From: an uncultured Gammaproteobacteria bacterium | GTDB lineage: Bacteria; Patescibacteriota; Patescibacteriia; Magasanikbacterales; UBA922 | DNA: 64,000 nt | Direction of reading: 5' to 3' | NCBI GenBank assembly: GCA_964345045.1 | Contig: CAYFPM010000001.1 | Location: 172,215 to 236,214, forward strand | In this document: piece after piece, positions 1 through 64,000 of the stretch | Layout of the letters: every line of letters starts with the position of its first letter | How positions within the stretch are numbered: the stretch's first letter is position 1 | Program-made: the position numbers and the translations under genes | The notes under the pieces: generated by a model | Database searches by the model: none | What the model saw: only the letters and a program-made list of their open reading frames with translations | What the model was told of the DNA's origin: nothing

Positions 1-2
1 AA

Positions 3-254
3 GCTGCGAGCAAAAAGAATCTGGAAGAAACCTTCTCGGCTTTTCTTGAGGCGGCTATTGATTTCCTAAAATATCCGATAAAAGATGTTGAAGAAGGAGA
101 CAAAGAGCTTCGTGATAGGCTTGTAAAGCAAAGACTTCGTGAACTTGAAGGACTCTTGCTTGGTATACATGTGTGGACGGATGAGGCGTTTGGAACTTCG
201 CCAGATATACAGTTCCAAAAGCTTCTTCGTATATTGGATATAAAAGAAGAATAG
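3..254 (+). CDS. 3' end of a hypothetical protein (partial; the window starts inside the gene)
   Basis: Open frame from the window edge to the TAG at 252-254. A hairpin plus T-run terminator follows at 313-346. No recognisable motifs. Confidence 0.3.
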   Translation, partial: AASKKNLEETFSAFLEAAIDFLKYPIKDVEEGDKELRDRLVKQRLRELEGLLLGIHVWTDEAFGTSPDIQFQKLLRILDIKEE

Positions 255-312
255 AAGTTTTCTGCCTTCTGACTAAGCCACAAGATTCTCAAGGAGGAAA
301 ATCAATTTGTCA

Positions 313-346
313 AAATCACCCCTTTGGGGGTGATTTTTGTTTTTCC
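313..346 (+). terminator. Rho-independent terminator (AATCACCCC-TTTG-GGGGTGATT followed by a T-run)
   Basis: Perfect 9-bp GC-rich stem and TTTTTGTTTTT read directly from the sequence. Confidence 0.6.
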
Positions 347-373
347 TTACAAAATTTGTGCTAGAATAGTCTT

Positions 374-2512
374 ATGAATCTAGAAACTCGCCTTACAGCT
401 CTAAACAAGGTTGGCAAAGTACTGTCTGGCCGACTAAAGAAATTGGGTCTTGTGACTGTAGAAGACCTGCTTTTTTATTTTCCATTTCGCTACGAAGATT
501 ATAGTCAAACCAAAAAAATCGCAGACCTAGAAGATGGAGAAGAAGTAACAATAAAAGGGAAAATAGAAATAATTGCCAATAAACGTAGCCCTAGAAAAAA
601 GATGATTATAACCGAAGCTATAGTAGTGGACGAGACCGATAGACTAAAAGTAGTTTGGTTTGGACAGCCTTTTATCGGCAAAACTTTGAAAGTTGGGGAT
701 ACAGTCTACCTGTCTGGCAAAGTAAAAGATGATCGATTTGGAATGCAGTTGGTGGGGCCGGCTTACGAAAAAGTGACCCCCGATACCCCTTCCCAGCCCT
801 CCCCTAAAAAGGGAGGGGGTTTTGGCTCGGCTCTGACCACGACTCATACTGCCAGGATAGTGCCGATGTATCCGCTAACTGCCGGGGTTACACAAAAACA
901 GATGCGTTTTTTGGTGAGTCAAATTATTGATGTAGCCAAAGTAGTAGATGAGTGGCTGCCAGAGGAGTTGCAAGACCGTGCCGATGTAATGCCACTAGCC
1001 GAAGCGATAGAGATGATTCATTTTCCAGAAAATGCCGAGAGTTTGCGTTATGCCGAACGAAGGTTAAAATTTGATGAATTGTTTATTTTGCAATTGCGGG
1101 CCGAGATGATAAGACAAAATCTAAAAAGATCCAAAGCAGAAAAATTAAAATTTAAAGAACAGGAAATTAAAAAATTTGTAGAGGCTCTGCCGTTTGCATT
1201 AACCAAAGGACAAAAGGTGGCTGCCTGGGAAATTTTGCAAGACATGGAGAAAAGTGAGCCTATGAATAGACTCTTGGAAGGGGATGTGGGAGCTGGTAAG
1301 ACTGTGGTAGCAGCTATGGCTCTCTACAACTGTGCTCTAAACAAATTACAAGCTGTGATTCTCGCCCCAACTGAGATTTTGGCCAAGCAGCATTTTGAGT
1401 CTTTGTGTGAATTGTTACCAGAGGTGAGTATTGGTTTGTTATCTAGATCCGAGCTTTTGGCTAATAACTATCCGCTAAAAGCTAAAAGTAAAGCTAAAAA
1501 GAAAGAAGAATTTTTGGAAGCGATTAAATCCGGACAGATTGAAATAATTGTAGGGACACACGCAGTGATACAAGAAAAAGTTCTGTTTAAAAATCTTGGT
1601 TTGGTGGTGGTAGACGAGCAACACCGATTTGGGGTAGAACAGAGGAAAAAAATTAAAGAAAAATCTGGCAATAAAAAAACTACGCCACACTTTCTCTCTA
1701 TGACAGCCACACCTATCCCAAGGTCTTTTGCCCTTACTATCTATGGCGACCTCGATGTTTCTATTCTAAAAGAAAAACCTGGTGGTAGAAAAGAAATTAA
1801 AACTAGATTGGTCGAGCCAAAAAATCGGCAAAAGGCTTATAATTTTATACGTGAACAAATTAAGTCTGGTCGGCAAGCATTTGTGATTTGTCCGCTTATA
1901 GACAATGAACAAGAAACAAGTGGCAAAGAACAAAATTCTGAAAAGAAATCTGTGCTGGCCGAGTATGACAAGCTTTCTAAAGAAATTTTTCCAGATCTTA
2001 AAATTGATTATTTGCATGGCAAAATGAAAGGAACAGAAAAAGATGAAAAAATGAATAAGTTTGCGGCGGGTGAAACAAACATTCTTATTGCCACTTCGGT
2101 AGTAGAGGTAGGGGTAAATATTCCAAATGCTAGCGTAATGATGATTGAAGATGCTGAGAGGTTTGGTTTGGCTCAGTTGCACCAGTTTCGCGGTAGGGTA
2201 GGGCGTAGTGATCACCAGTCATATTGTTTTGTTTTTTCCGATACAGATACAGACAAAGCCCTCGAGAGGTTGGGATTTTTTGAAAAAAATACCGATGGTT
2301 TCAAACTAGCGGAATATGATCTAGAGGTAAGAGGACCAGGCGAGGTGTATGGCCGGGCCCAAAGTGGTATGATGAATTTGAAATTAGCAACTATGCAAGA
2401 TGTAGAGATTATTAAATTGGCTAGAGAATTGGCTAAAGGGATTGATTTTGAAAATTATAAAATTCTTAAAGAAAAAGTAGAGGAGTGGGAGATTAATACT
2501 CATTTGGAATAA
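374..2512 (+). CDS. recG: ATP-dependent DNA helicase RecG
   Basis: 712 aa. N-terminal wedge/OB region, Walker A GAGKT, DEQHRFG (DEAH-type motif II), QLHQFRGRVGR helicase motif VI. Domain order and length are typical of RecG. Confidence 0.9.
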   Translation: MNLETRLTALNKVGKVLSGRLKKLGLVTVEDLLFYFPFRYEDYSQTKKIADLEDGEEVTIKGKIEIIANKRSPRKKMIITEAIVVDETDRLKVVWFGQPFIGKTLKVGDTVYLSGKVKDDRFGMQLVGPAYEKVTPDTPSQPSPKKGGGFGSALTTTHTARIVPMYPLTAGVTQKQMRFLVSQIIDVAKVVDEWLPEELQDRADVMPLAEAIEMIHFPENAESLRYAERRLKFDELFILQLRAEMIRQNLKRSKAEKLKFKEQEIKKFVEALPFALTKGQKVAAWEILQDMEKSEPMNRLLEGDVGAGKTVVAAMALYNCALNKLQAVILAPTEILAKQHFESLCELLPEVSIGLLSRSELLANNYPLKAKSKAKKKEEFLEAIKSGQIEIIVGTHAVIQEKVLFKNLGLVVVDEQHRFGVEQRKKIKEKSGNKKTTPHFLSMTATPIPRSFALTIYGDLDVSILKEKPGGRKEIKTRLVEPKNRQKAYNFIREQIKSGRQAFVICPLIDNEQETSGKEQNSEKKSVLAEYDKLSKEIFPDLKIDYLHGKMKGTEKDEKMNKFAAGETNILIATSVVEVGVNIPNASVMMIEDAERFGLAQLHQFRGRVGRSDHQSYCFVFSDTDTDKALERLGFFEKNTDGFKLAEYDLEVRGPGEVYGRAQSGMMNLKLATMQDVEIIKLARELAKGIDFENYKILKEKVEEWEINTHLE

Positions 2513-2516
2513 TTTT

Positions 2517-2987
2517 ATGAATAGACCAAGAAGACCAAGCCCAGAAGATATGGAAACCTGGGATGCTATATTAAAGAAAGAAGACCGTGGCATACTTACT
2601 CATAAAGAAGAAAGTATGGGAGTTAACTATGGAGCAGAAGGTGGTGATGCGGTGGTAGAAGAATCAACCAGCAAGATGGATAGAAGAATAGCTGAAAAGT
2701 TGAGAGAAGAGGGGGGAAATAATGAATTTGCTGGTTCTCCGGAAAATTATATTTTGCTGGAAGGGGCTGTTATTAATTTTGGTGAAATTTATGGATTTGC
2801 CAATTGCAAGCTTGGAGTTCATGAATCTTGTATTTCTTCTGATCCGTGTGTGGTTGTAAAAATTCCAGATGGGAAGAAATATCATTTTAATACTAGGAAA
2901 ATCAAAGGTTTTGACTCTTATACTTTTATAGAAAAAATGCAAGGATTAGGTTTTGATACTGTACCGGAAGATAAAATCCACGGCTGA
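2517..2987 (+). CDS. hypothetical protein (translationally coupled to recG)
   Basis: 156-aa ORF that starts 5 nt after the recG stop. Acidic N-terminus, no known motif. Confidence 0.45.
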   Translation: MNRPRRPSPEDMETWDAILKKEDRGILTHKEESMGVNYGAEGGDAVVEESTSKMDRRIAEKLREEGGNNEFAGSPENYILLEGAVINFGEIYGFANCKLGVHESCISSDPCVVVKIPDGKKYHFNTRKIKGFDSYTFIEKMQGLGFDTVPEDKIHG

Positions 2988-3041
2988 TTTTGCTTTGCAA
3001 AATTATTTTAGTTTGGTATGGTGGAGTAAAGGAGGCGACAA

Positions 3042-3485
3042 ATGCCAAAGAAAAAAGATCTGCCAAGTACAGAGGTTGACCATGCGGAAATCGCTCGCAA
3101 GAGGCTTTCTAGAGAAGATCCTCTTTGGGAGGGATATGTATTTTTGATCTATAAGGGGCAGCTGTGTGTTCACAGACCTCGGCATAGACCAGATCAATGC
3201 TATCCCCAAAAAGGTTGGTTGAGACTAGAAGTTAGACCAACTGGACATGCCGAAGTAAGGTGGACTCGCCCCGAAGATGTGGTGTTTTGGTTTCGGGATT
3301 TGACCGATCAGCTCACTGCGGGATTCCCACCAGAGCGTTTTCCAAACTGCAAAGTGATGTGGCGAGAGGTGGCAGCCGCGATCCAAGCAACCAAATCTAG
3401 TGACAACTACAGTGGACCTGTTACTGGAGCTGGTTTGGGGATGCCTCGTAGCTCTACCAGAGGTCGTCGCAACGGTGGTCGTTAG
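3042..3485 (+). CDS. hypothetical small basic protein (GC-enriched gene)
   Basis: Strong SD (AAGGAGG, 7 nt upstream of the ATG). 147 aa with an Arg/Gly-rich C-terminus. GC content is clearly above the flanks. Confidence 0.5.
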   Translation: MPKKKDLPSTEVDHAEIARKRLSREDPLWEGYVFLIYKGQLCVHRPRHRPDQCYPQKGWLRLEVRPTGHAEVRWTRPEDVVFWFRDLTDQLTAGFPPERFPNCKVMWREVAAAIQATKSSDNYSGPVTGAGLGMPRSSTRGRRNGGR

Positions 3486-3572
3486 CGTCTTTGAGAAACT
3501 ATAGATTTTTGCAACAGACGCTCCAAATTCAAATTTATTTTCTGTACCTTAGTGGTGCAGTTTTTTTATACT

Positions 3573-3601
3573 TGACAAAGACAATTTTTTGCTATATACT
3601 C
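3573..3601 (+). promoter_or_regulatory. Near-consensus sigma70-type promoter: TTGACA, 17-bp spacer, TATACT
   Basis: -35 TTGACA and -10 TATACT with a 17-bp spacer, read directly. About 55 nt upstream of the GC-rich ORF at 3656. Confidence 0.55.
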
Positions 3602-3655
3602 TTGCCAGCCAAAATCTCCAATTACTGGAGTGCGGCCGAAAGGAAACAATAAGAC

Positions 3656-3973
3656 TTGAGCAGCAAAGCAGCTGGAAAAATCAAGGGGCAGGGGACCTTG
3701 CTCCCGATCGTGTTCAAGCCGGTCGAGGGAGACGACCTCCAAGTCGGGTTCGTGGAGCCCAAGTGCGCCCCTACGAACGGGGTCTTCGAGGTCTTGGTTC
3801 GCAAGGGGCGTCGCGATGCAGAGCCGACGTTGATGAGTCTCGACAGCCTCACATTCCAACAGTTCGGACACATCGGGCTCGCCGGCTTCCGTCACGGTGG
3901 TGCCCATACCCCCCGGTGTGACCACAACAACGTCTTGGTCGATGCCCTCCACGGTAGCATGACCGCCAGTTAG
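3656..3973 (+). CDS. hypothetical protein encoded in a high-GC (GC3-rich) segment; TTG start
   Basis: Third-codon positions are almost all G/C in the + frame, which is the coding signature of a high-GC donor. Preceded by the consensus promoter and followed by two hairpins (3985-4030 and terminator 4045-4078). The antisense ORF 3566..3952 is less consistent with the GC3 pattern. Confidence 0.4.
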   Translation: MSSKAAGKIKGQGTLLPIVFKPVEGDDLQVGFVEPKCAPTNGVFEVLVRKGRRDAEPTLMSLDSLTFQQFGHIGLAGFRHGGAHTPRCDHNNVLVDALHGSMTAS

Positions 3974-4044
3974 CTCGAGTAGCCTCGCGTCCGCACAAAG
4001 GATCGTTCTACGATTTTGCGGACGCGAGCGCTTCCATCACAATC

Positions 4045-4078
4045 AAAAAATAAAACCCATAGAATGGGTTTTTTGTTT
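4045..4078. terminator. Bidirectional rho-independent terminator (AAAACCCAT-AGA-ATGGGTTTT, flanked by an A-run and a T-run)
   Basis: Perfect stem with A-run/T-run flanks. Serves the + GC-rich gene and radA (minus strand). Confidence 0.6.
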
Positions 4079-4092
4079 GGTTGAATAAAATT

Positions 4093-4169
4093 CCTCCCCT
4101 ACCAGGGGAGGCTAGGTGGGGTCAAATCGTACACCAGACCCCCTCCAGCTCCCCCTATTAGGGGGAGGG
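4093..4169. repeat. GC-rich modular hairpin repeat, copy 1 (hairpins CCTCCCCTACCAGGGGAGG and CTCCCCCTATTAGGGGGAG)
   Basis: Shares about 50 nt (GGGGGTCTGGnGTACGATTTGACCCCACCTAGCCTCCCCTGnTAGGGGAGG, as reverse complement) with 40813-40901. Its other module matches 20121-20187. Confidence 0.7.
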
Positions 4170-4177
4170 ATTATTTG

Positions 4178-5512
4178 TTAAGTCTGCCTAATCAATTCTT
4201 GAATATTTTTGACACTAATAATTTTTATTTTTTCACTACCAACCTTTCCTCTCGAACTAGTAATAATTTTATTCATCCCTAGCTGCTCACATTCTCTAAT
4301 TCGTTTTTCATTTTGCCGCACACTGCGGATCTCTCCACCTAGGCCTACCTCGCCAAACACGGCTAGGTCTTTGCCCAGGGCTTTGTCTTTGTAGGCGCTA
4401 GCAATAGCCAGAGCCACTGCTAGGTCGGCAGCTGGTTCGTTTGCCTTGACCCCACCAACTACGTTGATATGCACATCGTACTGGCCTAGTTGCAAACCAG
4501 CTCGTCTTTCTAGAACTGCTATTAACACATGAAGTCTATTGATATCAAAACCACTAGCTTTTCGTACTGGGTAACCAAAACTAGTTTTGTTGATTAGGGC
4601 TTGGATCTCTACCAAGATAGGTCTGGTGCCTTCTAGTAAGCATGTAACTATACTACCCGGCACGTCTTCGCCACGTTCTTCCAAAAGAAGCTGAGATGGA
4701 TTTTTAACTTCTTTTAGACCAGCTTCGGTCATATCAAAAATACCGACTTCGTCTGTGGAACCAAATCTATTTTTGCTAGCACGCAAAATTCGTAAGTTGT
4801 GATGCTGGTCTCCCTCTAGATAAAGAACTGTGTCTACAAGATGTTCCAAAGTTTTTGGCCCAGCTACATTGCCGTCTTTGGTAACGTGCCCAATCACTAC
4901 AATCGCAGTTTGGCCAGTTTTGGCAGCTTCCATAAGCTTGGCAGCACAAGCGCGCACTTGCGAAATATTGCCTGGCTCACCATCTACTTCTTCGGACCAA
5001 ATAGTTTGGATAGAATCAACAATAGCCAAAGTAGGCTTTTCTTTTTTTATGGTACTTATAACGGCTTCTACTTTTGTGGCGTTGGCAATTTTCAAACTAT
5101 TGTTTTTTAGACCCAATCTATCGGCTCTTAGTTTGATTTGCTCGGCTGATTCTTCGCCAGAGATGTACAGAGTATTTGGTAGCAAAAAGGAAAGCTGCAA
5201 AGATAGGGTAGACTTGCCAATGCCAGGCTCGCCCCCAAGCAAAATAAAACTACCAGGCACAACTCCACCACCAAGCACTCGGTCTAATTCACTAATATTG
5301 GTATTTGATCTTTTTATATTTGATCCAACCACTTGATTTATATTTTGTACTTCCAAACTTGGGTGTTGGGCTGTTTTAAGGGTTTCATGTTTTGATGATT
5401 TTATGCTTTCTTCTATAGATCCCCACTTGCCACACTCCATACACCTACCAGCCCATTTGGTATATTGGTAGTCACAGTTGGAACAAACAAATATACTATT
5501 ATTTTTTACCAT
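4178..5512 (-). CDS. radA: DNA repair protein RadA/Sms
   Basis: N-terminal C4 zinc finger (CSNCDYQYTKWAGRCMECGKWG), RecA-like Walker A GGEPGIGKSTL, KNRFG motif, C-terminal Lon-like domain. 444 aa. Confidence 0.9.
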   Translation of the reverse strand: MVKNNSIFVCSNCDYQYTKWAGRCMECGKWGSIEESIKSSKHETLKTAQHPSLEVQNINQVVGSNIKRSNTNISELDRVLGGGVVPGSFILLGGEPGIGKSTLSLQLSFLLPNTLYISGEESAEQIKLRADRLGLKNNSLKIANATKVEAVISTIKKEKPTLAIVDSIQTIWSEEVDGEPGNISQVRACAAKLMEAAKTGQTAIVVIGHVTKDGNVAGPKTLEHLVDTVLYLEGDQHHNLRILRASKNRFGSTDEVGIFDMTEAGLKEVKNPSQLLLEERGEDVPGSIVTCLLEGTRPILVEIQALINKTSFGYPVRKASGFDINRLHVLIAVLERRAGLQLGQYDVHINVVGGVKANEPAADLAVALAIASAYKDKALGKDLAVFGEVGLGGEIRSVRQNEKRIRECEQLGMNKIITSSRGKVGSEKIKIISVKNIQELIRQT

Positions 5513-5600
5513 ACTTAACTTTTTATATTGACTTTTGTTTATTATTTTGTTAGCTTAACTTTGCGGTGGTAATACCACTAGAAGATAGGAGAATCGAAGA

Positions 5601-5915
5601 ATGGAACATTGTGTTGCACCGAGAGAGACCGCCTATACCTGCCAAGGGTACTCTGGTGAATGCTACAGGTACACAAAGGTGGAGGAACGCGATTGCGACA
5701 ACCCTAGTTTGGTCATGTCTTTGACGCGCGCCAACGGAGCGGCTTTGCATAAGCCAGGCAAGAAAGAGGGGGATGAGCGTCAATGGGTGTACAACATCCA
5801 GATGCCTGGGAGAGAAGAACCAGAGCTCATGACTGAGGATCAGATAAAGAAAGTCTTCAAGCAAGAGCAAGTTCGAATTGCTCTAGCGGCAGATAAGGCT
5901 GCGAAGGACAAGTAA
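5601..5915 (+). CDS. hypothetical small protein (moderately GC-enriched)
   Basis: AGGAG about 12 nt upstream. 104 aa, Cys-rich N-terminus and Lys-rich C-terminus. A hairpin terminator lies downstream at 6009-6026. The antisense ORF 5550..5870 is an alternative reading. Confidence 0.35.
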   Translation: MEHCVAPRETAYTCQGYSGECYRYTKVEERDCDNPSLVMSLTRANGAALHKPGKKEGDERQWVYNIQMPGREEPELMTEDQIKKVFKQEQVRIALAADKAAKDK

Positions 5916-6033
5916 GAGAGCCTCTCGCTGATAGCTTTGCCAGCTCTAAAACGTCTTAGGTTTACTCACCACCGCACCCATCAATCATTAACAATTCTTG
6001 AAAAAGAAACCCGTCTAGCGACGGGTATTTATA

Positions 6034-7164
6034 TTATGAACAACTTTTTGACGGAAGTCCAGTCTCTTTGGTAATAGACGGCCGATTGGTACCGTATTCA
6101 AAATGCCAAAGTTCTGTAGAAAGTCTGCCAAATTTTTCGTCTGCTTGGTAAAAAGCATTGGCAAGGATAGTAGCATCCGATGGCAAAACTTTGTCACATT
6201 GGGTCTTGCCATTTACTTTTGGCCAAGCCCTTTCACCATCTTTTATAAGAACAGCATCTACAGCCCTACCATGCCCGTGACTAGAGTAGCCAGGTACTGC
6301 ATAAACCCTTTTTCTTTCTTTGGGGTCTGGATATTCATCTTTACCTTTGCCACACCAGAGAGATACTTGGCTTTCAAAAGATCTATGACTACCTACAATT
6401 TGCATGGCATAACCTTTGTTATGAAGTATTTCTCCGGCTTTGCAAATAGCCCTACCCATATCAGGAGTTACCTTGAACGTACCAATTACACCGCGTGGGC
6501 AGGTTTGGGTTCTTACATAAGCTTCGGGGATTACCCCAAGTTTGGGATAAGCCGCTCTTTTTTCTGGTTCGCAATCAAAAGCTTTTTCTCCCTCGGCTGT
6601 CCAAGTTGGTTTGGCAATATTTTCCGGAGAATAATTGGCATAGTCTACCAAATCATTTTCTGGCAAAACAAATTCTTTTTGTTCTACAAATAATATTCGC
6701 AAACTTCTAAATCTAACCAAGTCGGGGTTGATAGTATACAAAAGAACATAAGAGAGTAAGGCAATAGACAAACCAATAACTGCACCAGAGATTTGGCTTT
6801 TGGCTTTTTTGATATTTTCTTCTCGATCTCCAATTGGGAACATCCATAGCATGCCGGCAAAAAATATACCAATTACCGCCATAATGCTAACAACTACTAC
6901 CAAGTAGCGGTAGATTGTGCCGATATATTCGCTCAAAAAGGGAATATGCAGATAAGTTTCTCCGCCAGCTCCTTCTTCTATTTCCAAATCTTTGATATCG
7001 GTAAACTCTGTGCCTGGGATTTGGATTCTTGGTTGAGGTTTTTCCAAAATTTGTTGAATTTCGTCTATAGTTTGCTGAGCATTGGTTGGAATAGGCAACA
7101 AAAAGACAGTTCCCAAAAAAAGAGCCAAGATAAATATAAATATTTTTTTATTTAGTTTTTGCAT
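6034..7164 (-). CDS. membrane protein with a C-terminal peptidase M15 (VanY / D-Ala-D-Ala carboxypeptidase-like) domain
   Basis: N-terminal signal/TM, two internal TM helices, and a C-terminal VPGYSSHGHGRAVDAV segment that matches the LAS metallopeptidase SxHxxGxAxD zinc-binding motif. Confidence 0.55.
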   Translation of the reverse strand: MQKLNKKIFIFILALFLGTVFLLPIPTNAQQTIDEIQQILEKPQPRIQIPGTEFTDIKDLEIEEGAGGETYLHIPFLSEYIGTIYRYLVVVVSIMAVIGIFFAGMLWMFPIGDREENIKKAKSQISGAVIGLSIALLSYVLLYTINPDLVRFRSLRILFVEQKEFVLPENDLVDYANYSPENIAKPTWTAEGEKAFDCEPEKRAAYPKLGVIPEAYVRTQTCPRGVIGTFKVTPDMGRAICKAGEILHNKGYAMQIVGSHRSFESQVSLWCGKGKDEYPDPKERKRVYAVPGYSSHGHGRAVDAVLIKDGERAWPKVNGKTQCDKVLPSDATILANAFYQADEKFGRLSTELWHFEYGTNRPSITKETGLPSKSCS

Positions 7165-7167
7165 ATG

Positions 7168-7809
7168 TTACAAACCTAGTAAGCCTGCCCAACCTTCTTT
7201 GGTTAAGTTTGGGGTTACTCTAGTATTTTTCAAAAAAGCTTCGGGGACAGCTTGGATTCCCAAATCTCTAGCCAAGGTTTCTACTTTGGCTTGGTATTCT
7301 TCGGCTTTGCCAGAATTTAGACAAGTTTGTAGAGCTGTACTGTCTAGGTTTATTATCGTGGCAATTGTTTCCATGGTTGGGGTATCTAGTCGTCCTTCGG
7401 TAGTATAAACAGCTTCTTCAAATTCGTCGTACTTGTCTTGCTGATTGGCACAATAAGCATAGATATGAGCTGTTTCCGATGGGTGTGGAAATTGAGTTAC
7501 TGATAAATTCTTTACAATAACTTTTAGTTTGTTTGGATTTTCTTTAATTATTTGTCTAAGAGTTTTTATTTGTTGTTGGCAGGCTTCGCAAGCTAGATCT
7601 TCGAAAACTACGACTGTGTTTATAGCATTTTTTTTGCCAAGCAAAGGATCTTCTTTGAAAATAGGTATAAATATTTCAGTAGGGGATTCTTTTTTTGGAT
7701 TTTGTTTTTCGTAAAGCGGTTCATACTGAGTTACTCGTATAAAAAAAACAAGCGAAACCAAAAAAATGGCTGGCAAAAAGACAAAGATTAAGTGTTTTGT
7801 TTTTATCAT
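7168..7809 (-). CDS. DsbA-like thiol-disulfide oxidoreductase (thioredoxin fold), membrane-anchored
   Basis: N-terminal TM helix. CEAC (CxxC) active-site motif in the context VVVFEDLACEAC. Confidence 0.5.
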   Translation of the reverse strand: MIKTKHLIFVFLPAIFLVSLVFFIRVTQYEPLYEKQNPKKESPTEIFIPIFKEDPLLGKKNAINTVVVFEDLACEACQQQIKTLRQIIKENPNKLKVIVKNLSVTQFPHPSETAHIYAYCANQQDKYDEFEEAVYTTEGRLDTPTMETIATIINLDSTALQTCLNSGKAEEYQAKVETLARDLGIQAVPEAFLKNTRVTPNLTKEGWAGLLGL

Positions 7810-9032
7810 AAGTTAACTTGGAAAATGCCGGTTCTGTTTTTGTCGGTAAAGCTAATATTTTTGCCATCGTCACTAACAAATATTTGATCGATAGTATGGG
7901 TTTCGTCCAATGGTAAAGCTGTTTTGGCGCCAGTTTGGGTATCTATACGATAAAGAATGTCTGGAGTTTGATCTGCCAAAATAGGTTGGAAACCAGACCC
8001 AACTTCTAATCTGGTTGGCACACCACAATATATATACCGGTCATCACTAAAATTACATTTGTCTGCCCAAGTATTTAGCTCTAGTGGTCTACGGTTATTG
8101 CCAATACTGCCCGGGACAGCATCTACAATCCAAAGTTGTGGTTTGAAATCATTGTTAGCGTTGTAAACACTATATAACAATTGTTTACCACTTTTTGACC
8201 ATTCTGTTTGGAGGCCTCTACCTTCTACTATTAGTCCTTTAAAATTTTCACCTTGGGTACCAATTGGTAAGATTTGTTGTCTGTCTCCACCCAAAGATTC
8301 ACCAGTTCTAGACAAAGCGACAATTTGTTTGTTTGGTGACCAATCCACAGTTACTTTGTCTTGGTTTTCTCCCAAATGTTCCAAAAATTTTACATTGTTG
8401 CCATCTGGATCCGAAGCAATAAGCCAACGATTTTCTGGAGAAAGACCGACACTCTTGGAAGCGATTTGAAATCCATCCGAAGAAAAAGAAAAGTCTTCCC
8501 AATGTTTTGGTAAGGTAACTTGGCGTTTGGTTGCAAAGTTATAATAAATATTGGAACCGTCTGGATATTCTATAATAGATTCATTATCATTTGGTGACCA
8601 AGTTACATTTTCTACATTAAAAAAAACTTCGTCTGACAAAATTTGGGCTTGACCATCTTCTACTCGATAAAATTTGCCATCGGATCGGTTGTAAAATTGG
8701 ACTTGTCCGCTGGCAGTAAAATCTGGAGAAGTGATAACAGAATCGACTAGTTGAGTTTCTCTTCCTACGGGTTGACTAGGAATAAAGCTTTGACCGGTAC
8801 CAACTTCTACACTAGGTGGAAGTACTTCTACACCAGGAGGTTCGACTCTACCTGGGACACCTTCTCCTGCGGCAGGAAATTCTACTCCGGGAGTGGGGGC
8901 TACCACTCCGGGGACACCAGGCTCTACAGGAGGAAGAGTTGGTCGAGCAAAAAATACTCTGTACAAAATATAGCCAATTCCAAATGAGACTAATAAAAAT
9001 CCAATTATTAGAAGTATTCTTTTTTTGTCCAT
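7806..9032 (-). CDS. membrane-anchored protein with a Pro-rich linker and a TolB-like (PD40/WD40-like) beta-propeller
   Basis: N-terminal TM helix, PGV-rich linker, repeated DG/SPDG beta-propeller blade motifs. Overlaps the downstream gene by 4 nt (operon). Confidence 0.45.
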   Translation of the reverse strand: MDKKRILLIIGFLLVSFGIGYILYRVFFARPTLPPVEPGVPGVVAPTPGVEFPAAGEGVPGRVEPPGVEVLPPSVEVGTGQSFIPSQPVGRETQLVDSVITSPDFTASGQVQFYNRSDGKFYRVEDGQAQILSDEVFFNVENVTWSPNDNESIIEYPDGSNIYYNFATKRQVTLPKHWEDFSFSSDGFQIASKSVGLSPENRWLIASDPDGNNVKFLEHLGENQDKVTVDWSPNKQIVALSRTGESLGGDRQQILPIGTQGENFKGLIVEGRGLQTEWSKSGKQLLYSVYNANNDFKPQLWIVDAVPGSIGNNRRPLELNTWADKCNFSDDRYIYCGVPTRLEVGSGFQPILADQTPDILYRIDTQTGAKTALPLDETHTIDQIFVSDDGKNISFTDKNRTGIFQVNL

Positions 9033-9035
9033 ATG

Positions 9036-10490
9036 TTATTTATTTTTAGAACCTAGTCTAGCAACTTTGCGGTTGGCTAGTTTTTTTCCAGGGACTTTTT
9101 TTCTGGCAGAGCTAGCTTCGACAGCTTTTTTCAACATAGCCGAAGATTCTATCGCATCAAAAGCGTACATAGCAGCTATCAAAAAGATAGTATTGCTTAG
9201 AGCAAATACAATGGCTACCCAGTAAGGCCCGGCGGTCAAAGCTTTTTCTAGTAGGAGTTTAAAATCATCTTGAACATCTTTGTCTTGTCTTTTGTAAAAC
9301 CAAGCAGCTGCCAATATGGTTGGCAAAGTAGCTATGCCGGCGATAACAGGACCAATAACCGGGAAACCAATTGCTGGTATGGCTATTATATCACGGAATA
9401 CACAAAAGATTGAGAGGCTTGTAAAACCATCCAGTTCTCTAGCTTTTTTTCTTTTTTTTCGGGTAGCTTTTTCTTTTTCGGCTTCATCTTCGGCTTCTTC
9501 GGCTTTTCTTTGTCTTTTTTGTTTGCGGCGGTCTCTTTGTAGTTGTTCGGCTGCGGCTTTGTCTTTTTCTGGCGCCGTTGGTTCTTTTTCTTCTTCACCT
9601 TCTTCTTCGGTTGGGGCAGCTTCGGGTTCTGTTTCTTCTGGAGTTGGTTCTATAAAAGGTTTATAAGGTTTTTTTCCTTCTTCTTCCGGGATTTCCTCTC
9701 GAGGCTCAGCTTCTTCTGGTTCTTCTTCGGCTTCGGTTGGGACTTCGTCACTAGGTTCTTCCTCTTCTGGTTTTTCTTCCTCGACTGTGGTTGGGGCTTC
9801 ACCGCTAGGCTCAGCTTCTTCTGGTTCTTTTTTGTCTTCGGTAGGAACTTCGTCACTAGGTTCTTCTGGGAATTGTGTAAGAGGTTCTTCTTCTTTAGCC
9901 ACTGTTGGAATTTCTATACTAGGTTCGGCTGCAATTTCGGGTTCTTCTTTTGTAGGAGTGGGAGGGGCTGCTTCTTCTGGAGCTATTTCTTCTCCAACTT
10001 TTGTTGGGATTTCTTCGGTAGGTTCAACTGGTCCCTCCTCTTCTGCGGTTGGTATTTCAGCTTCTGGTTCAACTGGTGTAACTTCTTCCGTAGGTTCGGT
10101 TGCTTCTTCTATTTTAGGAGTTTCTGTTATTGGGGTTGGTTTGGCTGTTGGTGGGACTTCTGGTTCTTCTTTTTTTGGGATAGAAGGAGCTGCTTTGGGT
10201 GGCATTGGCGGTTCTTCGCCAAGTTCTTCGGGAAAGGCCAAATCAGGGGGAGCTGCGGTTGGTTTTTTTTCTTTGGTTTTTTCTTTTTCAACTACTTCGG
10301 TTTCAAATTCTAGATCTTTAAGTTCTTCTTCTATTTGTTTTTCCAAATCACTCTCAAGATTGGCTCCCAGTTGTTCTAGGGCTGCTTGGTCTTTGCGACG
10401 AGTTTCTCTTTTCTCTTTTTGCAGGCGCTCTGCTAATTCTTGCTCGTCTAATTCTTCATCATTTTTTTTCGCCAAAGAATTAGCGGCCAT
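9036..10490 (-). CDS. highly acidic E/P/K-rich repeat protein with C-terminal transmembrane helices
   Basis: 484 aa with reiterated EEPSDEVPTE / PEEAEP units. The DNA shows imperfect tandem repeats of about 96 bp around 9690-9880. The C-terminus carries 2-3 hydrophobic helices. Confidence 0.55.
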   Translation of the reverse strand: MAANSLAKKNDEELDEQELAERLQKEKRETRRKDQAALEQLGANLESDLEKQIEEELKDLEFETEVVEKEKTKEKKPTAAPPDLAFPEELGEEPPMPPKAAPSIPKKEEPEVPPTAKPTPITETPKIEEATEPTEEVTPVEPEAEIPTAEEEGPVEPTEEIPTKVGEEIAPEEAAPPTPTKEEPEIAAEPSIEIPTVAKEEEPLTQFPEEPSDEVPTEDKKEPEEAEPSGEAPTTVEEEKPEEEEPSDEVPTEAEEEPEEAEPREEIPEEEGKKPYKPFIEPTPEETEPEAAPTEEEGEEEKEPTAPEKDKAAAEQLQRDRRKQKRQRKAEEAEDEAEKEKATRKKRKKARELDGFTSLSIFCVFRDIIAIPAIGFPVIGPVIAGIATLPTILAAAWFYKRQDKDVQDDFKLLLEKALTAGPYWVAIVFALSNTIFLIAAMYAFDAIESSAMLKKAVEASSARKKVPGKKLANRKVARLGSKNK

Positions 10491-10498
10491 ATACTATT

Positions 10499-13018
10499 TT
10501 AAATTAGTTTGTATTGGTTGGCAGAATGAGTGAGGGTATAATTTTTTTTGCGTTTGTCTTTTTGCAAAATATTTATAAGCAATTCGTGCAAAACATTTTG
10601 GACTATATTGTCCAAGTTTCTCACGCCAGTGTCTTCTGTATAAGCGTTTTGGGCTAGCATTTTTATAACCTTGTTGTCTGGAACAATATTAAGATTTTGG
10701 GTTGATTTTAATTTTTGACTCATTTCTTCAATATTGTTTTTGATAATAGTTTCTACATGATTGGATTCTAGCGGATAAAAAGGAATAATATTTTGAATTC
10801 TAGCGGTGAGAGGATTACCAAATTCTGTTTTTATGGCATGCATTACACTTTTGTGAATTTCTTGGTTGTCTGATTTTTTTGTATTTCCAAATCCAATTCC
10901 GGCCGATTTGTAAAGTTCGGCACCAACATTACTAGTTAAGACAATTATAGAATGGTGTAGATATATTTTTTTACCGGCACTGTCTGTTAGTTCGCCTTCG
11001 TCTAGCATCTGCAAAAGCAATTTTTGAACATCTTTGTGAGCCCGATCAAATTCGTCAAAAAGCAAAACTGCATAAGGACGTTTTTTTAATTCGTCGGTAA
11101 AACGGTTTCTTTCTTTGTGACCAATGTATCCGGCGGGGGAACCAAGTAATTTTGATACACCGTGCGACTCAGCAAATTCGCTCATGTCTAGCTTTACCAA
11201 AGCTTTTTCATCTTTGAAAAGTTCCAAAGCTAGCTGCTTGGCCAAAGCTGTTTTGCCAACCCCACTAGGGCCTACAAACAAAAATGAAGCAAATGGTTTT
11301 TTATTGTTATGAAGTTTTAGATGAGATTGTTTTAAACTTTTTACCAAATTATTTATAACCGGATCTTGGCCAACTATATTCTTTTTCAAGTTTTCTTCGA
11401 TGGTGGATAGTTGTTCCCATTCATTTTTTAAAAGAAAATCTTTTGGGATATCTATTCTTCTGGCTACTACCTCTGCTACGTCTGCTTTGCCAACTTTGTC
11501 TTTTCTGTTTTTGGTTTTGCCACTTTGTTTTTTGGCTAGCATTATTTTTTGTCTAATTTCTTTTTCTTTGTTTTTTATAGTAAGTGCCAAATCAAATTTT
11601 TCGTGTTTTATAGCTTCTTCTTTTTGTTGTTCTATGTCTTCCAATTGTAGTTCTAATTTTTGTAATTTTTGTTCACCAAGAGGTGTTTTTCTTTTGGTGC
11701 GTACAGAGGCAGAAGCTTCGTCAATAAGATCAATAGCTTTGTCTGGCAAAAAATTGTCGTGAATATAGCGTTCGCTGTATTCTACCGCCGCTGCTATGGC
11801 ATCTTTGTCGATTTTTACGTTGTGAAATTCTTCGTAGTGTGGTTTGATTCCTTCCAAAATTTCTTTGGCTTCTTCGGTACTTGGTTCTTCTACATAAATT
11901 GGTTGAAATCTGCGTTCTAGAGCCGGATCACTGGTAATATGTTTTTTGTATTCGTCTAGGGTTGTAGCGCCTATACAATGCAATTTGCCTCGGGCCAAGG
12001 CTGGTTTCAATATGTTGGCAGCATCCATAGTGCCTTGGTTGGATCCAGCGCCAATAATGTTGTGGATTTCGTCTATAAAAAGAATGTAATCTGGTTTGCC
12101 AGAAACTTCGTCTATAATTTGCTTGAGCCTAGATTCAAACTCCCCACGATAAATTGTTCCAGCAATTAAGAGGGTTAGGTCTAGCGAAAGAATTTTTTTC
12201 TTTTTCAAAATATCTGGAACGTCTCCGGCTACAATACGTTTTGCTAGACCCTCTACAATAGCTGTTTTTCCTACACCTGGTTCTCCTAGTAAGACAGGAT
12301 TATTTTTGGTACGACGAGATAGTATATGAATTAATCTTTCGATTTCTTCTTCGCGACTAATAACCGGATCAGAGTTTTTGGCAATTTTTTTGTCGGTTAG
12401 ATTGGTGGCAAACATAGCTGTAGCCCCTGGAGATTTTTTGCTTTTGTTTTTTTGCAAACTTGGTAAGGGCGGCATTGGAGGGGGGTTGTCTTCTATCATG
12501 TCTTGCATTTGGTCCATGGTTTCTTCTATATCTTCGGCGTTTGGGAAACGATTGGTACTTTGCAAAACATTTTCTACTTCTTCTAGTACAGTTTCAAAAT
12601 TGATATTTTGGATAGAAAAAAGTTTGCTGACTTCTAAATCTGGATTTTTGGCAATGGCAGCCAAAAGGTGTTCGGTACCAATATAATTTTGTTCTCTTTC
12701 GTAGGCTATTAGCATAGCGCGCTCCAAAATTTTCTTGGTTTCGTTTGATAGTTCGGGCAGGGTAGTGGTAATGGCTTTTTTCTCTTTTACCACTGGTTCT
12801 ATTTTTTTCTCTTCCAAAAATTTTAGAATTATTTTGGTATCTAGTTTTAGTCTAAAAAGAATTTCGGAGGCAACAGCTCCGGTTTCTTCGGCCAAAGCCA
12901 ACAAAATATGCACGGGTTTTACTCTGGGGTGAGACAAACTGGCTGCAATAGAAATAGATCTGGCGATGGTGTTTTTGAGATGACTGGAGAAATTTTCTAA
13001 GAATTTTTCTGGTTTCAT
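10499..13018 (-). CDS. clpC: Clp ATPase chaperone, ClpC-type (two AAA+ modules, short UVR-like linker)
   Basis: Clp_N repeats. Walker A in D1 (GEPGVGKTA) and D2 (GPSGVGKTA). The linker between modules is about 50 aa ([22 protein letters not shown]), which is ClpC-like rather than the long ClpB M-domain. 839 aa. Confidence 0.8.
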
Positions 13019-13034
13019 AAGGACGCAGATTTCA

Positions 13035-13120
13035 CTGATTTTATCGAAAGATTACGCAGATTTTTATGCTAAATTTATAATCTGCGTAATCAAAATAAAT
13101 CTGAGAAATCAGTATTTAAA
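13035..13120. promoter_or_regulatory. Nested inverted repeats (candidate operator) in the clpC upstream region
   Basis: Outer ACTGATTT...AAATCAGT, inner TTACGCAGAT-N25-ATCTGCGTAA, plus a third direct ACGCAGAT copy at 13022-13029. Lies in the divergent promoter region between clpC and the PMM/PGM gene. Confidence 0.35.
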
Positions 13121-13210
13121 ATTGCCTAAATTATGCGGATAGTATATATTTGTAGGGGTATAAAGTCAACTGGGACTTTTGCTATTATTTAGCTAATTTA
13201 AAAGTTTTTT

Positions 13211-14572
13211 ATGCTTCCAAGCACTTTGTTTCGCAATTATGATATAAGAGGGGAATATGGCCAAGAATTAACAGCTGAAGCTGTTTATACTATTGCCAAA
13301 GCCTATGCCAAGCTAGCCAAGCCCAAAAAAGTTATTATTGGCTCAGACGCCAGAATTTCTTCGCCAGAATTAAAAGCCGCTGCTACCAAAGGCTTGCTAG
13401 AAATGGGGGTAGATGTAAGGGATGTAGGTATGGTGTCTACAGATGTAGTTTACTTTGCCACTTGGCACGAAAAATGTGATGGGGGAATTATGATTACGGC
13501 TTCTCACATGCCCAAACAGTTTAATGGCATGAAATTCTTGCGTTTGAATGACAAAGGTATGCTTGAGCCAATAGGTAAAGGTATGGGAATGGAAGAATTG
13601 GAACGAATAGTAAACGAAATGAATAAAGATGAAAAGGCAGAAAAGAATGGTGAATTGGTAGAAGAAAAAATTTGGGACAAGTACATTGATTTTGTAAAAA
13701 GTTTTGTAGACATGGATAGTATAAAAGGGTTGAAAGTGGTAATGGATGCAGGCAATGGTATGGGGGGGCTAGTAGCAGAAAAACTTTTTGCAGGGCTTGG
13801 TATAGAAATTGTGCCAATGTTTTTTGAACCAGATGGCACTTATCCAAATCACGAGCCAAATCCTTTTATTGCCAAAAATAGATTAGATATCGAAAATAAA
13901 ATTAGAGAAACTGGAGCAGACATTGGGATAGCTTGGGATGCAGATTGTGATCGTTGCTACTTTTTGGACGAGAATGCCAAGTTTGTAAACGGCGATTTGA
14001 TTACTGCTTTCTTGGCAATTGATTTTATAAAGAAAAATCCAGGCACAGCTATTGTCTACGATTTGCGTTCTTCTTGGGCTGTAAAAGATTGGATAGAAAA
14101 ACTAGGAGGCAAAGCTATAATTGAAAAAGTTGGTCACTCTTATATAAAGGCTACTATGGCCAAGCACGATGCAGTGTTTGGGGGCGAGGTCAGTGGTCAT
14201 TATTATTTTTCCAAAAACAAGTACATGGACAATGGTTTTATACCAGCGGTAATTGTGCTAGAAATGCTAGCCAAGTCTGGAAAGAAGTTTTCCGAAATGA
14301 TTGCTGAGCTAGGTGAATACAATTTGTCTGGGGAGATTAATTTTAAAGTTGCCGACACGCAAGTTATTTTGGAAAAAATAGAAGCAGCTTTTGCTGATGC
14401 TAGCTTAAATAAGCTAGATGGTTTATCTGTAGACTATGCTGATTGGCATTTCAATGTGCGTCCTTCGGCCAACGATCCAGTGCTGCGACTTAATCTCGAA
14501 GCCAAGAGTGCAGAGCTTTTGCAAGAGAAGCTAGAAGTTGTAAGAGGGATTATTGGTGGGGAGGAGGTTTAG
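13211..14572 (+). CDS. phosphomannomutase/phosphoglucomutase family protein
   Basis: Active-site serine loop ITASHMP (TASHNP-type), metal-binding DADCDR loop, four-domain length of 453 aa. Confidence 0.75.
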   Translation: MLPSTLFRNYDIRGEYGQELTAEAVYTIAKAYAKLAKPKKVIIGSDARISSPELKAAATKGLLEMGVDVRDVGMVSTDVVYFATWHEKCDGGIMITASHMPKQFNGMKFLRLNDKGMLEPIGKGMGMEELERIVNEMNKDEKAEKNGELVEEKIWDKYIDFVKSFVDMDSIKGLKVVMDAGNGMGGLVAEKLFAGLGIEIVPMFFEPDGTYPNHEPNPFIAKNRLDIENKIRETGADIGIAWDADCDRCYFLDENAKFVNGDLITAFLAIDFIKKNPGTAIVYDLRSSWAVKDWIEKLGGKAIIEKVGHSYIKATMAKHDAVFGGEVSGHYYFSKNKYMDNGFIPAVIVLEMLAKSGKKFSEMIAELGEYNLSGEINFKVADTQVILEKIEAAFADASLNKLDGLSVDYADWHFNVRPSANDPVLRLNLEAKSAELLQEKLEVVRGIIGGEEV

Positions 14573-14578
14573 TCTTTT

Positions 14579-15271
14579 ATGGAAGAAAAAACTACAAATG
14601 TTTCGGCAGGTGAACTGAATTATGATTCTTACGAATCAAATATTTATGACGAAGATATTGTTCGTTCGATTCCTGGACATGAAGAACTGCACCAAGAAAT
14701 AGAAAAAGTTATAGAAGAGAAAAAACCAGAAAGAATTTTAGAGCTGGGTGTGGGGACTGGTCTTACTTCGGAAAAGATTTTAAAGATTGTACCGGAGGCA
14801 AAATTAATTGTAGTTGATTTTTCCGGGCAGATGCTAAGTGGTGCAAAAAAGAGATTAGAAAATTTCGAGGTTGAGTTTATTTTGGGAGATTATTCGGAAA
14901 TTGATTTTGGAAAAGATTTTGATATGGTGGTGTCTATAATTGGTATACATCATCAAAAACACGAAGGCAAGAAAAAACTTTTTAAAAAGATTTTTGAATC
15001 TTTAAAAGATGGTGGAGTGTTTGTCTTTGGAGATCTTATGACTTATGAAGACAAGAAAAAAGCTGCTTTTAACGATGCCAAGCATTTTCATCACTTGGTA
15101 GAGAATGCTAGAAGTGAAGAAGCTTTGGAAGACTGGGCACATCATCACAAATACTTAAATTTGTTAGCGCCATTAAAAGACCAAACTAAGTGGCTAGAAG
15201 AAATTGGTTTTTCTAAGGTAGAAAAACTTTATGAAAAATTTAATACAGTGCTTTTGGTGGCTACGAAATAA
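14579..15271 (+). CDS. class I SAM-dependent methyltransferase
   Basis: Motif I ILELGVGTGLTS. About 230 aa Rossmann-fold methyltransferase. Confidence 0.6.
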   Translation: MEEKTTNVSAGELNYDSYESNIYDEDIVRSIPGHEELHQEIEKVIEEKKPERILELGVGTGLTSEKILKIVPEAKLIVVDFSGQMLSGAKKRLENFEVEFILGDYSEIDFGKDFDMVVSIIGIHHQKHEGKKKLFKKIFESLKDGGVFVFGDLMTYEDKKKAAFNDAKHFHHLVENARSEEALEDWAHHHKYLNLLAPLKDQTKWLEEIGFSKVEKLYEKFNTVLLVATK

Positions 15272-15272
15272 A

Positions 15273-15303
15273 AAAATCATCCTGAGTCAGGATGATTTTT
15301 TTA
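15273..15303. terminator. Bidirectional terminator hairpin (ATCATCCTGA-GT-CAGGATGAT with A/T runs)
   Basis: Perfect palindrome between convergent genes (methyltransferase + / DMT-like -). Confidence 0.6.
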
Positions 15304-15705
15304 TAAAGAAAGTAAGATTATCGCAGATACTCCAAGGAGTATTCCTGCCAATTTTGTAAGAGTTATTTTTTCGGCCAAAAATAGCACGCCAAGCAGAATT
15401 GTGACTAGCAAGGCTAAGTTTCTAATAGGTACTACCACATGTAGTTTGCCTGTTTTTAGAGCTAAAAAAAAGAATACTTGAGCCAAACCTGCTAGCAAAC
15501 CACCAATGATTAAGAATTTTAAATCTCCGGTGTTAAATTTTGTTTTTTCTATAATTGCCAATGATCCTAGAATCACCAAGTGACTAGCAATAAAAATACT
15601 GGCTCCAATTCCAACCGAGAAATTTGGTGTTCCTAATTTGTAAAAGAAAACTCCCGAACCAAAGAAAACCATGGCCAAAAGAGAGTACAAAATAGATGCA
15701 GACAT
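15301..15705 (-). CDS. small 4-TM membrane protein, EamA/DMT-like
   Basis: 134 aa with four predicted helices, resembling a single EamA domain. Confidence 0.4.
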   Translation of the reverse strand: MSASILYSLLAMVFFGSGVFFYKLGTPNFSVGIGASIFIASHLVILGSLAIIEKTKFNTGDLKFLIIGGLLAGLAQVFFFLALKTGKLHVVVPIRNLALLVTILLGVLFLAEKITLTKLAGILLGVSAIILLSL

Positions 15706-15777
15706 AATTTAAAAAATGTTATATAGAACACAAAGAGATCCTTCGACTCCGCTGCGCTTCGCTCAGGATGACTTTTG

Positions 15778-16341
15778 CTAGAATATTTTGTTTTTTAATT
15801 CTTCCAAATTATTGTTTAGTTTACTCTTGGTAACTAGATCGGAGATTTCTTTGCCTAGAAAGTCGTCGCTAAGGACAGCTTCTACAAATTCGTCAAAATT
15901 AACTTCTTTAACTTCTATAATCTCGCCAGCATCTAGTTTTTGTTCGGCTACTTTGTGGCAGCCCTTGGCAATGTAGAGGTAAATATGCCAATCCATTTTG
16001 GTATAGGGCTCTACTACTTTTACCAGCTCCCAGCTCTTGGCCGCTAGCCCAGCTTCTTCTAGCAGTTCTCTTTTGGCAGCGTCCATTGGGTCTTCGCCTT
16101 CGTCTACTCGGCCACCAAATAGAGTTAAAAAATTTTTCTTGGTGGGTTGAGATTCTAGCCCAATAAAAACTTTTTCATTTTCGCCAGTGGCAATTATTTG
16201 TACAGTGTCCGGACGCTTGAGCATTTCAAAAATTTCTTTGGAACCATCGAACATTTCTTGCTCCCACTGGTAGGTGTCAAACATTACTCCTTTAAAAACT
16301 AATTTGGCGTTGTCTGGGATTTTCATAAGCGCTGATTTCAT
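15778..16341 (-). CDS. NUDIX hydrolase
   Basis: Nudix box GGRVDEGEDPMDAAKRELLEEAGL (GX5EX7REUXEEXGU). Confidence 0.7.
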   Translation of the reverse strand: MKSALMKIPDNAKLVFKGVMFDTYQWEQEMFDGSKEIFEMLKRPDTVQIIATGENEKVFIGLESQPTKKNFLTLFGGRVDEGEDPMDAAKRELLEEAGLAAKSWELVKVVEPYTKMDWHIYLYIAKGCHKVAEQKLDAGEIIEVKEVNFDEFVEAVLSDDFLGKEISDLVTKSKLNNNLEELKNKIF

Positions 16342-16371
16342 TGATTATATATAGATTACACAAATTGTTTG

Positions 16372-16890
16372 TTACATTTTTCTAGAGTCATAAGCCCAGT
16401 GGAGTAGGGCTTGGCGTTGTTTGGGGCGGCAGGTGGTGTCTCCTTTGCGACAATTTTTCTTTATTTGGGCAGCGTGTCTTCTTATAGCTTTCCAGCGTTT
16501 TATTTGTCTTTGGTCTTCTTCTGGCAAACGCCTACCCATGTAGTAGCGACAGTACCATTGGAACCAGCCGCGTGGATCATGTTCTTCGTTGATCCAGCCT
16601 TTTTTTCTCCAAACAGAAATAGGTTGTGAAGCCCGAATCCCAAAGTAGTTTAGACTATCATCGTGTTTGTCTTTTGACATTTTGGCACGAGCAAACCAGC
16701 TTTTTGGGAATTCTTTTTGGCAATCTGTTAGATACTGTCCACCAAATACTCCAAGTTCTAGCATCTCTTTGGGGGTGAGCTGTGGTTTGAATTCTTTATC
16801 AAAATTTTTGCCTACGGGTTCGGTTAGTTCGTATTTGTAACCTTTTTGTCGGGTGTCAGTTATTTTGATTATTTTTTTCTTCCCTCGCAT
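16372..16890 (-). CDS. conserved hypothetical protein (basic, Trp/Cys-rich C-terminus)
   Basis: 172-aa ORF with GWFQWYCRYYMGRR and Cys pairs. No family assigned from sequence alone. Confidence 0.45.
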   Translation of the reverse strand: MRGKKKIIKITDTRQKGYKYELTEPVGKNFDKEFKPQLTPKEMLELGVFGGQYLTDCQKEFPKSWFARAKMSKDKHDDSLNYFGIRASQPISVWRKKGWINEEHDPRGWFQWYCRYYMGRRLPEEDQRQIKRWKAIRRHAAQIKKNCRKGDTTCRPKQRQALLHWAYDSRKM

Positions 16891-16916
16891 ATTTTTATCA
16901 TGTTATTTTTGCCTGT

Positions 16917-16998
16917 TATTGCGAGGGAGCGATAGCGACCGTTGCAATCTCGTAAAGAAAGTATTAGAGATTGCTACGCCCTTCGGGCTCGCAATGAC
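16917..16998. repeat. Inverted pair of ~35-nt elements (GATTGCnACnCCCTTCGnnCTCGCAATGAC family) forming a long hairpin
   Basis: ATTGCGAGGGAGCGATAGCGACCGTTGCAATCTC ... GAGATTGCTACGCCCTTCGGGCTCGCAATG. Related single copies occur at 20040-20105 and (partial) 15737-15775. Confidence 0.4.
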
Positions 16999-17009
16999 AG
17001 AATAGAAAA

Positions 17010-17735
17010 CTATCTTTTTAATTTTTTACTTAACTTTTTGATTTCTTTGCCAATGCTAAAATTTAATTTGTCATCTATATAAGCGGCAACTAGTGCCATA
17101 ATAGTAAATAGTAGAGCAAATTGGCAATAGATAGAAGGGAACTGAGCCTCTAGGGCTGGGAAGATCATAATAAGCAAAAGTGGGGGAGCAATGGTAATAA
17201 GAACGGTAATCATGATTACTAAATGGGAGATTATTTTTCTTTTGTTGCTTTCGTTTTTGATTTGGAATAATAGATAAAAAAGCATGGCGACTATAAAAGA
17301 GAAATAATAAAGCCAATAAACAATAGCCGGCCAGCCACTAATTTCTGGAGTGGTAAAAAAGTTTTGTGAGATTATAAACAAATGGCCACATTCGGCGTTA
17401 GCAACAAAATTATTGTTGGCCAAAGCTATAACGACAAAAATAAAAACCGGTAGATAAACTAAAAATCGGTTGAATTTTTTTTTGGTATAAACCAATACAA
17501 AGTCCAAGCCCAAGGCTGGCAAGAAAGTATAGGTGATAAAGCCAATTTTGCCCCAGGTCTGGTAGTCGCCAGTGGTACAAAACATAAATTCGCTAAATTG
17601 GTAGAAGCCAAGAGTAAAAATAAACAGAGCCAAAAATCTGGCAAAGGTAGATTTTTGGTAGCGGATATAGATAAAGGCGGCAACGGCAAATTCTATGGCC
17701 GCAGTCGATAAGGATATTTTTGGGGTGTAACACAT
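17010..17735 (-). CDS. polytopic membrane protein, hypothetical
   Basis: 241 aa with about 7 hydrophobic helices. Confidence 0.45.
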   Translation of the reverse strand: MCYTPKISLSTAAIEFAVAAFIYIRYQKSTFARFLALFIFTLGFYQFSEFMFCTTGDYQTWGKIGFITYTFLPALGLDFVLVYTKKKFNRFLVYLPVFIFVVIALANNNFVANAECGHLFIISQNFFTTPEISGWPAIVYWLYYFSFIVAMLFYLLFQIKNESNKRKIISHLVIMITVLITIAPPLLLIMIFPALEAQFPSIYCQFALLFTIMALVAAYIDDKLNFSIGKEIKKLSKKLKR

Positions 17736-17775
17736 ATTTTGGTTGATTAGTTGATTGGTTTATTGGGCTAATATT

Positions 17776-18783
17776 TTATAAAAATAAATTAAACAAATAA
17801 CCGATTAATAAAACTTGAGGAACAGTAATAATTGGCAGCCAAATAGCTGTACGTTTGCCGATGTTGGTCCAGATTAATCCGATCTCTGTGTAGTCTGTTA
17901 CTGCCCCAGCCATAAGGAATACAAAAGGGTTCCCAAGTGAACCAACTTGTTTATAAATTTCAAAGGCTATTGGAGAACTACCTTCGCTACAGATTTCTAT
18001 AATGGTAGCTACAACAAGGGTCAAGAGCAATCCCCAAAAACTTGCATTGAGGTAATGTACAAATACATGGCCTGGTACATAGGCTTGGATAAATACTGCT
18101 GCCAAAAAACCAATTAGAATCCACCACAAAACCATGTTTGAAAGGCTGACTGTGCCGGCTAGCACACCATGCAAACTTTGTTTAAAATTAAAGTTTTTAA
18201 ATCTTTCCCAGTTATATTTTTCTTGCAAATTAATATTTAAACTACTTTCTACAAGTTTTAATTTTTCTAGCAAAGTAAAAGTAAACCCAGTTATAACCGC
18301 AACTAGCATGGCTGCCAAAATAAAGTAGACAGCTCCCCATCCAAAAAAGCTAAAAAGTAAAATAGTAACAGGTAGATTGGCCCAGGGGGATGCAAGTAGA
18401 AATGTAATAATGGCTGGAATGCTGGCGCCTTTTTTGTAGAGTTGAATAGAAATTGCCAGTATTCCGTGCGAGCAGGCAGAGAGCAAGAATCCAGCGATAA
18501 CTGCAAAAAGGATTGAGCTTTTTTTCTTTTGTCCTAGGTATTTGTAAATAAATTGATCGGGAACAAAGTAATCGATAATGCCACCAAAAAACAGACCTAG
18601 CAAAACTGCCCACCAAATTAGTTTGGCGTAGCTAAGAAAACTTTGGTTTAAGTTTTCTAGACCGGGTATAAATGAAACTGCAAATAGAATAATAAATATT
18701 AAGCTAGTAATTTTTAACTTTTTGCCCAGCTTTATTTTTGGCTGTCTTTTTGTGTTTGGGTTGTGGCAGCTATGATTCTCCAT
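17776..18783 (-). CDS. putative permease (UPF0718/DUF318-like, two repeated CS-x-G...P half-domains)
   Basis: SACSHGILAIS...IPAIITFL and CSEGSSPIAFEIY repeats within a polytopic membrane protein. Confidence 0.45.
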   Translation of the reverse strand: MENHSCHNPNTKRQPKIKLGKKLKITSLIFIILFAVSFIPGLENLNQSFLSYAKLIWWAVLLGLFFGGIIDYFVPDQFIYKYLGQKKKSSILFAVIAGFLLSACSHGILAISIQLYKKGASIPAIITFLLASPWANLPVTILLFSFFGWGAVYFILAAMLVAVITGFTFTLLEKLKLVESSLNINLQEKYNWERFKNFNFKQSLHGVLAGTVSLSNMVLWWILIGFLAAVFIQAYVPGHVFVHYLNASFWGLLLTLVVATIIEICSEGSSPIAFEIYKQVGSLGNPFVFLMAGAVTDYTEIGLIWTNIGKRTAIWLPIITVPQVLLIGYLFNLFL

Positions 18784-18870
18784 AGTTGTCGTAGTTCTCG
18801 TTCATTAATTGACTAGAATGTTTTTATGTCCATCTATTTTATCACAATTTGGCTTTATTATTGACATTTT

Positions 18871-19227
18871 TTGTTTTTTCATTTAGTTTCGATAGTGGAG
18901 GTGTCCATGGACAATTTGCAAAAACTCATCAGTGGTTTTGAGCGAGATGTACGCTATCCGATGCATACTCTGCGAGCCGAAGTGGGGAGGTCTACAGCTT
19001 CTCAGCAGATTCAAAAGATGGGGACAGCGGCCTTTGCGGCGATTGCCGAGCACTTGGCAGCAATCCCTCCTGGAGATCGTGATTCAAATCTATGCGAAGC
19101 TTGGATCCTGTTGTTGTGTTGGATGGGGCAGGATCTGAATATCGCTAGAGAAGATATGCCAAATGGTATCACTCACCAGTTTACCGACGATTGGATCGAG
19201 TGGGCTCGTAGCAACGCAGCCAACTAA
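18871..19227 (+). CDS. hypothetical protein (GC-rich island gene; the true start may be the internal Met at 18907)
   Basis: GC3-rich frame. A hairpin terminator follows at 19284-19316. Confidence 0.4.
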   Translation: MFFHLVSIVEVSMDNLQKLISGFERDVRYPMHTLRAEVGRSTASQQIQKMGTAAFAAIAEHLAAIPPGDRDSNLCEAWILLLCWMGQDLNIAREDMPNGITHQFTDDWIEWARSNAAN

Positions 19228-19407
19228 GGGGATTCCCGTAGCTACAATTCTTTTACCGGCAAGAGAGGCTCGGGAAAATTCAAAAACAGCTTTTCGTAAA
19301 GGCTGTTTTTGTTTGGTATAATTAAAAAGTTAGCCACAGCTCCCCCTTGACAAAAAGGGGAGAATATATTAACAATAAGTTAGGCGTAAAGCCAAAAGGA
19401 GTCGTTC

Positions 19408-19929
19408 GTGAACTGGGAAAATTTTGTCGCAAACTTTGCGAGTCTTTCTATCTTCGCAGGGGTTGTGGCAGTATTGCTTGTAGGTTTGGTCTATTGGGCC
19501 AATACCAACAGCAAAATCTCGTTCACAAAATCTCGGTTGCCCGATGTGGGGAGACCGGGAGACCCCAGCGGTTTTATCATGAGCTCTTGTCGAGCTCCGC
19601 CCGAGCCGATCGAGCTACCCTCTCGGCTACCATCATTCAACCAGCCAAAGCCTGGGCCGGTATTGGTGGTGCGGGGTGTACCTGCGGATCCTGTCCCAGT
19701 ATATCCGACTGAGGACGAGCCAATTACTCTAGAGGTGGATAATAGCCTTGGTGATCCCAACCAAGACAACAGGGATCACACTTTCCGCCCCGGACCAGCG
19801 ACTGGTTCGGTAGAGCTGGTGCACTGCCCCGAACATGGCGATGTAGGTATCATTGCCATAGGGAAATCGGTGGTCTGCCCTGGTTGCAGATCTCGTATTC
19901 CTGTCCCGGGCAAGCAGAAGTCCGCCTGA
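19408..19929 (+). CDS. hypothetical membrane-anchored Pro-rich protein with a C-terminal Cys4 cluster
   Basis: N-terminal TM helix, proline-rich middle, CPEHG...CPGCRSR zinc-ribbon-like C-terminus. GC-rich. A terminator follows at 19988-20021. Confidence 0.4.
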   Translation: MNWENFVANFASLSIFAGVVAVLLVGLVYWANTNSKISFTKSRLPDVGRPGDPSGFIMSSCRAPPEPIELPSRLPSFNQPKPGPVLVVRGVPADPVPVYPTEDEPITLEVDNSLGDPNQDNRDHTFRPGPATGSVELVHCPEHGDVGIIAIGKSVVCPGCRSRIPVPGKQKSA

Positions 19930-20120
19930 CTTCTTTCTAACAGAAAATCCGACGCTAATTGAAATGTGGCGCGTCGGAAAAATTCAAAAGCAACCTAAAG
20001 ATAGGTTGCTTTTGATTTTTAGATTTTACAAAAGTCGATATGTGAGATTGCCACCCTTCGACTTCACTCAGGGCAGGCTCGGACACAACGATTCTAGCAA
20101 TGATAGTAAAGAGAGGTTGT

Positions 20121-20187
20121 CTACTCCCAGACCCCCTCCCCGATGCTTCGATCGGGGCAGGCCAGCTCCCCCTAATAGGGGGAGAGT
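20121..20187. repeat. GC-rich modular hairpin repeat, copy 2
   Basis: Contains CCCCGATGCTTCGATCGGGG and CTCCCCCTAATAGGGGGAG hairpins. The module GCCTGCCCCGATCGAAGCATCGGGGAGGGGGTCTGG is shared (reverse complement) with 40813-40901. Confidence 0.7.
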
Positions 20188-20301
20188 TTTATATGCTACT
20201 ATTGACATATTGGCTAGATTATGGTAATTTTGTTAGTCGCTAAGGTTTGTTTTTTGGCTGCGTTTTTTGCGGCCACCTTGTGACTTTTTTGGAGGTTAAC
20301 T

Positions 20302-20682
20302 ATGCTTTTGGCAAGATGCCAGGCAGAGCTATGGGTACTCTATTCCAAAATAGAGTATCTGGAAAGAGAATTCGCAGCTGAATATAACACTGGCTGCAGT
20401 GGACTCGACCTAATCGTCCCTTTTTTGGAAACAGAAGTCCTTTCCCCCAAGAAACCTGTCTGGCAGAAGGAAGAGGCTCTAGAGAGGCTGAAAAAGTCTT
20501 GTAAAGATCTAGAGGCCTTGGAAAGACAGCTTCTACGGGATCATCCGCAAGCTCGTTTCGAGAAACTTCGTTTCCTCGATGAGCAGTTGAGACTTATGGA
20601 CGAAGGTGAAGAGAAACACGAGCTACGCCTAAGTCATGCCCGAATGACCACCAAGCTCGCAGAATTAAGAAGAGCTGCTTGA
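20302..20682 (+). CDS. hypothetical coiled-coil protein (GC-rich island gene)
   Basis: 126 aa, Glu/Arg/Leu-rich heptad-like sequence. GC3 is elevated. Confidence 0.35.
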   Translation: MLLARCQAELWVLYSKIEYLEREFAAEYNTGCSGLDLIVPFLETEVLSPKKPVWQKEEALERLKKSCKDLEALERQLLRDHPQARFEKLRFLDEQLRLMDEGEEKHELRLSHARMTTKLAELRRAA

Positions 20683-20791
20683 GTGGACTACCTCCCCTCG
20701 CTTTCGACCCCGCCACCACAGGCTGGGTCGGAGCAACAATCAAAAAATAAACAATCCTGCACCATTTTGGTGCAGGGTTTTTTGTTTTGGG

Positions 20792-21331
20792 TTATTTTTG
20801 TTTTTCTGATAAGTTTATTAAATTATTTATGGTTTTCCAGTTTCTGGTAGTTGCAACTACTCCTGTTTTTTTCTCCAAGAATGTATTTGTTAATTTTGTT
20901 TTTCCATAACCATTGGGACAAAATATATAAATTTCTGTGGGAGTTATAAATATTTTTTCGGTTTTATCTTGTTTCTTTTCTATTTCTTCGGTAGCTATAT
21001 TTTTTGGTTTTGTTTCAAACAATGTAACATATAGTTTGGTTGTGTCTGCCTTTGGGAAGGGATTGCCCTTTACAATTTTTTTAAGATCCTGGTTATTTTT
21101 TAAGATAACCGATACTTCGTAGCCCCAGGTTTTTTTGATATTTTTTTCTATTAATTGGGTTATATTTTTTTTACTCTTTATTTTGGAAGAAAAAATAACA
21201 TTGCCACTTTGTATATAAGTTTGTACATTTTCAAAACCTAAAGATTGGTAGAGATCTTTAAGCTCGATCATTTTTATCTTTTTTTGTCCACTTACATTTA
21301 TTCCTCGAAGTAGAGAAATATAGGTTGGCAT
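20792..21331 (-). CDS. DUF1697 family protein
   Basis: N-terminal LLRGINVSGQKKIKM...LGFENVQTYIQSGNVIF is characteristic of DUF1697. Confidence 0.7.
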   Translation of the reverse strand: MPTYISLLRGINVSGQKKIKMIELKDLYQSLGFENVQTYIQSGNVIFSSKIKSKKNITQLIEKNIKKTWGYEVSVILKNNQDLKKIVKGNPFPKADTTKLYVTLFETKPKNIATEEIEKKQDKTEKIFITPTEIYIFCPNGYGKTKLTNTFLEKKTGVVATTRNWKTINNLINLSEKQK

Positions 21332-21348
21332 ATTAGATTTATTATTTT

Positions 21349-21723
21349 TTAATACATTGTATTATTGTTGGCCGATTCTTTTGGTATTTCTTGCATGGCG
21401 TCCCAGTGTTCTACGATCTTGCCATTTTTATCAAAGCGGAAAAAATCCATAGTCACGTACTCTTCGTCACCTGGCCAGACTTGGTGGGTGTGAACGGCTA
21501 CCAGATTGTCTTCGGCTATGGCTCTTACAAATTCTATGGTTTTGTCGGGGTATTCTTTGGCCATTCTTTCGAAGTATTCTATAAAGGGTTCGGTGCCATT
21601 GCCAACTAGGGGATTGTGTTGGATGTATTCGTCGCCTACGTATAGTTCTACTGCTTGGCGAGGGTTTCCTTCGAAAGCTAGTTTATAAAAGGCAATGGCG
21701 TTTTGTTTGTTTTGTAAGTGCAT
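21349..21723 (-). CDS. SnoaL-like / NTF2-fold protein (ester cyclase-like)
   Basis: 124 aa. The pattern AFYKLAFEGNPRQAVELYVGDEYIQHNP...AEDNLVAVH is typical of SnoaL-like domains. Confidence 0.6.
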   Translation of the reverse strand: MHLQNKQNAIAFYKLAFEGNPRQAVELYVGDEYIQHNPLVGNGTEPFIEYFERMAKEYPDKTIEFVRAIAEDNLVAVHTHQVWPGDEEYVTMDFFRFDKNGKIVEHWDAMQEIPKESANNNTMY

Positions 21724-21757
21724 AAATGATTTTGCTTTTGGGATTATTTCGTTTTTT

Positions 21758-22330
21758 TTAATTTTTCTTCCTGGCTCTACGAGTCATATACGCCTCTATA
21801 AGTTGACTCGCAATAACTCCTAGAATTAAGGCGAGTAGGTAGAGGCCGAGTAGGATAAAAAATGACTGGGGCAAGAAGCGCTTCATCATGGCTATACCAA
21901 AGGCAGTGTACCAAGAGACAAAAGATATGCCACCCAGGCCAAAGGCTAGTTTGTGCCATTTGCGGCCCATCTTCTTATGGTGCTCCATATTTAGGTGTAG
22001 CAGATACGGGGCGACAAAGGCGTGGAGCAGGCCGCCGTTTACAGCCAGCACCACCACGACTATCATTTTGACAGCAAAGGCTGGGGAGGCGTTGTAGCTA
22101 GCGGTGCTAGACAGGTAGATTCCGGCTCCGGTAACTACTACGGCAATAAGGGATCCAAGGATAACGTTTTTTAAGATATGCAAAACTTCTTGCTCTTTTT
22201 TTGATATTCGAAAGTCTTTGAGAAAGCGGAAGAAGAGTATATCCGAGATGGTAGCACCACCAAGGCCAATGGCCATGGCGAGGATGTGGAGGGTGAGGAT
22301 TTGGGGGAAAAGGGATTGTAGAGAGGGCAT
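21758..22330 (-). CDS. membrane protein, hypothetical
   Basis: 190 aa, 5 predicted TM helices. Confidence 0.45.
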   Translation of the reverse strand: MPSLQSLFPQILTLHILAMAIGLGGATISDILFFRFLKDFRISKKEQEVLHILKNVILGSLIAVVVTGAGIYLSSTASYNASPAFAVKMIVVVVLAVNGGLLHAFVAPYLLHLNMEHHKKMGRKWHKLAFGLGGISFVSWYTAFGIAMMKRFLPQSFFILLGLYLLALILGVIASQLIEAYMTRRARKKN

Positions 22331-22402
22331 AGGTTATTCGAAGTATAAAGGAGTCTTTAGTATAGGCCATAGCGTCTACTGACGCAAAGGAGAGAGTCCT
22401 AC

Positions 22403-22600
22403 ATGGCATTGAGAAATCGAGGAAGCGACGGGGTTGGCTACCAGCACGTGAACGTCAACAATGGTGGCTACACGAGCGTGGTCGTCCACGATGATGGGAG
22501 GGTGACCTCCTCGGGCTACGAGGTCCGCGACGAGCGGGTCGCCGAGCAGGCCAGGCGGGAGGCCGCCAAGGACAACGGCAAGGGCCGCCGCAGAGGCTGA
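22403..22600 (+). CDS. tiny GC-rich hypothetical protein (65 aa, Gly-rich)
   Basis: AAGGAG SD 9 nt upstream. Third positions almost all G/C. A perfect 15-bp-stem terminator follows immediately. Confidence 0.35.
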   Translation: MALRNRGSDGVGYQHVNVNNGGYTSVVVHDDGRVTSSGYEVRDERVAEQARREAAKDNGKGRRRG

Positions 22601-22604
22601 TCTG

Positions 22605-22656
22605 GGGGCCGGGTCGACGTACAACGTCGACCCGGCCCCATTCAATTATTTTTTAG
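22605..22656 (+). terminator. Strong hairpin terminator (GGGGCCGGGTCGACGT-ACAA-CGTCGACCCGGCCCC, then a T-run)
   Basis: Perfect 15-bp GC stem read directly from the sequence. Confidence 0.55.
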
Positions 22657-22869
22657 AAGTGCAGTGAGACTGTGCTTTTTTATTTATAAATTTTTTGATA
22701 AATAATATGATTCTATCAATAGTTTTGTGAATGATTCTGTAAAGTAGAAAAAGTAAGGATAAATAGAAAAAAATTATAGAGTTTAAAAATATTTGTAGAT
22801 TATCGTTATATTTTGCAATAAAGTATATGACGGCGCCTATATTTGCTACTAGTAATAGTAATGAGGGTA

Positions 22870-23121
22870 TTAGCCAATTGAATATTTTTTTGTTTTGCTA
22901 AGGTGATCGAAAAGTAAATTTAGGGGGGATATTACAAAGATTGTAATTGCGAAAGATATGCTTAGTAATCGTAAATATGCAAACAACAATTCTGAACTGG
23001 TGGTAGCATCATCAATAATGAAAACACCCGCTATTGGTAGAGTTATGAGTAGGTAGGGAATAAAAATACAACTACTTATTAGTAGTATGGTTATTATATG
23101 TTTTAGTGAGTTTTTGGGCAT
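22870..23121 (-). CDS. small two-TM membrane protein (third gene of the candidate defence operon)
   Basis: 83 aa with two hydrophobic helices. The start overlaps the upstream nuclease gene by spacing (stop at 23125, start at 23121). Confidence 0.4.
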   Translation of the reverse strand: MPKNSLKHIITILLISSCIFIPYLLITLPIAGVFIIDDATTSSELLFAYLRLLSISFAITIFVISPLNLLFDHLSKTKKYSIG

Positions 23122-23124
23122 AGA

Positions 23125-23571
23125 TCATTTAATCCTAATTATTGCACCCTTGGGTATTTCTCTCAAGTCGTAGTTAAATCCTTGCCATCCTTTTCGTTTT
23201 GCTGTTGGTGAGAGGGGATTTCTTGGTTTGAACATTTCGGGGACTTGGAGATCGGCAGAGAGATAATAGATAGAACTATTTTTGCCGTTTACTAGCACTA
23301 TATAAAGGGGGAAATATATTCCAGCATCCATGCGTTTTTTTTGGGGAGCCCAGGCTGCCCCCAAAATTGTAGAGGGTAATTGTTCTATATTGGAAACGTT
23401 TTTGGTTTTTACTTGAGCTACATACCCACAAAAATCGCATACCAAATCTGCGCATTTGAAATTGGTTGGCAAGGCTTTTAGGGTTTTACCTTTTTTACAC
23501 TTTGGGCAGACGCAATGCCTGGCAACGAATTTTTCTCCTTGGGTACCGAGTTTTTGTTTTTCGGTGGGCAT
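23125..23571 (-). CDS. PD-(D/E)xK-type nuclease-like protein (Hjc/YraN-like core) with an inserted CxxC...CxxC zinc ribbon
   Basis: GTQGEKFVARH (the G..GE..A motif of the YraN/Hjc family), a CPKC...CDFC zinc ribbon, ADLVCDF...AQVKT as a D...(E/Q)xK catalytic-motif candidate. 148 aa. Confidence 0.4.
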   Translation of the reverse strand: MPTEKQKLGTQGEKFVARHCVCPKCKKGKTLKALPTNFKCADLVCDFCGYVAQVKTKNVSNIEQLPSTILGAAWAPQKKRMDAGIYFPLYIVLVNGKNSSIYYLSADLQVPEMFKPRNPLSPTAKRKGWQGFNYDLREIPKGAIIRIK

Positions 23572-23633
23572 AATGAGGGCTTAACTTTTATTTATATAAC
23601 CAATGCCGGCTAGGTGGAAGAGGGTGCTTTTTT

Positions 23634-25913
23634 TCATATATTTGTAGAATTATTTGAAATGGAAACCATTTCATCGTAGTGTTTTTTATCTAAGTTTTCA
23701 ACAATTTCAAAAATGTTGCTTATAATATTATCTGATTCACCTATTAAATTATTTTCTGAATTTTCATAATCTTCTAGGGGCAAGTGGGAGTATTTATTAA
23801 TAAATCTATATATTTTCTCTTCAATATCTACATCAAGATCAACAGAGTTAATTAAAGCTCTGAAATCGTTTCTTTTTTTAGGGAATTTAAAACTCAAAAA
23901 AGATTCCAACAGTTTTCTGCTCAGGTTTGCAACTTGAAAAGATTTTTCTAAATCCAGTGTTTCGTAATTATTAAAAGAATAAAGTTTTGAAAAAACAAAA
24001 TGGTATTCTGAATTGTATAGGAGTAGTGTTTCCGGGATATTTTTAATAGCGGATTCTCTTGGTGTTTTTGGTAGAATATCGATTTGAAAAAAACTAGATT
24101 TTATATCACTTTTTTTATTTTTTCCTTTAAACCAATCTCTTATTAATCTGAAGAATGTAAAGTTATGAGTTAGCACAAAAAGTTGTTTTGCATTTTCTAG
24201 ATCAGCCTTTATGTATGAATATGCACTAAATAAATTATTAGAATCAAAACTTGATATTGGGTCATCAATTATAACTATTTCATTTTGAATTTGAGATTTT
24301 TCTTTTAGTTTTATTAAAAAGAAAATAAAAGCTATCGCAGTTTTTTCACCTTCACTCAAATTTTTTGCTTTCTTTTCATGGTGTGGCCTGTACACTTCAT
24401 AACCTTTGAGTTGTGGATTAAATTTAAGTTCAATTTCACTATGACTAATAAATTTTGCTAAATTTTTATTGAATTCCTCAGCACCTAGTTCTTCATTTGA
24501 AAGATCTGCTGTCAAATCAAAAATTGTTTTTGATAGAGCATTAATTTCTTCAACTAAAGTTTCTGAGTCCAATCTTGCCTTATTAATATCGTCTAATTGT
24601 TTAAGAAATAAAATGTCCTTTTCAAATTCAGTAGCGTAATGTAACTCCAACTTCTTTTGATTTTTTTTGTATTCCTCATCAAAATTTTTCCAGCTATTAT
24701 TGTGGGAAGATATTGTTTTTTCCAGGATCTCTTTTTTCTCATTGTATTTATCTAAAAAATTTTCTTTGATTTCTTTTTTCAAACCGAGAGGTTTTGAAGG
24801 ATTTTTAAATTTTTCTTCTAAAAGGACTTTCCATTCTTTAAAGAAAATATTTAATTCTTCTATTTCAATATCAAATTGTATCTTTGCATCTAAGAAATCT
24901 CTCTGAAATTCTTTGTAAAAAAGTTCTTTTTCTATCTTTATTTCTTCTTGAATAAGATTAGTTTGAATCCACATTTTTTCCTCTTCAATTCTATTGCGTA
25001 ATTTTTCTAGTTCATCACTAAAATGTTCTTTAAGTTTTTTGATGTGTGCTAGATCAATTTCGTTACCGCAAAATTCACATTTTTGGTCACTATATTTTTC
25101 ATGTATTTTTAGTCCTTTTTCTACCCATTCAGAAATATCTGAATTTTCTTTTAGACGCTCTATTATGCCAACCGATAAATCAAATTCGAGTATTTTTTTA
25201 ACCTTGACTTCCACTTGTCTTAAGGCGTTTAAATCCATTTTTTTGAGTGTATAATCAATGACATCTTTTTCATTCGGTCTAACTCTGTCTATTAGATTCA
25301 ATAATTCTGTTTCATTCAATTTGCCGCTACCTTTCTTAATTTCCTCTTGATTATCTAGAATAAAATTTTTAAATTTTGTTCTGTCATAGTTAAAGTAAGT
25401 TTTGTCTTCAGGTGAAATTGATTGAAAACTATTTTTAATTTCACTAGCTTTTTTTGAAAGTTCTTTTTTTATTTTATCACCGGTTTCTTTAATATATTTG
25501 TTTAGTGTAGCTAGTTTTTTGTTCTTTTCCTCATTTATTTTCTTGTTTGCATCAAGTTTGTTTTTTTCGTCTATTTTTTTAGCTGAAATAAGAAGAATAC
25601 TTTCAATTTTATTGTCCCAATCAATGTTTTCTTTAACGTATTCTTCGTTAAATACATTTATATTTTCTAGTTCTATTAAATCTAATTGGGTCAGGGTGTC
25701 ATTATCTATTTGAATTTTATACTCTACGTTTTCAAATTCACTTGGTAGGCTTCTTTCTTTATGCAAACTATTAAAAAATTTTGACAAGGTGGTCTTTCCA
25801 CACCCATTCCATCCATAGAAAAGATTAAATTTGGAGAATTTATTTAACCTAACATCTGCATTATAATTTGAAAATATCCCTAGATTTTTTAGTTGTTTTA
25901 TTTTGTATATCAT
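23634..25913 (-). CDS. RloC/PrrC-like AAA_13 ABC ATPase with a coiled-coil zinc hook and a C-terminal anticodon-nuclease-like motif
   Basis: N-terminal Walker A FYGWNGCGKTT, long Lys/Glu-rich coiled coil containing KCEFCGNE (CxxC hook), signature LSEGEKTAIAFIFFL, Walker B IVIIDDPISSFD, H-loop VLTHN, and a C-terminal LSRKLLESF...KYSHLP segment that fits the PrrC/RloC ACNase Arg-x3-Glu...His triad. About 25% GC. Confidence 0.55.
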   Translation of the reverse strand: MIYKIKQLKNLGIFSNYNADVRLNKFSKFNLFYGWNGCGKTTLSKFFNSLHKERSLPSEFENVEYKIQIDNDTLTQLDLIELENINVFNEEYVKENIDWDNKIESILLISAKKIDEKNKLDANKKINEEKNKKLATLNKYIKETGDKIKKELSKKASEIKNSFQSISPEDKTYFNYDRTKFKNFILDNQEEIKKGSGKLNETELLNLIDRVRPNEKDVIDYTLKKMDLNALRQVEVKVKKILEFDLSVGIIERLKENSDISEWVEKGLKIHEKYSDQKCEFCGNEIDLAHIKKLKEHFSDELEKLRNRIEEEKMWIQTNLIQEEIKIEKELFYKEFQRDFLDAKIQFDIEIEELNIFFKEWKVLLEEKFKNPSKPLGLKKEIKENFLDKYNEKKEILEKTISSHNNSWKNFDEEYKKNQKKLELHYATEFEKDILFLKQLDDINKARLDSETLVEEINALSKTIFDLTADLSNEELGAEEFNKNLAKFISHSEIELKFNPQLKGYEVYRPHHEKKAKNLSEGEKTAIAFIFFLIKLKEKSQIQNEIVIIDDPISSFDSNNLFSAYSYIKADLENAKQLFVLTHNFTFFRLIRDWFKGKNKKSDIKSSFFQIDILPKTPRESAIKNIPETLLLYNSEYHFVFSKLYSFNNYETLDLEKSFQVANLSRKLLESFLSFKFPKKRNDFRALINSVDLDVDIEEKIYRFINKYSHLPLEDYENSENNLIGESDNIISNIFEIVENLDKKHYDEMVSISNNSTNI

Positions 25914-25915
25914 GT

Positions 25916-26803
25916 TTACACCCCCCTCAACCTATTAACCCTCTCCTGTATCGGCGGATGAGTACTAAAAAGCTTCGAAAAGTTTTTCTTTTTGAAAGGA
26001 TTGGAAATAAAAAGATGAGCCGTAGCTGTGCTAGCCCGCTCTAGCGGCACATTGGACTGGCTAATCTTCTCTAGCGCCCGCGCCAACCCCTCTGGATACC
26101 GGGTCAGTAGCGCCCCACTCGCATCGGCCAAGAATTCGCGCTTACGAGAAATAGCTAGCTTGATCAGCTCGGCAACAATAGGGGAGAGAATAAGGAATAC
26201 CAGCGCTACAATCGCCATAATCGCTCCAGCCCCACCCTGCCTGTCGTTACTCCTGCGACCACCAAAGAGTTGGGCTCGCCAAAACATGTCGCCAATAAGA
26301 GCAATAATTCCTACCAGCACCACCACCACCGTCATAACCCGAATGTCGTAGTTCTGTACATGCGATAACTCGTGGGCAATGACACCCTCTAGCTCTTCAT
26401 TCTCTAGCGCCTCGATAATCCCCGTAGTCACAGCAATCGAAGCATGCTCTGGATCGCGGCCAGTAGCAAAGGCATTGAGTGCCGGGGAGTCTATAATATG
26501 TACGCGCGGCATAGGCATGCCAGCGGTAATCGCCAAATTCTCGACCATACGGTACACATACGGGTTGTCGTCTTTTTTAATCTCTTTGGCCCCACTACTC
26601 ACGAGCGCCACCTTGTCGCCACCATAGTAACTACCAATAGACATAAGACTAGAGATAACCACGGCAATCACAATAAAACTATAACCACCCTCGCCATAAT
26701 ACAGACTAAGTGCATAAGCCACCGCAATAATAAGCGCCCCAAAAATACCAATTAGGAGCCAGGTTTTGCGTTTGTTGTGGTCGATTTGTTGATAGATGTT
26801 CAT
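25916..26803 (-). CDS. htpX: protease HtpX (peptidase M48)
   Basis: HELSHVQNYD (HExxH), N-terminal TM helices. Paired with the upstream LemA gene. Confidence 0.85.
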   Translation of the reverse strand: MNIYQQIDHNKRKTWLLIGIFGALIIAVAYALSLYYGEGGYSFIVIAVVISSLMSIGSYYGGDKVALVSSGAKEIKKDDNPYVYRMVENLAITAGMPMPRVHIIDSPALNAFATGRDPEHASIAVTTGIIEALENEELEGVIAHELSHVQNYDIRVMTVVVVLVGIIALIGDMFWRAQLFGGRRSNDRQGGAGAIMAIVALVFLILSPIVAELIKLAISRKREFLADASGALLTRYPEGLARALEKISQSNVPLERASTATAHLFISNPFKKKNFSKLFSTHPPIQERVNRLRGV

Positions 26804-26920
26804 AGAATATGGCGAAAAGCTAAATGCGAAAAGCGGAAAGGGAAAAATTTATAACAACAATTACTTTTAGCTGTTAGCTATTAGCTTTCAGCTCTCGTAC
26901 ACTATTAGCTGTTCGCTTTT

Positions 26921-27490
26921 TTACGCCCCCAAATCCACCTTCACATTCTCTCTCTCACTCGCATCTTCAATCTCAAAAAACTCAAACTTCTCAAAACTCA
27001 TCATTTTGGCGAATAGATTATTTGGAAAAGTTTCAATCTTGGTATTAAAGTCACGGACCATGCCGTTGTAAAATCTTCTAGAAGCTTGGATCTTGTTCTC
27101 GGTATCACTTAGCTCGTCCATAAGCTGGGCTACATTTTGGTTAGCTTTAAGATCTGGGTAGGCCTCGACAGCAATTTGCAATTTGCCTAGCATGCCACCA
27201 AGCATACTTTCGGCACTAGCTAATTCAGCTGTGTTGCCAGCCTCCTGGGCAGCCATAGCCTGGCTTCTGTACTTAGTTACATTTTCTAGCAGCTCACGTT
27301 CGTGTTTCATGAACCCTTTTACACTATTTACCAAGTTTGGAATTAGGTCGTGACGGCGTTTTAGTTGCACATCTATGTCGCTCCAACCTTCTTTGGTGCG
27401 GTTTTTAAGTTTTACGAGGGCGTTGAATACGGCAATACCCCATAGTACTAGGGCAGCTACAACTGCCAATACTATATATAATGTGTTCAT
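26921..27490 (-). CDS. lemA: LemA family protein
   Basis: N-terminal TM helix plus a conserved LemA core (NALVKLKNRTKEGWSDIDVQLKRRHDLIPNLV). Confidence 0.8.
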   Translation of the reverse strand: MNTLYIVLAVVAALVLWGIAVFNALVKLKNRTKEGWSDIDVQLKRRHDLIPNLVNSVKGFMKHERELLENVTKYRSQAMAAQEAGNTAELASAESMLGGMLGKLQIAVEAYPDLKANQNVAQLMDELSDTENKIQASRRFYNGMVRDFNTKIETFPNNLFAKMMSFEKFEFFEIEDASERENVKVDLGA

Positions 27491-27668
27491 ACATTTATTA
27501 GTTAATTGGTCCTATTGAACCATTGTTCCATTGACCCATTGATTTTTTACAATGGCACAATGAAACAATAGAACAACAAATATTTAAGATATCTTGAAAA
27601 AGACCTTAATCTATGGCATAATCACCCCATTATATTAAGATTATCTACCTATTTAGTCAACTTGCCTT

Positions 27669-28844
27669 ATGGCCACAGTAATTATCTTTATCCTCATCCT
27701 ATCTCTGCTAGTAATTGTCCACGAAGCAGGGCATTTTGTAATGGCCAAGAAGTTTGGCATGAAAGTGTACGAATTTGGTATCGGTTTTCCACCCAGAGCT
27801 TTGGGATTTTACAAAAACAAAAAAACCGGCAAGTGGGTAAAAGTTTCTGGTAAGGGAAAAAATAGTCTCAAAGAAACAGTCGGTGGCGACGAAAGAGTAG
27901 AAGAGTACCCAAATACTTTGTGGAGTTTTAATTGGTTGCCATTGGGAGGATTTGTAAAAATAAAAGGAGAAAGTGGCGAAGACGCCAAAGACGAAGATAG
28001 TTTTGCTCACAAAAAACCTTGGCAAAGAATAGTAGTTTTGGTAGCCGGAGTAGTAATGAATTTTATTTTGGCAGCCGTTCTTTTGTCTGTGGGCTTTATG
28101 ATTGGTTTGCCCACAGATGTAACCGACGGTATTCCAGAAGGAGTAACCATAGTAGAACCAAAAGCCGTAGTAATCCAACAAGTAATGCCAGATTCGGCTG
28201 GAGACGTAGCTGGTCTAGAACCAGGAGACAAAGTTTTGCAAATAAATAATAATCTAATCGGCAGTTCAGCCGAAATGGTAGAAGTAATAAAAGAAGTTGG
28301 AACTACAGAAATTACTTTGCATATAAAAAGAGGTACAGAAAAACTTAATTTGACAGCAGCTCCATTTGCTATAGAGGGAGAAGGCGAAGATCCAAGATTG
28401 GGGGTGCTTTTGGCAGACGCCGCAGTAATTCGCTATCCTTGGTATAGAGCAATTTTTCAAGGTTTTGTTTCGGCATTTTTTGCACTAATTGGAATATTTG
28501 TTTCATTTTTTATCCTTATCAAACAATTAATTTTGGGCAATGGCCTGGCTTTTGAAGTATCTGGTCCGGTTGGCATTGCCAGTGTAGTTGGACAAAGCGC
28601 CAAGCTAGGTATAAACTATTTAATAAATGTAACCGCCATGATTTCACTTTCTTTGGCTGTAATTAACATTTTGCCGATACCGGCTCTAGATGGTGGACGA
28701 GCGCTCTTTGTAATAATTGAAAAGATAATCAGACGACCCGTACCAATGAAGTACGAACAAACCGCCCATACAATTGGATTTTTGTTGCTGATGCTTTTGG
28801 TGATTGTGGTGACGGTTCGGGATGTGTTGGGGTTGGTAGGGTGA
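27669..28844 (+). CDS. rseP: RIP metalloprotease RseP-like (site-2 protease, peptidase M50) with a PDZ domain
   Basis: HEAGH (HExxH) in the first TM helix, PDZ-like middle, conserved C-terminal LDGG motif. Confidence 0.8.
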   Translation: MATVIIFILILSLLVIVHEAGHFVMAKKFGMKVYEFGIGFPPRALGFYKNKKTGKWVKVSGKGKNSLKETVGGDERVEEYPNTLWSFNWLPLGGFVKIKGESGEDAKDEDSFAHKKPWQRIVVLVAGVVMNFILAAVLLSVGFMIGLPTDVTDGIPEGVTIVEPKAVVIQQVMPDSAGDVAGLEPGDKVLQINNNLIGSSAEMVEVIKEVGTTEITLHIKRGTEKLNLTAAPFAIEGEGEDPRLGVLLADAAVIRYPWYRAIFQGFVSAFFALIGIFVSFFILIKQLILGNGLAFEVSGPVGIASVVGQSAKLGINYLINVTAMISLSLAVINILPIPALDGGRALFVIIEKIIRRPVPMKYEQTAHTIGFLLLMLLVIVVTVRDVLGLVG

Positions 28845-28882
28845 ATGTAATTAGTAAATTGTAATGAGTAAATAGATTAACT

Positions 28883-29257
28883 ATGGAAGGTGGGGCTATA
28901 AAACATTTTACAGATCTTAATGCTTGGAAAGTTAATCATGAATTTGTAAAGGTTGTGTACCAAATAACAAAAGATTTTCCAGAAGAAGAAAAATTTGGAC
29001 TCAGGTCACAATTAAGAAGAGCAGCTTCCTCGATTACTGCCAATGTAGCAGAAGGATTTGGAAGATACTACATGAAGGACAGAATCAGATTTTATTACCA
29101 GGCAAGAGGATCAAATACAGAGTGTCAAAATCATTTGATATTGGCGTATGAGCTTGGTTATATCAATAAAGAAAATTACGAGGTGTTAAAGAATAAAGTT
29201 TTTGTAGGTTACAAATTATTGTGTGGTTTAATAAGAAGTTCAGAAAATAATATTTAA
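28883..29257 (+). CDS. four helix bundle protein (23S rRNA intervening-sequence protein family)
   Basis: The whole 124 aa matches the family pattern (DLxAWK...NIAEG-like SITANVAEGFGR). Confidence 0.8.
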   Translation: MEGGAIKHFTDLNAWKVNHEFVKVVYQITKDFPEEEKFGLRSQLRRAASSITANVAEGFGRYYMKDRIRFYYQARGSNTECQNHLILAYELGYINKENYEVLKNKVFVGYKLLCGLIRSSENNI

Positions 29258-29301
29258 ACGGAATACAATTTACTGTTTACAGTTTACTATTTACTGGTTC
29301 T

Positions 29302-30333
29302 ATGAACGATCAACTAAAAAAAATAAAAAAAGATTTTGAAAAGGGTATTGGTGACGTAGCCAGTCTTTTTGATTTGGAAAAATTGGAGCAAAAATTCTTT
29401 TCTAGAAAATCTGGTGAGTTTACACAGATAATGAAAAACCTGAAGGATCTTTCTGGAGAAGCTAAAAAAGAATTTGGAAAACTTGCCAACGAAATTAAAA
29501 AAGAATTGGAAGAAGTAATGCTGGGGAAAGAAGAAGAATTGAAAGAAAAAGAAATGGGAGAAAGTTATAAAAAAGAATCAATCGATGTAACTCAACCAAA
29601 ATTACCAAAAGCAAGAGTTGGTCATATCAACCCACTTAGCCAAATCCAATATGCTATTGAAGATTTTTTTCGTTCAATGGGATTTTTAGTTTTGGATGGA
29701 CCAGAGATGGAAGGAGAATATTTTAATTTTGATGCCTTAAATATCCCGGCAGATCATCCGGCTCGAGATATGCAAGATACTTTTTTTGTAAAAGATTTGC
29801 CAAACACTGTGATGCGTACCCATACTTCCAATGTCCAGGTAAGAGCTATGCAAGAGCATGGTGCCCCAATCAAGGCAATTATTCCGGGCAAATGTTTTCG
29901 CAACGAAGCTACCGATGCCAGACACGAACACACTTTTTTTCAAATAGAAGGTTTGGTAGTAGACAAAGATATATCTTTTGCCAATCTAAAAGGAGTGTTG
30001 GAAGCTTTTGCCAAACATCTTTATGGTGAAAAAACCGAAGTTAGGCTACGTCCAAAATTTTATCCGTTTGTAGAACCTGGAGTAAATGGAGAAGTGACTT
30101 GCTTTTTGTGTGGTGGAAGTGGTTGCAAAGTTTGCAAAAATACCGGTTGGTTGGAACTTTTTGGAGCGGGTATGGTACACCCCAATGTTTTGCGAAATGG
30201 GGGAGTTGATCCAGAAGAATACTCCGGTTTTGCCTTTGGTTTTGGTTTGAATAGATTAGCTATGCTGAAATATGGCATAGAAGATGGCAGGCATTTTATG
30301 TCTGGAGATCTTAGATTTGTAAAACAGTTTTAA
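29302..30333 (+). CDS. pheS: phenylalanine--tRNA ligase alpha subunit
   Basis: Class II aaRS motifs FRNEATDARHEHTFFQIEG and GFAFGFGLNRLAM. Confidence 0.9.
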   Translation: MNDQLKKIKKDFEKGIGDVASLFDLEKLEQKFFSRKSGEFTQIMKNLKDLSGEAKKEFGKLANEIKKELEEVMLGKEEELKEKEMGESYKKESIDVTQPKLPKARVGHINPLSQIQYAIEDFFRSMGFLVLDGPEMEGEYFNFDALNIPADHPARDMQDTFFVKDLPNTVMRTHTSNVQVRAMQEHGAPIKAIIPGKCFRNEATDARHEHTFFQIEGLVVDKDISFANLKGVLEAFAKHLYGEKTEVRLRPKFYPFVEPGVNGEVTCFLCGGSGCKVCKNTGWLELFGAGMVHPNVLRNGGVDPEEYSGFAFGFGLNRLAMLKYGIEDGRHFMSGDLRFVKQF

Positions 30334-30334
30334 T

Positions 30335-32788
30335 ATGTTAATTAGTAAAAATTGGTTAGAAAAATTTGTGAATTTGGATGATTTGGAATCACACGAGATT
30401 GCCAAGGCTCTTACCATGAAAACTGTGGAGGTAGAGGATGTAAAAGAATCTGGTAAATTTTTGGATGGAGTGGTAGTCGGAGAAATTTTGGATATAAAAA
30501 AACATCCAAACGCAGACAAGCTTAGTATTGCTCAGGTAAATGTAGGAGAAGAAAAAAACAGACAAATAATTTTTGGGCAAATGTTAGAGATGGAAGTAGG
30601 GTATAGAGTCCCGGTAGCTTTGGCTCCAACAGTATTGCCAGGGGACAAGGAAATAAAAAAAACCAAGATGAGAGGCGAGACTTCCGAAGGGATGCTTTGT
30701 TTGGATCAAGAACTAGGTCTTTTGGACGAGGGAGTAAGTATCCAATTTTTTGAAAAAGATGTTAATCCAGGGACTCCAATTATAGAAGCTTTGAAATTGA
30801 AAGATGTTATTTTTGAAGTAGATAATAAATCACTTTCCAATCGACCAGATCTTTGGGGACATTATGGAATTGCCAGAGAAGTGGCTGCAATTTTTGAGAG
30901 AAAATTAAAAAAATACGAGACAATCAAAATCAAATCAGGCAAAGATGAAAATTTGAATATAAAAGTAGAAGACGAAAAGCTTTGTACAAGGTATATGGGG
31001 GTAGTGGTTGATGGAATAAAAATTGAACCATCTCCAGATTGGCTCCAACAAAGTTTGATTGCTATAGGCCAAAGACCGATAAATAACATAGTAGATATTA
31101 CCAACTACGTTATGTTTGAGTTGGGTCAACCTACTCATGCGTTCGACTTTGCTAAATTAGCAAGAAACAAGAAACAAGAAACAAATATTATTATTAGAAA
31201 AGCTAAGAAGTCAGAAAAATTTAAAACACTCGACGATGTAGACAGAAAACTTGGCGAAGATATGCTAGTGATTGCAGACGAAGAAAAGGCTTTGGCAATT
31301 GCCGGGGTGATGGGAGGTCAAAATAGCGAAGTGAATGAAAATACTACCAAAGTGATTTTTGAATCAGCTAATTTTTTGGCAAGCAGTATCCGTACTACTT
31401 CTACCAAACTTGGTCTTCGTACAGAAGGATCGGCTAGATGGGAAAAAAGTCTTGATCCAAACAATGCAGAAATTGGTTTGAAACGTTTATTAGAACTTAC
31501 CCTACAAATTTGTCCAGGAGCCCAAGTAGTTAGTAATGTTGTGGACGAATCAAATTTTTCATTAAACCAAGGTCCAATTGAAATTTCTTTAGAATTTATA
31601 AATCAAAGAATTGGTAAAGAAGTAAACAAAGTAGAAGTTCTGGGTATATTGCAAAGATTAGGATTTGGAGTAAAAGAAAAAAAGGGGAAATTGAAAGTAA
31701 TTGTACCAAGCTGGCGAGCAACCCGCGACATTTCTATTGCCGAAGATTTGGTAGAAGAAATTTTGCGTATTCATGGTTACGAACAAGTATCGGGAATTAT
31801 GCCAAATATGCCAATGGCAAGCCCGGAATCAAATGAACTAAGAGGCTTGGAAAGAAAACTAAAAGAATTTTTGTCTTACCAATTTGGTTATGACGAGGTT
31901 TATAATTATTCTTTTGTAGCTAGAGAATGGTTGGAAAAATTGGGTGAAGAAACCAAAAATCATTTGGAACTAGACAACCCAATTGCCAAAGATAGAACGC
32001 TTTTGCGTAGACACTTGGTAGACAATATGCTTTTAAATATAGAAGACAGTTTGCATCGTTTTGACGAAGCAAAAATTTATGAAATTGGAAAAGTATATAC
32101 AAAAGAAGAAAAAGGAGAACTTGCCTTTGTCAGCTCTGCGGCTGACGACGGCGTTGTAAAAAAAGATTCTAGTAAACATTTGCCAAAGCAAAATACACTT
32201 TTTGCTATGATGTATAGTCAAAAAGGAGACGAGAATCCTTTTGCCGAGGCTGCTAGTGATTTTGTGGGAGTAATGGAGAGATTGGGGCTACCAGTAGATT
32301 TCAAAAAATCAGAAGGATCTCATTTTGTGCATCCTGGTAGATTTGCCGAGATTTATATAAAAGGAGTTAAAATTGGTTTGATCGGTGAATTGGGAACCGT
32401 ACTACAAAAAAAGATTGGGATCCCGTATAGAGTGGCCATGTTGGAAGTAAATTTGAATAATGTTTTGCCATTGCTTTTTGCTGAATCTAATTATCAGGCT
32501 TTGCCAAGTTATCCGAGTGCGGAAAGAGATATTGCGATTGTGGTAGACACCGATGCCGAGCATATGGACATCAAAAATGCTTTGCAAACTTTGGATCCTC
32601 TTTTGGCGAGTGTAGAATTGTTCGACGTATACCAAGGAGACAAAATGGAAAGTGGCAAAAAAAGTATGGCCTACCATCTTACTTATCGCGCTCCAGACAG
32701 AACACTGTCTGCCGAAGAAGTAGACCAAGTACAACAAAGAGTAATTAAGACTTTGGAGAAAAAATTTGGCGCCCAGATTAGGGAGTAG
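30335..32788 (+). CDS. pheT: phenylalanine--tRNA ligase beta subunit
   Basis: N-terminal tRNA-binding domain, B3/B4, B5 and C-terminal FDX-ACB. 817 aa, immediately downstream of pheS. Confidence 0.9.
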   Translation: MLISKNWLEKFVNLDDLESHEIAKALTMKTVEVEDVKESGKFLDGVVVGEILDIKKHPNADKLSIAQVNVGEEKNRQIIFGQMLEMEVGYRVPVALAPTVLPGDKEIKKTKMRGETSEGMLCLDQELGLLDEGVSIQFFEKDVNPGTPIIEALKLKDVIFEVDNKSLSNRPDLWGHYGIAREVAAIFERKLKKYETIKIKSGKDENLNIKVEDEKLCTRYMGVVVDGIKIEPSPDWLQQSLIAIGQRPINNIVDITNYVMFELGQPTHAFDFAKLARNKKQETNIIIRKAKKSEKFKTLDDVDRKLGEDMLVIADEEKALAIAGVMGGQNSEVNENTTKVIFESANFLASSIRTTSTKLGLRTEGSARWEKSLDPNNAEIGLKRLLELTLQICPGAQVVSNVVDESNFSLNQGPIEISLEFINQRIGKEVNKVEVLGILQRLGFGVKEKKGKLKVIVPSWRATRDISIAEDLVEEILRIHGYEQVSGIMPNMPMASPESNELRGLERKLKEFLSYQFGYDEVYNYSFVAREWLEKLGEETKNHLELDNPIAKDRTLLRRHLVDNMLLNIEDSLHRFDEAKIYEIGKVYTKEEKGELAFVSSAADDGVVKKDSSKHLPKQNTLFAMMYSQKGDENPFAEAASDFVGVMERLGLPVDFKKSEGSHFVHPGRFAEIYIKGVKIGLIGELGTVLQKKIGIPYRVAMLEVNLNNVLPLLFAESNYQALPSYPSAERDIAIVVDTDAEHMDIKNALQTLDPLLASVELFDVYQGDKMESGKKSMAYHLTYRAPDRTLSAEEVDQVQQRVIKTLEKKFGAQIRE

Positions 32789-32861
32789 ATGTTAGGTTTT
32801 AGTTTGTAGTGGGTAGTGAGTAGGTTGTAGTCATCCTGAGCTTGATAAATAAGTAATTGCA

Positions 32862-32891
32862 TGATATGTTGAGATCTCAACATATCATGTA
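32862..32891. repeat. 30-bp perfect palindrome CATGATATGTTGAGATCTCAACATATCATG
   Basis: Read directly; no mismatches. Sits at the pheT / GC-moderate island boundary. Confidence 0.7.
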
Positions 32892-33015
32892 CATCATGGA
32901 GATATATGTGATATTTGATACGGTCTTTTATAATTTTAGTAACGGAAGAAGGGAGCAAGGCCAGATTTTTTGTTCGAATGTAACCATCTAAACCCAAACA
33001 AAGGAGACTGAAGCA

Positions 33016-35436
33016 GTGCAGCGTCTAAACAATCTTAATCTTTCATCCCTGATCCTGTTGTCGTTCTTGACTATGGATTTCGGGTGTTTTGACGATGAAA
33101 TTCTCGTAAAAGTCACCAAAGGATTTTCTGTGAATAAACAGGTAGTCGACTTTGGTGATGTGGAAGTTGGCTCAAGTAGAGAGCTTGTCCTTACTGTTAA
33201 TAGTAGTCTACAGGGGCAAGTCATGTTTACCATGATACCACCAATCGATCCGTTTTTTGCGGATCCGGTTGAGATTCAAGATTTTGTTCTGGCAGGAGGA
33301 GGTAGTATGGATATAACGCTAACCTTTACTCCAACATCTACAGGAAGTCGAAATAGTTTCGTTACTTTTCGTACCAACGCAGATAGCGAGACAGAAAAAC
33401 AAGTGACTGTAGAACTTGTAGGTAGTGGTGTGGAGCGATCCGAGGTGGATTTTGTTACCCTCATGGTCGTTGCAACAGATGGCGTCGTGAATATCTCTAC
33501 ATCTGACACTCAGATACAAAGTTGTGTTGATGAATGTTCGATTCAGTTTGTCACAGGGACAAGGATCACTCTTACTGCCACAACAAGTCAGGAGTGTATT
33601 GAGTTTTTGGGATGGGCTGATCAGAATTGCGATGAGTCAGAGAGTGTATGTGAGTTGACGCTTGATAGAGACAAACAAGTTCAAGCAGAGTTCGATGAGT
33701 CTGAATTTGTCCTCACTATGCAGGCAACTGGTGAGGGGGGAGGATTACTCCTACCAAACGGATTTGTTTGTGACTCGACGCAAGATCAATGTTCTTTTGA
33801 TGTCGCCTGTGGCGAAATAGTGACCGTTACGGCTACAACAACTGATCATTGTTTGAATGCCACCGATCCTTTTTGGGGTGGGGTATGCAGTGGTGAGACT
33901 GGTATGACCTGCACCACAACAATGAGCGAGTCTAGAAACATAACGGCGCGATTTGAACGTCATGAGTACGATTTGCATTTGACTACAATTGGTTCGGGTG
34001 GGTTGATGCCTAATCCTAGGGGGGATAACTGCGGGTCTGGTTGTTTTCGTTACGACTGTGACACTGTGGTAGATATTTCTTCCCTGGCAGACATCTGTCA
34101 AGACAGATCGTGGTCTGGGGATTGTGTGCAGACATCATCTTCCTCCGACTGTCAGTTAGTCATGAGTTCAGATCATGCGGTTGGTATAGAACTAACTCAC
34201 CGTTCTGTTGATTTGACTGTTAACGTCTTCGGTACAGGAAACGAAACTGTTACAGATCAAAATTCAGGATTTTCTTGTGTGTCTGGACAGTCCTGTACAC
34301 AGACATTTCAATGTGGTGATTCTGTTACGCTTACACCGATTGAGTCGCCATGCGGAGTGTTTGATAGTTGGTCTGTGGGAACTTGTACGAGTACCGCACC
34401 ATGTTCTTTGGTTTTGAACCAGGACGAAAATGTAACAGCGACATTTGTTTCTGGCCAGGGGATTACTGGTCGGATTCATGTAATGGGGGGGAGTAGATAT
34501 TCTTCTACTCTTGATGAAGTTGTTGTATCGGATATAAGTTGTGATGGGATACTTGGCCCTTGGAGGTCAACTACACCATTGCCCTTGGCATTGCTGTCGG
34601 CCAGCGCTGTCCGGATGGGCGAATACATTATTGTCCTTGGGGGTAATCAACTTTTTTCCACTCCAAGAAGAAATGTTTGGATTGGTCAAATCGATGCTCT
34701 GGGCAACGTCAGTTCTTGGGTATCAGGGCCTACATTGCCAAATGGTGTTGAGCGTTCTAGGGCTGTTACGTGGAATGGTCACGTATGTTTGACGGGCGGT
34801 TTGACTGGCAGTGGAGCTACTTCCGATATACTCTGTGCGCGGTTTGACACTACTCAAGGTATTTTTGTGGGCTCTTGGTCATTGGTTGCCTCTTTATCGA
34901 CTGCTCGATTTTTTCACGGCGCGGTCACTTTTGGTGACAATTTGTATATCCTCGGTGGAACCACTTCATCATGGGGATCGTCCAGTATCCTAGATGATGT
35001 CCAAATGTCAACTTTCAGTATTAGTGGGAGTTCGTTGCCACAGCTTACAGCATGGGTCCAACAACCGAACATGAACCCAGGACGTTTGGGTCATTCTACC
35101 GTTGTGAACGGGCGAACGATTTATACTAGCGGAGGATATGGACAAGGGGTTGGATTTATCAATTCTGTACAGTCCGCGAACATTTCCAGCGGAGGGACCG
35201 TCTCTAGTTGGGTCAACACTTCTACTTTGAGTCAGCCACGCTCATATCATAGTATGTTGGCGCACAATGGTTACCTCTATGTCATTGGAGGAGATGACAC
35301 ACCTCAAGGATCTCCCAATGAAACAGCAGATGTGCAGTATTCACAGGCTAATGCCTCAGGTCGTATTGGGAGATGGTTGTCTACAACTTCTCTTCCTCGG
35401 CCAAGAGTATTTCATTTTGCTGTTGTAGGGCCGTAG
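33016..35436 (+). CDS. secreted surface protein with divergent InlB B-repeat-like Cys-containing domains and a C-terminal Kelch-type beta-propeller (possible C-terminal frameshift)
   Basis: Hydrophobic N-terminus. Repeated units of the form ...VTVTATTTDHC...C...ITARFE. Five to six Kelch blades (H..V..G..LYILGG). A +2 frame through the stop reads ...RRPKLVVFGG*, which would complete the last blade. About 50% GC. Confidence 0.55.
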   Translation: MQRLNNLNLSSLILLSFLTMDFGCFDDEILVKVTKGFSVNKQVVDFGDVEVGSSRELVLTVNSSLQGQVMFTMIPPIDPFFADPVEIQDFVLAGGGSMDITLTFTPTSTGSRNSFVTFRTNADSETEKQVTVELVGSGVERSEVDFVTLMVVATDGVVNISTSDTQIQSCVDECSIQFVTGTRITLTATTSQECIEFLGWADQNCDESESVCELTLDRDKQVQAEFDESEFVLTMQATGEGGGLLLPNGFVCDSTQDQCSFDVACGEIVTVTATTTDHCLNATDPFWGGVCSGETGMTCTTTMSESRNITARFERHEYDLHLTTIGSGGLMPNPRGDNCGSGCFRYDCDTVVDISSLADICQDRSWSGDCVQTSSSSDCQLVMSSDHAVGIELTHRSVDLTVNVFGTGNETVTDQNSGFSCVSGQSCTQTFQCGDSVTLTPIESPCGVFDSWSVGTCTSTAPCSLVLNQDENVTATFVSGQGITGRIHVMGGSRYSSTLDEVVVSDISCDGILGPWRSTTPLPLALLSASAVRMGEYIIVLGGNQLFSTPRRNVWIGQIDALGNVSSWVSGPTLPNGVERSRAVTWNGHVCLTGGLTGSGATSDILCARFDTTQGIFVGSWSLVASLSTARFFHGAVTFGDNLYILGGTTSSWGSSSILDDVQMSTFSISGSSLPQLTAWVQQPNMNPGRLGHSTVVNGRTIYTSGGYGQGVGFINSVQSANISSGGTVSSWVNTSTLSQPRSYHSMLAHNGYLYVIGGDDTPQGSPNETADVQYSQANASGRIGRWLSTTSLPRPRVFHFAVVGP

Positions 35437-35544
35437 ACCCAAACTAGTCGTCTTTGGCGGTTGAGTTAAATATTAGGGCTTGGTCACCCAAAATTCCCAG
35501 TGTTTCTAAGTTGTATTGAAATAGTGGAAATCAAAAAAACTCTT

Positions 35545-35616
35545 TATAAGAGTTTTTTTGTACACAAACTAGAGAATAAAAATCCCTTGATTAAAATCAA
35601 GGGATTTTGGTTTTTG
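35545..35616. terminator. Two tandem hairpin terminators (AACTCTT-TATA-AGAGTT plus T-run; AATCCCTTGATT-AAA-ATCAAGGGATT plus T-run)
   Basis: Both read directly. Between convergent genes. Confidence 0.55.
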
Positions 35617-35672
35617 AATTGGTGCGAGGCTGGTGGTGGTAGTCAGGTCTCCGACTCGCGGTTCTCCTTGGT

Positions 35673-36179
35673 TTATTGTTTGTGGGCAGCGTACTCCGCA
35701 AGCCGGCGGTAAACCGTAGCTCTTCCTATTTTGAGGAGTCTGGCGGCTCTTTCTACACTACCACCGGTTGCGCGGAGAGCGTGTTGAATAGCTCGCTTTT
35801 CTAGTTCTCGAATGGGGATGATTTCTCCCGTTTGTTCAGGAGGCAGTATGGAGTTGTCTAGCCCCACAAACGTCACAGCGGCTCGTACTGCCGATGAGAT
35901 GTTCTCCATTTGCCCTACGAAGGTAAGGCCCACCTGTCCCGTCACTACTAGGCTATCCGAGAGAGCCCCTGGCATGAAAAGTACCAAGATCGACAAAGGC
36001 CTTTGGGGCTGTGCCAGGGCCTCGCGCACTGAGTGGCAAAGGCCGACCGGTTGGTCACCACACGCCAGTTTTCGTAGATTGTCGCTGATTAGACTGGTTG
36101 CTCTATCTTTGTCCTCCTTCATGCAGACAAGGATAATGGCTGGACGGTTTTCCTCTTGGTTTGGTACAAAAGTTTGCAT
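35673..36179 (-). CDS. small DNA-binding protein with a C-terminal Fis-type (HTH_8) helix-turn-helix
   Basis: The C-terminal ELEKRAIQHALRATGGSVERAARLLKIGRATVYRRL is typical of NtrC/Fis HTH. About 58% GC with GC3 bias. Confidence 0.5.
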   Translation of the reverse strand: MQTFVPNQEENRPAIILVCMKEDKDRATSLISDNLRKLACGDQPVGLCHSVREALAQPQRPLSILVLFMPGALSDSLVVTGQVGLTFVGQMENISSAVRAAVTFVGLDNSILPPEQTGEIIPIRELEKRAIQHALRATGGSVERAARLLKIGRATVYRRLAEYAAHKQ

Positions 36180-36261
36180 TTGTATGGAGTCTCCCTTGGT
36201 TTTAATATTTACTTGTTTTTGTAAGTTTTGTCAACCATTTCGCTCAAAAAACAAAAATATG

Positions 36262-36270
36262 TTATAATAA
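36262..36270 (+). promoter_or_regulatory. Extended -10 promoter element TGTTATAAT
   Basis: TGn-TATAAT lies about 30 nt upstream of the AAGGAG SD and the ATG of the 36301 gene. Confidence 0.4.
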
Positions 36271-36300
36271 TCTCACATAAATTTTAAGGAGCCTGTCCCT

Positions 36301-36648
36301 ATGTTACTTTCATCAAGTCAGGATTTACTATATGTCGTTTTGGCATTGTCTATCCTGTGGTTTACAATCTTTCTGTGCTGGCTACTATACCAAGCCGCCA
36401 GAGTCCTCAAAAACGCCAACGACATAATAGAAAGCGTTTCACAAAAATTAGAAATGCTAGTCGACGCTGTGGAATTTATGAAAGAAAAAGTCGATGGTAT
36501 GTCTAGCCACATGGGAGTGGTTGGTCGTTTGGCCTCTGGGTTTGTAGAAAAATTTGTAGTAGGAAAGCTAGAAGACGCGTTCGATGCCAAGCTAACTAGC
36601 AAAAAGAGTAAACCCAAGAAGAAATCTACCAAATCCAAGAAAAAGTAA
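36301..36648 (+). CDS. small membrane protein with a Lys-rich C-terminal tail
   Basis: N-terminal TM helix, KKSKPKKKSTKSKKK tail. A terminator follows (GCCCCGAAAATTCGGGG plus T-run at 36667-36693). Confidence 0.45.
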   Translation: MLLSSSQDLLYVVLALSILWFTIFLCWLLYQAARVLKNANDIIESVSQKLEMLVDAVEFMKEKVDGMSSHMGVVGRLASGFVEKFVVGKLEDAFDAKLTSKKSKPKKKSTKSKKK

Positions 36649-36688
36649 TTTTTCAATCAAAAAATAAGCCCCGAAAATTCGGGGTTTT

Positions 36689-37174
36689 TTGATCTTTGAT
36701 TTTTGTTGCTACTCTGGTAATATAGAGCAAATTATGGAATATACAGTTGCTTTTGTTTTCAATCAAGATTTATCCAAGATCCTGCTTTTGAACCCTACTA
36801 GTCCAGAGTGGCAGGTGGGCAAACTAAATGGATTAGGTGGCAAATTCGAATCCGACGAGTCTGTTTTTGAGTGTGCAAAAAGAGAAGTTTACGAAGAATC
36901 TGGTTTAGAAACCAGTCTGGAAGATTGGGTTTATATAGCCAAAGAGTTTTGGCCTGATTTGGGGGATAACATTCATTTTTTGGCTTATGTACACAATCAA
37001 CCCGAAACAAATTTTGAAAGCAGCGTAGAAGGAGAATTAGAGTGGGTACTGGTAAATAATTTACCAGAGAGAGTTATTTCTAATCTAAAGTGGCAAATAC
37101 CATTGGCAGTTGATTTTATAAAAAGAGGGAAAATAAAAAAAGAAATTGTAATAGAATGTAAAGGGAATTATTAA
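36689..37174 (+). CDS. NUDIX hydrolase (the likely true start is the Met at 36734)
   Basis: Nudix box GGKFESDESVFECAKREVYEESGL. Confidence 0.6.
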   Translation: MIFDFCCYSGNIEQIMEYTVAFVFNQDLSKILLLNPTSPEWQVGKLNGLGGKFESDESVFECAKREVYEESGLETSLEDWVYIAKEFWPDLGDNIHFLAYVHNQPETNFESSVEGELEWVLVNNLPERVISNLKWQIPLAVDFIKRGKIKKEIVIECKGNY

Positions 37175-37176
37175 TT

Positions 37177-40100
37177 ATGGCGTTTACACATTTACATGTT
37201 CACTCTCATTATTCTCTTTTGGACGGCTTGCCAAAGATAAAAGAGCTAGTTAAAGCTGCCAAGAAAAAAGGATTTAGTTCTGTAGCTATAACTGACAGCG
37301 GAGCTATGTATGGAGCTATAGAATTTTACAAAGCTTGTGAGGCCGAAGATATAAAACCAATAATCGGTTTTGAGGCTTATGTTGCTCCAAATAGCATGGA
37401 AGACAAAGATCCTCAAAAAGACAAAGAGGTTTATAGTTTAATTTTATTGGCCGAAAATTACGAAGGTTATAGAAACTTGATGGTGCTTTGTTCCGAGGCG
37501 CATCTGCGAGGATTTTTTAATGGTAAGCCAAGACTCGACAAAGAGACTTTGAAAAAATATTCAAAAAATATAATAGCACTCTCTGGAGATATCCGTGGAG
37601 AAGTACCAAGTTTGTTGAAAGAAAATAAAATAGAAGCAGCCAAAGTAGCTGCCAAAGAGTATTATGAAATTTTTGGACACGACAATTTTTATTTGGAATT
37701 ACAAGATCATCCGGCCATACCTGGTCAAATAGATGTGAACACCAAAATGATTCAGTTAAGTGAGGAACTAAATATTCCAATGGTGGTAACGAGAGATGTT
37801 CATTATATAGAACCAGACGATGCCGAAGCACAAGATATTCTTACTTGTATTAGCAATGGTTGGAAAGTTTTTCAATCCGATCGCGAAGATTATAGACAAG
37901 TAGATAGATCACTCAACAGCGAAGCCGATATCCGCTCGCGTTTTCGTCATGTAGAAGAAGCTGTAGACAATGCTGGCAAAATTGCCGACAGAATTAATGT
38001 AGAAATAGAATTAGACAAGTGGCACTTTGCCCCAGTAGATTTGCCACCTGGCAAAGATGCCAATGAGCATTTGCGAGACGAAGCTTACAAATACGTAGGA
38101 AATTTTTACGACGAAGTAACAGACGAGATTAAAGAAAGAATAGAATACGAACTAGATATTATAAAAACCAAAGGTTACTCGCCATACTTTTTGTGTGTGG
38201 CCGATTATGTACGCTATGCCAAATCCAATGGGATTGTAGAATCTACTCGTGGATCGGCTGCCGGCTCACTGGTGTCTTATGTTTTGGGGATTACTACGGT
38301 AGATCCTATGCGTTTCAAACTTCCGTTTGAACGTTTTCTCAATCCCTTTCGTCCTAGTCCACCCGATGTCGATACTGACTTTGCCGATGACAGGAGAGAA
38401 GAAATGATCGAATATGTAACCAAAAAATACGGCAAAGAAAAAGTTGCCCAGATTATTACCTTTGGAACCATGGCTGCCAGAGCCAGTGCTCGTGACGTTG
38501 GTAGAGCTTTGGGGCTTTCTTATAGTTTTTGTGATCAGGTGGCCAAGCTTATTCCTATGGGAGCCCAAGGATTCCCCATGACTATAGAGAGAGCTCTAAA
38601 AGAAGAACCAGATCTTAAAAAACTTTATGACTCTAACGAAGATGTAAATCGTCTACTTACCTTGGCCCAAAAAGTAGAAGGGTGTGCACGCCACACTTCT
38701 ATTCATGCTGCCGGAGTGGTAATCTCTCCTACACCATTAACAGATTTTACTCCAGTGCAGTACGAAACAGGGGGAGACAGACTAACCACCCAATATAGCA
38801 TGTACGATGTAGAGGCAGCCGGAGTACTAAAAAACGATTTTTTGGGTATTCGTAACTTGGCTATTTTGGGAAACGCTGTAGAAATAGTAGCAAAAACAAC
38901 CGGAGACAAAGTGGATGTTTACAACTTGCCACTAGACGACGAAAAAGTTTACAAAATGCTGGCTCGTGGAGAAACCATGGGAGTGTTTCAGCTAGCTGGT
39001 TCTGGTATGACTAGGTGGCTAAAAGAACTAAAACCAACCAACATCAATGATATCATGGCCATGGTGGCGCTTTATCGTCCGGGGCCTATGGATGCTATTC
39101 CAGAATATATTAAAAGAAAATATAATCCAGAGTTTGTAACATTTTTGGACGAAAGACTAAAAAAGATTTTGGATGCTTCTTATGGTCTTTTGGTTTATCA
39201 AGACGATGTAATGCTTACGGCCATAGAATTAGCTGGTTACGATTGGATGGAGGCCGACAAGTTTAGAAAAGCTATGGGAAAGAAAATCCCAGAAGAGATG
39301 GCCAAGCAAAAGGTTAAGTTTTATGATGGTTGTAAGAATCATGGCAAAGTACCAAAAGAAATAATTGATCAACTTTGGCACGCTATAGAACCATTTGCTG
39401 CTTATGGGTTCAACAAAGCACATGCTGCCAGTTATGGAATTGTGGCCTACCAGACAGCCTACATGAAGGCTCACTACCCAGTGCAGTATATGACCTCTAT
39501 TTTGCAAGCCGAGTTTGGAGACACAGACAAAGTAGCTGCCATTGTCCATGCTTGCAGCAAAATGGATATAGATGTTTTGCCACCGGACGTAAACGAAAGT
39601 TTTCGTAATTTTGCCATGGTTTCTAAGCAAGGAGAAAAAGGTAGAATTAGATTTGGTTTGTCGGCTATCAAAAATGTGGGTGAACACATTTGTGATGTGA
39701 TTTATGAAGAAAGAAAAACCAATGGTTCTTACAAAGATATAGAAGATTTTTTGCAAAGAGTAAAAGACAAAGATTTGAATAAAAAATCAATTGAAAGTCT
39801 TATCCAAGCCGGAGCCCTAGATTGTTTTGGGCACGATAGAGGAGTACTTTTGGCCAACATAGATAATGTTTTGTTTTTTTCCAAACAAGCCAAAGAAAAA
39901 GCCACGAGTAATCAAAATTCTTTGTTTGCCGGAACCGACATTGCGTTTGACTCCAAAGTTACTTTGAAAGAAGCTCCTGACGCCACTATGGACGAAAAGC
40001 TAGTTTGGGAAAAGAAATTGCTTGGTTTGTATGTATCTTCTCATCCGTTTGCAGATTATGAAAAAATAATGAAAGAAGCTCTAACACCACTAGAAGAGGT

Positions 40101-40653
40101 AGAAGAATACAATCGCGACGAGTGGATTACTGTAGGAGGAGTAGTAGAAAAAATATTTAAAAAAATTACCAAAAAGGGGAGTGTAATGCTGTTTGTAACC
40201 TTGGCAGATTTGTCTGGTTCTATGGAACTTTTGGTCTTTCCCAAAACTTACGAAAAAACCCAAAGCTTGTGGGAAGAAGGTAAGCTAGTTTGCGTGGTAG
40301 GTAAAACTCCAAGAGAAGAAGGGGATAATAAAATTTTTGTAGAAAATGTTTATGTTTTGGACAAAAGCAATGCCGAATCTATTGCCAGACAAGTTTATCT
40401 GGGAGCTAATACAAAAATAGAAAAGAAAAAAGACAAAAAGGAAAAATTTATAAAAATTAAAATCAGCAAAGAAGAAATGAAAGAAAATACTGATTTTCTA
40501 AAAAAAGTTTTTGCTGATTTTCCAGGGGAATTCCAAGTTTATTTTTCTATTGACGGAGCCGATGTAAAGACAGAAGTAAGAGTAGATTGTAATCCAGAGT
40601 TTGCAAGAGAGATAGAGGACAAGTTGGGAGAGGAGAGGATTGTTATTTCTTAG
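37177..40653 (+). CDS. dnaE: DNA polymerase III alpha subunit
   Basis: N-terminal PHP domain (HLHVHSHYSLLDG), polymerase core, OB fold. 1158 aa. Confidence 0.9.
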   Translation: MAFTHLHVHSHYSLLDGLPKIKELVKAAKKKGFSSVAITDSGAMYGAIEFYKACEAEDIKPIIGFEAYVAPNSMEDKDPQKDKEVYSLILLAENYEGYRNLMVLCSEAHLRGFFNGKPRLDKETLKKYSKNIIALSGDIRGEVPSLLKENKIEAAKVAAKEYYEIFGHDNFYLELQDHPAIPGQIDVNTKMIQLSEELNIPMVVTRDVHYIEPDDAEAQDILTCISNGWKVFQSDREDYRQVDRSLNSEADIRSRFRHVEEAVDNAGKIADRINVEIELDKWHFAPVDLPPGKDANEHLRDEAYKYVGNFYDEVTDEIKERIEYELDIIKTKGYSPYFLCVADYVRYAKSNGIVESTRGSAAGSLVSYVLGITTVDPMRFKLPFERFLNPFRPSPPDVDTDFADDRREEMIEYVTKKYGKEKVAQIITFGTMAARASARDVGRALGLSYSFCDQVAKLIPMGAQGFPMTIERALKEEPDLKKLYDSNEDVNRLLTLAQKVEGCARHTSIHAAGVVISPTPLTDFTPVQYETGGDRLTTQYSMYDVEAAGVLKNDFLGIRNLAILGNAVEIVAKTTGDKVDVYNLPLDDEKVYKMLARGETMGVFQLAGSGMTRWLKELKPTNINDIMAMVALYRPGPMDAIPEYIKRKYNPEFVTFLDERLKKILDASYGLLVYQDDVMLTAIELAGYDWMEADKFRKAMGKKIPEEMAKQKVKFYDGCKNHGKVPKEIIDQLWHAIEPFAAYGFNKAHAASYGIVAYQTAYMKAHYPVQYMTSILQAEFGDTDKVAAIVHACSKMDIDVLPPDVNESFRNFAMVSKQGEKGRIRFGLSAIKNVGEHICDVIYEERKTNGSYKDIEDFLQRVKDKDLNKKSIESLIQAGALDCFGHDRGVLLANIDNVLFFSKQAKEKATSNQNSLFAGTDIAFDSKVTLKEAPDATMDEKLVWEKKLLGLYVSSHPFADYEKIMKEALTPLEEVEEYNRDEWITVGGVVEKIFKKITKKGSVMLFVTLADLSGSMELLVFPKTYEKTQSLWEEGKLVCVVGKTPREEGDNKIFVENVYVLDKSNAESIARQVYLGANTKIEKKKDKKEKFIKIKISKEEMKENTDFLKKVFADFPGEFQVYFSIDGADVKTEVRVDCNPEFAREIEDKLGEERIVIS

Positions 40654-40687
40654 GCAAGTTTTGTCATTTATAAGTTTTATATTTTAA

Positions 40688-40719
40688 GACAGACCCTGCA
40701 TAGGTCTGTCTTTTTTTTG
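40688..40719 (+). terminator. Rho-independent terminator of dnaE (AGACAGACC-CTGCAT-AGGTCTGTCT plus T8)
   Basis: Read directly. Confidence 0.65.
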
Positions 40720-40722
40720 AAG

Positions 40723-40810
40723 ACCACGTTGGCTCCATAGTCCACGCAGTGGCTGTGGAGCCGAGATGCTGCAATATGGCTCCACAGGGCTACGCCACTA
40801 TGGAGCCGGC
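40723..40810. repeat. Nested inverted repeats (GGCTCCATAG/CTATGGAGCC and CTGTGGAGCC/GGCTCCACAG) forming an extended stem-loop structure
   Basis: Four copies of a 10-mer in the order A, B', B, A'. Adjacent to hairpin repeat copy 3. Confidence 0.5.
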
Positions 40811-40812
40811 TT

Positions 40813-40901
40813 GAGGGGGAGCAGGCCTGCCCCGATCGAAGCATCGGGGAGGGGGTCTGGAGTACGATTTGACCCCACCTAGCCTCCCCTGATAGGGGAG
40901 G
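40813..40901. repeat. GC-rich modular hairpin repeat, copy 3 (longest; contains both shared modules)
   Basis: GAGGGGGAGCAGGCCTGCCCCGATCGAAGCATCGGGGAGGGGGTCTGGAGTACGATTTGACCCCACCTAGCCTCCCCTGATAGGGGAGG matches copies 1 and 2 piecewise. Confidence 0.7.
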
Positions 40902-40950
40902 AAATTGATTTAAAGATTTTTCCTTTGCCTCGTAATGACAATTTTAAAAA

Positions 40951-41895
40951 CTAAATCTCATTCAGCGATTTCATGCTTTCGTTGCCATGAATTCTTCGGA
41001 TAGCTTCGGCGAATTTTTTGGTAACAGAAACTACTTCGTGATTCTTTAGAGTACTATTTTCTCTCATTGGGATAGTATCTGTACTTACAAATTTTTCGAT
41101 AGGAGAATTATTTAATTTATCAGCGGCGTTTGGACCTAGAGCCGGATGGACTATACAAGCGTCTACAGACATCGCTCCCGCTTCTTGCATTAAATATTCT
41201 GCATCTTTTATCAGTGTCCCGCCACTTACAGTCTCATCGTCTATTAGCAAAACTTTTTTATTTTTTACATCCCCAATCACTCCTTTTATTTTTACAGTTT
41301 CGTCATTGCTTTCGCGGCGTTTGTCCATAATAGCTACTGGTAGGTTTAGGCCATCGGCATAGTCTTTTAGCATTTTGGCAGCGCCAGCGTCTCCGGCTAC
41401 CAGGCAATAATTTTCCAAATTCCAATTTTCTTTTAGGTGTTTGATTATTTCCGGGGCAGCTACTAGCTCGTCTGTGCGAATAGAAAAAAATCCTTGCACT
41501 TGGGGGGAGTGCATATCCATCATCATCACTCTATTTGCTCCAGCAGCTTCTAGCATGTCGGCTATTAGTCTAGAAGTTATACAAACTCTGGGTTGGTCGC
41601 GTTTGTCCGACCTAACGTAGGGTAGGTAGGGAAGCACGGCAGTAATGCGTTTGGCATTGGCATCGCGCAGGGTTCTTATAATTATAAATAATTCCATGAG
41701 ATGCTTGTCTACTGGGGCCGACTGAGTTTGGATTACAAACACGTCATCGCCACGCACAGGTTCGTCAATTGATACAAATAGGTTGTCGTTGCTAAAAGTT
41801 TTGATGGTGGTTTGGGTTTCTTTTACACCCAAGTGCTCACAAACTTGTTTGGTAAATTCTTGGTGGCTGCTGCCACTGATAATGCGTAGGTTCAT
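40951..41895 (-). CDS. prs: ribose-phosphate pyrophosphokinase
   Basis: 314 aa, conserved PRPP synthetase N- and C-terminal PRT domains (PRPP-binding loop DDETVSGGTL-like). Confidence 0.9.
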   Translation of the reverse strand: MNLRIISGSSHQEFTKQVCEHLGVKETQTTIKTFSNDNLFVSIDEPVRGDDVFVIQTQSAPVDKHLMELFIIIRTLRDANAKRITAVLPYLPYVRSDKRDQPRVCITSRLIADMLEAAGANRVMMMDMHSPQVQGFFSIRTDELVAAPEIIKHLKENWNLENYCLVAGDAGAAKMLKDYADGLNLPVAIMDKRRESNDETVKIKGVIGDVKNKKVLLIDDETVSGGTLIKDAEYLMQEAGAMSVDACIVHPALGPNAADKLNNSPIEKFVSTDTIPMRENSTLKNHEVVSVTKKFAEAIRRIHGNESMKSLNEI

Positions 41896-41935
41896 ATAGT
41901 TGTAATCGTAAATCTAAAGTCTAAAATTAAAAAAT

Positions 41936-43060
41936 TTAATATACCCTCCAATTTGGATCGACTTTTATGTCTTGCCAATTGGTGAATTCTTTTTTAATAG
42001 CTTTGTAATAACCGGCCACAGCAATCATAGCAGCGTTGTCCATTGAATAGTTTGTAGTTGGTAGTAAGTAGTGAGTAGGCGTTTCTAATTTTTTGATTTC
42101 AGTTTCTAAAGTTTCGCGAAGTTTGGGATTGGCGCTTACTCCACCGCCAAGCAAAATTGTTTTTGGTTTGTATTTTTTGGCTGCACCTATAGTTTTGCTA
42201 ACCAAACTATCTACAATTGCCCACTCAAAACTGGCACAAAAATCATTTAGAGTGGTTTCATGTTTATTTATGCCAAAAATTCCAGCTGCAAATTTTGCTA
42301 GAGGATTAGTATTTATAGCGGCTAGTTTGTTATCACGGAGCCAATAAAGAGCAGCAGTTTTTAAACCAGAAAAACTAAAATTAAAATTATCTTTTTTGTT
42401 CATAGCTCTGGGGAAGGCAATAGCATTTGTATTCCCATCTTTGGCAAGTTTGGAAATTTTTGGTCCACCAGGATACTCAAAACCGAGTAGCTTGCCAACT
42501 TTGTCAAAAGCTTCACCAGCAGCATCGTCTTGGGTTTTGCCAATTAGTTCAAAATTTTCTGGGCTTTTTAGATGCAAAATTTCGGTGTGCCCGCCACTTA
42601 CTACTAGAGCTAGAGCGGGGTATTCGATATCTGATTTTTGATTTTGAACAAGAGCAGAAAGTGCGTGGCCAGCAATGTGATTGGTAGCGACCAGCGGAAC
42701 ATCCCACAAGTAAGACAAAGCTTTGGCAGCTTCTACCCCAATTACTAGCCCGGTGACCAAACCAGGACCCGCCGTAACTGCAATCACATCTGGTTTAAAC
42801 TCAGATTTTTGATTTAGGATTTTAGATTTATGATTTTCTAACACGGCTTCTATTACTGGAAAAATGTTTTCGGCGTGCTGGCGGCCAGCCACTTCCGGTA
42901 CCACTCCGCCGTACTTTTTATGTACTTCTATCTGGCTAGCTGTTTTTTCGGCTATTACAAAAAATCCTTTGTCCGAGCAATCGACCAAGGCTACAGAGGT
43001 ATCGTCGCAAGATGATTCTATGGCTAAGACTTTCATAAAAACACTAAATTTTGAAATCAT
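41936..43060 (-). CDS. tsaD: tRNA N6-adenosine threonylcarbamoyltransferase TsaD (Kae1/Gcp family); the likely start is the internal MKVLAIESS
   Basis: LAIESSCDDTSVALV, two HxxH-like metal ligands (NHIAGH), ASKH fold length. Confidence 0.85.
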   Translation of the reverse strand: MISKFSVFMKVLAIESSCDDTSVALVDCSDKGFFVIAEKTASQIEVHKKYGGVVPEVAGRQHAENIFPVIEAVLENHKSKILNQKSEFKPDVIAVTAGPGLVTGLVIGVEAAKALSYLWDVPLVATNHIAGHALSALVQNQKSDIEYPALALVVSGGHTEILHLKSPENFELIGKTQDDAAGEAFDKVGKLLGFEYPGGPKISKLAKDGNTNAIAFPRAMNKKDNFNFSFSGLKTAALYWLRDNKLAAINTNPLAKFAAGIFGINKHETTLNDFCASFEWAIVDSLVSKTIGAAKKYKPKTILLGGGVSANPKLRETLETEIKKLETPTHYLLPTTNYSMDNAAMIAVAGYYKAIKKEFTNWQDIKVDPNWRVY

Positions 43061-43134
43061 TAAATCAAGCTTAGTCTAACAAAAAAGTGGCCTTGTGGCC
43101 ACCTGATTGATTGCTATTATATATAGCGAAGAAT

Positions 43135-43318
43135 TTATAGCGTGTAGCCCGTAGGGGAATCTCACGTCGCTTGCTTCGCAGCTCCTGGGGAACTTTCCAG
43201 TTCCCCAGCCCTCCATCGCAAGTAAGGGGCTTTGCCCCTTACCATCCCCCGTTCGCTTCCCTTATATGAATCAGCAAAAAACAAAAAGACCAGCTTTCAG
43301 CTGATCTTTTTGTTTTTC
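43135..43318 (+). ncRNA. candidate small structured RNA or leader (GC-rich hairpins GGGGAACTTTCCAGTTCCCC and TAAGGGGCTTTGCCCCTTAC, ending in a terminator hairpin plus T-run at 43283-43316)
   Basis: No ORF. The TTGATT...TATATA promoter-like sequence upstream (43106-43126) and the three consecutive hairpins plus intrinsic terminator were read directly. Identity unknown. Confidence 0.2.
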
Positions 43319-43727
43319 GTAGACGACGGGGGAGACAGCTCGAACAAACTAATCGAAGAAGTCATGGCGTGGTCCAGAGTCGTGGACTCCAGCGACGAGC
43401 AAAACGAGGCAGTGTAGAAGGTGCCGCGCGGTCGGAGCCTGGAGAGTGGAGGGCCAGGAGGCCGAGAGCACGGGAGTTCGGACGACTCGCCCCAAGTCCG
43501 CGGAACATCGTCCCACAACATCTGTGGCAGAAGCTGGTGATCCCGAGCCAGTTCGTCGTGAAACCGGCCCTGCGGGATCGAATCTCGCCGTCACTACCCG
43601 CCGCCCCCAAGTCTTGTGAGACGATCCACGAAAACTCTGGAGCACTGGCGCCCCCGATACCGCGCTCAACCAAGAGCCGACCCTCCTATTGCAGGCCGCC
43701 GTCTGCATCCTGTAGAATAGATGGCCT

Positions 43728-45344
43728 ATGCCTCCGACTATCATAAGACTCTCGACCTACGCTCTGGAAGTCGATATCTCATCCAAAGACCTCGTCATTC
43801 TCGGTGCGAATGGCTCAGGAAAGTCGACGCTCGGGATAGAAGTCGCACAGAGCAGCCAGGCAATTCGGATCTCGGCACGTCGCACCCTGGATCTCGCCGA
43901 CTCAATCCCGATGAACTCGCTGCACGATGCAACCAAGAGCTATGAGCAAACTAGTGCGCAGAGCCTTCGCAACCGTATAAGTCAGCAGAATGACTTCGGT
44001 CAGGCTCTTGTGTTGCTACTGGCGCACGAGACCGAACATGGGAACAGCCTTCTCGCTAGAGTCAGAGCTGCGGAAGAGACGCGCTTGACGAGACAAGAGG
44101 GCTACACGAAACTCTCGCAGGCAGTGGAGGTGTGGGAGGCACTTTTCCCCGGTCGTCGCCTGACTTTCAACCGCCATCAGCCGAGGGTAACCCAGGATGG
44201 CTCGACGGGATTTCCCGCGCAGACATACGGGCAGACGCAAATGAGCGACGGCGAGAAGCAGGCGCTCTATCTAATAGCGAAGATACTCCTTGTGTCGAGC
44301 GGCAACATAATAGTAGTAGATGAGCCGGAAACGCACTTGCATTCAGCGCTCGCCCGGGAGCTCTGGGATCGCCTTCGAGCTCTACAGCCGGAACGAAAGT
44401 TCATCTACATAACGCATGACGTCCCTTTCGCGTTGAGCAGAGCGAACGCAAAGCTCCTCTTTCTGCACTCGAGGAATAGGGCGACTGTTGTCGATGATCT
44501 GGCTGACCTGCCTGCGAGCGCCATCGAGTCGCTTGTTGGCGCTGCCACGTCTTCCGTTAAGAATAGTAAAATCGTGTTGTGCGAGGGGACCTCCTCTTCG
44601 CTCGACTACTCGATCCTCAGCGCATGGTACTCCAGTGAGGACGTAAGCGTTGTTCCTGTAGGAAGTTGCGACACCGTTCAGGCCTGCATGTTGGCACTTC
44701 CAACCTCCCAAGTGCTGGCGGGGGCGTCTTTCCTCGGGGTGGTCGATCGAGACCAACGTAGCCAGCCGGAGCTCCAGCACATCAAGAGGCAGGGTATACA
44801 CATCCTTGGGGTCTCCGAGATTGAGCACCTCCTGGTGCTTCGCGGTGTGATACGACAGATCGCTTCGGTCCAAAAGTCAGAGTCTGCTGATGCCGCAGAC
44901 AGGGCGATTGACGCAGTGCGCGCCCGCATTCGGCAGCACCATGGTAGCCGGCTCCATATTGCCGCATTCGAGTACGCCAAGGAAGCAGCCCGGTGGCAGT
45001 TCACGTTCCCCAAGGGGAGGCTGTCACCGGGGAGCACGCTCGATGAAGCAAAGCAGAGCCTGCAAGGCGGCATGGGGAACCTCCCCAGTACCTCGCAGGT
45101 CGGCAATTTCGTTGACGACGCACACTCGCAGCTGAAGGCGGTTCTCGACCGGGGGGAGCTGGAGGAGATGCTGAAGCACCTCCAGCTCAAAGGGCTCCAT
45201 GGCTTGGCTGCTTCGCCCTTGGGGCTAACCGCCGATGGATACAAGAGTGTGTTCATCGGCGTCCTTCGCGGTATGCACGGCGATGGGGCGCGCAATTCAA
45301 TGCGCCAGGTCCTAGCGGATTTCCTGCCGCCGCTAGCTCCGTAA
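43728..45344 (+). CDS. ABC-type ATPase fused to a TOPRIM/DUF4435-like domain (OLD-family / Gabija GajA / PARIS AriAB-like ATP-dependent nuclease)
   Basis: Walker A GANGSGKST, signature MSDGEKQALYL, Walker B IIVVDEPETHLH, H-loop IYITHD. C-terminal IVLCEGTSSSLDYSIL (TOPRIM Glu), VVPVGSCDTV and GVVDRDQRS (DxD). A TAGAAT -10 lies immediately upstream (leaderless-like). Confidence 0.55.
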   Translation: MPPTIIRLSTYALEVDISSKDLVILGANGSGKSTLGIEVAQSSQAIRISARRTLDLADSIPMNSLHDATKSYEQTSAQSLRNRISQQNDFGQALVLLLAHETEHGNSLLARVRAAEETRLTRQEGYTKLSQAVEVWEALFPGRRLTFNRHQPRVTQDGSTGFPAQTYGQTQMSDGEKQALYLIAKILLVSSGNIIVVDEPETHLHSALARELWDRLRALQPERKFIYITHDVPFALSRANAKLLFLHSRNRATVVDDLADLPASAIESLVGAATSSVKNSKIVLCEGTSSSLDYSILSAWYSSEDVSVVPVGSCDTVQACMLALPTSQVLAGASFLGVVDRDQRSQPELQHIKRQGIHILGVSEIEHLLVLRGVIRQIASVQKSESADAADRAIDAVRARIRQHHGSRLHIAAFEYAKEAARWQFTFPKGRLSPGSTLDEAKQSLQGGMGNLPSTSQVGNFVDDAHSQLKAVLDRGELEEMLKHLQLKGLHGLAASPLGLTADGYKSVFIGVLRGMHGDGARNSMRQVLADFLPPLAP

Positions 45345-45622
45345 ACTCAAATGAATGCAGATTCCCTGGACTGATGGGATAGTACGAGACCGGCGCATGT
45401 GCGCCGGTCTTGTGGGTGGTGGAGATGGATGGAAGGCGTCGAACATGCACGGAGCGGGCCCTTCGGATGCGACGGGGTTTGTGACTCCAGGGTGTCTTGG
45501 GATACTTCGGCAAGCGAAGGAGTACAGATGTAGTGCGGGCTCGCCGTGGTCATGAGGCCTGTGGGAGCTGCAGCAGCGTTGCGCCTCCATGAGCGGACGG
45601 CCATTGTACGGGGTGCTCTTGG

Positions 45623-46192
45623 CTAGAGTCTACGCTCAAAGGTCAATGGTCCGATCAACATATTACCAGACTCCGTTGTATCCTCTGTTACGTAGTGTCC
45701 CTCTATCGGGCCTTCTGGCGTGATGTGGATAGCCCCGATTCCACGCCAGCTGGTCGTGTCGTCGCCGGCTGTCGTACCCTTATAGATCATGTAGGCCGTC
45801 CGACCTTGCTTAACACCGCTGCCCTCGATCTGAGACGTCACCGAGGGGCCGCCGTCCAGCGGTACTGCCGTCATCGAGGCCGCGATATCAACGCGCCCAT
45901 CCGAACACTCACCAATCTTCCCTCCAGAGAATCGATACCGAAACTTTGGTGTCATCCCCTGGATGGCGAGGTCTCCGGCCTCGCCAATCACGCTGATTTC
46001 ACGCCGGTCCTTGCAGAGCTTCTTCTCTCGGTCGTAGCCCTCGCAAAACTCTAACATGAAGCTGGGGCGACCGAGACTCGCAAAAACAACACTGGCCAGG
46101 AGACTCGTGCACACTCCGAGGAAGAAGGCCAAGGCCCTGCCTGGCGGCTTGCGATCATCATGTAGTTGCATCTGTCGCTCCAGATCCCGCAT
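45623..46192 (-). CDS. exported hypothetical protein (start taken at the internal MRDLERQ... Met before the signal-like helix)
   Basis: Hydrophobic LAFFLGVCTSLLASVVFA near the N-terminus. GC3-rich. The longer ORF 45623..46393 probably includes 5' non-coding sequence. Confidence 0.35.
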   Translation of the reverse strand: MRDLERQMQLHDDRKPPGRALAFFLGVCTSLLASVVFASLGRPSFMLEFCEGYDREKKLCKDRREISVIGEAGDLAIQGMTPKFRYRFSGGKIGECSDGRVDIAASMTAVPLDGGPSVTSQIEGSGVKQGRTAYMIYKGTTAGDDTTSWRGIGAIHITPEGPIEGHYVTEDTTESGNMLIGPLTFERRL

Positions 46193-46517
46193 AGTAGCGG
46201 AGGTCGGCGGAGTCAATAATGGGGCAAACGACCCAGTCGCGGTGCTTCGGTGCGTCGAAGTCCCAGAGGGGGGAGAGGTCGCTCGAGCTTGAGCCCGGCG
46301 TGCGCTCTGAGTTCGTAGGCTGGAACACAATTGCAGACGCGGCACGAGCGTGGAGCAGCGCACCTTGCGAATGTCTGCACTCTGATGGCCCATACTATTC
46401 CTGGCAGGCGGTAGCTCCGGTGAGGCCTACCAAGCCTCTTTGATGCTGGCGAGTTCCGATAGCAGCATAGATGGCTTGCGCTCGTTGGTGCTCTCAGTGA
46501 TGTACATGAGCATGCGT

Positions 46518-46866
46518 CGGGCTCGTGTAACCGCAACGGTTCCAAGAACTCCATCGGGTCGTCGTGGAGCAAGCCCTCTTGCCGCAGCCAGCGGCAGAAC
46601 GAGACCAGCCCCCAGTAGCGGTGGTTGAAGGCAGCTCTCGAATCGCCCGACGAGTCGGTCAAAAAGCGGCTCACCATGGCCGTTGATGGAGAGCTGAGCT
46701 CTGCGGCCTCGCCGATGGCCTCGAGCGATAGAAAGGACTCGAAGTCCGCCACCACCCGAGCGTAACGTCGGGTCACGGCCGGAGCGAGCTTCCTCCCTCC
46801 TCGCAGGTAGACCTCGAAGTTGGCCACCAGGTCCCTATCCATAGAGTGCAGATCTTTGGCAAGCAC
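46518..46866 (-). pseudogene. tyrosine recombinase N-terminal (SAM-like/core-binding) domain remnant; catalytic domain absent
   Basis: LAPAVTRRYARVVADFESFL...RAAFNHRYWGLVSFCRWLRQEGLLHDDP matches the integrase N-terminal domain. The downstream continuation (to 46213) shows no R-K-H-R-H-Y catalytic signatures. Confidence 0.4.
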
Positions 46867-47202
46867 GACGCCCGGAGCTTAGGCGCCCACTGAAGTCGTC
46901 GTCAATCCAATTATGCCCGATACACCCAGATTGGGCAGAACTACCTCGACTCACAGAGTCCCTACTGTAGGATGTGATCCCCGTTCTTTCGAAATCGAAG
47001 ACAAGCGACTTCTCGGCTCGGTTCTGCCTCGTTTCCGACCATGTGGTGCATCGGGTGCACGCAAGTGTACTTGCTGGAGCGCAGCTCTACCCGCGACGTC
47101 GGGAAAGCCAACCTGCTCGATGGGACAGGTTCGGAGGAAAGCTGGCTGTCGCCTCATTCGGGGGATTGTCACACCTGCGGAGCTTCGCGCACTACGACAG
47201 TC

Positions 47203-47595
47203 GTGGAAAAGGGAAGAACTACCATCGCCCTTCTCGACGATGATGCCGCCCTGCGTCGCCCGCTCGCGAAGTTCCTGCGGAGAGAGGGCTACCGTTGCTT
47301 GGAGTTCAGCTCGGCCGAGGAGTTCCTTGAGGCGAAGCCTCTCGTCTCACTTGTCGTCTCGGACGTGGAGATGGGGGCGATGTCTGGCCTCGAGTTGCGC
47401 AAGCGGTTGGCGGGTGCCACAACGGTTGTCCTTATGTCTGGCTCGGGAGAAGTCGAAGTTGACTTGCCGAAGCCGTTCCCGATCTCGAAGCTCACGACCG
47501 TAGTGGAGGCTGCCTTGCAGAGCGCAGCCATGCGCCCGGTTGATCGCGGAGCCAGTCCGGAGCCGAGTTTGCTCTCGATCATGGCCGGTGGTTGA
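47203..47595 (+). CDS. single-domain response regulator (CheY-like receiver); the annotated ORF begins at 47041 but the receiver starts near a GTG at 47203
   Basis: IALLDDDAALRRPLAKFL...LVVSDVEMGAMSGLEL...VVLMSG are receiver-domain acidic-pocket and phospho-Asp motifs. No output domain. Confidence 0.45.
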   Translation: MEKGRTTIALLDDDAALRRPLAKFLRREGYRCLEFSSAEEFLEAKPLVSLVVSDVEMGAMSGLELRKRLAGATTVVLMSGSGEVEVDLPKPFPISKLTTVVEAALQSAAMRPVDRGASPEPSLLSIMAGG

Positions 47596-47710
47596 CCTGA
47601 CGAAGCGGCCCAGTGTTGGGCAGCGGAACTCCACCCCCGCGGAGTGGTAGTTGCGGGTCTTCAGTGCGTATCGGCGCGAGAGGTTCGCTGGTATGCAGGA
47701 GGTCCGTGAC

Positions 47711-48379
47711 CTACTTCGCGATACCAGTGCCCAAGATCTTCTCAATGGCCGCGCTTTCTAACGCTTTCAGTTCATTGATGTGCGATTCAATCGTCGGCTT
47801 GCGTGGGTGCACGACTCTCAGTCTCTCGAGTTGGACGCCAGCCACCTCGATGGTATAGCGGCGAAGAGTGCCGTTACTATAGTAGTCCGCGTCGACTGCT
47901 GTGATGACCCCAGCGATTTCCAGCCTCACTCGGACCTTTGGGACTGAGATGAGTAGCTTGCTGCACTTCTTCTGCTGTTCTATGAGTCTCTCGATCTGTT
48001 TGCTGAGTTTCTTCAGCGAGGGATGGTCTGAAGTGATCTTCCAGTAGCCCTCTGAGGCGTCGAAGCTGATTGGAGCTCCTCTGAGGTGTAAGACAGGTAT
48101 GTCGCTGTCGATGTTGATTCGCCTTCGACCTATGAGGCGGGCGCAGATGAATGTTTCGCGGGTTGCGGGGTCATACCTCCCGAGAGCTTTGAGGAACTGC
48201 TCGATCGTAGAGTGGGTTTCGTCGTGCTCCGCCGCAAAGAGCTTGCAGACTTGGCTGTCGTTTTCATTTCTGCAGACTTGGAGCCTCCGTGTTCTGCATT
48301 TCTCACGACTGTCTGCACCAGCAGCTGGTCGTGGCGTTAGAGCAACTCCAAGTAGCAGCGCTAGTACTGCCGGCCGCAC
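47711..48379 (-). CDS. exported hypothetical protein (signal peptide)
   Basis: N-terminal MRPAVLALLLGVALTPRPAAGA. GC3-rich. Confidence 0.4.
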   Translation of the reverse strand: MRPAVLALLLGVALTPRPAAGADSREKCRTRRLQVCRNENDSQVCKLFAAEHDETHSTIEQFLKALGRYDPATRETFICARLIGRRRINIDSDIPVLHLRGAPISFDASEGYWKITSDHPSLKKLSKQIERLIEQQKKCSKLLISVPKVRVRLEIAGVITAVDADYYSNGTLRRYTIEVAGVQLERLRVVHPRKPTIESHINELKALESAAIEKILGTGIAK

Positions 48380-49020
48380 TACAGAGGGCTCCCGAATAGG
48401 GTTTCGAACGCCTGGTTGGACCTGGGGGATCGCTCCAGAAGTAGCAGAGTGTTGTTTCTTGGCGTGTCAGGCCTAACTACTAGAATCGGCTCGTTGTCCT
48501 CACTCCAGACAGTCAAGGTTCGATCGTATTGCAGCCGAGCCCACCCCCGGAACGCAGTATCTACAAATACGAGCCTGCCGTCGTTCTTGAGTAGTAGATG
48601 TCCCCCGATGGGGAGGGTGATCCTGTCATTCTGTAGTAGTGAATGGAACTTGATACGAAAGACACGTCCAGGAATGACAGCATCCGGCTTGACTTCGACT
48701 CGAAGTGACGATGCTGAAATTTCTAGGCCGCGTGCCGTTCGAATGGTCTGGCCGGATGTTCCGCGGAAGGAGAATCGATTTCCGGTCCCGCGCGAACTGC
48801 GGTCAGGACGACTGCGACGTGTGAAGTAGCCAACGACCGCGTATCCCGTGGTGGCAACGTCGTACGCGGTCATAGCAATGCGGATTGGTGCGGCAAGTTT
48901 GACTGCAAAGCGTGCTGTCCGAAATAGCCAGGAGTCTTTCGCGTGTACTTGCCTGGAGACTGCGAGAACTGGTGATGCAGCGAGGGCAAGTAGTAGCAAA
49001 CGTCGGTTTATGAGGTCCAT
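48379..49020 (-). CDS. exported hypothetical protein (signal peptide), co-transcribed with the 47711..48379 gene
   Basis: N-terminal MDLINRRLLLLALAASPVLAVS. The stop overlaps the downstream start. Confidence 0.4.
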   Translation of the reverse strand: MDLINRRLLLLALAASPVLAVSRQVHAKDSWLFRTARFAVKLAAPIRIAMTAYDVATTGYAVVGYFTRRSRPDRSSRGTGNRFSFRGTSGQTIRTARGLEISASSLRVEVKPDAVIPGRVFRIKFHSLLQNDRITLPIGGHLLLKNDGRLVFVDTAFRGWARLQYDRTLTVWSEDNEPILVVRPDTPRNNTLLLLERSPRSNQAFETLFGSPL

Positions 49021-49201
49021 ATGTCTGCCGTGAGTGGGCGATCTACAGGGTTATCGCCTGGAAATTGAGAATAGCACAGCTGAGTGGCGGTCGGGATGTG
49101 GTAGCCGCGACCACCCAACGGAATCAGGATTGGCCTTAGCGAAGCGAACAGCTCTCGGAACACGAAGAAGGGAGCCACCTGGATAGGGGCTCCCTTGGAG
49201 A

Positions 49202-49867
49202 TCACTCGAGCGTGAACGGCTGTCCGCAGCTGTCGCAGCGGATGGTCGTATCTGTGAGCGTCTTTCGGCTCACCCGAATGATGTAGGGGCAGGCACAAGT
49301 CGCCTTGCGGCTGCGGGTCTTGGATTGTCCTTCGGTTGGTGACGATGGGTCCGTGGTCGGATCCGGTGACGTGGTTGGTCGGAACGACCGTCGGTGTATG
49401 AGCACCGAGTCGAGTCGAGCGATCTCCTTGGCGTAGCGGTCAGCGGTCTCGTATGGCATCCGCGTCAGGGCGAAGCCGTAGTGCTGGACCTGATTGACCA
49501 CGAGGCCGAGTTCCTCGGCCGCCGCCTTGAAGAGGCGGTTGTGGTACTGGTTCCGGCTGCAATCCCGCTTGCCAAGAGCGAAGTTCATGGCATGAGCGGC
49601 CTCGTGAACGAGGGTCTCGACCACGTCTTCGGCCCCGCGGTTCAGGTGCTCGGCCACGACCACCACTTCGTGCAGTAGCTGGTCGTCGGTTCGGCGCACC
49701 TGCCAGCGCAGGGGGGCGAAATGCCCCAGGATGCGGCTTCCGCCCGGGCCCCTGGGCGCCGGGGCGGGCAAGAGCACTACGTTCGGTACCCGAGGGTGCC
49801 GGGCTTGGATGGCGCGCCAGACGGCCTGGAGAGCCGTGATGAGCTCGACGCTCGAGGTCTCATCCAT
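49202..49867 (-). CDS. SprT-like zinc metallopeptidase with a C-terminal zinc ribbon
   Basis: HEAAH (HExxH) in the context ETLVHEAAHAMNF. C-terminal CACP...CDSCGQ. Confidence 0.4.
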   Translation of the reverse strand: MDETSSVELITALQAVWRAIQARHPRVPNVVLLPAPAPRGPGGSRILGHFAPLRWQVRRTDDQLLHEVVVVAEHLNRGAEDVVETLVHEAAHAMNFALGKRDCSRNQYHNRLFKAAAEELGLVVNQVQHYGFALTRMPYETADRYAKEIARLDSVLIHRRSFRPTTSPDPTTDPSSPTEGQSKTRSRKATCACPYIIRVSRKTLTDTTIRCDSCGQPFTLE

Positions 49868-50135
49868 GGCAGTCTCCGACCGGTTCGGCCGCGACCAGGA
49901 GCCCCGGCTGAGGGAGGTGGGCGTACTTGACCTGGTTCCGACGCAGTTGCCGGAAGCAGCGGTGCATGTGCTGGTTGATCATGTGCTCGTAGGCGCCGGC
50001 CACGATGTGCAGCCGGCCGACCTCTGAGGTCTCGAGCAGTCCAGTACGCTCGAGAGCGTTCATGATCCGAGCCCGGTCGACGACCGTGCCCGGGGCAAAC
50101 GGGTAGAGTTCCACCACGATCGTGATGTTCAGCAT
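49860..50135 (-). CDS. hypothetical protein
   Basis: 91-aa GC3-rich ORF between the primase and SprT-like genes on the same strand. Confidence 0.3.
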   Translation of the reverse strand: MLNITIVVELYPFAPGTVVDRARIMNALERTGLLETSEVGRLHIVAGAYEHMINQHMHRCFRQLRRNQVKYAHLPQPGLLVAAEPVGDCHG

Positions 50136-50182
50136 GTTGTCTCCTTGTGCTTGGGGTCGACCGTGCAGCCGACCAATGACAG

Positions 50183-51277
50183 TCAGGTTGCAGATTCGTC
50201 CTCGGACAAAGGGAAGGCGAAGTTGACCTCGGCGAGGTCAAGCTGACGCAGGCCGTTCACCAGCCAGCGCACGAGGCGCGGCGGCAGGTCGTCCGGCTCG
50301 ATATCCCTCGGGAGCCGAGCCAGTCGGGTCGTGACGCCGAGAGCGGTGAGCTTCTCGGCCGCGACTGCGGCGCCTCGTTCGCCGGCTTCGTTGCCGTCGA
50401 ACATGATGACGACGTCCCTGGCCTCGGTGAGAAGCACGGCCTGGGCGTCCGACAATTCGGCGCCCATGGCGGCAACGACGTTCTCGAGGCCGGCCTCAAG
50501 GAGCTTCAGCACAGTGAAGAAGCCCTCCACCAGGACGACGCCCTCTGTCGCCGCCGCCTCGCGGCAGCGGTGCCAGTTGTAGAGCACCAGTTCCTTGCGG
50601 AAGCCTTTGGGCAGCTTGTACTTACCGAACTGAGCCGCGTCCGAGGGACGCAGGCGGCGGCCAGCATAGGCCACGAGGCCCCCCGCCTCGTCGTGGATGG
50701 GAAAGGCTACGCAGCCGCGCATCATGCCGCGAGAGCAGTAGCCCACGCCGAAGTGGTCGAGGGTCTCTGGGCGGAGCCCGCGGTCTTCGATGAGGTGCGG
50801 GTGCTCGCGCTTCAGGTTCAGCTTGACCGAGATGACCGGGTTCTTGGCGGGCGGCTCGTCGGCTTCCTCTTCGTCCGAGGTCTCAGCCTCGTCCGGCGAG
50901 GGAGCCGGCCGCTCGGTCTGGCGTGGCCTGGCTGCGGGCCTCTGGGCTCGGCTCTTCGAGGTCGGTTTCGGAGTCGGCGTGTCCACGAAGTAGTCGCGCA
51001 AGCGCAAGGCCGCTTCCCGTATGCCGACGCCCTCCTTCCGGGCGACGAAGTCGAGCTGGTTACCCCCGCCTTGGCACTTGGAGAAGCAGTGCCAAACGTC
51101 CTTGCCGAGGTCGGCGTGGAAGGCGCGGGGGTTGTCACCACCGTGCACCGGGCAGGGGCCAACCACCTTGTGATCGTGCCGCTTGAGCCCCTCGAGCTGG
51201 TAGAACTCGAAGAGCACCATCTCGAGGGAGACCCGGTCGCGGATCTCTTTGAAGTTGATCCAGTCCTTCTTGGACAT
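50183..51277 (-). CDS. DNA primase-like protein (CHC2 zinc finger + TOPRIM)
   Basis: CPVHGGDNPRAFHADLGKDVWHCFSKCQGGGNQLDFV (zf-CHC2). C-terminal VVLVEGFFTV...VIMFDGNEAGERGA (TOPRIM Glu and DxD-like motif). Confidence 0.6.
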   Translation of the reverse strand: MSKKDWINFKEIRDRVSLEMVLFEFYQLEGLKRHDHKVVGPCPVHGGDNPRAFHADLGKDVWHCFSKCQGGGNQLDFVARKEGVGIREAALRLRDYFVDTPTPKPTSKSRAQRPAARPRQTERPAPSPDEAETSDEEEADEPPAKNPVISVKLNLKREHPHLIEDRGLRPETLDHFGVGYCSRGMMRGCVAFPIHDEAGGLVAYAGRRLRPSDAAQFGKYKLPKGFRKELVLYNWHRCREAAATEGVVLVEGFFTVLKLLEAGLENVVAAMGAELSDAQAVLLTEARDVVIMFDGNEAGERGAAVAAEKLTALGVTTRLARLPRDIEPDDLPPRLVRWLVNGLRQLDLAEVNFAFPLSEDESAT

Positions 51278-51497
51278 AGGTTGTCTCCATGGTCACCGAG
51301 AGGTAACGCAGGTTAGGTTGCCTACCGGAGTCCCGGCAGGGGGCGGCAAAGCCGTCCCCCCTGAGCACCGACACGGTCACTGGCCTGACCAAGGTCGATG
51401 CGCCGCGCCGGGGAACAGCCCGAGGCAGCTCGCAAAGAGCTGTGGACGCCCTTCGTGATCAGGGGGGATGGCCCGATCAAGTGATCGGGTTGGGGGT

Positions 51498-52847
51498 CTA
51501 AACACCGAGCTCGGGGAACAGCTCGTCTCGCCGTCGGGCGAAGCGCTCTCGCGATAGCCGGCGGATCAGGTCAGCGCGCTCGCGGCCACCAGGTGGAGGC
51601 GTTCGGGGCGGCAGCATGCGGGCCGTGAGGGGCGCGAGCTCTTGTCCCTCGGCCAGGAGGCGAACTGCGGCGTGGTGCGCCGGCAGGTCACGCAGGTGGC
51701 TGGCGGTGAGCGTCGGCTCGAAGCCCGGTCCGAGGTACTGAGCATCCTCAGCGCCGAGGCGGAAGACCAGGGACGAGCCGACGTTGCCGACGACCGCGTC
51801 CCGGATTTGGTCAGGCAGTTGGCCGAAGTACTGGTGGGCGAGAACCAGTCCGAGACCGAACTTGCGAGACTCGGACAGCATGGTGGCGATGGAGCCCGAG
51901 ACGAAGCGCTGGAACTCGTCGATGTAGACGAAGAACGGCGGCTGGGCTCGTCCTCGTGACCAGGCCGCCAGTTGGATTGACGACAACAAGAGCGCGCCGA
52001 GCAAGCGACTGGCGTCTTCGCCAATACCTCCCGTAGAGAGGTTGGCGAGGACAATGGCCTGGCGATCGATGAGGTCGGCGAAGTCCACCCGGGAGCGCAC
52101 CTGGCCGACGATGCTGCGGACGATGGGGTTCCCCACGAAGGTGCCGAGCTTGTTCAGGACGGGCGCCACAGCCTCAGCCTGGAGGCTCTTGCCGTAGCCC
52201 GGGAACTCCTCCTGCCAGAAGGCGAGGACAGCCGGGTCGGTGACACGCTCAAGGGTCTTCTCCCGCAGAGCTTCGTCGGTCAGGAAGCGGTAGAGGTAGA
52301 CCAGGCTCGCATCGGGCCCTTCGGCCACGGCCAGGATGGCCTGGCGGAGGACATGCTCGAGCCGCGGTCCCCAGCTGTCGCTCCAAAGGGAGCGGAAGGC
52401 GGACAACAACTCCGAAGCCAGCAGCGTTCGCGAGGGATGCGGACGCCGCCCGGCCCGGAAGACGTTGAAGGAAACCGGCCAGGCCTCGTCTTCGGGGGCG
52501 AACAGCAGGACATCTCCGAGTCGGTGCGAGGGCACCAGCCGGAGAACGGTCTCAACCAACTCGCCGTGCGGGTCGAGGAGCGCCAGTCCGCGGCCGGCCG
52601 CGAGATCCTGGGAAATGAGGTTAGCAAGCAAGGTTGACTTGCCTGACCCCGTCTTCCCGATAACGTGCAGGTGCCGCAGTCGGTCAGCCGGGTGTAGGCC
52701 GAAGCGTTCCCGCCGTCGGCGAAAGGCGGTCTGGCCGAGGACGTAGAGCGGTTGGCTCGCTTCGTCGAAGCTGGCCGAGGGCGGAGTGACCCGCGGCAGA
52801 TCCGGCACCTCGGGCACCGGGGACAGGCCGGGAATGGGAGCGAGCAC
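51498..52847 (-). CDS. HerA/FtsK-superfamily (DUF87-like) P-loop ATPase, putative DNA translocase of the element
   Basis: IGKTGSGKSTLL...LLDPHGEL, Walker B VYIDEFQRF, ESRKFGLGLVLAHQ (arginine-finger region conserved in HerA/FtsK-like ATPases). Confidence 0.55.
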   Translation of the reverse strand: MLAPIPGLSPVPEVPDLPRVTPPSASFDEASQPLYVLGQTAFRRRRERFGLHPADRLRHLHVIGKTGSGKSTLLANLISQDLAAGRGLALLDPHGELVETVLRLVPSHRLGDVLLFAPEDEAWPVSFNVFRAGRRPHPSRTLLASELLSAFRSLWSDSWGPRLEHVLRQAILAVAEGPDASLVYLYRFLTDEALREKTLERVTDPAVLAFWQEEFPGYGKSLQAEAVAPVLNKLGTFVGNPIVRSIVGQVRSRVDFADLIDRQAIVLANLSTGGIGEDASRLLGALLLSSIQLAAWSRGRAQPPFFVYIDEFQRFVSGSIATMLSESRKFGLGLVLAHQYFGQLPDQIRDAVVGNVGSSLVFRLGAEDAQYLGPGFEPTLTASHLRDLPAHHAAVRLLAEGQELAPLTARMLPPRTPPPGGRERADLIRRLSRERFARRRDELFPELGV

Positions 52848-52858
52848 AGGCAGTGGGG

Positions 52859-53473
52859 TTAGCTCTCCCGAGCTTGGTCAGGGGAGATGATTGAATGGAC
52901 CTCGCCTTGGCCGTCGACCCACCTCGGGTCGAGGATCATGTCCGGGGCGAGGATGGAGATCTCGAAGCCGTCCTCGTTCTTGTCCGCGTAGTGGCCGAAC
53001 CAGAAGAGGCCTCGGCCGTGGGGCAGTGCCTCTGCCAGGCCTCGGTAGCGTTCAGCTCGGCTCGGGGTGGTGGTGGCAAAGATGACTGCCCGCAGGCGCT
53101 CATGGCCGTAGGCCTCCTTGAAGAAGCCCTGAACGAAGCGGGCGAGCTGGGGCAGCCGGTCGAGTAGCTCAGACACGAGTTCGTGCGTGGTGGCCTCCCG
53201 ACGTCCGGTGAGCCGAGCCTTGGCAGCTTCGAGCTCGAGCGAATCGGTAGAGCCCCCGCAGCGGCCAAGGGCGCCGGTGACGAGCACGGTCTCGACGCCG
53301 TAGCCCGTAGCCAGCTTGCGCACGAGGCGGATGGCCTCGTCCTCTCCTCCCTGCGCCAGGCTGCCGATCCAAGCTCGTTCGAGGAGCCAGAGATCCGAGC
53401 CGTCGAGGATGGCCAGATTGAGCGCCGGGTAGCGGTAGACCGCGACCAGGAGCCGCCGTTCCCTACAGGGCAT
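52859..53473 (-). CDS. hypothetical protein (start taken at the internal MPCRERR Met)
   Basis: GC3-rich ORF. The upstream part of the longer ORF overlaps the XRE gene. Confidence 0.35.
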   Translation of the reverse strand: MPCRERRLLVAVYRYPALNLAILDGSDLWLLERAWIGSLAQGGEDEAIRLVRKLATGYGVETVLVTGALGRCGGSTDSLELEAAKARLTGRREATTHELVSELLDRLPQLARFVQGFFKEAYGHERLRAVIFATTTPSRAERYRGLAEALPHGRGLFWFGHYADKNEDGFEISILAPDMILDPRWVDGQGEVHSIISPDQARES

Positions 53474-53804
53474 GGCTCCCGCCGGTGGCGTCCTCTTGGT
53501 CATCCGGGGCCAGCCCCAGCTCGAGTCGCCGAGCTTCGACATCGGCTCGGCGCTCGTCGAGGTAGTCGGGCGAGAAGAGGTTCTCGATCGGGACCTCAAG
53601 AGCGAGAGCTAACGAGGTCAGGATCTCAATGGGACGGGGAACGTCCCGGCAGGTCTCGTACTCGTAGAGCTGGCGGACAGACAGTCCGGCCAGCTCAGCC
53701 AGGTCTTTCTGGGGGAGCCCATGCTCTCCGTACCACTGCCGTAGCCTACGGATGTGGAGTTGGAGCGGGCGAGAATCCTCGTCTCCTCCTTGGTTTGTGT
53801 TCAT
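53463..53804 (-). CDS. XRE-family helix-turn-helix transcriptional regulator
   Basis: QKDLAELAGLSVRQLYEYE is a classic Cro/C1-type HTH. First gene of the minus-strand operon, divergent from the recombinase. Confidence 0.6.
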   Translation of the reverse strand: MNTNQGGDEDSRPLQLHIRRLRQWYGEHGLPQKDLAELAGLSVRQLYEYETCRDVPRPIEILTSLALALEVPIENLFSPDYLDERRADVEARRLELGLAPDDQEDATGGSHAL

Positions 53805-54078
53805 AGTTATCCACAGCAGACCAGTCGACAGAAGTCGTCTCGTTTGCTATGGTGCGTTGTCACCTCCTTCTTTGTGAGTTATGCAGCTTGCCGCCCTCCT
53901 GGCGCTCATAGCTACACGTTGGAGGTGGCCAGCTGACAACAAACTCGGTCACTCGGCCAATCTCCCACGTGTTCGACATGCCTTTCATGATACCGCATGA
54001 CGGAACGAGCGGGAGAGCAGGAACCGGAGGGATTCCGCCGGTTCTGTGGATAGGTCGCGACTTGAGATGAACACAACA

Positions 54079-54105
54079 AAACTCCGCCCATGTAGGCGGA
54101 GTTTT
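54079..54105. terminator. Bidirectional hairpin (AAAACTCCGCC-CATGTA-GGCGGAGTTTT)
   Basis: Perfect 11-bp stem flanked by A- and T-runs. Confidence 0.5.
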
Positions 54106-54345
54106 GTTGTTGTATGCCTCCGGTTTCTGCTGTTCGCAGCTAGACCTCTGGCAGGTACGATAGTTCTCTATGAAACGAGGACATGTGCCTGACAACTTGC
54201 CTGTGGCCGAAGAGGACATCCGTCCCATCGAACGCCACGAGCATCCAATTCAAAATCGCGAGCAGACCGTGAAAGCTCTGGCTCGCGTCCTGCTGGATAC
54301 GCTCATCGAGCACTATGCCAGTGGTGGTAACGATGAAGATATTCT

Positions 54346-55995
54346 ATGACTACACATTACAACGTGGGTTCCGCCGGGCCACGGCATGGTGTCGGCTACC
54401 CGCGCGTCTCTGGGGCAGCCCAGGTTCACGGTACGTCGCTCGACATGCAGGAGCGAGAGATCGCTAGCTACTTCGAGCGAAACGGCATCGTGGTTGACCG
54501 GATGTTTCGCGAAGAGGGGCAGTCCGCCAAGACGAGAGACCGTAGAGCGATGCTCGACGCTCTCGACTACTGCCGGCGAAACCAGAACCGGATCACGGAC
54601 TTCGCGGTCTACAAGGTCGACCGCTTCGCTCGACAGGTTGAGGACCACTTCTACCTTCGCGGCGAACTCGCAAAGTACGGCATCAAACTCCACTCGGTGG
54701 CGGAGCCAATCTCCGATTCGCCGATAGGGAAGTTCACGGAGACCACCTTGGCGGCCTTCGCCGAGTTCGACAACGCGGTGCGAGCTGTCCGCTGCGTCAA
54801 CGGCATGAAGGAGCGCCTTGCTCAGGGGATATACCCCTTCAAACCACCAGTCGGCTACATCTGCGCTCGGCACCGAGCGAGCGGAGAAAAGAAGCGAACA
54901 CCAGATCTCCCAGATCCGAAGCTGTTCCCGATGATCCAGCGGGGGCTCAGGCTCTTCCTCACTGGAGCCTGTCGCGAGTCCGAGCTGGCCGAGAAGCTCA
55001 ACGTTTGGGGCTTCGGGGCAGAGCGGGGGAGGCCTGCTACGGTGAACCTCGTGGACAAGATGCTCGGCCAGTATCTCCTTTTCTACGCTGGAGTATTGGT
55101 GAACCCTTGGACAGGCGAGGAGATTCCTGGCCAGCACGAGCCGATGATTACCCGGCAGGATGCCGATGTGATCCGAGCGATACGAAGCGGCGTGGTTCAA
55201 CGCCCCAAGAAAGAACGTTTCAGCAGCGAGTTCCCGCTCCGTGGACTCGTGCGATGCGAGTCGTGTCGTGGCCTGCTCACTGCGAGCTACTCACGCGGGA
55301 AGCGGGGGACCCGCTATCCCTACTACCACTGTCAACGATCAGGATGCTCCAGTCGGACTCGACGAGATGACCTGCACGAGAGCTTCACCGGGCTTCTTGC
55401 ATGCCTCACCCCCGACCCGGCCTTCCTCGAAGAGCTCTTCGCCGAGGCAGATGCTCAATGGGCGCACGAAAAAGCCGCCCTTGAGGGGCGACGAGATCAC
55501 CTTCGTCGACGTATTGCCGAGCTGGAGCACCGACGCGAACGGGTCTTCGAACTCTACGAGGGCGGGGCGTACGACAAAGCAGTGTTCCAGGAGCGCAAGC
55601 AGACACTCGAGTCCGAGATCGCCGTTCTGCGGCTTCAGTCCCGGCCGACCGAGGAAGATGTGGCCGAGAAGATGGACATCTCAACGACCGCCGGGAAAGT
55701 TATCGAACTCGTCAGGAACCTCCCGAATGCCTGGAGGAAACTCCCAGTTCAGCGCTTCCGAGAGATCGCCAGACTGGCCTTTCCGGAACCTGTGCTCTAC
55801 TCCCGAAATCGGGGTTATCGAACACCTGTTCTGTCGCTAATTTATGCGGAAATACAAGGCGCTGAGCGCCGCAGTTCTCCAGTGGTAGACCACAGCACTG
55901 ACCATTGGAACCTTTTCATTGAAGAAATAAGGCAATGGAGCCTTTTGATTCCTTCTGTATTCAGAGAATGTGATCTTTCTTGTGAGCAATTATAG
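54346..55995 (+). CDS. large serine recombinase (resolvase-domain integrase)
   Basis: N-terminal resolvase catalytic domain (YPRVSGAAQ...SLDMQ), recombinase domain, CESCRGLL...YYHCQRSGC zinc ribbon, coiled-coil. The last ~35 codons are AT-rich and probably flanking DNA. Confidence 0.8.
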   Translation: MTTHYNVGSAGPRHGVGYPRVSGAAQVHGTSLDMQEREIASYFERNGIVVDRMFREEGQSAKTRDRRAMLDALDYCRRNQNRITDFAVYKVDRFARQVEDHFYLRGELAKYGIKLHSVAEPISDSPIGKFTETTLAAFAEFDNAVRAVRCVNGMKERLAQGIYPFKPPVGYICARHRASGEKKRTPDLPDPKLFPMIQRGLRLFLTGACRESELAEKLNVWGFGAERGRPATVNLVDKMLGQYLLFYAGVLVNPWTGEEIPGQHEPMITRQDADVIRAIRSGVVQRPKKERFSSEFPLRGLVRCESCRGLLTASYSRGKRGTRYPYYHCQRSGCSSRTRRDDLHESFTGLLACLTPDPAFLEELFAEADAQWAHEKAALEGRRDHLRRRIAELEHRRERVFELYEGGAYDKAVFQERKQTLESEIAVLRLQSRPTEEDVAEKMDISTTAGKVIELVRNLPNAWRKLPVQRFREIARLAFPEPVLYSRNRGYRTPVLSLIYAEIQGAERRSSPVVDHSTDHWNLFIEEIRQWSLLIPSVFRECDLSCEQL

Positions 55996-56045
55996 GTTAT
56001 TTTGGTGAAAATGTCAATGTTTTGTAATGGTTAATACAAATATAA

Positions 56046-56072
56046 AAGCCTTTCCCAAATGGAGAGGCTTTT
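56046..56072 (-). terminator. Hairpin terminator downstream of the 1300-aa gene (AAAAGCCTTTCC-CAAAT-GGAGAGGCTTTT)
   Basis: Read directly; one mismatch in the stem. Confidence 0.45.
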
Positions 56073-56097
56073 ATAAGAACTTTTTGACTTAGGTAGT

Positions 56098-59000
56098 TTA
56101 TACTTGTTGTCGGTTCTCAAACCGTACAAAGTAAAAATCTTCTCCGTCCATGTACTTAGGTTTTTTCTCGTTTTTTGTAAGATAAAATCCTCGTGATTCA
56201 AACCAACTTCTTACACTGTCATTCATAAGCATGGCGTATGATGTACTTGCACGGGCTTCCGCTTCTATTGCAACATTGTACGCAGTAGCTACATCAAGAA
56301 CTCTTTCCATCATTTGACGAGCTAAGCCCTTGCCCTGGAATTCTGGGAGAATAGCCATGTCATGAACATGGGCACATTTTTCTCCTGGTTGCACCTCTGA
56401 GTCTTCAGGAAGCATGAGTAGATAGCCTACTGCTTCATTACCTTGTCTAATCACAAAGCTTGAGGCCGCTCCAGGTACATCCAATTCTCTTTGTTTTTGA
56501 ATAATATCGAGAATGTGAGCCTTTCCTTGTGTCATACCCTCTGGGTAGATTTTTGCTTCCAATTCTGCAATAAGTTGTGCATCTCTTTCGGTCAAGTTAG
56601 CAAATGTAACAATTTCATCAAGAGATTCTACACCTCTCATTTTCGGTAGATCATAAATTTGTGCACCGTTTGCGTCAGAATATGAGAGTGGTGTCTTTGA
56701 ACGATAGTTATTTCCTTCAAGTTTTCCGCCTGGAGGAATCAAGTCGGAATAACCAGTACCAACTTTTACTGCTTTACTCGTATACTCTGTCCAAAATACT
56801 TGATATGCACGTGCTAGCTGTGGTGATAATTTCTTATAGTTATTTGCGACTTCGATGTTATCGAGTATAACAACATCTTTACCATCACGCGAATCTACAC
56901 CATCTACCACTACTGATTGAGCTACTATTCGTCCATTATACTTAACCGTAAAATACTGTGTAGACCTATTAAACATGTAATCGTCATTATTTGACGCACC
57001 AAATGGCATACAGCAATCTGTATAGTTACCACAAACCCAACCTTCTGGGTCAGATTTTGCGTGTACTTGTGCCTCAATAATAGGTCCTACATCAACATTT
57101 TGATCACGTAAAAGTTTAATAATTTCTTCCTCAAGTTCAACAGGGATATTATCAAGTAAATCTGTAACTTGCATTTTTCGCCCTTCTTTCCCTACTGTTT
57201 TTCCTTTAACAAGCTGATTTAGTTCGTGGAATAGCTTACGAACAGATTGTGCCGTACCTTCAATTTTCAATTTACGAGAGCCTAGCCCCTCACGTAATGA
57301 TTGTGTCAGATCAAGACCAGCAAATACACGAGTGTGGGGTTTAAATGGTTGTTCTTTATCCATTTTACCTTCGACAAGATCTTGAAAGTCTGCACGTCGT
57401 CGCAAGCTCTCCAATGCAGCGAGATTAAACCCTGGTGCGGTAGTAATTTCGAAAATTTCAGGGGGCAATTCAGAAAGGTCAATGTTAGACTCAATAGCAA
57501 GGATACGCTTCTTTAATTCTCTGATGGATTGCACTGGACCATGTTCAGTCAAAGGATCACGTTCTTTACTATATCGAGGTAAGAGAGCAATAAATTCTTG
57601 GTTATCATCCATTGTTTGGATCCCCGTGAGAATAGATTTTGCTTCCCCAGCTTCCAGCTTTCGAATATTTGGTACCCAAAATAGGACATCATGCCAGTTT
57701 GCAAGCCTGCCTTCTGTATCACGAGTTGCGTTAAAGCGTAGTAGATAGTCTTGCACTGTTGCACCACCAACATACTCAGCCGCTTCTTTATACCAACTAC
57801 GTATTTCTTCCGTTTGAGAGCCAAGACAAATTCTAAAGTCAAGTTCGCTTTTTTGTTGTGGATCTTGTTCAAATACACTAGACCAATTTTTACCTTCAGG
57901 AGTCGCTCGCCATTCAGCATATTTCGCAAGTCCATTAGGATCAAGTTGTACATAGTCGTTTGCATAATCGTAGTACAACTCGATTTCTCCTTGTGTAACT
58001 GATTCTCTCCATTCTTCTGGCCAATCAGCAAGTGCGAATTCTAAATCATTTTCCACTTCACCCTTTATTAAGCCTTCAAGATAGCGTTCTTTATCATGAG
58101 CCAGGGCTACACCACGTAAATCTTGCCCTCTTTCCAGTGCTTGAATAATCAATCCAAGAGTGGCTCCTTTTCCTTTTTTAGCTTCACCTACTTGTGCTCC
58201 ATAACGATCTTGTTCAGCTCCTTGTCCTAACAACACAATAATGAGATTTTTGTGTTTATCAAGATATTCACTTAATTTTTCATCGGGTACATCTGCCTTA
58301 GATAAATCGTAACGGCTCCAGTCAACATACGAATCTTGATGATAAAAACGATCATCTTGACTGTGGTGTGGACTTTTAATAAATACCTGTTGAGCCAGCC
58401 AATACATTCGCTTACCTTCTCGGAATAAATTCCTCGCTTTTCTTTTACTTTCTGAGGCAAGCCAATCTTGCTCACTCATGCGTACTTCTTCTGAATCAGC
58501 CCCTTGTGACCGTTCATGAAGATATCGCCATATATTTGCTCGATTCAATTTATGTGCTTCATGCAATTGTTTTTTTACTCTTGTAGGTTCCCAATCTTGC
58601 AAGTTGTATCCAAGAGCCTGCAAGTATCCAAAACCAGCCATTTGCTCTGAAACATTTCTGTCATCAGCGTCTAGTATTTCAGAGGCACGTTCCGCTCCAA
58701 CATGGCGGATAAAATCATATACCTGATGATCATTGTAAAAATAAGGTGACTGTTCTCCACGACCACATCTATAACGAGCAAATGCTTCAGAAACAACAGG
58801 ATCTGCCTCCGCTGCTTTTTGTGCAAGAACATCACGAACTCCTCCTTTTGCTTGTGATACAAGAGAGTCTATTTCAAAATTACCCCACACAATGGTTGGC
58901 TTTTTGAACAAATCAGAATGAACAAAACGGAGAGTTGTTCCACTCTTTTCTTCGTCAGTGGGTTCACTTAGTAATTTCTCTATCCGTCTATGTCCAGAAC

Positions 59001-60000
59001 GATTAAATTTTTCGTAATCATCGACAGGGTTACTGCCTGTAACCCCATATTTACGTGCAATTCGGTCATATTGAAAATGGAGTTGTGTACTTACTTTTCT
59101 AACGGGGATAGCCTCCATTATTAAGTCTCTATCTTTTGGGTGTTCTTGTAAATGAGCAGAAATTGCCTCAACAACACGTAATGAAATTTCACGTTCCATT
59201 TCTGTGTGTACTCTTTCATATTCAGTACGGTAAGCGTTCCAATCTTGTATATCTGCTTGGTTTGGAAATTCTGTTTCCGCTTGTACTTCTTCTCTAATTT
59301 TTTCAACTAGCGGACGAAACGCATTATCAAGATTTTCTTTCACACGATCAAATTGTCTTCCTACCGTCTGAACAAAAGGAGCAACGTCATTACTTTCGCC
59401 CTCCACCATTCGACCTTCTTCCTCGTCGTATCTTCTCATTCCGAAATCATTTTTACAAAGGTACCTATTTTGTGATTTAAGAAAATATCTATGTGAAACA
59501 GACCCACCGATTCTATCTGCTTCACTTTGAGTATCCATTCGTAAAGAGTGTTTTGCCCACCCAAGAGCTAGTAAGTCGGCGTTTGAAACACCATTGTAAT
59601 CGTTTTCGTATACCCGTCTACCATCAGGATTATACTCGTCCGCTTGGTAAATAGCTGGACGACCATTTTCTTCGCCAATGAAGTAATTCGCACCAAGTAA
59701 CCCTATTTGTTCATTTGTAATTCCTAAACTTCTAATAAGGTGAGCATGTGAAGCTTGGTTTGCTAATAGAACTGGCAAAATTTTATCAAAATTTCTTTCA
59801 ATAAATTCTTTTGCTTCTCTTTCTACATCCTCACGGCGAAGTGGAGACTCTGAAACTTCCACTTCAAAAGATTCCGCTAATTCAGGATGAAGCCCCTCTT
59901 TGCTTTTTGGAGAGGATAGATAATCTATGACACCTTCCTCTATCTCTCTTTGTCCCATTTTTTTTGATAGCGATGGAGGTGTTGAAAAACGTTCACGCAT
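56098..60000 (-). CDS. very large hypothetical protein (1300 aa) with a C-terminal GNAT N-acetyltransferase domain
   Basis: Uninterrupted 3.9-kb ORF. The C-terminal HVHDMAILPEFQGKGLARQMM is a GNAT acetyl-CoA-binding motif. The rest has no recognisable domains. Confidence 0.55.
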   Translation of the reverse strand: MRERFSTPPSLSKKMGQREIEEGVIDYLSSPKSKEGLHPELAESFEVEVSESPLRREDVEREAKEFIERNFDKILPVLLANQASHAHLIRSLGITNEQIGLLGANYFIGEENGRPAIYQADEYNPDGRRVYENDYNGVSNADLLALGWAKHSLRMDTQSEADRIGGSVSHRYFLKSQNRYLCKNDFGMRRYDEEEGRMVEGESNDVAPFVQTVGRQFDRVKENLDNAFRPLVEKIREEVQAETEFPNQADIQDWNAYRTEYERVHTEMEREISLRVVEAISAHLQEHPKDRDLIMEAIPVRKVSTQLHFQYDRIARKYGVTGSNPVDDYEKFNRSGHRRIEKLLSEPTDEEKSGTTLRFVHSDLFKKPTIVWGNFEIDSLVSQAKGGVRDVLAQKAAEADPVVSEAFARYRCGRGEQSPYFYNDHQVYDFIRHVGAERASEILDADDRNVSEQMAGFGYLQALGYNLQDWEPTRVKKQLHEAHKLNRANIWRYLHERSQGADSEEVRMSEQDWLASESKRKARNLFREGKRMYWLAQQVFIKSPHHSQDDRFYHQDSYVDWSRYDLSKADVPDEKLSEYLDKHKNLIIVLLGQGAEQDRYGAQVGEAKKGKGATLGLIIQALERGQDLRGVALAHDKERYLEGLIKGEVENDLEFALADWPEEWRESVTQGEIELYYDYANDYVQLDPNGLAKYAEWRATPEGKNWSSVFEQDPQQKSELDFRICLGSQTEEIRSWYKEAAEYVGGATVQDYLLRFNATRDTEGRLANWHDVLFWVPNIRKLEAGEAKSILTGIQTMDDNQEFIALLPRYSKERDPLTEHGPVQSIRELKKRILAIESNIDLSELPPEIFEITTAPGFNLAALESLRRRADFQDLVEGKMDKEQPFKPHTRVFAGLDLTQSLREGLGSRKLKIEGTAQSVRKLFHELNQLVKGKTVGKEGRKMQVTDLLDNIPVELEEEIIKLLRDQNVDVGPIIEAQVHAKSDPEGWVCGNYTDCCMPFGASNNDDYMFNRSTQYFTVKYNGRIVAQSVVVDGVDSRDGKDVVILDNIEVANNYKKLSPQLARAYQVFWTEYTSKAVKVGTGYSDLIPPGGKLEGNNYRSKTPLSYSDANGAQIYDLPKMRGVESLDEIVTFANLTERDAQLIAELEAKIYPEGMTQGKAHILDIIQKQRELDVPGAASSFVIRQGNEAVGYLLMLPEDSEVQPGEKCAHVHDMAILPEFQGKGLARQMMERVLDVATAYNVAIEAEARASTSYAMLMNDSVRSWFESRGFYLTKNEKKPKYMDGEDFYFVRFENRQQV

Positions 60001-60150
60001 ACAATTTATGTTAGGTAAATAAAAAACACCTCACAATGAGGTGCTGATAACAACATAAAAAACAACAAAACGTTTTGCTGATGTTTTTGCTGTTTTTAAG
60101 TTTTTTTGACTAAACCAAAAAAATTGGTCTGAGTTTTGTAGTATTGGCAT

Positions 60151-60320
60151 ACCCTTGGTCGGATTTATAAATATGCCTTATTTTGCTGGCGTGGAAATGC
60201 TTGTAAACACAAAGCTCCCCGCCAGCGATGACCCCGAAGGATCACCCATACCCCTTTCGGGGTACGACCGACCAAGGTATCTGAGCGGAGAGCTTAATAC
60301 CTTGGTCGGGTTTGTGTGCC
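60151..60320 (+). ncRNA. candidate structured cis-regulatory RNA: three copies of CCTTGGTCGG (direct/inverted/direct) enclosing two internal hairpins
   Basis: P1 CCTTGGTCGG(60153)-CCGACCAAGG(60268). Inside lie GCTGGCG...CGCCAGC and CCCCGAAGG...CCTTTCGGGG hairpins. A third CCTTGGTCGG (60300) can alternatively pair with CCGACCAAGG, which is an antiterminator/terminator-like topology. About 60% GC in an AT-rich spacer. Confidence 0.25.
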
Positions 60321-60530
60321 ATACCCTAAAAGATAAATCCTCTAGGGGTTAGGCTTGAATTGTCGAAATAATATCAAATCATCAAAAAAATTTACAAATG
60401 TGAATTTGATATGTAGCGATCATACTATATTTTTTGTTTTATATCAAGAGAATAATATACGCACTTCTTTTTTATCCACATTCGGACAATTTTGCTATTC
60501 GGTATATTTTCGGGTATACTAAATTTACCT

Positions 60531-61130
60531 ATGCAGATACTTACAAAACGACAAAAGGAAATATTATCCTATATCAAGGAATATATTGAGGATCACGATT
60601 ATGCTCCCTCGTTTGAGGAAATAGCCGAACATTTCGGGCTATCCGCCGTATCCACCATTCATGAACATGTTAGTGCTTTAGTATCTAAAGGGTATCTCGA
60701 ACGATATGATAGAAAGGAGCGTGGACTTTCTTTAGCAACAAAAAGAAAGCCTTACATGGAAATTCCACTTGTCGGCGTTATTGCCTGCGGGGAACCGATT
60801 GAAGCTATTGAAGACAGAGGGCAAGCCGTAAAGGTAGCACGGGACGCCGCGCTGCGTGGCAACCTTTACGCTCTCAAAGCAAAAGGAGATTCAATGATCG
60901 GCGAGGGTATTTTTGACGGAGATACTATTATTGTAAAAAGACAGGAAACGGCGGAAAACGATGATACGGTTGTCGCCATTATCGACGACAACGAAGCGAC
61001 GCTCAAAAAATACTATATGGAAAAAGACAGAATACGCCTGCAACCTGCAAACCCCAATTTTAAACCATTTTATAGAAAAGAAGTCGAGATCAGAGGTGTC
61101 GTGGTAAAGATTATCAGAGACTTGAAATAA
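60531..61130 (+). CDS. lexA: LexA-like repressor (HTH + S24 peptidase)
   Basis: N-terminal winged HTH, Ala-Gly cleavage-site region (VIACGEP), Ser-Lys dyad (KGDSM ... TLKKY). The ORF is annotated from 60492, but the Met at 60531 is the likely start. Confidence 0.7.
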   Translation: MQILTKRQKEILSYIKEYIEDHDYAPSFEEIAEHFGLSAVSTIHEHVSALVSKGYLERYDRKERGLSLATKRKPYMEIPLVGVIACGEPIEAIEDRGQAVKVARDAALRGNLYALKAKGDSMIGEGIFDGDTIIVKRQETAENDDTVVAIIDDNEATLKKYYMEKDRIRLQPANPNFKPFYRKEVEIRGVVVKIIRDLK

Positions 61131-61173
61131 CCGCGCTGTTCTATGCTTTACGTTATTCATACAATAGTGTCTC

Positions 61174-61989
61174 ATGAAACTTTCTCCCGATACAATCAAG
61201 CAAAACATGCTCGAATTTACCCAGCTATTCTCCATCGAGCGAAATGTGTTTCAGCGGTTTGTGATTGTGTACAGGTACATATATTTTTTGAATAGCGATC
61301 CAATTACGAAAGGGATTCTTCAAAAGATATTCGACAGTACGGCGAAAGTTATAGGAACAGACACGGATGAGTGTCTCAATGAAGAAGAATTTCTCGCTGT
61401 CAAAGGCGAGGCTATTTTTTCTCGGCAGTTTTGGATTTACTACACCAATCTTGAACTGATCTACGAGAAGATGAAAAAAGTAAAAAAATGTGAAATTGAC
61501 GATGAAATAGAATTTGAAAACCTCTGTCGGTTGTTTTCTAAACCATACTCAAAAGAAATGCTTGAGCTTTCTTTCAAGGTGGTAAATAGTGAGGTATTTA
61601 CCAGACTCGATAAAGAAGATTTTCTCAATGAGGATAGACTGCACGGAGAGACCCACTTTGACGAACGAAACAGTATCTTGGTGGTGAAAGGTAAAAGAAT
61701 CCAAATCAATAAACTGGGAAAAATAACCAACGCACATAAGATACTTCATCATGTCTTTGTCACTCACAAAAAGAATATAACAGATGACTTTTACTACGCT
61801 GAAATCGCAGAAGATGAATTTGGTGAATTAGAGTATGGAAAGAGGCAGAATAGCTGGCGAACCTATCACAATGCGTGTATGGCTATCAATACAAAGGTTG
61901 AAAAACAAACAAATGGACTTATTGCAGATTTTTTACACTGTACCACGGGCAAAACAGGCAAAGTGAGCATAAATCAACGTTTTTTATAG
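61174..61989 (+). CDS. hypothetical protein
   Basis: 271-aa ORF between the lexA and Fic genes; no motifs recognised. Confidence 0.45.
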   Translation: MKLSPDTIKQNMLEFTQLFSIERNVFQRFVIVYRYIYFLNSDPITKGILQKIFDSTAKVIGTDTDECLNEEEFLAVKGEAIFSRQFWIYYTNLELIYEKMKKVKKCEIDDEIEFENLCRLFSKPYSKEMLELSFKVVNSEVFTRLDKEDFLNEDRLHGETHFDERNSILVVKGKRIQINKLGKITNAHKILHHVFVTHKKNITDDFYYAEIAEDEFGELEYGKRQNSWRTYHNACMAINTKVEKQTNGLIADFLHCTTGKTGKVSINQRFL

Positions 61990-62053
61990 ATACTCGACAA
62001 AGTGAGCTTAATATGGTATAGTGTAGAAAATGACTTAAACCATATTAAAGAAT

Positions 62054-63004
62054 ATGACCTATTTAGACCACAACTTTATAGATCGTCTCGATGAAAAGCT
62101 GGCACGCCTCAATGCACTCCGTCCGCTCCCAAAGTCGGCAGTGGAAAAGCTCCGTGAACAGCTACGCATTGAAATGACCTACAATTCAAATGCGATTGAA
62201 GGCAATTCTCTTACATTACGAGAGACGTTTCTTGTCATTAACGAGGGGCTAACTGTTAAAGGAAAACCACTCAAAGACCACCTCGAAGCCAAGGATCATT
62301 ATAGTGCTCTTGCATATCTGTATGAGCTTATTGAGCATGGAAAGAAAAACACCCTCTCTGAACACCTCATTAAACAGATTCACACCATTATTGTACAAGA
62401 GACAGATAAAGAATGGGCTGGACGATATAGAAATTCAAATGTGATTATCGGCGGTGCGGATCATACACCACCAGACGCACTGGATGTCCCGAACCTTATG
62501 CAGAATCTTATTGCATGGATTTCTAAAGAAAAGAAGCACATGCACGTGGTAGAACTTGCGGCACTTGTGCATCACAAGTTTGTCTATATCCATCCGTTCT
62601 TTGATGGAAATGGTCGAACCTCACGACTACTCATGAACCTTATTCTCATGCAGGCTGGATTTCCGTTGTCTATTGTTCTCAAAAATGACAGAAAGAAATA
62701 TTACCGTGTACTGGCACAGGCTGACAAAGAGAATCTTGAACCGTTTGTGCGTTTCATCGCCCAAACAGTGGAACGCTCTCTCGACATATATTTGAAAACA
62801 CTGACACCGACAAGCAAAAAACGAGAGAAGTTTATCAAGCTGGCAGACATTGCAGAGGATACCCCATATTCAGCGAAGTACCTCAATCTTCTTGCCCGAC
62901 AAGGCAAGCTCGAAGCGCATAAAGAGGGGCGTGATTGGGTAACCACAAAAGAAGCGGTTGAGAGATATATGGACAATCGAGAACGACAACGAGACGTCGA
63001 ATAA
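62054..63004 (+). CDS. Fic family protein (class II, N-terminal inhibitory helix) with a C-terminal wHTH
   Basis: FIC motif HPFFDGNGRTSRLL. Inhibitory (S/T)xxxE(G/N) motif NSNAIEGN. C-terminal DNA-binding-like helix pair. Confidence 0.8.
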   Translation: MTYLDHNFIDRLDEKLARLNALRPLPKSAVEKLREQLRIEMTYNSNAIEGNSLTLRETFLVINEGLTVKGKPLKDHLEAKDHYSALAYLYELIEHGKKNTLSEHLIKQIHTIIVQETDKEWAGRYRNSNVIIGGADHTPPDALDVPNLMQNLIAWISKEKKHMHVVELAALVHHKFVYIHPFFDGNGRTSRLLMNLILMQAGFPLSIVLKNDRKKYYRVLAQADKENLEPFVRFIAQTVERSLDIYLKTLTPTSKKREKFIKLADIAEDTPYSAKYLNLLARQGKLEAHKEGRDWVTTKEAVERYMDNRERQRDVE

Positions 63005-63172
63005 TTCTACAACGTTTAGCCTCAAAAAAGCTCTTATTAAAGGGCTTTTTTGTTTTTCTACAACTTCTTCTACAGAACGTTTGGGAACCCTATTGTTTTA
63101 TGATTCAACCATCGTAAAACCTAAAGGTCGATTTACGAACCAGAAGATTATTCATCAGTAAATATAAACACT

Positions 63173-63433
63173 ATGTTTGTGTTGAAAGGGACTCTGAAAA
63201 AAGAGTCCATCAAAGAATTTACACGCCGAGACGGCACACCAGGGCAAAGTCGGGAGCTATATATAGAACCCGAGGGAAGCCTCTACCCAGTCAAAGTAAG
63301 CGTATCGGATATGGACATGAAAATCGGTAAAGAGGGTGATGTGATCACACTCAATGTCGAGGTCTTTCCGTATACGTTCCAAGACAAGAAACGTAAAAAG
63401 GCATTCTTGGATGTCTACGTCCCTAATAAATAG
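63173..63433 (+). CDS. hypothetical small protein
   Basis: 86-aa ORF. Confidence 0.35.
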   Translation: MFVLKGTLKKESIKEFTRRDGTPGQSRELYIEPEGSLYPVKVSVSDMDMKIGKEGDVITLNVEVFPYTFQDKKRKKAFLDVYVPNK

Positions 63434-63438
63434 CATGT

Positions 63439-63857
63439 ATGGATTTCTTCACCGTAACAACAACGACATTGTCACTTACAGACGACGCACTGGATCTCAT
63501 CAATTTCTTTAGCCAGTTTGCGACCGTCTCTTTTGGCATGGTCTTTGCACTGCTTACGGTGATAATCCTCTTGCTTATCTATAAAACATGAGTATGACAG
63601 GACTACTAAACAATCTCTTTGAGGGATTCGGTCTCAGCCTTGTGTTTCCACTCATTTTATTCATCGTCATAAGCGTGTTTATGACAATAACGGCGGGCAA
63701 GTAGTATGTGTTCCTCAAATATCTTACTCAACAACTCGTGTTACATAGATAATTTCCTAATGATAGGACAGGTCTATGCTCATGCGATTGTCCTCGGTTT
63801 GATCCTCGGAACAGTGGTCGGCGTACTACTGTTATTCATTAAACACATGAAAGGCTA
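63439..63857 (+). CDS. cluster of three tiny single-TM ORFs (63439-63590, 63588-63704, 63759-63857), reported together
   Basis: Each encodes 32-50 aa dominated by one hydrophobic helix. The first two overlap via ATGA. Confidence 0.25.
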
Positions 63858-63862
63858 ACCCT

Positions 63863-64000
63863 ATGACTAACACACTTAGTCGCCTAGCTCAAAGCACAAA
63901 AGCAAAAGTCGCAATGTTTGGACTTGCTCTTGCTGGCGGACTCGCCGCAGGAACCAATGCTTTTGCAGCGGTTGACCCCGATGTCGTTTCCAGTACCGCC
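63863..64000 (+). CDS. 5' end of a secreted/pilin-like protein (partial at the window edge)
   Basis: MTNTLSRLAQSTKAKVAMFGLALAGGLAAGTNAFAA is signal-peptide-like with an Ala-rich cleavage region. Resembles TrbC/VirB2-type or other pilin precursors, but too short to call. Confidence 0.25.
   Translation, partial: MTNTLSRLAQSTKAKVAMFGLALAGGLAAGTNAFAAVDPDVVSSTA

Follow-up and report, generated by a model that had tools for sequence, protein, structure and literature searches.

The GC-rich segment at positions 3040-4080 of the analysed DNA (a stretch of 64 kb, hereafter called the window) consists of two unrelated things: an orphan ORF (o147) at the end of the recG operon, and a unit (3572-4078) between recG and the convergent radA, which was predicted to form an autonomous single-gene transcription unit. 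The gene of this unit, o105, is a real protein-coding gene. The best explanation overall, with a probability of about 0.72, is that the orphan o147 lies next to an autonomous, position-locked slot-gene unit, which is exchanged whole and whose GC content is a maintained property of the locus. The initial annotation had attributed four GC-rich segments in the window to repeated small acquisitions from one high-GC donor pool, or to dispersal by one mechanism; the four segments are not a single phenomenon.

GC-rich segments and the anatomy of unit 3572-4078

Host genes of the window had GC contents of 0.36-0.42 and GC3 values of 0.20-0.46, and windowed GC bore out a sharp elevation in all four segments. 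Maxima were 0.54 in segment 5580-5950, 0.63 in segment 18870-20700 (with dips at every terminator) and 0.75 in segment 22330-22660. Segment 3040-4080 had two peaks (100-nt windows), of 0.54 at 3250-3499 and 0.63 at 3700-3899, and was divided into two units by an AT-rich trough (GC 0.29) at 3500-3599. The earlier description of the ORFs as GC3-biased held for o105 (.77) and o65 (.82), and to a moderate degree for o104 (.57), o173 (.54) and o118 (.50), but not for o126 (.45) or o147 (GC1/2/3 of.58/.51/.42, respectively); the GC of o147 thus results from amino-acid content (codon positions 1 and 2) and not from synonymous sites. The proposed likeness in composition to the high-GC element at 43-56 kb was found in the synonymous codons of o105 and o65 (log-likelihood ratio per codon for island-like usage +0.49 and +0.52, respectively) but in none of the other segment ORFs, with o147, o118, o126 and o173 showing host-like or intermediate codon usage.

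The features are listed in Table 1. The recG operon continues into o156 (GC3 of.25, host-like), for which a homologue was found behind recG in a relative (L083; 32% identity, E 1e-16), and then into o147, which begins with an ATG preceded by a Shine-Dalgarno sequence (AAAGGAGG). No family match was obtained for o147, nor a detectable homologue in any fetched locus; it would represent a lineage-specific orphan ORF, into which transcription would read from recG-o156 before stopping at the terminator upstream of the o105 promoter.

Table 1. Coordinates of features in and around the GC-rich segments of the window.
Feature	Position	Strand	Description
o156	2517..2987	+	Small recG-operon gene; start 4 nt past recG stop; called in source contig
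o147	3042..3485	+	Orphan ORF, final gene of recG-o156-o147 operon; predicted by gene callers
Intrinsic terminator	3542..3560	+	Closes recG operon; stem-loop CTGTACC...GGTGCAG then TTTTTTT
Sigma-70 promoter of slot gene	3572..3600	+	Near-consensus, TTGACA-17-TATACT; 11/12 positions match
5' leader (predicted)	3607..3655	+	Transcription start putative
o105 (slot gene)	3656..3973	+	105-aa CDS, TTG start; annotated in no assembly
Long GC-rich 3' hairpin	3981..4033 (about)	+	Predicted fold; conserved in L162
Bidirectional intrinsic terminator	4052..4072	.	AAAACCCAT-AGA-ATGGGTTTT, T-runs on both strands; common to slot gene and radA
REP/BIME-like multi-hairpin repeat, copy 1 of 3	4081..4172	.	GC-rich
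o104	5601..5915	+	Segment 2; orphan ORF between radA and VanY-like gene; called; GC3.57
o106/o118	18907..19227	+	Segment 3 unit a; orphan ORF; terminator 19281-19311
o173	19408..19929	+	Segment 3 unit b; orphan ORF; promoter-like site 19347-19376; terminator 19984-20015
REP-like hairpin repeat, copy 2	20127..20189	.	
o126	20302..20682	+	Segment 3 unit c; orphan ORF; terminator 20753-20779
o65	22403..22600	+	Segment 4; orphan ORF; 16-bp hairpin 22605-22639; terminator 22655-22679; called in ENA, Logan
REP-like repeat, third copy	40814-40913		

The self-contained promoter-ORF-hairpin-terminator arrangement first described for unit 3572-4078 proved correct: the TTG-start ORF, the hairpin and the terminator were all found, the ORF is truly coding, and the promoter is present one base from where it was originally placed. 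Promoter-like sites as a whole were not enriched in the window (9 found versus 7.0 ± 2.3 in shuffles), and this promoter is credible because of its conservation, with a TTGAC-N17-TAnnnT motif match at the equivalent site in nine relatives. It would start a leader of about 50 nt, the opening of which (AGCCAAA) is common to the window and to a related Patescibacteria contig, L162. An SD-like AAAGGA lies 11 nt upstream of the TTG codon, which would initiate a soluble protein of 105 residues. The long GC-rich hairpin after the stop codon may protect the 3' end of the RNA or act as an auxiliary terminator; its arms are CCTCGCGTCCGC/GCGGACGCGAG in the window, and L162 has CTCGCGTTCGCG/CGCGAACGCGAG, in which the changes are paired. 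Another relative, L002, has an analogous long hairpin. The transcript would end at the bidirectional terminator shared with radA.

The remaining segments contain distinct orphan genes (o104, o118, o173, o126 and o65), and each of these has a terminator of its own. No family match was found for o104, nor a counterpart in any relative examined, the equivalent gap there being at most 130 bp. The o106/o118 ORF, also without a family match, is present in its 106-aa form (from the ATG at 18907) in NCBI, ENA and Logan, and o173 encodes an N-terminal hydrophobic helix and a C-terminal CxxC...CxxC, as read from the sequence. The Gly-rich ORF of 65 codons noted earlier was recovered as o65 (10 Gly, Shine-Dalgarno AAAGGAGAG, GC1/2/3 of.65/.48/.82, periodicity reached by 0 of 5000 shuffles), followed by a 16-bp hairpin and a second terminator. 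An ORF called in ENA, o87 (19964-20227), extends over both a terminator and a REP-like repeat and appears to be spurious. Segments 3 and 4 do not lie between housekeeping genes, as had been stated, since their neighbours are accessory (DUF1697, SnoaL, a DpnI-like gene and AAA_13), and the accessory stretch that holds them is missing from the sole comparable relative (L163). Given this accessory setting, and the lack of counterparts of o104 and o147, acquisition may have occurred at these places. Sequence searches of Pfam, PHROGs, PADLOC, NCBIfam and PDB with all cassette proteins and slot-family members found no family, and no known RNAs were found in the four segments (Rfam at gathering and relaxed thresholds; ARAGORN).

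A small-protein gene between recG and radA

The GC1/2/3 values of o105 (.62/.43/.77, respectively) form a periodicity that was reached by 0 of 5000 shuffles. A k-mer-limited first homology search gave no match; in an exhaustive HMMER search of 1.84 billion proteins, P0017 alone was recovered as a homologue (E 3e-5, 34% identity over 90 residues). Matches to P0018-P0020 were rejected, these being repeat proteins (ankyrin/lipocalin, Big_1 and a tandem repeat) with scores summed over many short stretches. Identity between o105 and the P0017 gene was.50/.62/.35 at the three codon positions, and tblastx between the two loci found conservation in the o105 frame only (E 3e-8). The product of o105 was missing from the protein collection whichever start was tried, and standard gene callers overlooked the gene owing to an unusual composition and a TTG start; the start of P0017 was mis-set by gene callers. 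The locus thus provides a conserved protein gene that standard gene callers miss.

GC-rich intergenic regions of AT-rich genomes often encode structured non-coding RNA, and several properties of 3600-4080 would suit such an RNA with an incidental ORF: its own promoter and terminator, the weak SD and TTG start, the omission by gene callers, a whole-transcript folding z of -4.6, the 3' hairpin conserved with paired changes, and a folding z of -7.5 for the coding region of L162. This reading was nevertheless rejected, and is highly improbable, on account of the strong codon periodicity of o105, a conservation that tracks codon positions in one frame only, and coding regions that fold no more stably than shuffles (z about 0) in seven of eight slot-family members; AGGAGG and ATG starts in relatives, a dN/dS of about 0.17 and the absence of any Rfam match at gathering or relaxed thresholds also argue against it. 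Just as improbable is the idea that the ORFs do not code and stay open by chance, in DNA that is GC-rich and hence poor in stop codons. On both strands 3566-3973 is indeed crossed by three overlapping ORFs longer than 80 aa, o87 is apparently spurious, and the periodicity of o118 and o173 is weak (reached by 693 and 451 of 5000 shuffles, respectively), but for o105 chance is excluded by periodicity, the P0017 orthologue, frame conservation and dN/dS, while o65 and o126 are strongly periodic (0 and 1 of 5000) and each ORF is followed by a terminator of its own.

The P0017 gene lies between recG and radA on L162 (recG-> X <-radA), the RadA and RecG of which are 69% and 66% identical to those of the window, respectively. 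Directly past the recG stop its slot has TTGACA-17-TATAAT; the transcript would begin with the same AGCCAAA, the ORF opens with TTG, and the hairpin is homologous to that of the window. Genes on the recG strand were found in the recG/radA gap (the slot) in the window and in L162, L004, L005, L006, L088, L166, L167 and L168, giving homologues of o105 in this slot in at least eight other fetched contigs. All family members examined sit in the slot and have their own TTGAC-N17-TAnnnT promoter and their own terminator (as motif matches), and canonical AGGAGG and ATG starts occur in relatives. The o105/P0017 pair was connected to the other members (the A5 family) through the L162 protein, which aligned to that of L006 with a Smith-Waterman z of 9.0 (a score equalled by 0 of 400 shuffles); reciprocal HMM searches gave top-ranked yet marginal matches, the joint alignment A8 contained invariant G, R and F residues, and the AlphaFold2 (AF2) models were alike in topology. 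Compared directly with the A5 profile, o105 gave a non-significant result (hhalign probability 0.4-2.3%, Smith-Waterman z 0.5-2.4), and because of this marginal score its membership of the slot family is by transitivity via L162 only. On these comparisons, o105 is the window allele in a family of uncharacterised small proteins from Magasanikbacteria-like Patescibacteria.

The slot family has a dN/dS of 0.16-0.17, against 0.04-0.06 for radA, and is under purifying selection within an allele type, yet the allele types are very deep. The contig of a second strain (L165) shows a single SNP relative to the window over 1829 nt, too little variation for selection analysis. The AF2 model of one family protein (P0008) has five strands and four helices (pLDDT 79), and that of o105 has four strands and a low-confidence helical tail (mean pLDDT 57); the models predict a core of four to five beta strands followed by a helical C-terminus, which may be the fold of the family. 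The top Foldseek matches of the strand core were Hfq, the DriD WYL domain, Tudor domains and the eIF5A N-terminus, all non-significant (E of 0.3 or more). In its predicted four to five strands the core may resemble small beta-barrels of the SH3-like, Sm, Tudor and WYL kinds, and it has no sequence motif in common with them; the likeness is a lead and not a classification. It is a doubtful guess that the product might be a small beta-barrel that binds nucleic acid or protein and is under diversifying selection.

Exchange of the unit and origin of its GC content

Allele replacement with sharp breakpoints was shown in relatives of the window. L005 and L167 have RecG and RadA proteins that are 96% and 93% identical, respectively, and flanking DNA that is 97-100% identical, whereas their slot proteins share 25% identity only; between a point about 100 nt upstream of the recG stop and the radA stop, DNA identity is down to 30-50%. 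With the allele of L006, which is more distant, that of L167 shares 76% identity. The whole unit, from promoter to terminator, would be exchanged by recombination in the conserved recG and radA ends, which would make it a swappable cassette at a fixed address. Swapping was seen in relatives and not for the window allele, because 72% was the highest RadA identity among the relatives found; a metagenome scan with RadA returned nothing above 66%. The word 'cassette' of the initial annotation is thus apt for a whole unit exchanged between near-identical genomes with sharp breakpoints, but not in the sense of a strain-specific import. In L166 and L167 another variable stretch of high GC, located upstream of recG, turned out to be tRNA-Arg with a duplicated tRNA 3' end, and holds no protein cassette.

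That unit 3572-4078 was imported into this strain from a high-GC donor is contradicted by the same-slot homologues in at least eight contigs and by the promoter, which is conserved throughout; the result that the initial annotation had named as counting against acquisition (GC-rich segments at the same position in relatives) was largely obtained for this unit. In ten of ten genomes the GC3 of the slot gene exceeded that of its own radA (by +0.12 to +0.43, the window value being +0.43), so the GC content is not a donor fingerprint. AAG and GAG are used over the AAA and GAA of the host, and C- and G-ending codons are favoured. At third codon positions the window and L162 agree in about 35% of cases, which means that synonymous sites are saturated and that a donor signature should have decayed. 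Mainly synonymous, the high GC of the slot gene is a maintained property of the locus and does not mark a recent donor of high GC. Spill-over of GC-biased gene conversion from a recombination hotspot was tested for as a GC3 gradient in radA toward the slot, and none was found (averages of 0.36 in the proximal 50 codons of slot-bearing genomes and 0.34 in controls), though such spill-over may still have occurred.

One donor pool (as for the 43-56 kb element), or one mechanism, is an improbable source of all four segments. In its favour, the synonymous codon usage of o105 and o65 is island-like; the window does contain a high-GC integrative element (43-56 kb, encoding a large serine recombinase, a primase and a TrwB/FtsK-like ATPase); for o104 the relatives examined offer no counterpart, and for o147 the fetched loci no homologue; the accessory stretch of segments 3 and 4 is missing from L163; and REP-like GC-rich repeats adjoin two segments. 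The main unit, however, is GC-rich and in the same position in relatives, and no sequence similarity was seen among the four segments or between them and the element (local tblastx, blastn against the window). Their proteins have no phage or plasmid relatives (tblastn) and no PHROGs or PADLOC matches, codon usage is heterogeneous (host-like or intermediate in o147, o118, o126 and o173), and synonymous sites do not account for the GC of o147. No shared or flanking direct repeats were detected at the borders in a repeat scan, no tRNA in the window and no integrase beside the segments, the only recombinase seen being at 54346-55995.

It is likewise unlikely that the recG/radA gap is an insertion hotspot for unrelated small genes in different lineages, with o105 as one independent arrival, and not a diverged allele of an ancestral gene. 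Slot identity is certainly uncorrelated with RadA identity (Spearman 0.10), and slot content is patchy: the slot is empty in some relatives with 60-66% RadA identity (L008, L009, L082 and L087), holds an MPG glycosylase in more distant ones, and carries GC-rich ORFs without significant similarity in L002 (the closest by RadA, 72%) and L085, besides the A5 and o105 types. Because of such empty, MPG-bearing or unrecognisable slots, independent gain at a hotspot may have occurred in some lineages. Compared directly, the window protein and A5 are also only weakly similar, but against this stand the significant bridge from L162 to L006 (z 9.0), the motifs in common across the joint alignment, the one promoter type, orientation and spacing beside the recG stop in all units, and the predicted topologies, which appear alike.

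Comparison with known systems

The repeats of Table 1 resemble REP/BIME elements in being short modular GC-rich hairpins that are intergenic, near terminators and in both orientations; they differ in numbering three copies only and in being absent from the loci of the relatives. An integron cassette consists of a promoterless ORF and a shared attC-like site, with IntI nearby, whereas the slot unit has its own promoter, the hairpins behind o105 and o65 are unrelated in sequence, and no tyrosine integrase was found among the ORFs scanned, which covered part of the window.

Horizontally acquired islets share with o105 a local anomaly in GC and codon usage beside host-like genes. In contrast to such islets, which are absent from the orthologous position (as holds for o104 and o147 in the fetched loci), the slot gene is present at that position in L162 and others, its anomaly persists where synonymous sites are saturated, and its borders lack mobility genes and att-like repeats. 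Anomalous GC and codon usage, on which claims of recent horizontal transfer usually rest, can be inherited stably as a property of a locus; here the anomaly persists in ten genomes with saturated synonymous sites. Like taxonomically restricted orphan genes, members of the slot family are short, without family annotation, fast-evolving and limited to one clade. Species-specific orphan genes in a survey of human-gut microbiome species closely match the GC and GC3 of their own genome (PMC11293555); the slot family differs from these, lying 0.12-0.43 above the genome in GC3 in ten genomes.

As a compact, well-delimited case in which a whole allele unit is replaced among Patescibacteria genomes that are otherwise near-identical, the slot is testable, and gives a handle on recombination, diversifying selection and possibly symbiont-host or symbiont-phage specificity in an uncultured group. 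Hypervariable single-locus allele-replacement sites between conserved genes are known elsewhere, for example the streptococcal comC pherotype alleles and fungal idiomorphs. The slot is similar to these in its fixed address between conserved genes with sharp breakpoints, in its deep allele types (25% identity) within flanks that are 97-100% identical, and in a distribution of alleles at odds with the phylogeny of the flanks. It differs in that the unit has no partner gene (receptor, toxin or immunity), its product looks cytoplasmic (100-150 aa), and all alleles are GC-enriched relative to the genome. A more speculative reading, which we consider rather unlikely, is that the slot might be a balanced-polymorphism locus of Patescibacteria for a small beta-barrel specificity factor (in self/non-self discrimination, anti-phage defence or host interaction, for example), in which very old, mutually exclusive allele types are shuffled among strains by recombination and synonymous GC is actively kept high, possibly through effects on translation rate, RNA lifetime or escape from an AT-directed nuclease or silencer. 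If true, the candidate phyla radiation would gain its first described idiomorph-like locus, which would also be a case of locus-specific selection on base composition.

Anatomy and coding status of the unit between recG and radA

The GC-rich segment at 3040-4080 is a small-protein locus that is enriched in GC, locked to its position and swapped by recombination. The initial annotation, which had suggested that this segment and three others were small cassettes acquired from one high-GC donor pool or dispersed by one mechanism, was largely right in what it observed; its interpretation held for the anatomy but not for the origin of this main example. Elevated GC content was found in all four segments (3040-4080, 5580-5950, 18870-20700 and 22330-22660), none of which contains a tRNA or an Rfam family. 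The first had been described as carrying a promoter, ORF, hairpin and terminator; such a unit is present, but an AT-rich trough with a terminator (3500-3599, GC 0.29) divides the segment into two parts. The left part holds o147 (147 aa), which lacks a promoter of its own and has its GC rise in codon positions 1 and 2 (.58/.51/.42 by position); no homologue of it turned up in the fetched loci. A homologue of the neighboring o156 (156 aa) is present in one relative (L083).

Positions of features in the GC-rich segments and the integrative element (window coordinates)
Feature	Position	Context
o147	3042-3485	left part of segment 1; downstream of recG and o156
Terminator	3542-3560	within AT-rich trough
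Promoter TTGACA-17-TATACT	3572-3600	immediately after terminator 3542-3560
o105 (TTG ORF)	3656-3973	GC by codon position.62/.43/.77
Long hairpin	about 3981-4033	downstream of o105
Bidirectional terminator	4052-4072	end of slot unit
o104	5601-5915	segment 2
OLD/AbiEii-type ATPase with DUF4435	43728-45344	integrative element
SprT-like protein	49202-49867	integrative element
DnaG-type primase	50183-51277	integrative element
TrwB/FtsK-like ATPase	51498-52847	integrative element
Large serine recombinase	54346-55995	integrative element

The gene callers placed no gene in 3486-4177 of the source contig, and o105 (105 aa) is missing in any version from a collection of 15 billion proteins. Its three-base GC periodicity is extreme (reached by none of 5000 shuffles). 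A k-mer-limited homology search gave no match, and an exhaustive HMMER search gave four hits, three of them spurious (repeat proteins scored over many short stretches). The remaining protein, P0017, is 34% identical to o105 across 90 residues (E 3e-5). Its gene occupies the recG-radA gap of a JGI contig (L162) whose wider gene order also agrees with that of the window (RadA and RecG 69% and 66% identical, respectively). There, TTGACA-17-TATAAT follows the recG stop, the predicted transcript start is AGCCAAA as in the window, and the true start codon is likewise TTG, preceded by the Shine-Dalgarno motif AGGAG; after the stop codon come a hairpin, whose arms are homologous to those in the window and carry paired substitutions, and then a terminator. 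When aligned by codon, the two genes had identities of.50/.62/.35 at the three positions; the only frame that tblastx detected between the window and L162 was that of o105. Together, the periodicity, the same-slot orthologue, the conserved signals and the frame-specific conservation indicate that o105 is a real, conserved, unannotated protein gene, which bears out the proposed TTG-start GC-rich ORF (coding by periodicity and orthologue) with its promoter, hairpin and terminator.

Slot content and allele replacement among relatives

The convergent arrangement of recG and radA is kept among relatives, and the content of the gap (the slot) is variable. It measures 6-75 bp in some genomes, is occupied by a methylpurine DNA glycosylase (PF02245, E 3e-66) in L010-L013, L017, L018 and L104 (RadA identity 52-57%), and holds a GC-rich unit in L002, L004, L005, L006, L085 and L088. 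All six units carry a TTGAC-N17-TAnnnT promoter, an ATG start preceded by a Shine-Dalgarno sequence, and a terminator; their ORFs comprise 97-152 codons with GC3 of 0.64-0.90. The ORFs of L004, L005, L006 and L088 constitute one family, in which the L002 and L085 proteins were not placed; a profile search with it gave nine members, all from Patescibacteria and none with a Pfam domain, and those looked up were all located in the slot. In L007, an 851-bp gap (7348-8204, GC 0.55 versus 0.44) with a longest recG-strand open frame of 76 aa may represent a slot gene in decay, or a feature of another kind.

Against the family profile, o105 gave marginal scores only. The alignment of its L162 orthologue with the L006 protein scored z 9.0, which none of 400 shuffles equalled; common features of the joint alignment are an NG turn, an Arg, a (V/T)F(R/Q/K) strand and, at the C-terminus, a His. 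AlphaFold models of o105 and the family suggest the same order of elements, four to five strands and then helices (mean pLDDT 57 and 79, respectively). We consider o105 to be a diverged allele of the slot family, with a probability of about 0.7. By eye, neither a signal peptide nor a membrane helix is evident in the slot proteins, which are soluble and range from neutral to basic. Foldseek matched them only weakly to barrels of the SH3-like type (Hfq, the WYL domain of DriD, Tudor domains, eIF5A; E 0.3 or higher). As a best guess, albeit a doubtful one, they would be small barrels that bind nucleic acid or protein and evolve under diversifying selection.

Slot identity does not follow RadA identity across genomes (Spearman 0.10). 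L005 and L167 have 96% identical RecG, 93% identical RadA and 97-100% identical flanking DNA, whereas identity between their slot proteins is 25%; at the DNA level it drops to 30-50% over the stretch that starts about 100 nt before recG ends and runs through the radA stop, and then recovers. With the more distant L006, the L167 allele shares 76% identity, and between these two the slot DNA (75-92%) is closer than the flanks (70-80%). Such identity patterns argue that the entire promoter-to-terminator unit is exchanged via recombination in conserved flanks. "Cassette" was a fair word, but the donors are relatives with another allele type rather than a foreign high-GC pool. Within an allele type, the slot genes are under purifying selection, as dN/dS is 0.16-0.17 (versus 0.04-0.06 for radA).

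Two further observations concern the neighborhood. In the protein encoded upstream of radA, which corresponds to the T4SS-pilin/VanY protein of the window (6034-7164), the C-terminal two-thirds is hypervariable between L166 (5907-6912) and L167 (~33% DNA identity in genomes otherwise 85-93% identical). Upstream of recG, L166 (1492-1780) and L162 (2422-2560) carry a tRNA-Arg(GCG), then a short GC-rich insert, then the tRNA 3' end once more. This arrangement looks like what site-specific integration leaves behind, and L167 lacks the insert.

Other GC-rich segments, repeats and genomic background

A common high-GC donor or mechanism was not borne out, as the segments share no link with each other or with the 43-56 kb island. 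No relative examined has a counterpart of o104, the radA-to-upstream-gene gap there being at most 130 bp. Segment 3 is made up of three distinct units, each an ORF with its terminator, and a REP-like repeat between them; the 65-aa ORF (o65) was as described, with Shine-Dalgarno sequence and hairpin (16-bp stem). Segments 3 and 4 reside among accessory genes (DUF1697, SnoaL, DpnI-like gene, AAA_13); in a relative whose permease is 74% identical, a conserved gene 120 bp upstream of that permease takes the place of this stretch. Proteins of segments 2-4 and o147 had no match in family libraries, phages, plasmids or the island, and among their genes island-like codon usage was seen in o65 only. 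Their ORFs may stem from acquisition, local emergence or rapid divergence, and nothing connects one to another. Base composition of the accessory region deviates both ways because of a low-GC gene pair (23125-25913, minus strand, GC 0.26-0.41), a 759-aa AAA_13 ATPase and a DpnI-like protein, which looks like a defence islet. The ArsP_1/YraQ-type permease (17776-18783, minus strand) has many closest source-named homologues labelled DPANN archaea (Woesearchaeota, Nanoarchaeota; 64-69% identity), which suggests that ultra-small archaea and bacteria have exchanged genes.

Intergenic terminator regions (4081-4172, 20127-20189, 40814-40913) contain a GC-rich repeat of several hairpins, built from the modules CCTCCCCT..AGGGGAGG, GGGGTC..GACCCC, CCCCGAT..ATCGGGG and CTCCCCCT..AGGGGGAG. 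It resembles REP/BIME elements, and a 13-mer from it was present in none of 165 loci of other genomes. An 87-aa ORF (19964-20227, plus strand), called in one ENA assembly, overlaps a terminator and the REP-like repeat and is probably spurious.

The window belongs to a Patescibacteria genome that resembles Candidatus Magasanikbacteria. A 116.9 kb ENA metagenome contig encodes an exact match to its RadA, and the small ORFs are also found on an NCBI contig of 621 kb; the RadA-nearest species representatives (60-72% identity) are labelled Magasanikbacteria or Patescibacteria. Genes outside the 43.3-56.0 kb block have GC of 0.36-0.42 and GC3 of 0.20-0.46, and the block itself (43300-56000, GC 0.55-0.68) is an integrative element. 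The sole Rfam match in the window reaching the gathering score was a LOOT RNA (RF03000; 60227-60355, minus strand; 78 bits, E 5e-13). Extreme AT skew (-0.5 to -0.64) was seen at 9450-10300, within a 484-aa ORF (9036-10490, minus strand) that contains degenerate repeats of 27-114 nt and has no Pfam match.

GC enrichment of the slot genes

In 10 of 10 cases, GC3 was 0.12-0.43 higher in the slot gene than in the radA next to it, with C3 and G3 both raised and AAG/GAG in place of the host's AAA/GAA. Since synonymous sites are saturated between the window and L162 (35% identity), any donor signature should have decayed, and we infer that the GC3 bias must be maintained. No GC3 gradient in radA toward the slot was found. 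Coding-region folding was no better than in codon-shuffled controls in seven of eight family members (z about 0); in the o105 orthologue (L162 6121-6435), z was -7.5 against synonymous-codon shuffles. The slot locus belongs among hypervariable, taxonomically restricted loci. Its GC enrichment is atypical, because orphan genes surveyed in the human gut microbiome closely resemble their own genome in GC and GC3 (PMC11293555), whereas the GC3 of slot genes exceeds that of the adjacent radA.

Follow-up and report, generated by a model that had tools for sequence, protein, structure and literature searches.

Three-block hairpin repeats of probable BoxC/PIT type in a CPR bacterium and its Magasanikbacteria relatives

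The BoxC/PIT elements of E. coli have been on record since the 1990s and are to our knowledge still without an assigned function or mode of spread. Holder et al. 2015 (NAR, PMC4666352), citing Hoyne/Maher 2000 and the BoxC papers of the 1990s, treated BoxC and PIT as the same element as TM_ECO, a motif of the pattern CCCTCNCCC N3-6 GGGNGAGGG N3 GGGNGAGGG that is present in >260 genomes and forms, as an isolated strand, a class II purine-motif intrastrand triplex in vitro as judged by CD and NMR (PMC4666352). TM_ECO is reported to be strictly intergenic, accompanies local instability and is frequently found in inverted pairs, always of one type A and one type B, and the E. coli PIT elements are without promoter or terminator activity and unlinked to transposons (PMC4666352). 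The purine motif is cited by these authors as unable to form in RNA, and because they found no evidence of a stable triplex in vivo (PMC4666352), the structure may never form in cells.

The repeats described here lie in the window, the whole stretch of 64,000 nt that was analysed, which carries a LOOT RNA and whose RecG is nearest to Candidatus Magasanikbacteria proteins (60-68% identity), which makes the host a member of the CPR/Patescibacteria. The initial annotation had placed three mosaic hairpin copies at 4093-4169, 20121-20187 and 40813-40901, where all three were indeed found, and the palindromes that it quoted are exact (CCTCCCCTGATAGGGGAGG at 40883-40901, CTCCCCCTAATAGGGGGAG at 20166-20184 and CCCCGATCGAAGCATCGGGG at 40830-40849). 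The sharing of modules also held up: module 1 is common to copies 1 and 3 (33-nt core, 0 mismatches, no other copy, chance 0.00 over 100 shuffles), module 2 (36 nt) to copies 2 and 3 alone (0 mismatches, chance expectation 0.00), and module 3 underlies direct-repeat family D10 in the window. The two longest inverted repeats of the window, I1 (66 nt, 92%) and I2 (47 nt, 98%), join copy 1 with copy 3 and copy 2 with copy 3, respectively. The hairpin pattern has 9 overlapping matches in the window against 0.38 expected. At 63-66% GC the copies agree with the ~65% first given for them, against a background of 39.8% over 1-43.7 kb and not the ~38% that had been stated. The window also includes a 12.8-kb GC-rich (61%) mobile island, at the borders of which no att-like direct repeats of >=10 nt were found; outside this island, 7 of the 12 perfect GC-rich hairpins are members of the repeat family.

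Copy 1 recurs in a second contig of the same sequencing project (L003; ENA PRJEB17505) and copy 3 in another (L002), with the right half of copy 3 also in L001, all in surroundings 99.9-100% identical to those of the window. Copies 1 and 3 are thus no assembly artefact, since they recur in separate contigs of the same project. The Logan contig behind L001 ends inside copy 3, and the repeat accounts for this contig end. The parts of the three copies, their neighbours and a degenerate unit inside recG are as follows:

788..817, plus strand: degenerate unit in recG, in frame, with leader CCTTCCC, linker AG and hairpin CCCTCCC-CTAAAAA-GGGAGGG
4052..4072, no strand assigned: terminator-like hairpin by copy 1, outside the repeat
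4093..4111, minus strand: copy 1 unit a, hairpin hpA CCTCCCCT-ACC-AGGGGAGG, perfect 8-bp stem
4115..4122, plus strand: copy 1 unit a, G-strand third block GGTGGGGT, CTA (3 nt) after hpA
4123..4137, no strand assigned: copy 1 spacer between two third blocks, GGGGTC/GACCCC able to pair
4138..4145, plus strand: copy 1 unit b, C-rich leader ACCCCCTC, mirrors the hpD C-arm (8/8, shuffle frequency 0.007)
4146-4148: copy 1 unit b, linker CAG
4149..4167, plus strand: copy 1 unit b, hairpin hpD CTCCCCCT-ATT-AGGGGGAG
19984..20015, no strand assigned: terminator-like hairpin by copy 2, outside the repeat
20040..20110, plus strand: GC-rich CCCTTCGACTTCACTCAGGGCAGGCTCGG and an AT-richer stretch upstream of copy 2, family membership uncertain
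20131..20138, plus strand: copy 2 leader ACCCCCTC (8/8, shuffle frequency 0.01), with the hairpin 27 nt downstream
20138..20157, plus strand: copy 2 linker hairpin B CCCCGAT-GCTTCG-ATCGGGG (module 2 of the initial annotation), perfect 7-bp stem
20166..20184, plus strand: copy 2 hairpin hpD CTCCCCCT-AAT-AGGGGGAG
40686..40712, plus strand: terminator-like hairpin by copy 3, outside the repeat
40720..40812, no strand assigned: ~85-nt GC-rich imperfect palindrome GGCTCCATAGT...ACTATGGAGCC beside copy 3, not a triplex unit
40814..40821, minus strand: copy 3 unit b, one hpD arm (AGGGGGAG on plus, CTCCCCCT on minus)
40830..40849, minus strand: copy 3 unit b, linker hairpin B
40849..40856, plus strand: copy 3 unit b, GAGGGGGT as third block, which reads ACCCCCTC on minus
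40872..40879, plus strand: copy 3 unit a, leader ACCCCACC (8/8; 0/300 shuffles)
40880-40882: copy 3 unit a, linker TAG
40883..40901, plus strand: copy 3 unit a, hairpin hpA CCTCCCCT-GAT-AGGGGAGG

All three copies are built from one kind of unit, in which a C-rich leader and a linker precede a hairpin; the hairpin has its C-rich arm first, then 2-7 nt of loop and a G-rich arm. Units are 33-40 nt long, or up to ~64 nt when the linker is long, and the linker is either 3 nt or 15-31 nt folding as its own hairpin B; the sequence of the long linker varies between copies and relatives yet is always self-complementary. All hairpins of the family begin with the C-rich arm, and of the distinct hairpins ~22 have this order against ~4 with the G-rich arm in front. 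Copy 1 comprises two units of different subtypes on opposite strands, tail to tail, with unit a reading leader, C-arm and G-arm on the minus strand. Copy 2 is a single unit with a hairpin-B linker identical to that of copy 3. Copy 3 repeats the dimer build of copy 1; it has hairpin B for a linker, and one of its hairpins is truncated, as the partner arm of hpD is missing; the ~85-nt palindrome (40720-40812), which has no second copy within the window, occupies the expected place of this arm. In terms of the modules first described, module 3 is the duplex hairpin with GGGGGTCTGG as its third block (third strand), module 2 lengthens the linker (second loop) by a self-folding stretch, and module 1 consists of two third blocks tail to tail, from two units so placed, and hairpin A. 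A sequence resembling CCCTTCGACTTCACTCAGGGCAGGCTCGG, CCCCTTCGACAAGCTCAGGGCAAGCTC, is the linker of a unit in a viral contig (L049). A UUCG-tetraloop reading of hairpin B was ruled out on inspection, as the closing pairs do not fit.

The hairpins of the initial annotation are real, but it overlooked the third block, the C-rich leader that co-varies with the arm. Such a leader lies on one side of every family hairpin and mirrors the C-arm. Copy 1 reads CCTCCCCT-ACC-AGGGGAGG-CTA-GGTGGGGT on its G-rich strand, where a perfect third strand in antiparallel orientation (G*G:C and T*A:T) comes after the hairpin, the corresponding ~35-nt G-strand sequence being CCTCCCCTACCAGGGGAGGCTAGGTGGGGT; GGTGGGGT matches arm AGGGGAGG at 8/8 positions by the antiparallel triad rule, which was equalled in 0/300 flank shuffles. 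We scanned the family hairpins of the window, its flanks and the Magasanikbacteria loci for mirror blocks, allowing leader C for arm C and leader A or T for arm T, with flank shuffles as the control. A block obeying the triad rule, 2-5 nt or 15-31 nt from the hairpin, flanks all family hairpins scanned except the degenerate recG unit, whose leader matches at only 6/7 positions (shuffle frequency 0.22), and one unit for which the scan misplaced the block. Among the hairpins scored, 28 have a significant block; the match is complete (k/k) in 24 of them and off by one position in the remaining 4, and it is 8/8 in all four complete hairpins of copies 1-3. Flank-shuffle frequencies are 0-0.04 for family hairpins, whereas unrelated hairpins stay at chance (0.2-1.0).

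A tally of 20 units, compiled by hand from the scan output, comprises 170 positions, of which 167 conform to the purine-motif triad rule (124 C:C, 30 T:A, 13 T:T and 3 violations). It covers 11 arm types, two of them from E. coli, each with its own matching leader, as in the arm/leader pairs CCTCCCCT/ACCCCACC, CTCCCCCT/ACCCCCTC, CTCCCTCCCTT/AACCCACCCTC and CCCCTCTCTT/AACTCACCCC. This mirror co-variation of leader and arm places the family with the E. coli BoxC/PIT/TM_ECO repeats, although it could instead have been inherited from a few founder sequences and not reflect selection. Leaders carry A opposite an arm T at 30 of 43 positions, which breaks the pyrimidine motif (C-rich strand) and fits the purine/GT motif (G-rich strand). 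Since the purine motif is cited as unable to form in RNA (PMC4666352), we infer that the constraint is probably one on single-stranded DNA.

The alternative that the copies are functional RNA hairpins, which would terminate transcription in both directions or stabilise the 3' ends of transcripts from the flanking genes, has to be weighed against this pattern. All three copies are in intergenic gaps, as first annotated, and each is 16-150 nt from a canonical terminator-like hairpin: copy 1 lies between the recG-side ORFs and radA, copy 2 separates a GC-rich ORF from the ORF at 20302, and copy 3 has dnaE and prs on its two sides, the bordering genes being convergent or co-directional. This placement at gene ends by terminators speaks for the RNA reading, as do the outer hairpins, which are followed by T-rich sequence and were flagged as terminator-like, the strong predicted folds (single-strand folding z of -4.0 to -4.2 for copy 1 and -2.0 to -3.2 for copies 2 and 3) and the units of phage contigs that come after stop codons. 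The terminator reading is weak, though, because a canonical terminator is already present at each site, further copies sit in frame in recG and folC, where termination would harm, and the E. coli PIT is inactive as promoter or terminator (PMC4666352). In addition, the first hairpin met from prs is without a T-run on the transcribed strand, no Rfam family matches, and the prevalence of A opposite arm T is that of a purine-motif DNA triplex on the G strand, a motif that cannot form in RNA (cited in PMC4666352), and not of the pyrimidine motif. We therefore regard a role as RNA hairpins as quite improbable. Copies 1 and 2 adjoin GC-rich, gene-poor patches (3486-4050 and 18.9-20.1 kb). A conserved RNA gene in the GC-rich recG-radA gap was ruled out, as there is no similarity among four genomes.

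The resemblance to BoxC extends beyond the mirror block. A BoxC query has matches in 5409 of 5426 E. coli genomes, at a median of 17 places each, and one E. coli BoxC dimer (L053) reads CCCCTCACCC-TAA-CCCTCTCCCC-AAA-GGGGCGAGGGG, nearly equal to the recG inserts of two loci, L045 and L054. The units of the window have the same three blocks (pyrimidine stem, purine stem and mirror block), with 6/8 G:C pairs in their stems and loops of 3 nt (2-7 nt in relatives). The second loop measures 3 nt in both units of copy 1 and in unit a of copy 3; in copy 2 it is 27 nt long and folds as hairpin B, a linker also present in unit b of copy 3. Inverted pairing of two subtypes is found in copies 1 and 3 and in a Magasanikbacteria locus (L046 3076-3148), each joining an CCTCCCCT-type unit (CTCCCCT in L046) to an CTCCCCCT-type one. 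Neither the window nor any of the CPR loci matches the published TM_ECO consensus, with its 9-nt stems; it is matched only by the E. coli locus (L053) and two viral contigs (L050 and L052), and the inserts of relatives approach it (CCCCTCTCC, CCCTCTCC).

Further copies, which the initial annotation had expected, occur both elsewhere in the genome and in relatives. Within the ~84 kb formed by the window and its 10-kb flanks, units are present in recG (788-817, encoding ...SQPSPKKGGG...), inside folC in the 10 kb upstream (L039), with an hpA-like hairpin directly after folC, and between rplJ and rplL in the 10 kb downstream (L043). A pattern scan of 185,579 reference genomes (CCAGACCCCCTCC N0-30 GCTCCCCCT) returned 28 loci, ~20 of which complete the hairpin with AGGGGGAG, which the pattern does not require. 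They come from a Magasanikbacteria MAG, a 35% GC MAG labelled Gammaproteobacteria and many rumen Bacteroidaceae/Prevotellaceae MAGs; as the scan forced the leader and C-arm sequences, likeness to the Bacteroidaceae elements beyond the hairpin is partly built in. The dimers of the Gammaproteobacteria-labelled MAG are identical in kind to those of the Magasanikbacteria MAG. Both low-GC MAGs have dimers of ~190 nt that fill intergenic gaps in the order hairpin D, hairpin B, GGAGGGGGTCTGG, an AT-rich core of ~100 nt, CCAGACCCC.., hairpin B and hairpin D or A. The copies of the window are miniatures of these dimers: the spacer of copy 1 (4123-4137) occupies the place of the ~100-nt AT-rich core, and L046 3076-3148 is a 73-nt mini-dimer built like copy 1. 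None of the CPR loci derived from the pattern scan shows synteny with the window, and they are therefore unusable for comparison of orthologous sites.

Units also occur immediately after stop codons in five GC-rich (56-63%) phage contigs, where their unforced extensions obey the mirror rule by our reading. The core of module 1, GGTGGGGTCAAATCGTAC, and that of module 2 are both absent from viral contigs, and seven JGI metagenome matches to GGTGGGGTCAAATCGTAC were rejected as chance matches, all without hairpins. Rfam (gathering threshold and E <= 10; window and six loci of relatives) has no family on the elements, a concatenated six-frame translation of a composite element against a protein database gave nothing at E <= 1, and our literature search returned no paper tying such repeats to CPR or citing project accession PRJEB17505. 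Their presence in GC-rich phage contigs, together with the 12.8-kb island and the GC-rich, gene-poor patches that border copies 1 and 2, could suggest that the copies are remnants of horizontally acquired GC-rich DNA, for example of the 61% GC island type, that were copied passively and constitute no resident family. Against this, the island contains zero units, the copies are 92-100% identical to one another in differing flanks, in relatives at 34-37% GC copies with AT-rich cores are numerous and GC-rich patches absent, and single intragenic units lie without foreign flanks; such an origin seems most improbable to us.

Gain and loss of units can be followed in recG and folC. Gene order around recG is kept in three other Magasanikbacteria loci. 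One of these (L047) is without an insert at loop 1 of RecG, where the window, L045 and L046 have leader-plus-hairpin units of +17, +13 and +13 codons, each of another subtype; at loop 2 there are units in L045 and L046 and none in the window or L047. FolC has 0 extra codons (L047), ~10 (L046) or ~19 (the window genome) at a single site, and behind folC there is a full mini-dimer in L046, a lone hairpin in the window genome and no gap in L047. Among RecG orthologues, loop-1 inserts called by peptide pattern are present in ~15 of 120, scattered over a quick neighbour-joining tree with at least 11 state changes. In-frame insertion in conserved genes, absent from orthologues, is behaviour like that of Rickettsia palindromic elements (RPE), and is seen at both RecG loops and in FolC, with recG 788-817 as the instance within the window itself.

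The cleanest comparison is between P0043 and P0063 (92% protein identity), whose sole difference in units is ACCTCACCCCAGCCCTCTCCTTTACATGGAGAGGGA, one complete unit of 36 nt and the only internal indel across 3.5 kb aligned at 81% nucleotide identity. This filled/empty pair shows that what comes and goes is one whole three-block unit. No target-site duplication is visible at the site (flanks GTTGTT|...|ACATTT versus GTTGTC|GAACAA); the AGCT...AGCT at dimer edges, being itself palindromic, is uninformative on target duplication.

These observations bear on the initial reading of the repeats as REP/MITE-like. The dispersed modular family of that reading stands, and we find relatives of it and gain or loss of whole units; a tagged REP or a classical MITE does not stand. 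Under a REP/BIME- or MITE-like explanation, the hairpins would be moved in trans by a RAYT or IS transposase, with a third block that is incidental. The copies are indeed dispersed, GC-rich, palindromic, mosaic and mainly intergenic in both orientations, the ~190-nt inverted dimers of relatives with their AT-rich core resemble REP doublets or MITEs, and intragenic REPs are known, often in replication and repair genes. However, the GTAG/CGTC tag that defines the REP superfamilies is absent at the three copies (flanks CTAG, CCAG, AATT and GGAT) and stands at no hairpin foot, so that membership of REP fails, and the family is not a classical MITE because filled and empty sites differ by one 36-nt unit that is asymmetric and shows neither terminal inverted repeats nor a target duplication. 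Mirror co-variation of leader and arm is likewise foreign to both, no transposase gene adjoins any copy in the ~84 kb of genome or in the 8-22 kb loci of relatives, and a Y1 transposase is absent from all of these. We consider movement of this kind unlikely.

We conclude that the family is probably one of potential intrastrand-triplex repeats, of the BoxC/PIT type, whose behaviour is that of selfish or neutral DNA. The units encode nothing, are gained or lost whole and accumulate in intergenic gaps and, in frame, in protein loops, which is what one would expect of such repeats at the DNA level and not of regulatory signals. When the G-rich strand becomes single-stranded during replication, repair or transcription, the hairpin could form and its purine arm be joined by the third block, in antiparallel orientation, through G*G:C and T*A:T or A*A:T triads. 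That this folding takes place in vivo we infer, the in vitro demonstration being of the E. coli element alone (PMC4666352). As to spread, our best and tentative guess is that single-stranded DNA at forks or repair gaps undergoes a structure-dependent event, brought about by a trans-acting enzyme or by capture during repair.

More speculatively, and with considerable doubt on our part, BoxC/PIT units may be pan-bacterial, extremely small insertion units of ~36 nt that enter DNA as complete three-block modules and pass between phyla (Patescibacteria, rumen Bacteroidaceae, Enterobacteria and phages), with the triplex fold of the G strand recognised or selected at insertion and the same surface loops of CPR RecG and FolC hit repeatedly. 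If so, the filled and empty sites of RecG and FolC would provide a natural system in which to study the spread of repeats that have been orphans for thirty years. New here are the CPR host, the in-frame RecG and FolC copies and the clean filled/empty pair with its 36-nt unit. The three-block design and its co-variation are kept in a distant, small, low-GC CPR genome, essential genes tolerate in-frame units, and the units account for many odd "PSPxKGEG"-type peptide inserts in CPR proteins. The A-for-T pattern of the leaders points to a DNA structure of the G-rich strand and away from one in RNA.

Several known systems share part of this behaviour. Yeast mitochondrial GC clusters and organellar double-hairpin elements are short GC-rich palindromes in a small AT-rich genome and sometimes intragenic; the clusters are organellar, and their likeness to the present family is one of analogy only. 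RPE are palindromic selfish DNA of 100-150 bp that inserts in frame in the genes of small genomes and adds a peptide segment, and we know of no triplex-type third block described for them, the likeness lying in behaviour alone, namely units in frame inside protein genes. The ~190-nt forms of relatives, with inverted ends and an AT-rich core in intergenic gaps, recall MITEs, from which the family is set apart in that a lone 36-nt unit, asymmetric in build, is gained or lost; neither a target duplication nor a parent IS was found. With REP/BIME and RAYT-moved REP doublets (Di Nocera et al. 2013, PMC3733652) it shares short GC-rich palindromes in mosaic clusters, head-to-head and tail-to-tail dimers, a location downstream of genes and occasional copies inside replication or repair genes, but unlike these it has no tag, possesses a co-varying third mirror block and is accompanied by no RAYT in the loci read.

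The closest likeness is to BoxC, in the three G/C-rich blocks with a first loop of 3-6 nt and, in the short forms, a second loop of 3 nt, in the inverted pairs of two subtypes, in small internal deletions of dimers that retain the hairpin, in loci that vary between relatives and in the lack of coding capacity or a known transposase. The family differs in its 8-nt arms (CTCCCCCT and CCTCCCCT), in a linker that may be a self-folding hairpin of 15-31 nt, in the ~100-nt AT-rich core enclosed by the dimers of relatives and in its host, a 40% GC CPR bacterium. Unlike BoxC, which according to Holder et al. is always intergenic and has no link to mobile elements, it is also found in frame within genes and in phage contigs. 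Given the missed consensus, the long linkers and the intragenic copies, we regard it as a relative of the BoxC kind and not as the same element.

A 12.8-kb island (43086-55921) in the window has a GC content of 61% against 40% for the genome. The island has the look of a foreign mobile element that has become integrated. The following genes were identified in it:

43728-45344 (+), AAA_21+DUF4435 protein
49202-49867 (-), SprT-like protein
50183-51277 (-), DnaG-like primase
51498-52847 (-), TrwB/FtsK-like ATPase
54346-55995 (+), large serine recombinase

One assembly ends at the left edge of the island, and an independent contig runs across it. No direct repeats of at least 10 nt were found at the island borders. 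The recombinase gene is directly adjoined by an ORF of 1300 amino acids (56098-60000, minus strand), whose Pfam matches comprise acetyltransferase (GNAT) domains only. Just beyond the right end of the window, at 11000-19300 of the locus that includes the 10 kb downstream (L043), lies a putative second integrated element encoding a Zot-like protein, an ArdC-N-like protein, a rolling-circle Rep, a second large serine recombinase, and a GIY-YIG protein.

Nearly 700 nt between the recG-side ORFs and radA (3486-4178) are without a called gene on the matching contig; parts of 3486-4050 reach 63% GC, a long hairpin and a terminator close the region, and its ORFs have no Pfam match. It is not conserved at this position in three related genomes, where other, unrelated sequence is found. 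A 484-amino acid ORF (9036-10490, minus strand), with no Pfam match on record, is rich in imperfect repeats with a period of 51-54 nt (direct-repeat families D1, D2, and D6). At 22605-22639 there is a perfect 14-bp GC hairpin, GGGGCCGGGTCGAC-GTACAAC-GTCGACCCGGCCCC, within a 70% GC patch (22463-22646) overlapping a small ORF that has no Pfam match. A LOOT RNA at 60227-60355 (minus strand) scores 78 bits against a gathering threshold of 46.4, and another copy is present in a Magasanikbacteria locus (L029, 4290-4414).

Pairs of adjacent small GC hairpins were found upstream of the window and in two other Magasanikbacteria loci with conserved gene order around recG:

L039 7915-7944, ∼1.7 kb upstream of the window start
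L047 9446-9536
L045 5734-5763

In L039 and L047, the pairs are embedded in sequence resembling a tRNA 3' end (GGTTC-hairpin-hairpin-GATTCC...GAGAGCACA), and in L047 this arrangement is tandemly repeated. These paired hairpins are a repeat type distinct from the BoxC-like units (C-rich leader, linker, and hairpin) and are conserved across these genomes.

Another short GC-rich in-frame insert (…ACPEPGRRG…) occurs in folC of the Magasanikbacteria MAG JBDRSF01 (L045, 1-744), at a FolC site different from that of the other inserts; the other three genomes lack it. In rumen Bacteroidaceae, the same leader-plus-hairpin unit is found in L009, L013, L015, L021, L024, L027, L031, and other rumen loci, where two units, the second inverted, face each other across a spacer of ∼50 nt. 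The inner flanks of these pairs, AGTGGAATG and GGTGACCACC, are conserved. Taken together, these occurrences point to a large family in rumen Bacteroidaceae.

Follow-up and report, generated by a model that had tools for sequence, protein, structure and literature searches.

The locus was analysed within a window of 64,000 nucleotides (64 kb), the whole stretch of DNA under study, and its features are listed in Table 1. An earlier note had described three minus-strand open reading frames (ORFs) of 759, 148 and 83 amino acids (aa) behind a lemA-htpX unit, and all three were recovered at the positions it gave. They correspond to an RloC-family gene, a stand-alone homologue of the DpnI catalytic domain and the N-terminal half of a frameshifted gene for a protein with four transmembrane (TM) segments.

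Table 1. Features of the locus, in window coordinates
Feature	Position	Strand	Basis or details
rloC-family gene, 759 aa	23634..25913	minus	Pfam AAA_13, PADLOC PDC-S06, PrrC HMM, 51-sequence alignment, AF2
htpX-rloC junction	25914..25940	minus	htpX stop TAA 25916-25918, 2 nt, rloC ATG at 25913
Stand-alone DpnI catalytic-domain homologue, 148 aa, without winged helix	23125..23571	minus	PF06044, phmmer, AF2/Foldseek
Four-TM protein gene, ~158 aa, 1-nt frameshift	22646..23121	minus	HMMER homologues, -1 frame continuation
83-aa ORF (N-terminal half of the four-TM gene)	22870..23121	minus	
A7 homopolymer, frameshift site	22885..22891	minus	one added A restores ...SKTKKIFNWLIP...
Perfect 16-bp GC-rich inverted repeat (GGGGCCGGGTCGACGT / ACGTCGACCCGGCCCC)	22605..22639		

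As described before, rloC starts 2 nt past the htpX stop and is separated by 62 nt from the 148-aa gene; the 83-aa ORF follows the latter after 3 nt, where 4 nt had been given. A Shine-Dalgarno-like run, GAGGGGGG, lies inside the 3' end of htpX, and the GC content drops from about 49% to about 26% across this junction. Since rloC lies only 2 nt behind htpX, transcription from the lemA-htpX promoter probably extends into it. The minus strand showed no terminator-like site from lemA to rloC, and none was predicted between the three genes. The 16-bp inverted repeat, located 6 nt past the stop of the corrected four-TM gene and 4 nt past a convergent 65-aa ORF on the plus strand, is followed by a T-run on the plus strand only; it is likely the end of the minus-strand transcription unit.

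The three genes had been taken for an AT-rich operon of about 25% GC against a background of about 38%. The window as a whole has 43.9% GC, and the low value holds for rloC only (26.5%), the 148-aa gene having 40.9% and the 83-aa ORF 31.3%. GC3 was 0.20 for rloC, 0.37 for the DpnI-like gene and 0.26 for the third gene, against 0.44-0.53 for lemA and htpX. Mobile-element genes were not found near rloC, nor were Hsd or other restriction-modification (R-M) genes found within 10 kb on each side, except for the DpnI-like ORF. The proposed insertion behind htpX is retained in so far as rloC looks horizontally acquired and abuts htpX.

The 759-aa protein and the RloC family

[quoted passage not shown] The 759-aa protein has the ABC motifs, the insert with its CX2C, the triad and the size. 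Its Rad50-like ABC ATPase head is split by the coiled-coil/zinc-hook insert (about residues 111-489, some 380 residues) and is followed at the C-terminus by an ACNase domain of the HEPN type, entirely helical, that contains R666, E670, S709 and H710. The motifs quoted in the earlier note (GWNGCGKTT, LSEGEK, IIDDPISSFD, THN, KCEFCGNE, LSRKLLESF and KYSHLP) are all present.

In an alignment of 51 homologues, ranging down to 23% identity, the ATPase motifs G37-x-G-K40-T-T, L519-S-E-G-E523, D550-D551-P-x-S-S-x-D557 and T582-H583 were invariant or nearly so. C279 and C282 of the predicted zinc-hook site, C279-E-F-C282, were invariant. For the triad, R666-x3-E670-x39-S709-H710, R666 and H710 were conserved in 51 of 51 sequences and S709 in 49 of 51, with position 670 occupied by Glu in 45 and by Asp in 6. 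The protein is thus of the RloC/PrrC type, a zinc-hook ABC ATPase with an ACNase triad, as had been claimed.

The profile searches and structure prediction that had been suggested as checks were in agreement. Pfam AAA_13 matched residues 12-736 (5.5e-137), and the PADLOC PrrC HMM matched residues 484-736, the C-terminal third (1.6e-5). PADLOC model PDLC04894, of the PDC-S06 set, aligned over residues 1-752 with profile positions 1-737 of 740 (5.9e-164), and eight further PDC-S06 models were also matched. In the AF2 model (mean pLDDT 85) long helices span residues 111-489, a short hairpin at 277-284 carries the CxxC near the middle of the insert, and the C-terminal domain is all-helical. The best Foldseek matches of this model were Rad50/SMC heads; PrrC and RloC have no solved structure with which the C-terminal domain could be compared. 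Homologues are labelled 'wobble nucleotide-excising tRNase' by JGI, which is also the COG name for RloC. By the published motif definitions, the profiles and this annotation, the 759-aa protein is assigned from its sequence to the RloC family, as a typical representative that appears intact.

RloC is a known family, described biochemically and counted by defence-system finders, to which the present gene adds one member. It is listed under its own name in defence-system surveys; PDC-S06, which the 759-aa protein resembles as a single gene with a full-length profile match, is a computational candidate label for a single gene, and papers that mention it do no more than list it. Compared through the published motifs with the RloC proteins of Geobacillus kaustophilus and Acinetobacter, the protein falls within the size range of the family and shares the ABC motifs, the CxxC insert and the C-terminal motif, here R-x3-E-x39-S-H. 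Its relatives are likewise scattered, AT-rich and horizontally mobile, often beside R-M genes or as single cargo. The present gene differs in its CPR/Paceibacteria-like host and in being wedged behind the housekeeping gene htpX. Membership of PrrC was rejected on size, insert and locus: E. coli PrrC (EcoprrI type Ic R-M locus) has a similar ABC ATPase N-domain and ACNase triad (R320/E324/H356), but PrrC proteins have 341-416 aa, lack the coiled-coil/zinc-hook insert of about 380 residues, and are always encoded inside hsdMSR and silenced by it, whereas no hsd gene lies within 10 kb here. In structure, the ATPase head and coiled coil are most similar to Rad50/SbcC and SMC proteins (Rad50 7zr1, E = 5e-8), with which a CxxC hook midway along the helical insert is also shared. 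In contrast to the present protein, Rad50 has no C-terminal HEPN-type nuclease domain; there is no partner gene for Mre11/SbcD at the locus, and the coiled coil is much shorter here.

RloC is a wobble-nucleotide-excising tRNase. It is turned on by linear DNA together with ATP, its ACNase is also activated by double-strand breaks, and mutations of the zinc hook deregulate it. By homology with the characterised Geobacillus and Acinetobacter enzymes, the present RloC would be an abortive-infection or stress device that works by itself as a single protein. The Rad50-like head, with its coiled-coil/zinc-hook, would sense DNA ends and hydrolyse ATP, and hydrolysis would release the HEPN-type anticodon nuclease (R666/E670/H710). 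Removal of the wobble nucleotide from a few tRNAs would then stall translation. This cleavage, its trigger and any defence phenotype are proposed from the described family members.

The DpnI-like gene and the frameshifted membrane-protein gene

The 148-aa protein had been regarded as a Hjc/YraN-like PD-(D/E)xK nuclease with an inserted zinc ribbon. The PD-(D/E)xK-type fold and the Cys4 zinc site stand, and the protein corresponds to the catalytic domain of DpnI. It was matched by Pfam DpnI PF06044 (1.7e-20; 73.9 bits, cut-off 26.7) and by PADLOC mREase_II (2e-10), and phmmer aligned it residue by residue with PDB 4esj (2.4e-12). Its AF2 model (pLDDT 93) was superimposed by Foldseek on 4kyw_A with E = 2.8e-10, TM 0.83 and rmsd 2.2 A. 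Hjc and YraN were rejected: no Pfam or NCBIfam match to these families was obtained, and Hjc structures fell far behind DpnI (E = 0.05-0.7, TM about 0.3).

R.DpnI is a type IIM, Gm6ATC-dependent enzyme (4esj, 4kyw) that resembles the 148-aa protein in its fold, as predicted by the model, and in its Cys4 site, predicted at C22, C25, C45 and C48 and invariant in 84 loci. The catalytic positions of the 148-aa protein are E13, D42, Q53 and K55, of which E13, D42 and K55 are conserved and equivalent to DpnI E25, D53 and K66. DpnI also uses E64, and E64A abolishes its activity; in contrast, this position is Gln in all 84 DpnI-like loci, giving D..QxK instead of D..ExK. The 148-aa protein may nevertheless retain nuclease activity, because the Mrr catalytic domain is described with the same D..QxK arrangement. 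The m6A-pocket residues L120 (84/84), R126 (83/84), W129 (83/84), G131 (84/84) and Q6 (82/84), equivalent to DpnI L129, R135, W138, G140 and Q18, are conserved throughout. The protein ends at the equivalent of about residue 157 of the 257-residue DpnI chain, as does the whole family at about 148 aa, and lacks the C-terminal winged-helix domain, the second Gm6ATC readout in DpnI.

The 148-aa protein belongs, by its sequence relationships, to a large family with a distribution of its own, made up of stand-alone DpnI catalytic domains that probably bind or cut m6A-GATC DNA. Unlike R.DpnI, the family is unusually strongly conserved, chromosomal and solitary, and it combines the D..QxK site with an intact m6A pocket. 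No published paper on it was found in a literature search. It is a more promising lead than the RloC gene.

The 83-aa ORF had been described as a complete two-TM protein. It is the N-terminal half of a gene of about 158 aa, whose C-terminal half, with two more hydrophobic helices, continues in the -1 frame after the A7 run to a stop at 22646-22648. A HMMER search of 1.84 billion representatives returned seven homologues of 124-164 aa, whose N-terminal halves matched the 83-aa ORF; in L121 and L122 both halves of the protein are in one frame. The corrected 158-aa sequence aligned end to end with the homologues and was 62% identical to P0243. The A7 run was identical in L001 and L002, which are independent assemblies of two different sequencing runs. 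From the sequences found, the four-TM protein is a rare family that occurs in CPR-like contexts.

Genomic contexts of the three genes

Neighbourhoods were compared for 34 other RloC-like loci and 84 other DpnI-like loci, many of them on short contigs, and for four loci with homologues of the TM protein. Neither a DpnI-like nor a four-TM gene was present in any of the 34 RloC-like loci, no AAA_13 gene and no four-TM gene was present in any of the 84 DpnI-like loci (32 of which had at least 2.5 kb of upstream sequence), and RloC or DpnI-like genes were never found beside the four TM homologues. Any two of the three genes together were thus not found at a single locus of the sample, and the small nuclease and TM genes, whose conservation with the ATPase had been proposed for a neighbourhood survey, are not co-conserved with it. 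The DpnI-like family had no conserved neighbour in its 84 loci. The neighbours of the four-TM homologues were NusA/DHH, VWA, SHMT/ABC-transporter and T4SS-pilin genes, which are non-defence contexts, and the four-TM gene probably does not belong functionally with rloC and the DpnI-like gene. PADLOC, also suggested as a check, catalogues the ATPase alone (PDC-S06) and, separately, the 148-aa protein as mREase_II; no model matched the membrane protein.

The earlier note did not recognise RloC or PrrC as paired with a second nuclease. That view is at odds with the literature: PrrC always occurs together with a type Ic restriction enzyme, the name rloC stands for 'restriction-linked orf' (PMC2610378), and genes of the RloC/PrrC HEPN type are frequently embedded in R-M operons. 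Among the relatives of the present gene, P0008 lies between hsdM and hsdS, P0004 downstream of an AlwI R-M system, P0007 within a CBASS/MmeI island, and P0003 alone, with tyrS on one side and an ABC transporter on the other. P0002, 62% identical, has a GmrSD_N-HNH gene 30 nt downstream; GmrSD is a family of modification-dependent type IV nucleases. In 16 further RloC loci the commonest neighbour families were ResIII, HSDR_N, Methylase_S and N6_Mtase. Homologues were found on 237 plasmids, 157 of them conjugative, many near ParB and RadC genes on the conjugative ones, and the RloC gene was AT-richer than its flanks in 19 of 20 loci. These contexts, with varied restriction systems or none, match the published habit of RloC.

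Readings of the locus

The 3.3 kb from htpX to the GC-rich hairpin are very probably a small patch of accessory genes, in which an ordinary RloC has two unrelated genes as neighbours, and not a three-component system. The shared strand, the gaps, 62 nt and 3 nt long, and the absence of a predicted internal terminator would also fit an operon.

It is unlikely that the DpnI-like mini-nuclease and RloC belong to a two-gene module specific to the lineage, akin to the PrrC-EcoprrI pairing but with type IV restriction, in which the DpnI-like protein would cut or mark Dam-methylated (Gm6ATC) phage DNA and the resulting ends would activate the RloC ATPase and anticodon nuclease. The uninterrupted 62-nt arrangement on one strand, the activation of the RloC ACNase by linear DNA and double-strand breaks, the retained m6A pocket and zinc site, the contexts of P0002 and P0004 and the frequent occurrence of such HEPN genes within R-M operons are consistent with it. 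Against it stand the absence of the pair from all 34 and 84 other loci, the lack of any conserved neighbour of the DpnI-like family, the strong difference in composition (26.5% versus 40.9% GC) and the finding that Acinetobacter RloC functions without its R-M system. GATC is also not depleted in the window (observed/expected 1.03), giving no sign of an anti-Dam life-style. Of the four closest members of the clade whose context is known, the window included, two have a modification-dependent nuclease directly downstream, and therefore RloC may be loosely paired with 'some restriction nuclease'. We consider it quite improbable that RloC acts as a 'second-line' partner of an adjacent DNA-cutting module, in this clade a modification-dependent nuclease (DpnI-like here, GmrSD-HNH in P0002). 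Phage DNA that is methylated or otherwise modified would then be cut, yielding the DNA ends that lead to tRNA wobble-base excision, and the present RloC would be the first with an m6A-dependent (type IIM/IV-like) nuclease as its partner. Such feeding of DNA ends by the DpnI-like protein would carry greater weight, because it would bear on how RloC is triggered during infection.

Another function for the 759-aa protein, as an SMC-like AAA_13 ATPase of DNA repair or plasmid maintenance with a structural C-terminal 'triad', is very unlikely. The AAA_13 family is broad, the PrrC HMM gives a weak match, many homologues are plasmid-borne near ParB and RadC, and RloC activity in this clade is predicted from sequence. 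However, the triad persists down to 23% identity (R666 and H710 invariant, E670 as Glu or Asp), its spacing and the Ser in front of the His agree exactly with those published for active RloC, and R-M and defence genes dominate the contexts of the relatives. The undescribed three-gene abortive-infection architecture of the earlier note, which would have RloC as sensor and effector, a PD-(D/E)xK second nuclease and the small membrane protein as a membrane-disrupting or anchoring effector, is extremely improbable, for although the genes are close on one strand and no hairpin intervenes before the end of the third, that third gene is frameshifted in both assemblies and its homologues keep to non-defence contexts, no two of the three co-occur elsewhere in the sample, and PADLOC treats the first two as separate single-gene entries.

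On the preferred reading, of an ordinary RloC in an accessory-gene patch, the one small point of interest is that a reduced CPR/Paceibacteria-like genome carries an RloC gene, and carries it immediately after a membrane-stress operon.

The 759-aa RloC protein and its relatives

Judged from its sequence, the 759-aa protein is a RloC, a member of a family that is already known and catalogued. According to Davidov & Kaufmann (PMC2610378), a RloC protein carries the motifs of PrrC-type ABC ATPases and is 658-897 aa long; its coiled-coil insert has a CX2C zinc hook at the centre, and close to its C terminus stands Arg-X3-Glu-X36-52-His, in many cases with a Ser preceding the His. All of these sequence-level features were found in the 759-aa protein. 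In an alignment of 51 homologues (identity down to 23%), the Walker A Lys, LSEGE, DDPxSSxD and TH were invariant or almost so. C279 and C282, as well as R666 and H710, were invariant, position 670 was Glu in 45/51 homologues and Asp in 6/51, and S709 was present in 49/51; the triad is spaced R-x3-E-x39-S-H. The RloC/PrrC-like zinc-hook ATPase proposed in the earlier note is supported. Profile searches agreed: Pfam AAA_13 covered the protein over its whole length (5.5e-137) and the PADLOC PrrC model aligned weakly to residues 484-736 (1.6e-5). Several homologues are labelled 'wobble nucleotide-excising tRNase' by JGI.

The AlphaFold model (mean pLDDT 85) comprises an ABC head, a helical insert (residues ~111-489) with the CxxC on a small hairpin near its middle, and an all-helical C-terminal domain that contains the triad. 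The solved structures that matched the model best were the heads of Rad50 and SMC proteins with their coiled coils. A phmmer search against PDB sequences returned only PstB (E ~0.6), and no solved PrrC or RloC structure was found for comparison.

The contexts of the relatives are those published for rloC, named a 'restriction-linked orf' that also moves as single cargo (PMC2610378 among the sources). The homologue P0003 (62% identical) is solitary, flanked by tyrS and an ABC transporter; 30 nt after P0002 (62%) comes a GmrSD_N-HNH gene; P0004 (60%) lies behind an AlwI R-M system that has two methylases; P0007 (49%) is inside a CBASS/MmeI/resolvase island; and P0008 (49%) has the hsdM and hsdS genes of a type I system on either side. 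ResIII, HSDR_N, Methylase_S and N6_Mtase were the top neighbour families in 16 further RloC-like loci. Direct flanking of the closest relatives by other restriction modules was seen at loci L005 (3745-4992, plus strand) and L117 (1795-6220, plus strand), where one relative has the GmrSD_N-HNH gene 30 nt behind it and another starts 16 nt after an AlwI-type endonuclease gene, which is accompanied by an N6_N4 methylase and a fusion of RadC with MethyltransfD12.

The motifs and fold are documented here and the activity is attributed by homology; on that footing, the RloC protein most likely acts on its own. Its nuclease would be held silent by the Rad50-like head and the zinc hook, and would be switched on by DNA ends and ATP hydrolysis. 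The HEPN-type domain would then cut the wobble nucleotide out of selected tRNAs and bring translation to a halt.

The 148-aa DpnI-like protein and its family

By sequence and model, the 148-aa protein is assigned to the DpnI catalytic domain. It matched Pfam DpnI (PF06044, 1.7e-20) and PADLOC mREase_II (2e-10), and phmmer against the PDB gave R.DpnI (4esj, 2.4e-12). Its AlphaFold model (pLDDT 93) superimposed on DNA-bound DpnI (4kyw_A) with a TM of 0.83 and an rmsd of 2.2 A. Hjc structures were matched at E >= 0.05 only, and the Hjc/YraN-like identity first proposed was abandoned in favour of DpnI.

The roles of DpnI residues were mapped by alignment from PMC3424567 and PMC4117772 (PDB chain numbering is native + 3). 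The catalytic residues E25, D53, E64 and K66 correspond to E13, D42, Q53 and K55, the Cys4 zinc site to C22, C25, C45 and C48, the m6A cleft (L129, R135, W138, G140) to L120, R126, W129 and G131, and the thymine contact Q18 to Q6. All mapped residues are therefore kept save for the Gln at the catalytic Glu64 position; unlike R.DpnI, the protein ends where the winged-helix domain would start. This Gln is a family trait and not decay, since it is invariant in 84/84 related loci and gives D..QxK, which has been reported for the catalytic domain of Mrr; for the latter reason, Q53 was rejected as proof of an inactive nuclease. The observed/expected ratio of GATC in the window, computed as a possible sign of Dam status or of Dam avoidance, was an uninformative 1.03.

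Clustered at 90% identity, the proteins consisting of this domain only form a family of at least 507 clusters. Those from 84 loci (L033-L116; locus GC 25% to 68%) are 57-78% identical to the 148-aa protein, are always ~148 aa and lack the winged helix. Conservation across the family extends to D..QxK, the Cys4 zinc site and the DpnI m6A pocket. To our knowledge, such strong conservation is unusual for a restriction-type nuclease, which suggests a constrained role, possibly the reading or nicking of m6A-GATC. Clustering of all ORFs surrounding the gene in 80 metagenomic loci yielded no conserved neighbour. In 3/80 of these loci (including L052, 1824-2507, plus strand), a nearby ORF carries the motif 'ADPPWYF', which we take to be typical of MT-A70-type adenine methyltransferases; its presence would be odd beside a presumed m6A-dependent nuclease, and three cases are too few for an association. 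A sharp contrast in mobility separates the two families: RloC homologues were found on 237 plasmids, including 157 conjugative ones, and the DpnI-like gene on 1/72,556 plasmids and in none of 50,697 phage records. A literature search found no paper on these mini-proteins, an uncharacterised side lead.

The frameshifted membrane-protein gene

From its sequence, the 83-aa ORF is best read as the first half of a broken gene. Only the ORF itself came up in a word-indexed search, which suggested a spurious orphan; this reading was rejected when exhaustive HMMER searching (1.84 billion representatives) brought up seven homologues, 124-164 aa long, in each of which the ORF corresponds to the N-terminal half. 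Beyond an A7 run (22885-22891), the -1 frame continues for ~80 codons, encodes two more hydrophobic helices and ends at a stop at 22646-22648, so the small two-TM protein described in the earlier note gave way to a longer one. Homologous loci L121 and L122 have both halves in a single frame, and the corrected 158-aa sequence aligned end to end with the homologues (62% identity to P0243, one of them). The 1-nt frameshift is identical in two independent assemblies from two sequencing runs; the four-TM gene could be a fixed pseudogene, carry a phase-variable tract at the A7 or reflect a shared assembly error. Its homologues occur in non-defence, CPR-like contexts, beside NusA/DHH, T4SS-pilin, VWA and SHMT genes.

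Gene association and composition of the locus

Features of the locus and the window
Feature	Position	Strand	GC (%)	GC3	Remark
lemA	26921-27490	-	43	0.44	upstream; Pfam LemA 1e-58
htpX	25916-26803	-	49	0.53	upstream; Peptidase_M48 1e-33
759-aa ORF (rloC)	23634-25913	-	26.5	0.20	head to tail with next two ORFs
148-aa ORF (DpnI-like)	23125-23571	-	40.9	0.37	62 nt after 759-aa ORF
83-aa ORF	22870-23121	-	31.3	0.26	3 nt after 148-aa ORF
16-bp hairpin	22605-22639				perfect, GC-rich; from repeat search
65-aa ORF	22403-22600	+	64		Gly/Arg/Val-rich; converges on islet
GC-rich block	~18800-20700		45-54		ORFs of 118, 173 and 126 aa
23S_rRNA_IVP family gene	28883-29257	+			124 aa; between rseP and pheS
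LOOT RNA (RF03000)	60227-60355	-			full-length; 78 bits vs gathering score 46.4
Whole window			43.9		

The three genes had been proposed as an undescribed defence architecture, which was not supported. Related loci were searched with tblastn for any two of the three genes together: 34 other RloC-like loci (23 flanked by at least 1.5 kb on each side), 84 other DpnI-like loci (32 with at least 2.5 kb upstream, 55 with at least 0.6 kb downstream) and 4 loci of the membrane-protein family. None had one of the genes with another. PADLOC, suggested as a further check, recognised the 759-aa protein as a single-gene candidate (PDC-S06, 5.9e-164) and the 148-aa protein by its mREase_II model.

A functional link of RloC with the DpnI-like protein would be mechanistically attractive, because restriction cuts would supply the DNA ends that activate RloC; we nevertheless hold it to be improbable, since only this genome shows the pairing and the genes are unlike in composition. 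The operon GC of about 25% reported previously applies to the 759-aa gene and not to the other two ORFs, and the ~38% background falls below the value for the window. AT-richness is a habit of the RloC family, as RloC genes were AT-richer than their flanks in 19/20 loci. To date the insertion of RloC, relatives were searched for a DpnI-like gene next to htpX; in the two closest loci, the DpnI-like gene has other surroundings (after def; near lepA/recJ).

The start of the 759-aa gene 2 nt after htpX was verified (two bases separate TAA and ATG), and the 4-nt spacing of the two downstream ORFs was corrected. A GAGGGGGG run within the last htpX codons is a possible ribosome-binding site of the 759-aa gene. 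Read-through from lemA-htpX into rloC is plausible, since the 2-nt junction is too short for a promoter or terminator and a scan there found no terminator; promoter-like sites were at the shuffled expectation (20 vs 18.3 expected) and hence uninformative. The 16-bp hairpin is the probable end of the minus-strand unit.

The sequence comes from a CPR/Paceibacteria-like genome assembled from a metagenome, and two ENA assemblies (PRJEB17505) contain it in identical form. Scans for an integration site beside the islet (tRNA, tmRNA and Rfam) found no tRNA in the 64 kb, and the LOOT RNA was the sole Rfam match. Direct and inverted repeats, examined at ~21.7-27.0 kb for att sites or target duplications, were only short AT-rich chance matches and the hairpin. 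The 18.8-25.9 kb region (GC-rich block and RloC islet) is compositionally mosaic and probably variable. Stretches neighbouring the GC-rich block have ~35-40% GC, and the 65-aa ORF, whose stop lies 4 nt before the hairpin, looks compositionally foreign beside DNA of 24-31% GC. No significant family was matched when the corrected TM protein and the GC-rich ORFs (18.9-20.7 kb; 22.4-22.6 kb) were scanned against Pfam. The 23S_rRNA_IVP family was also found near the DpnI-like gene in locus L115.
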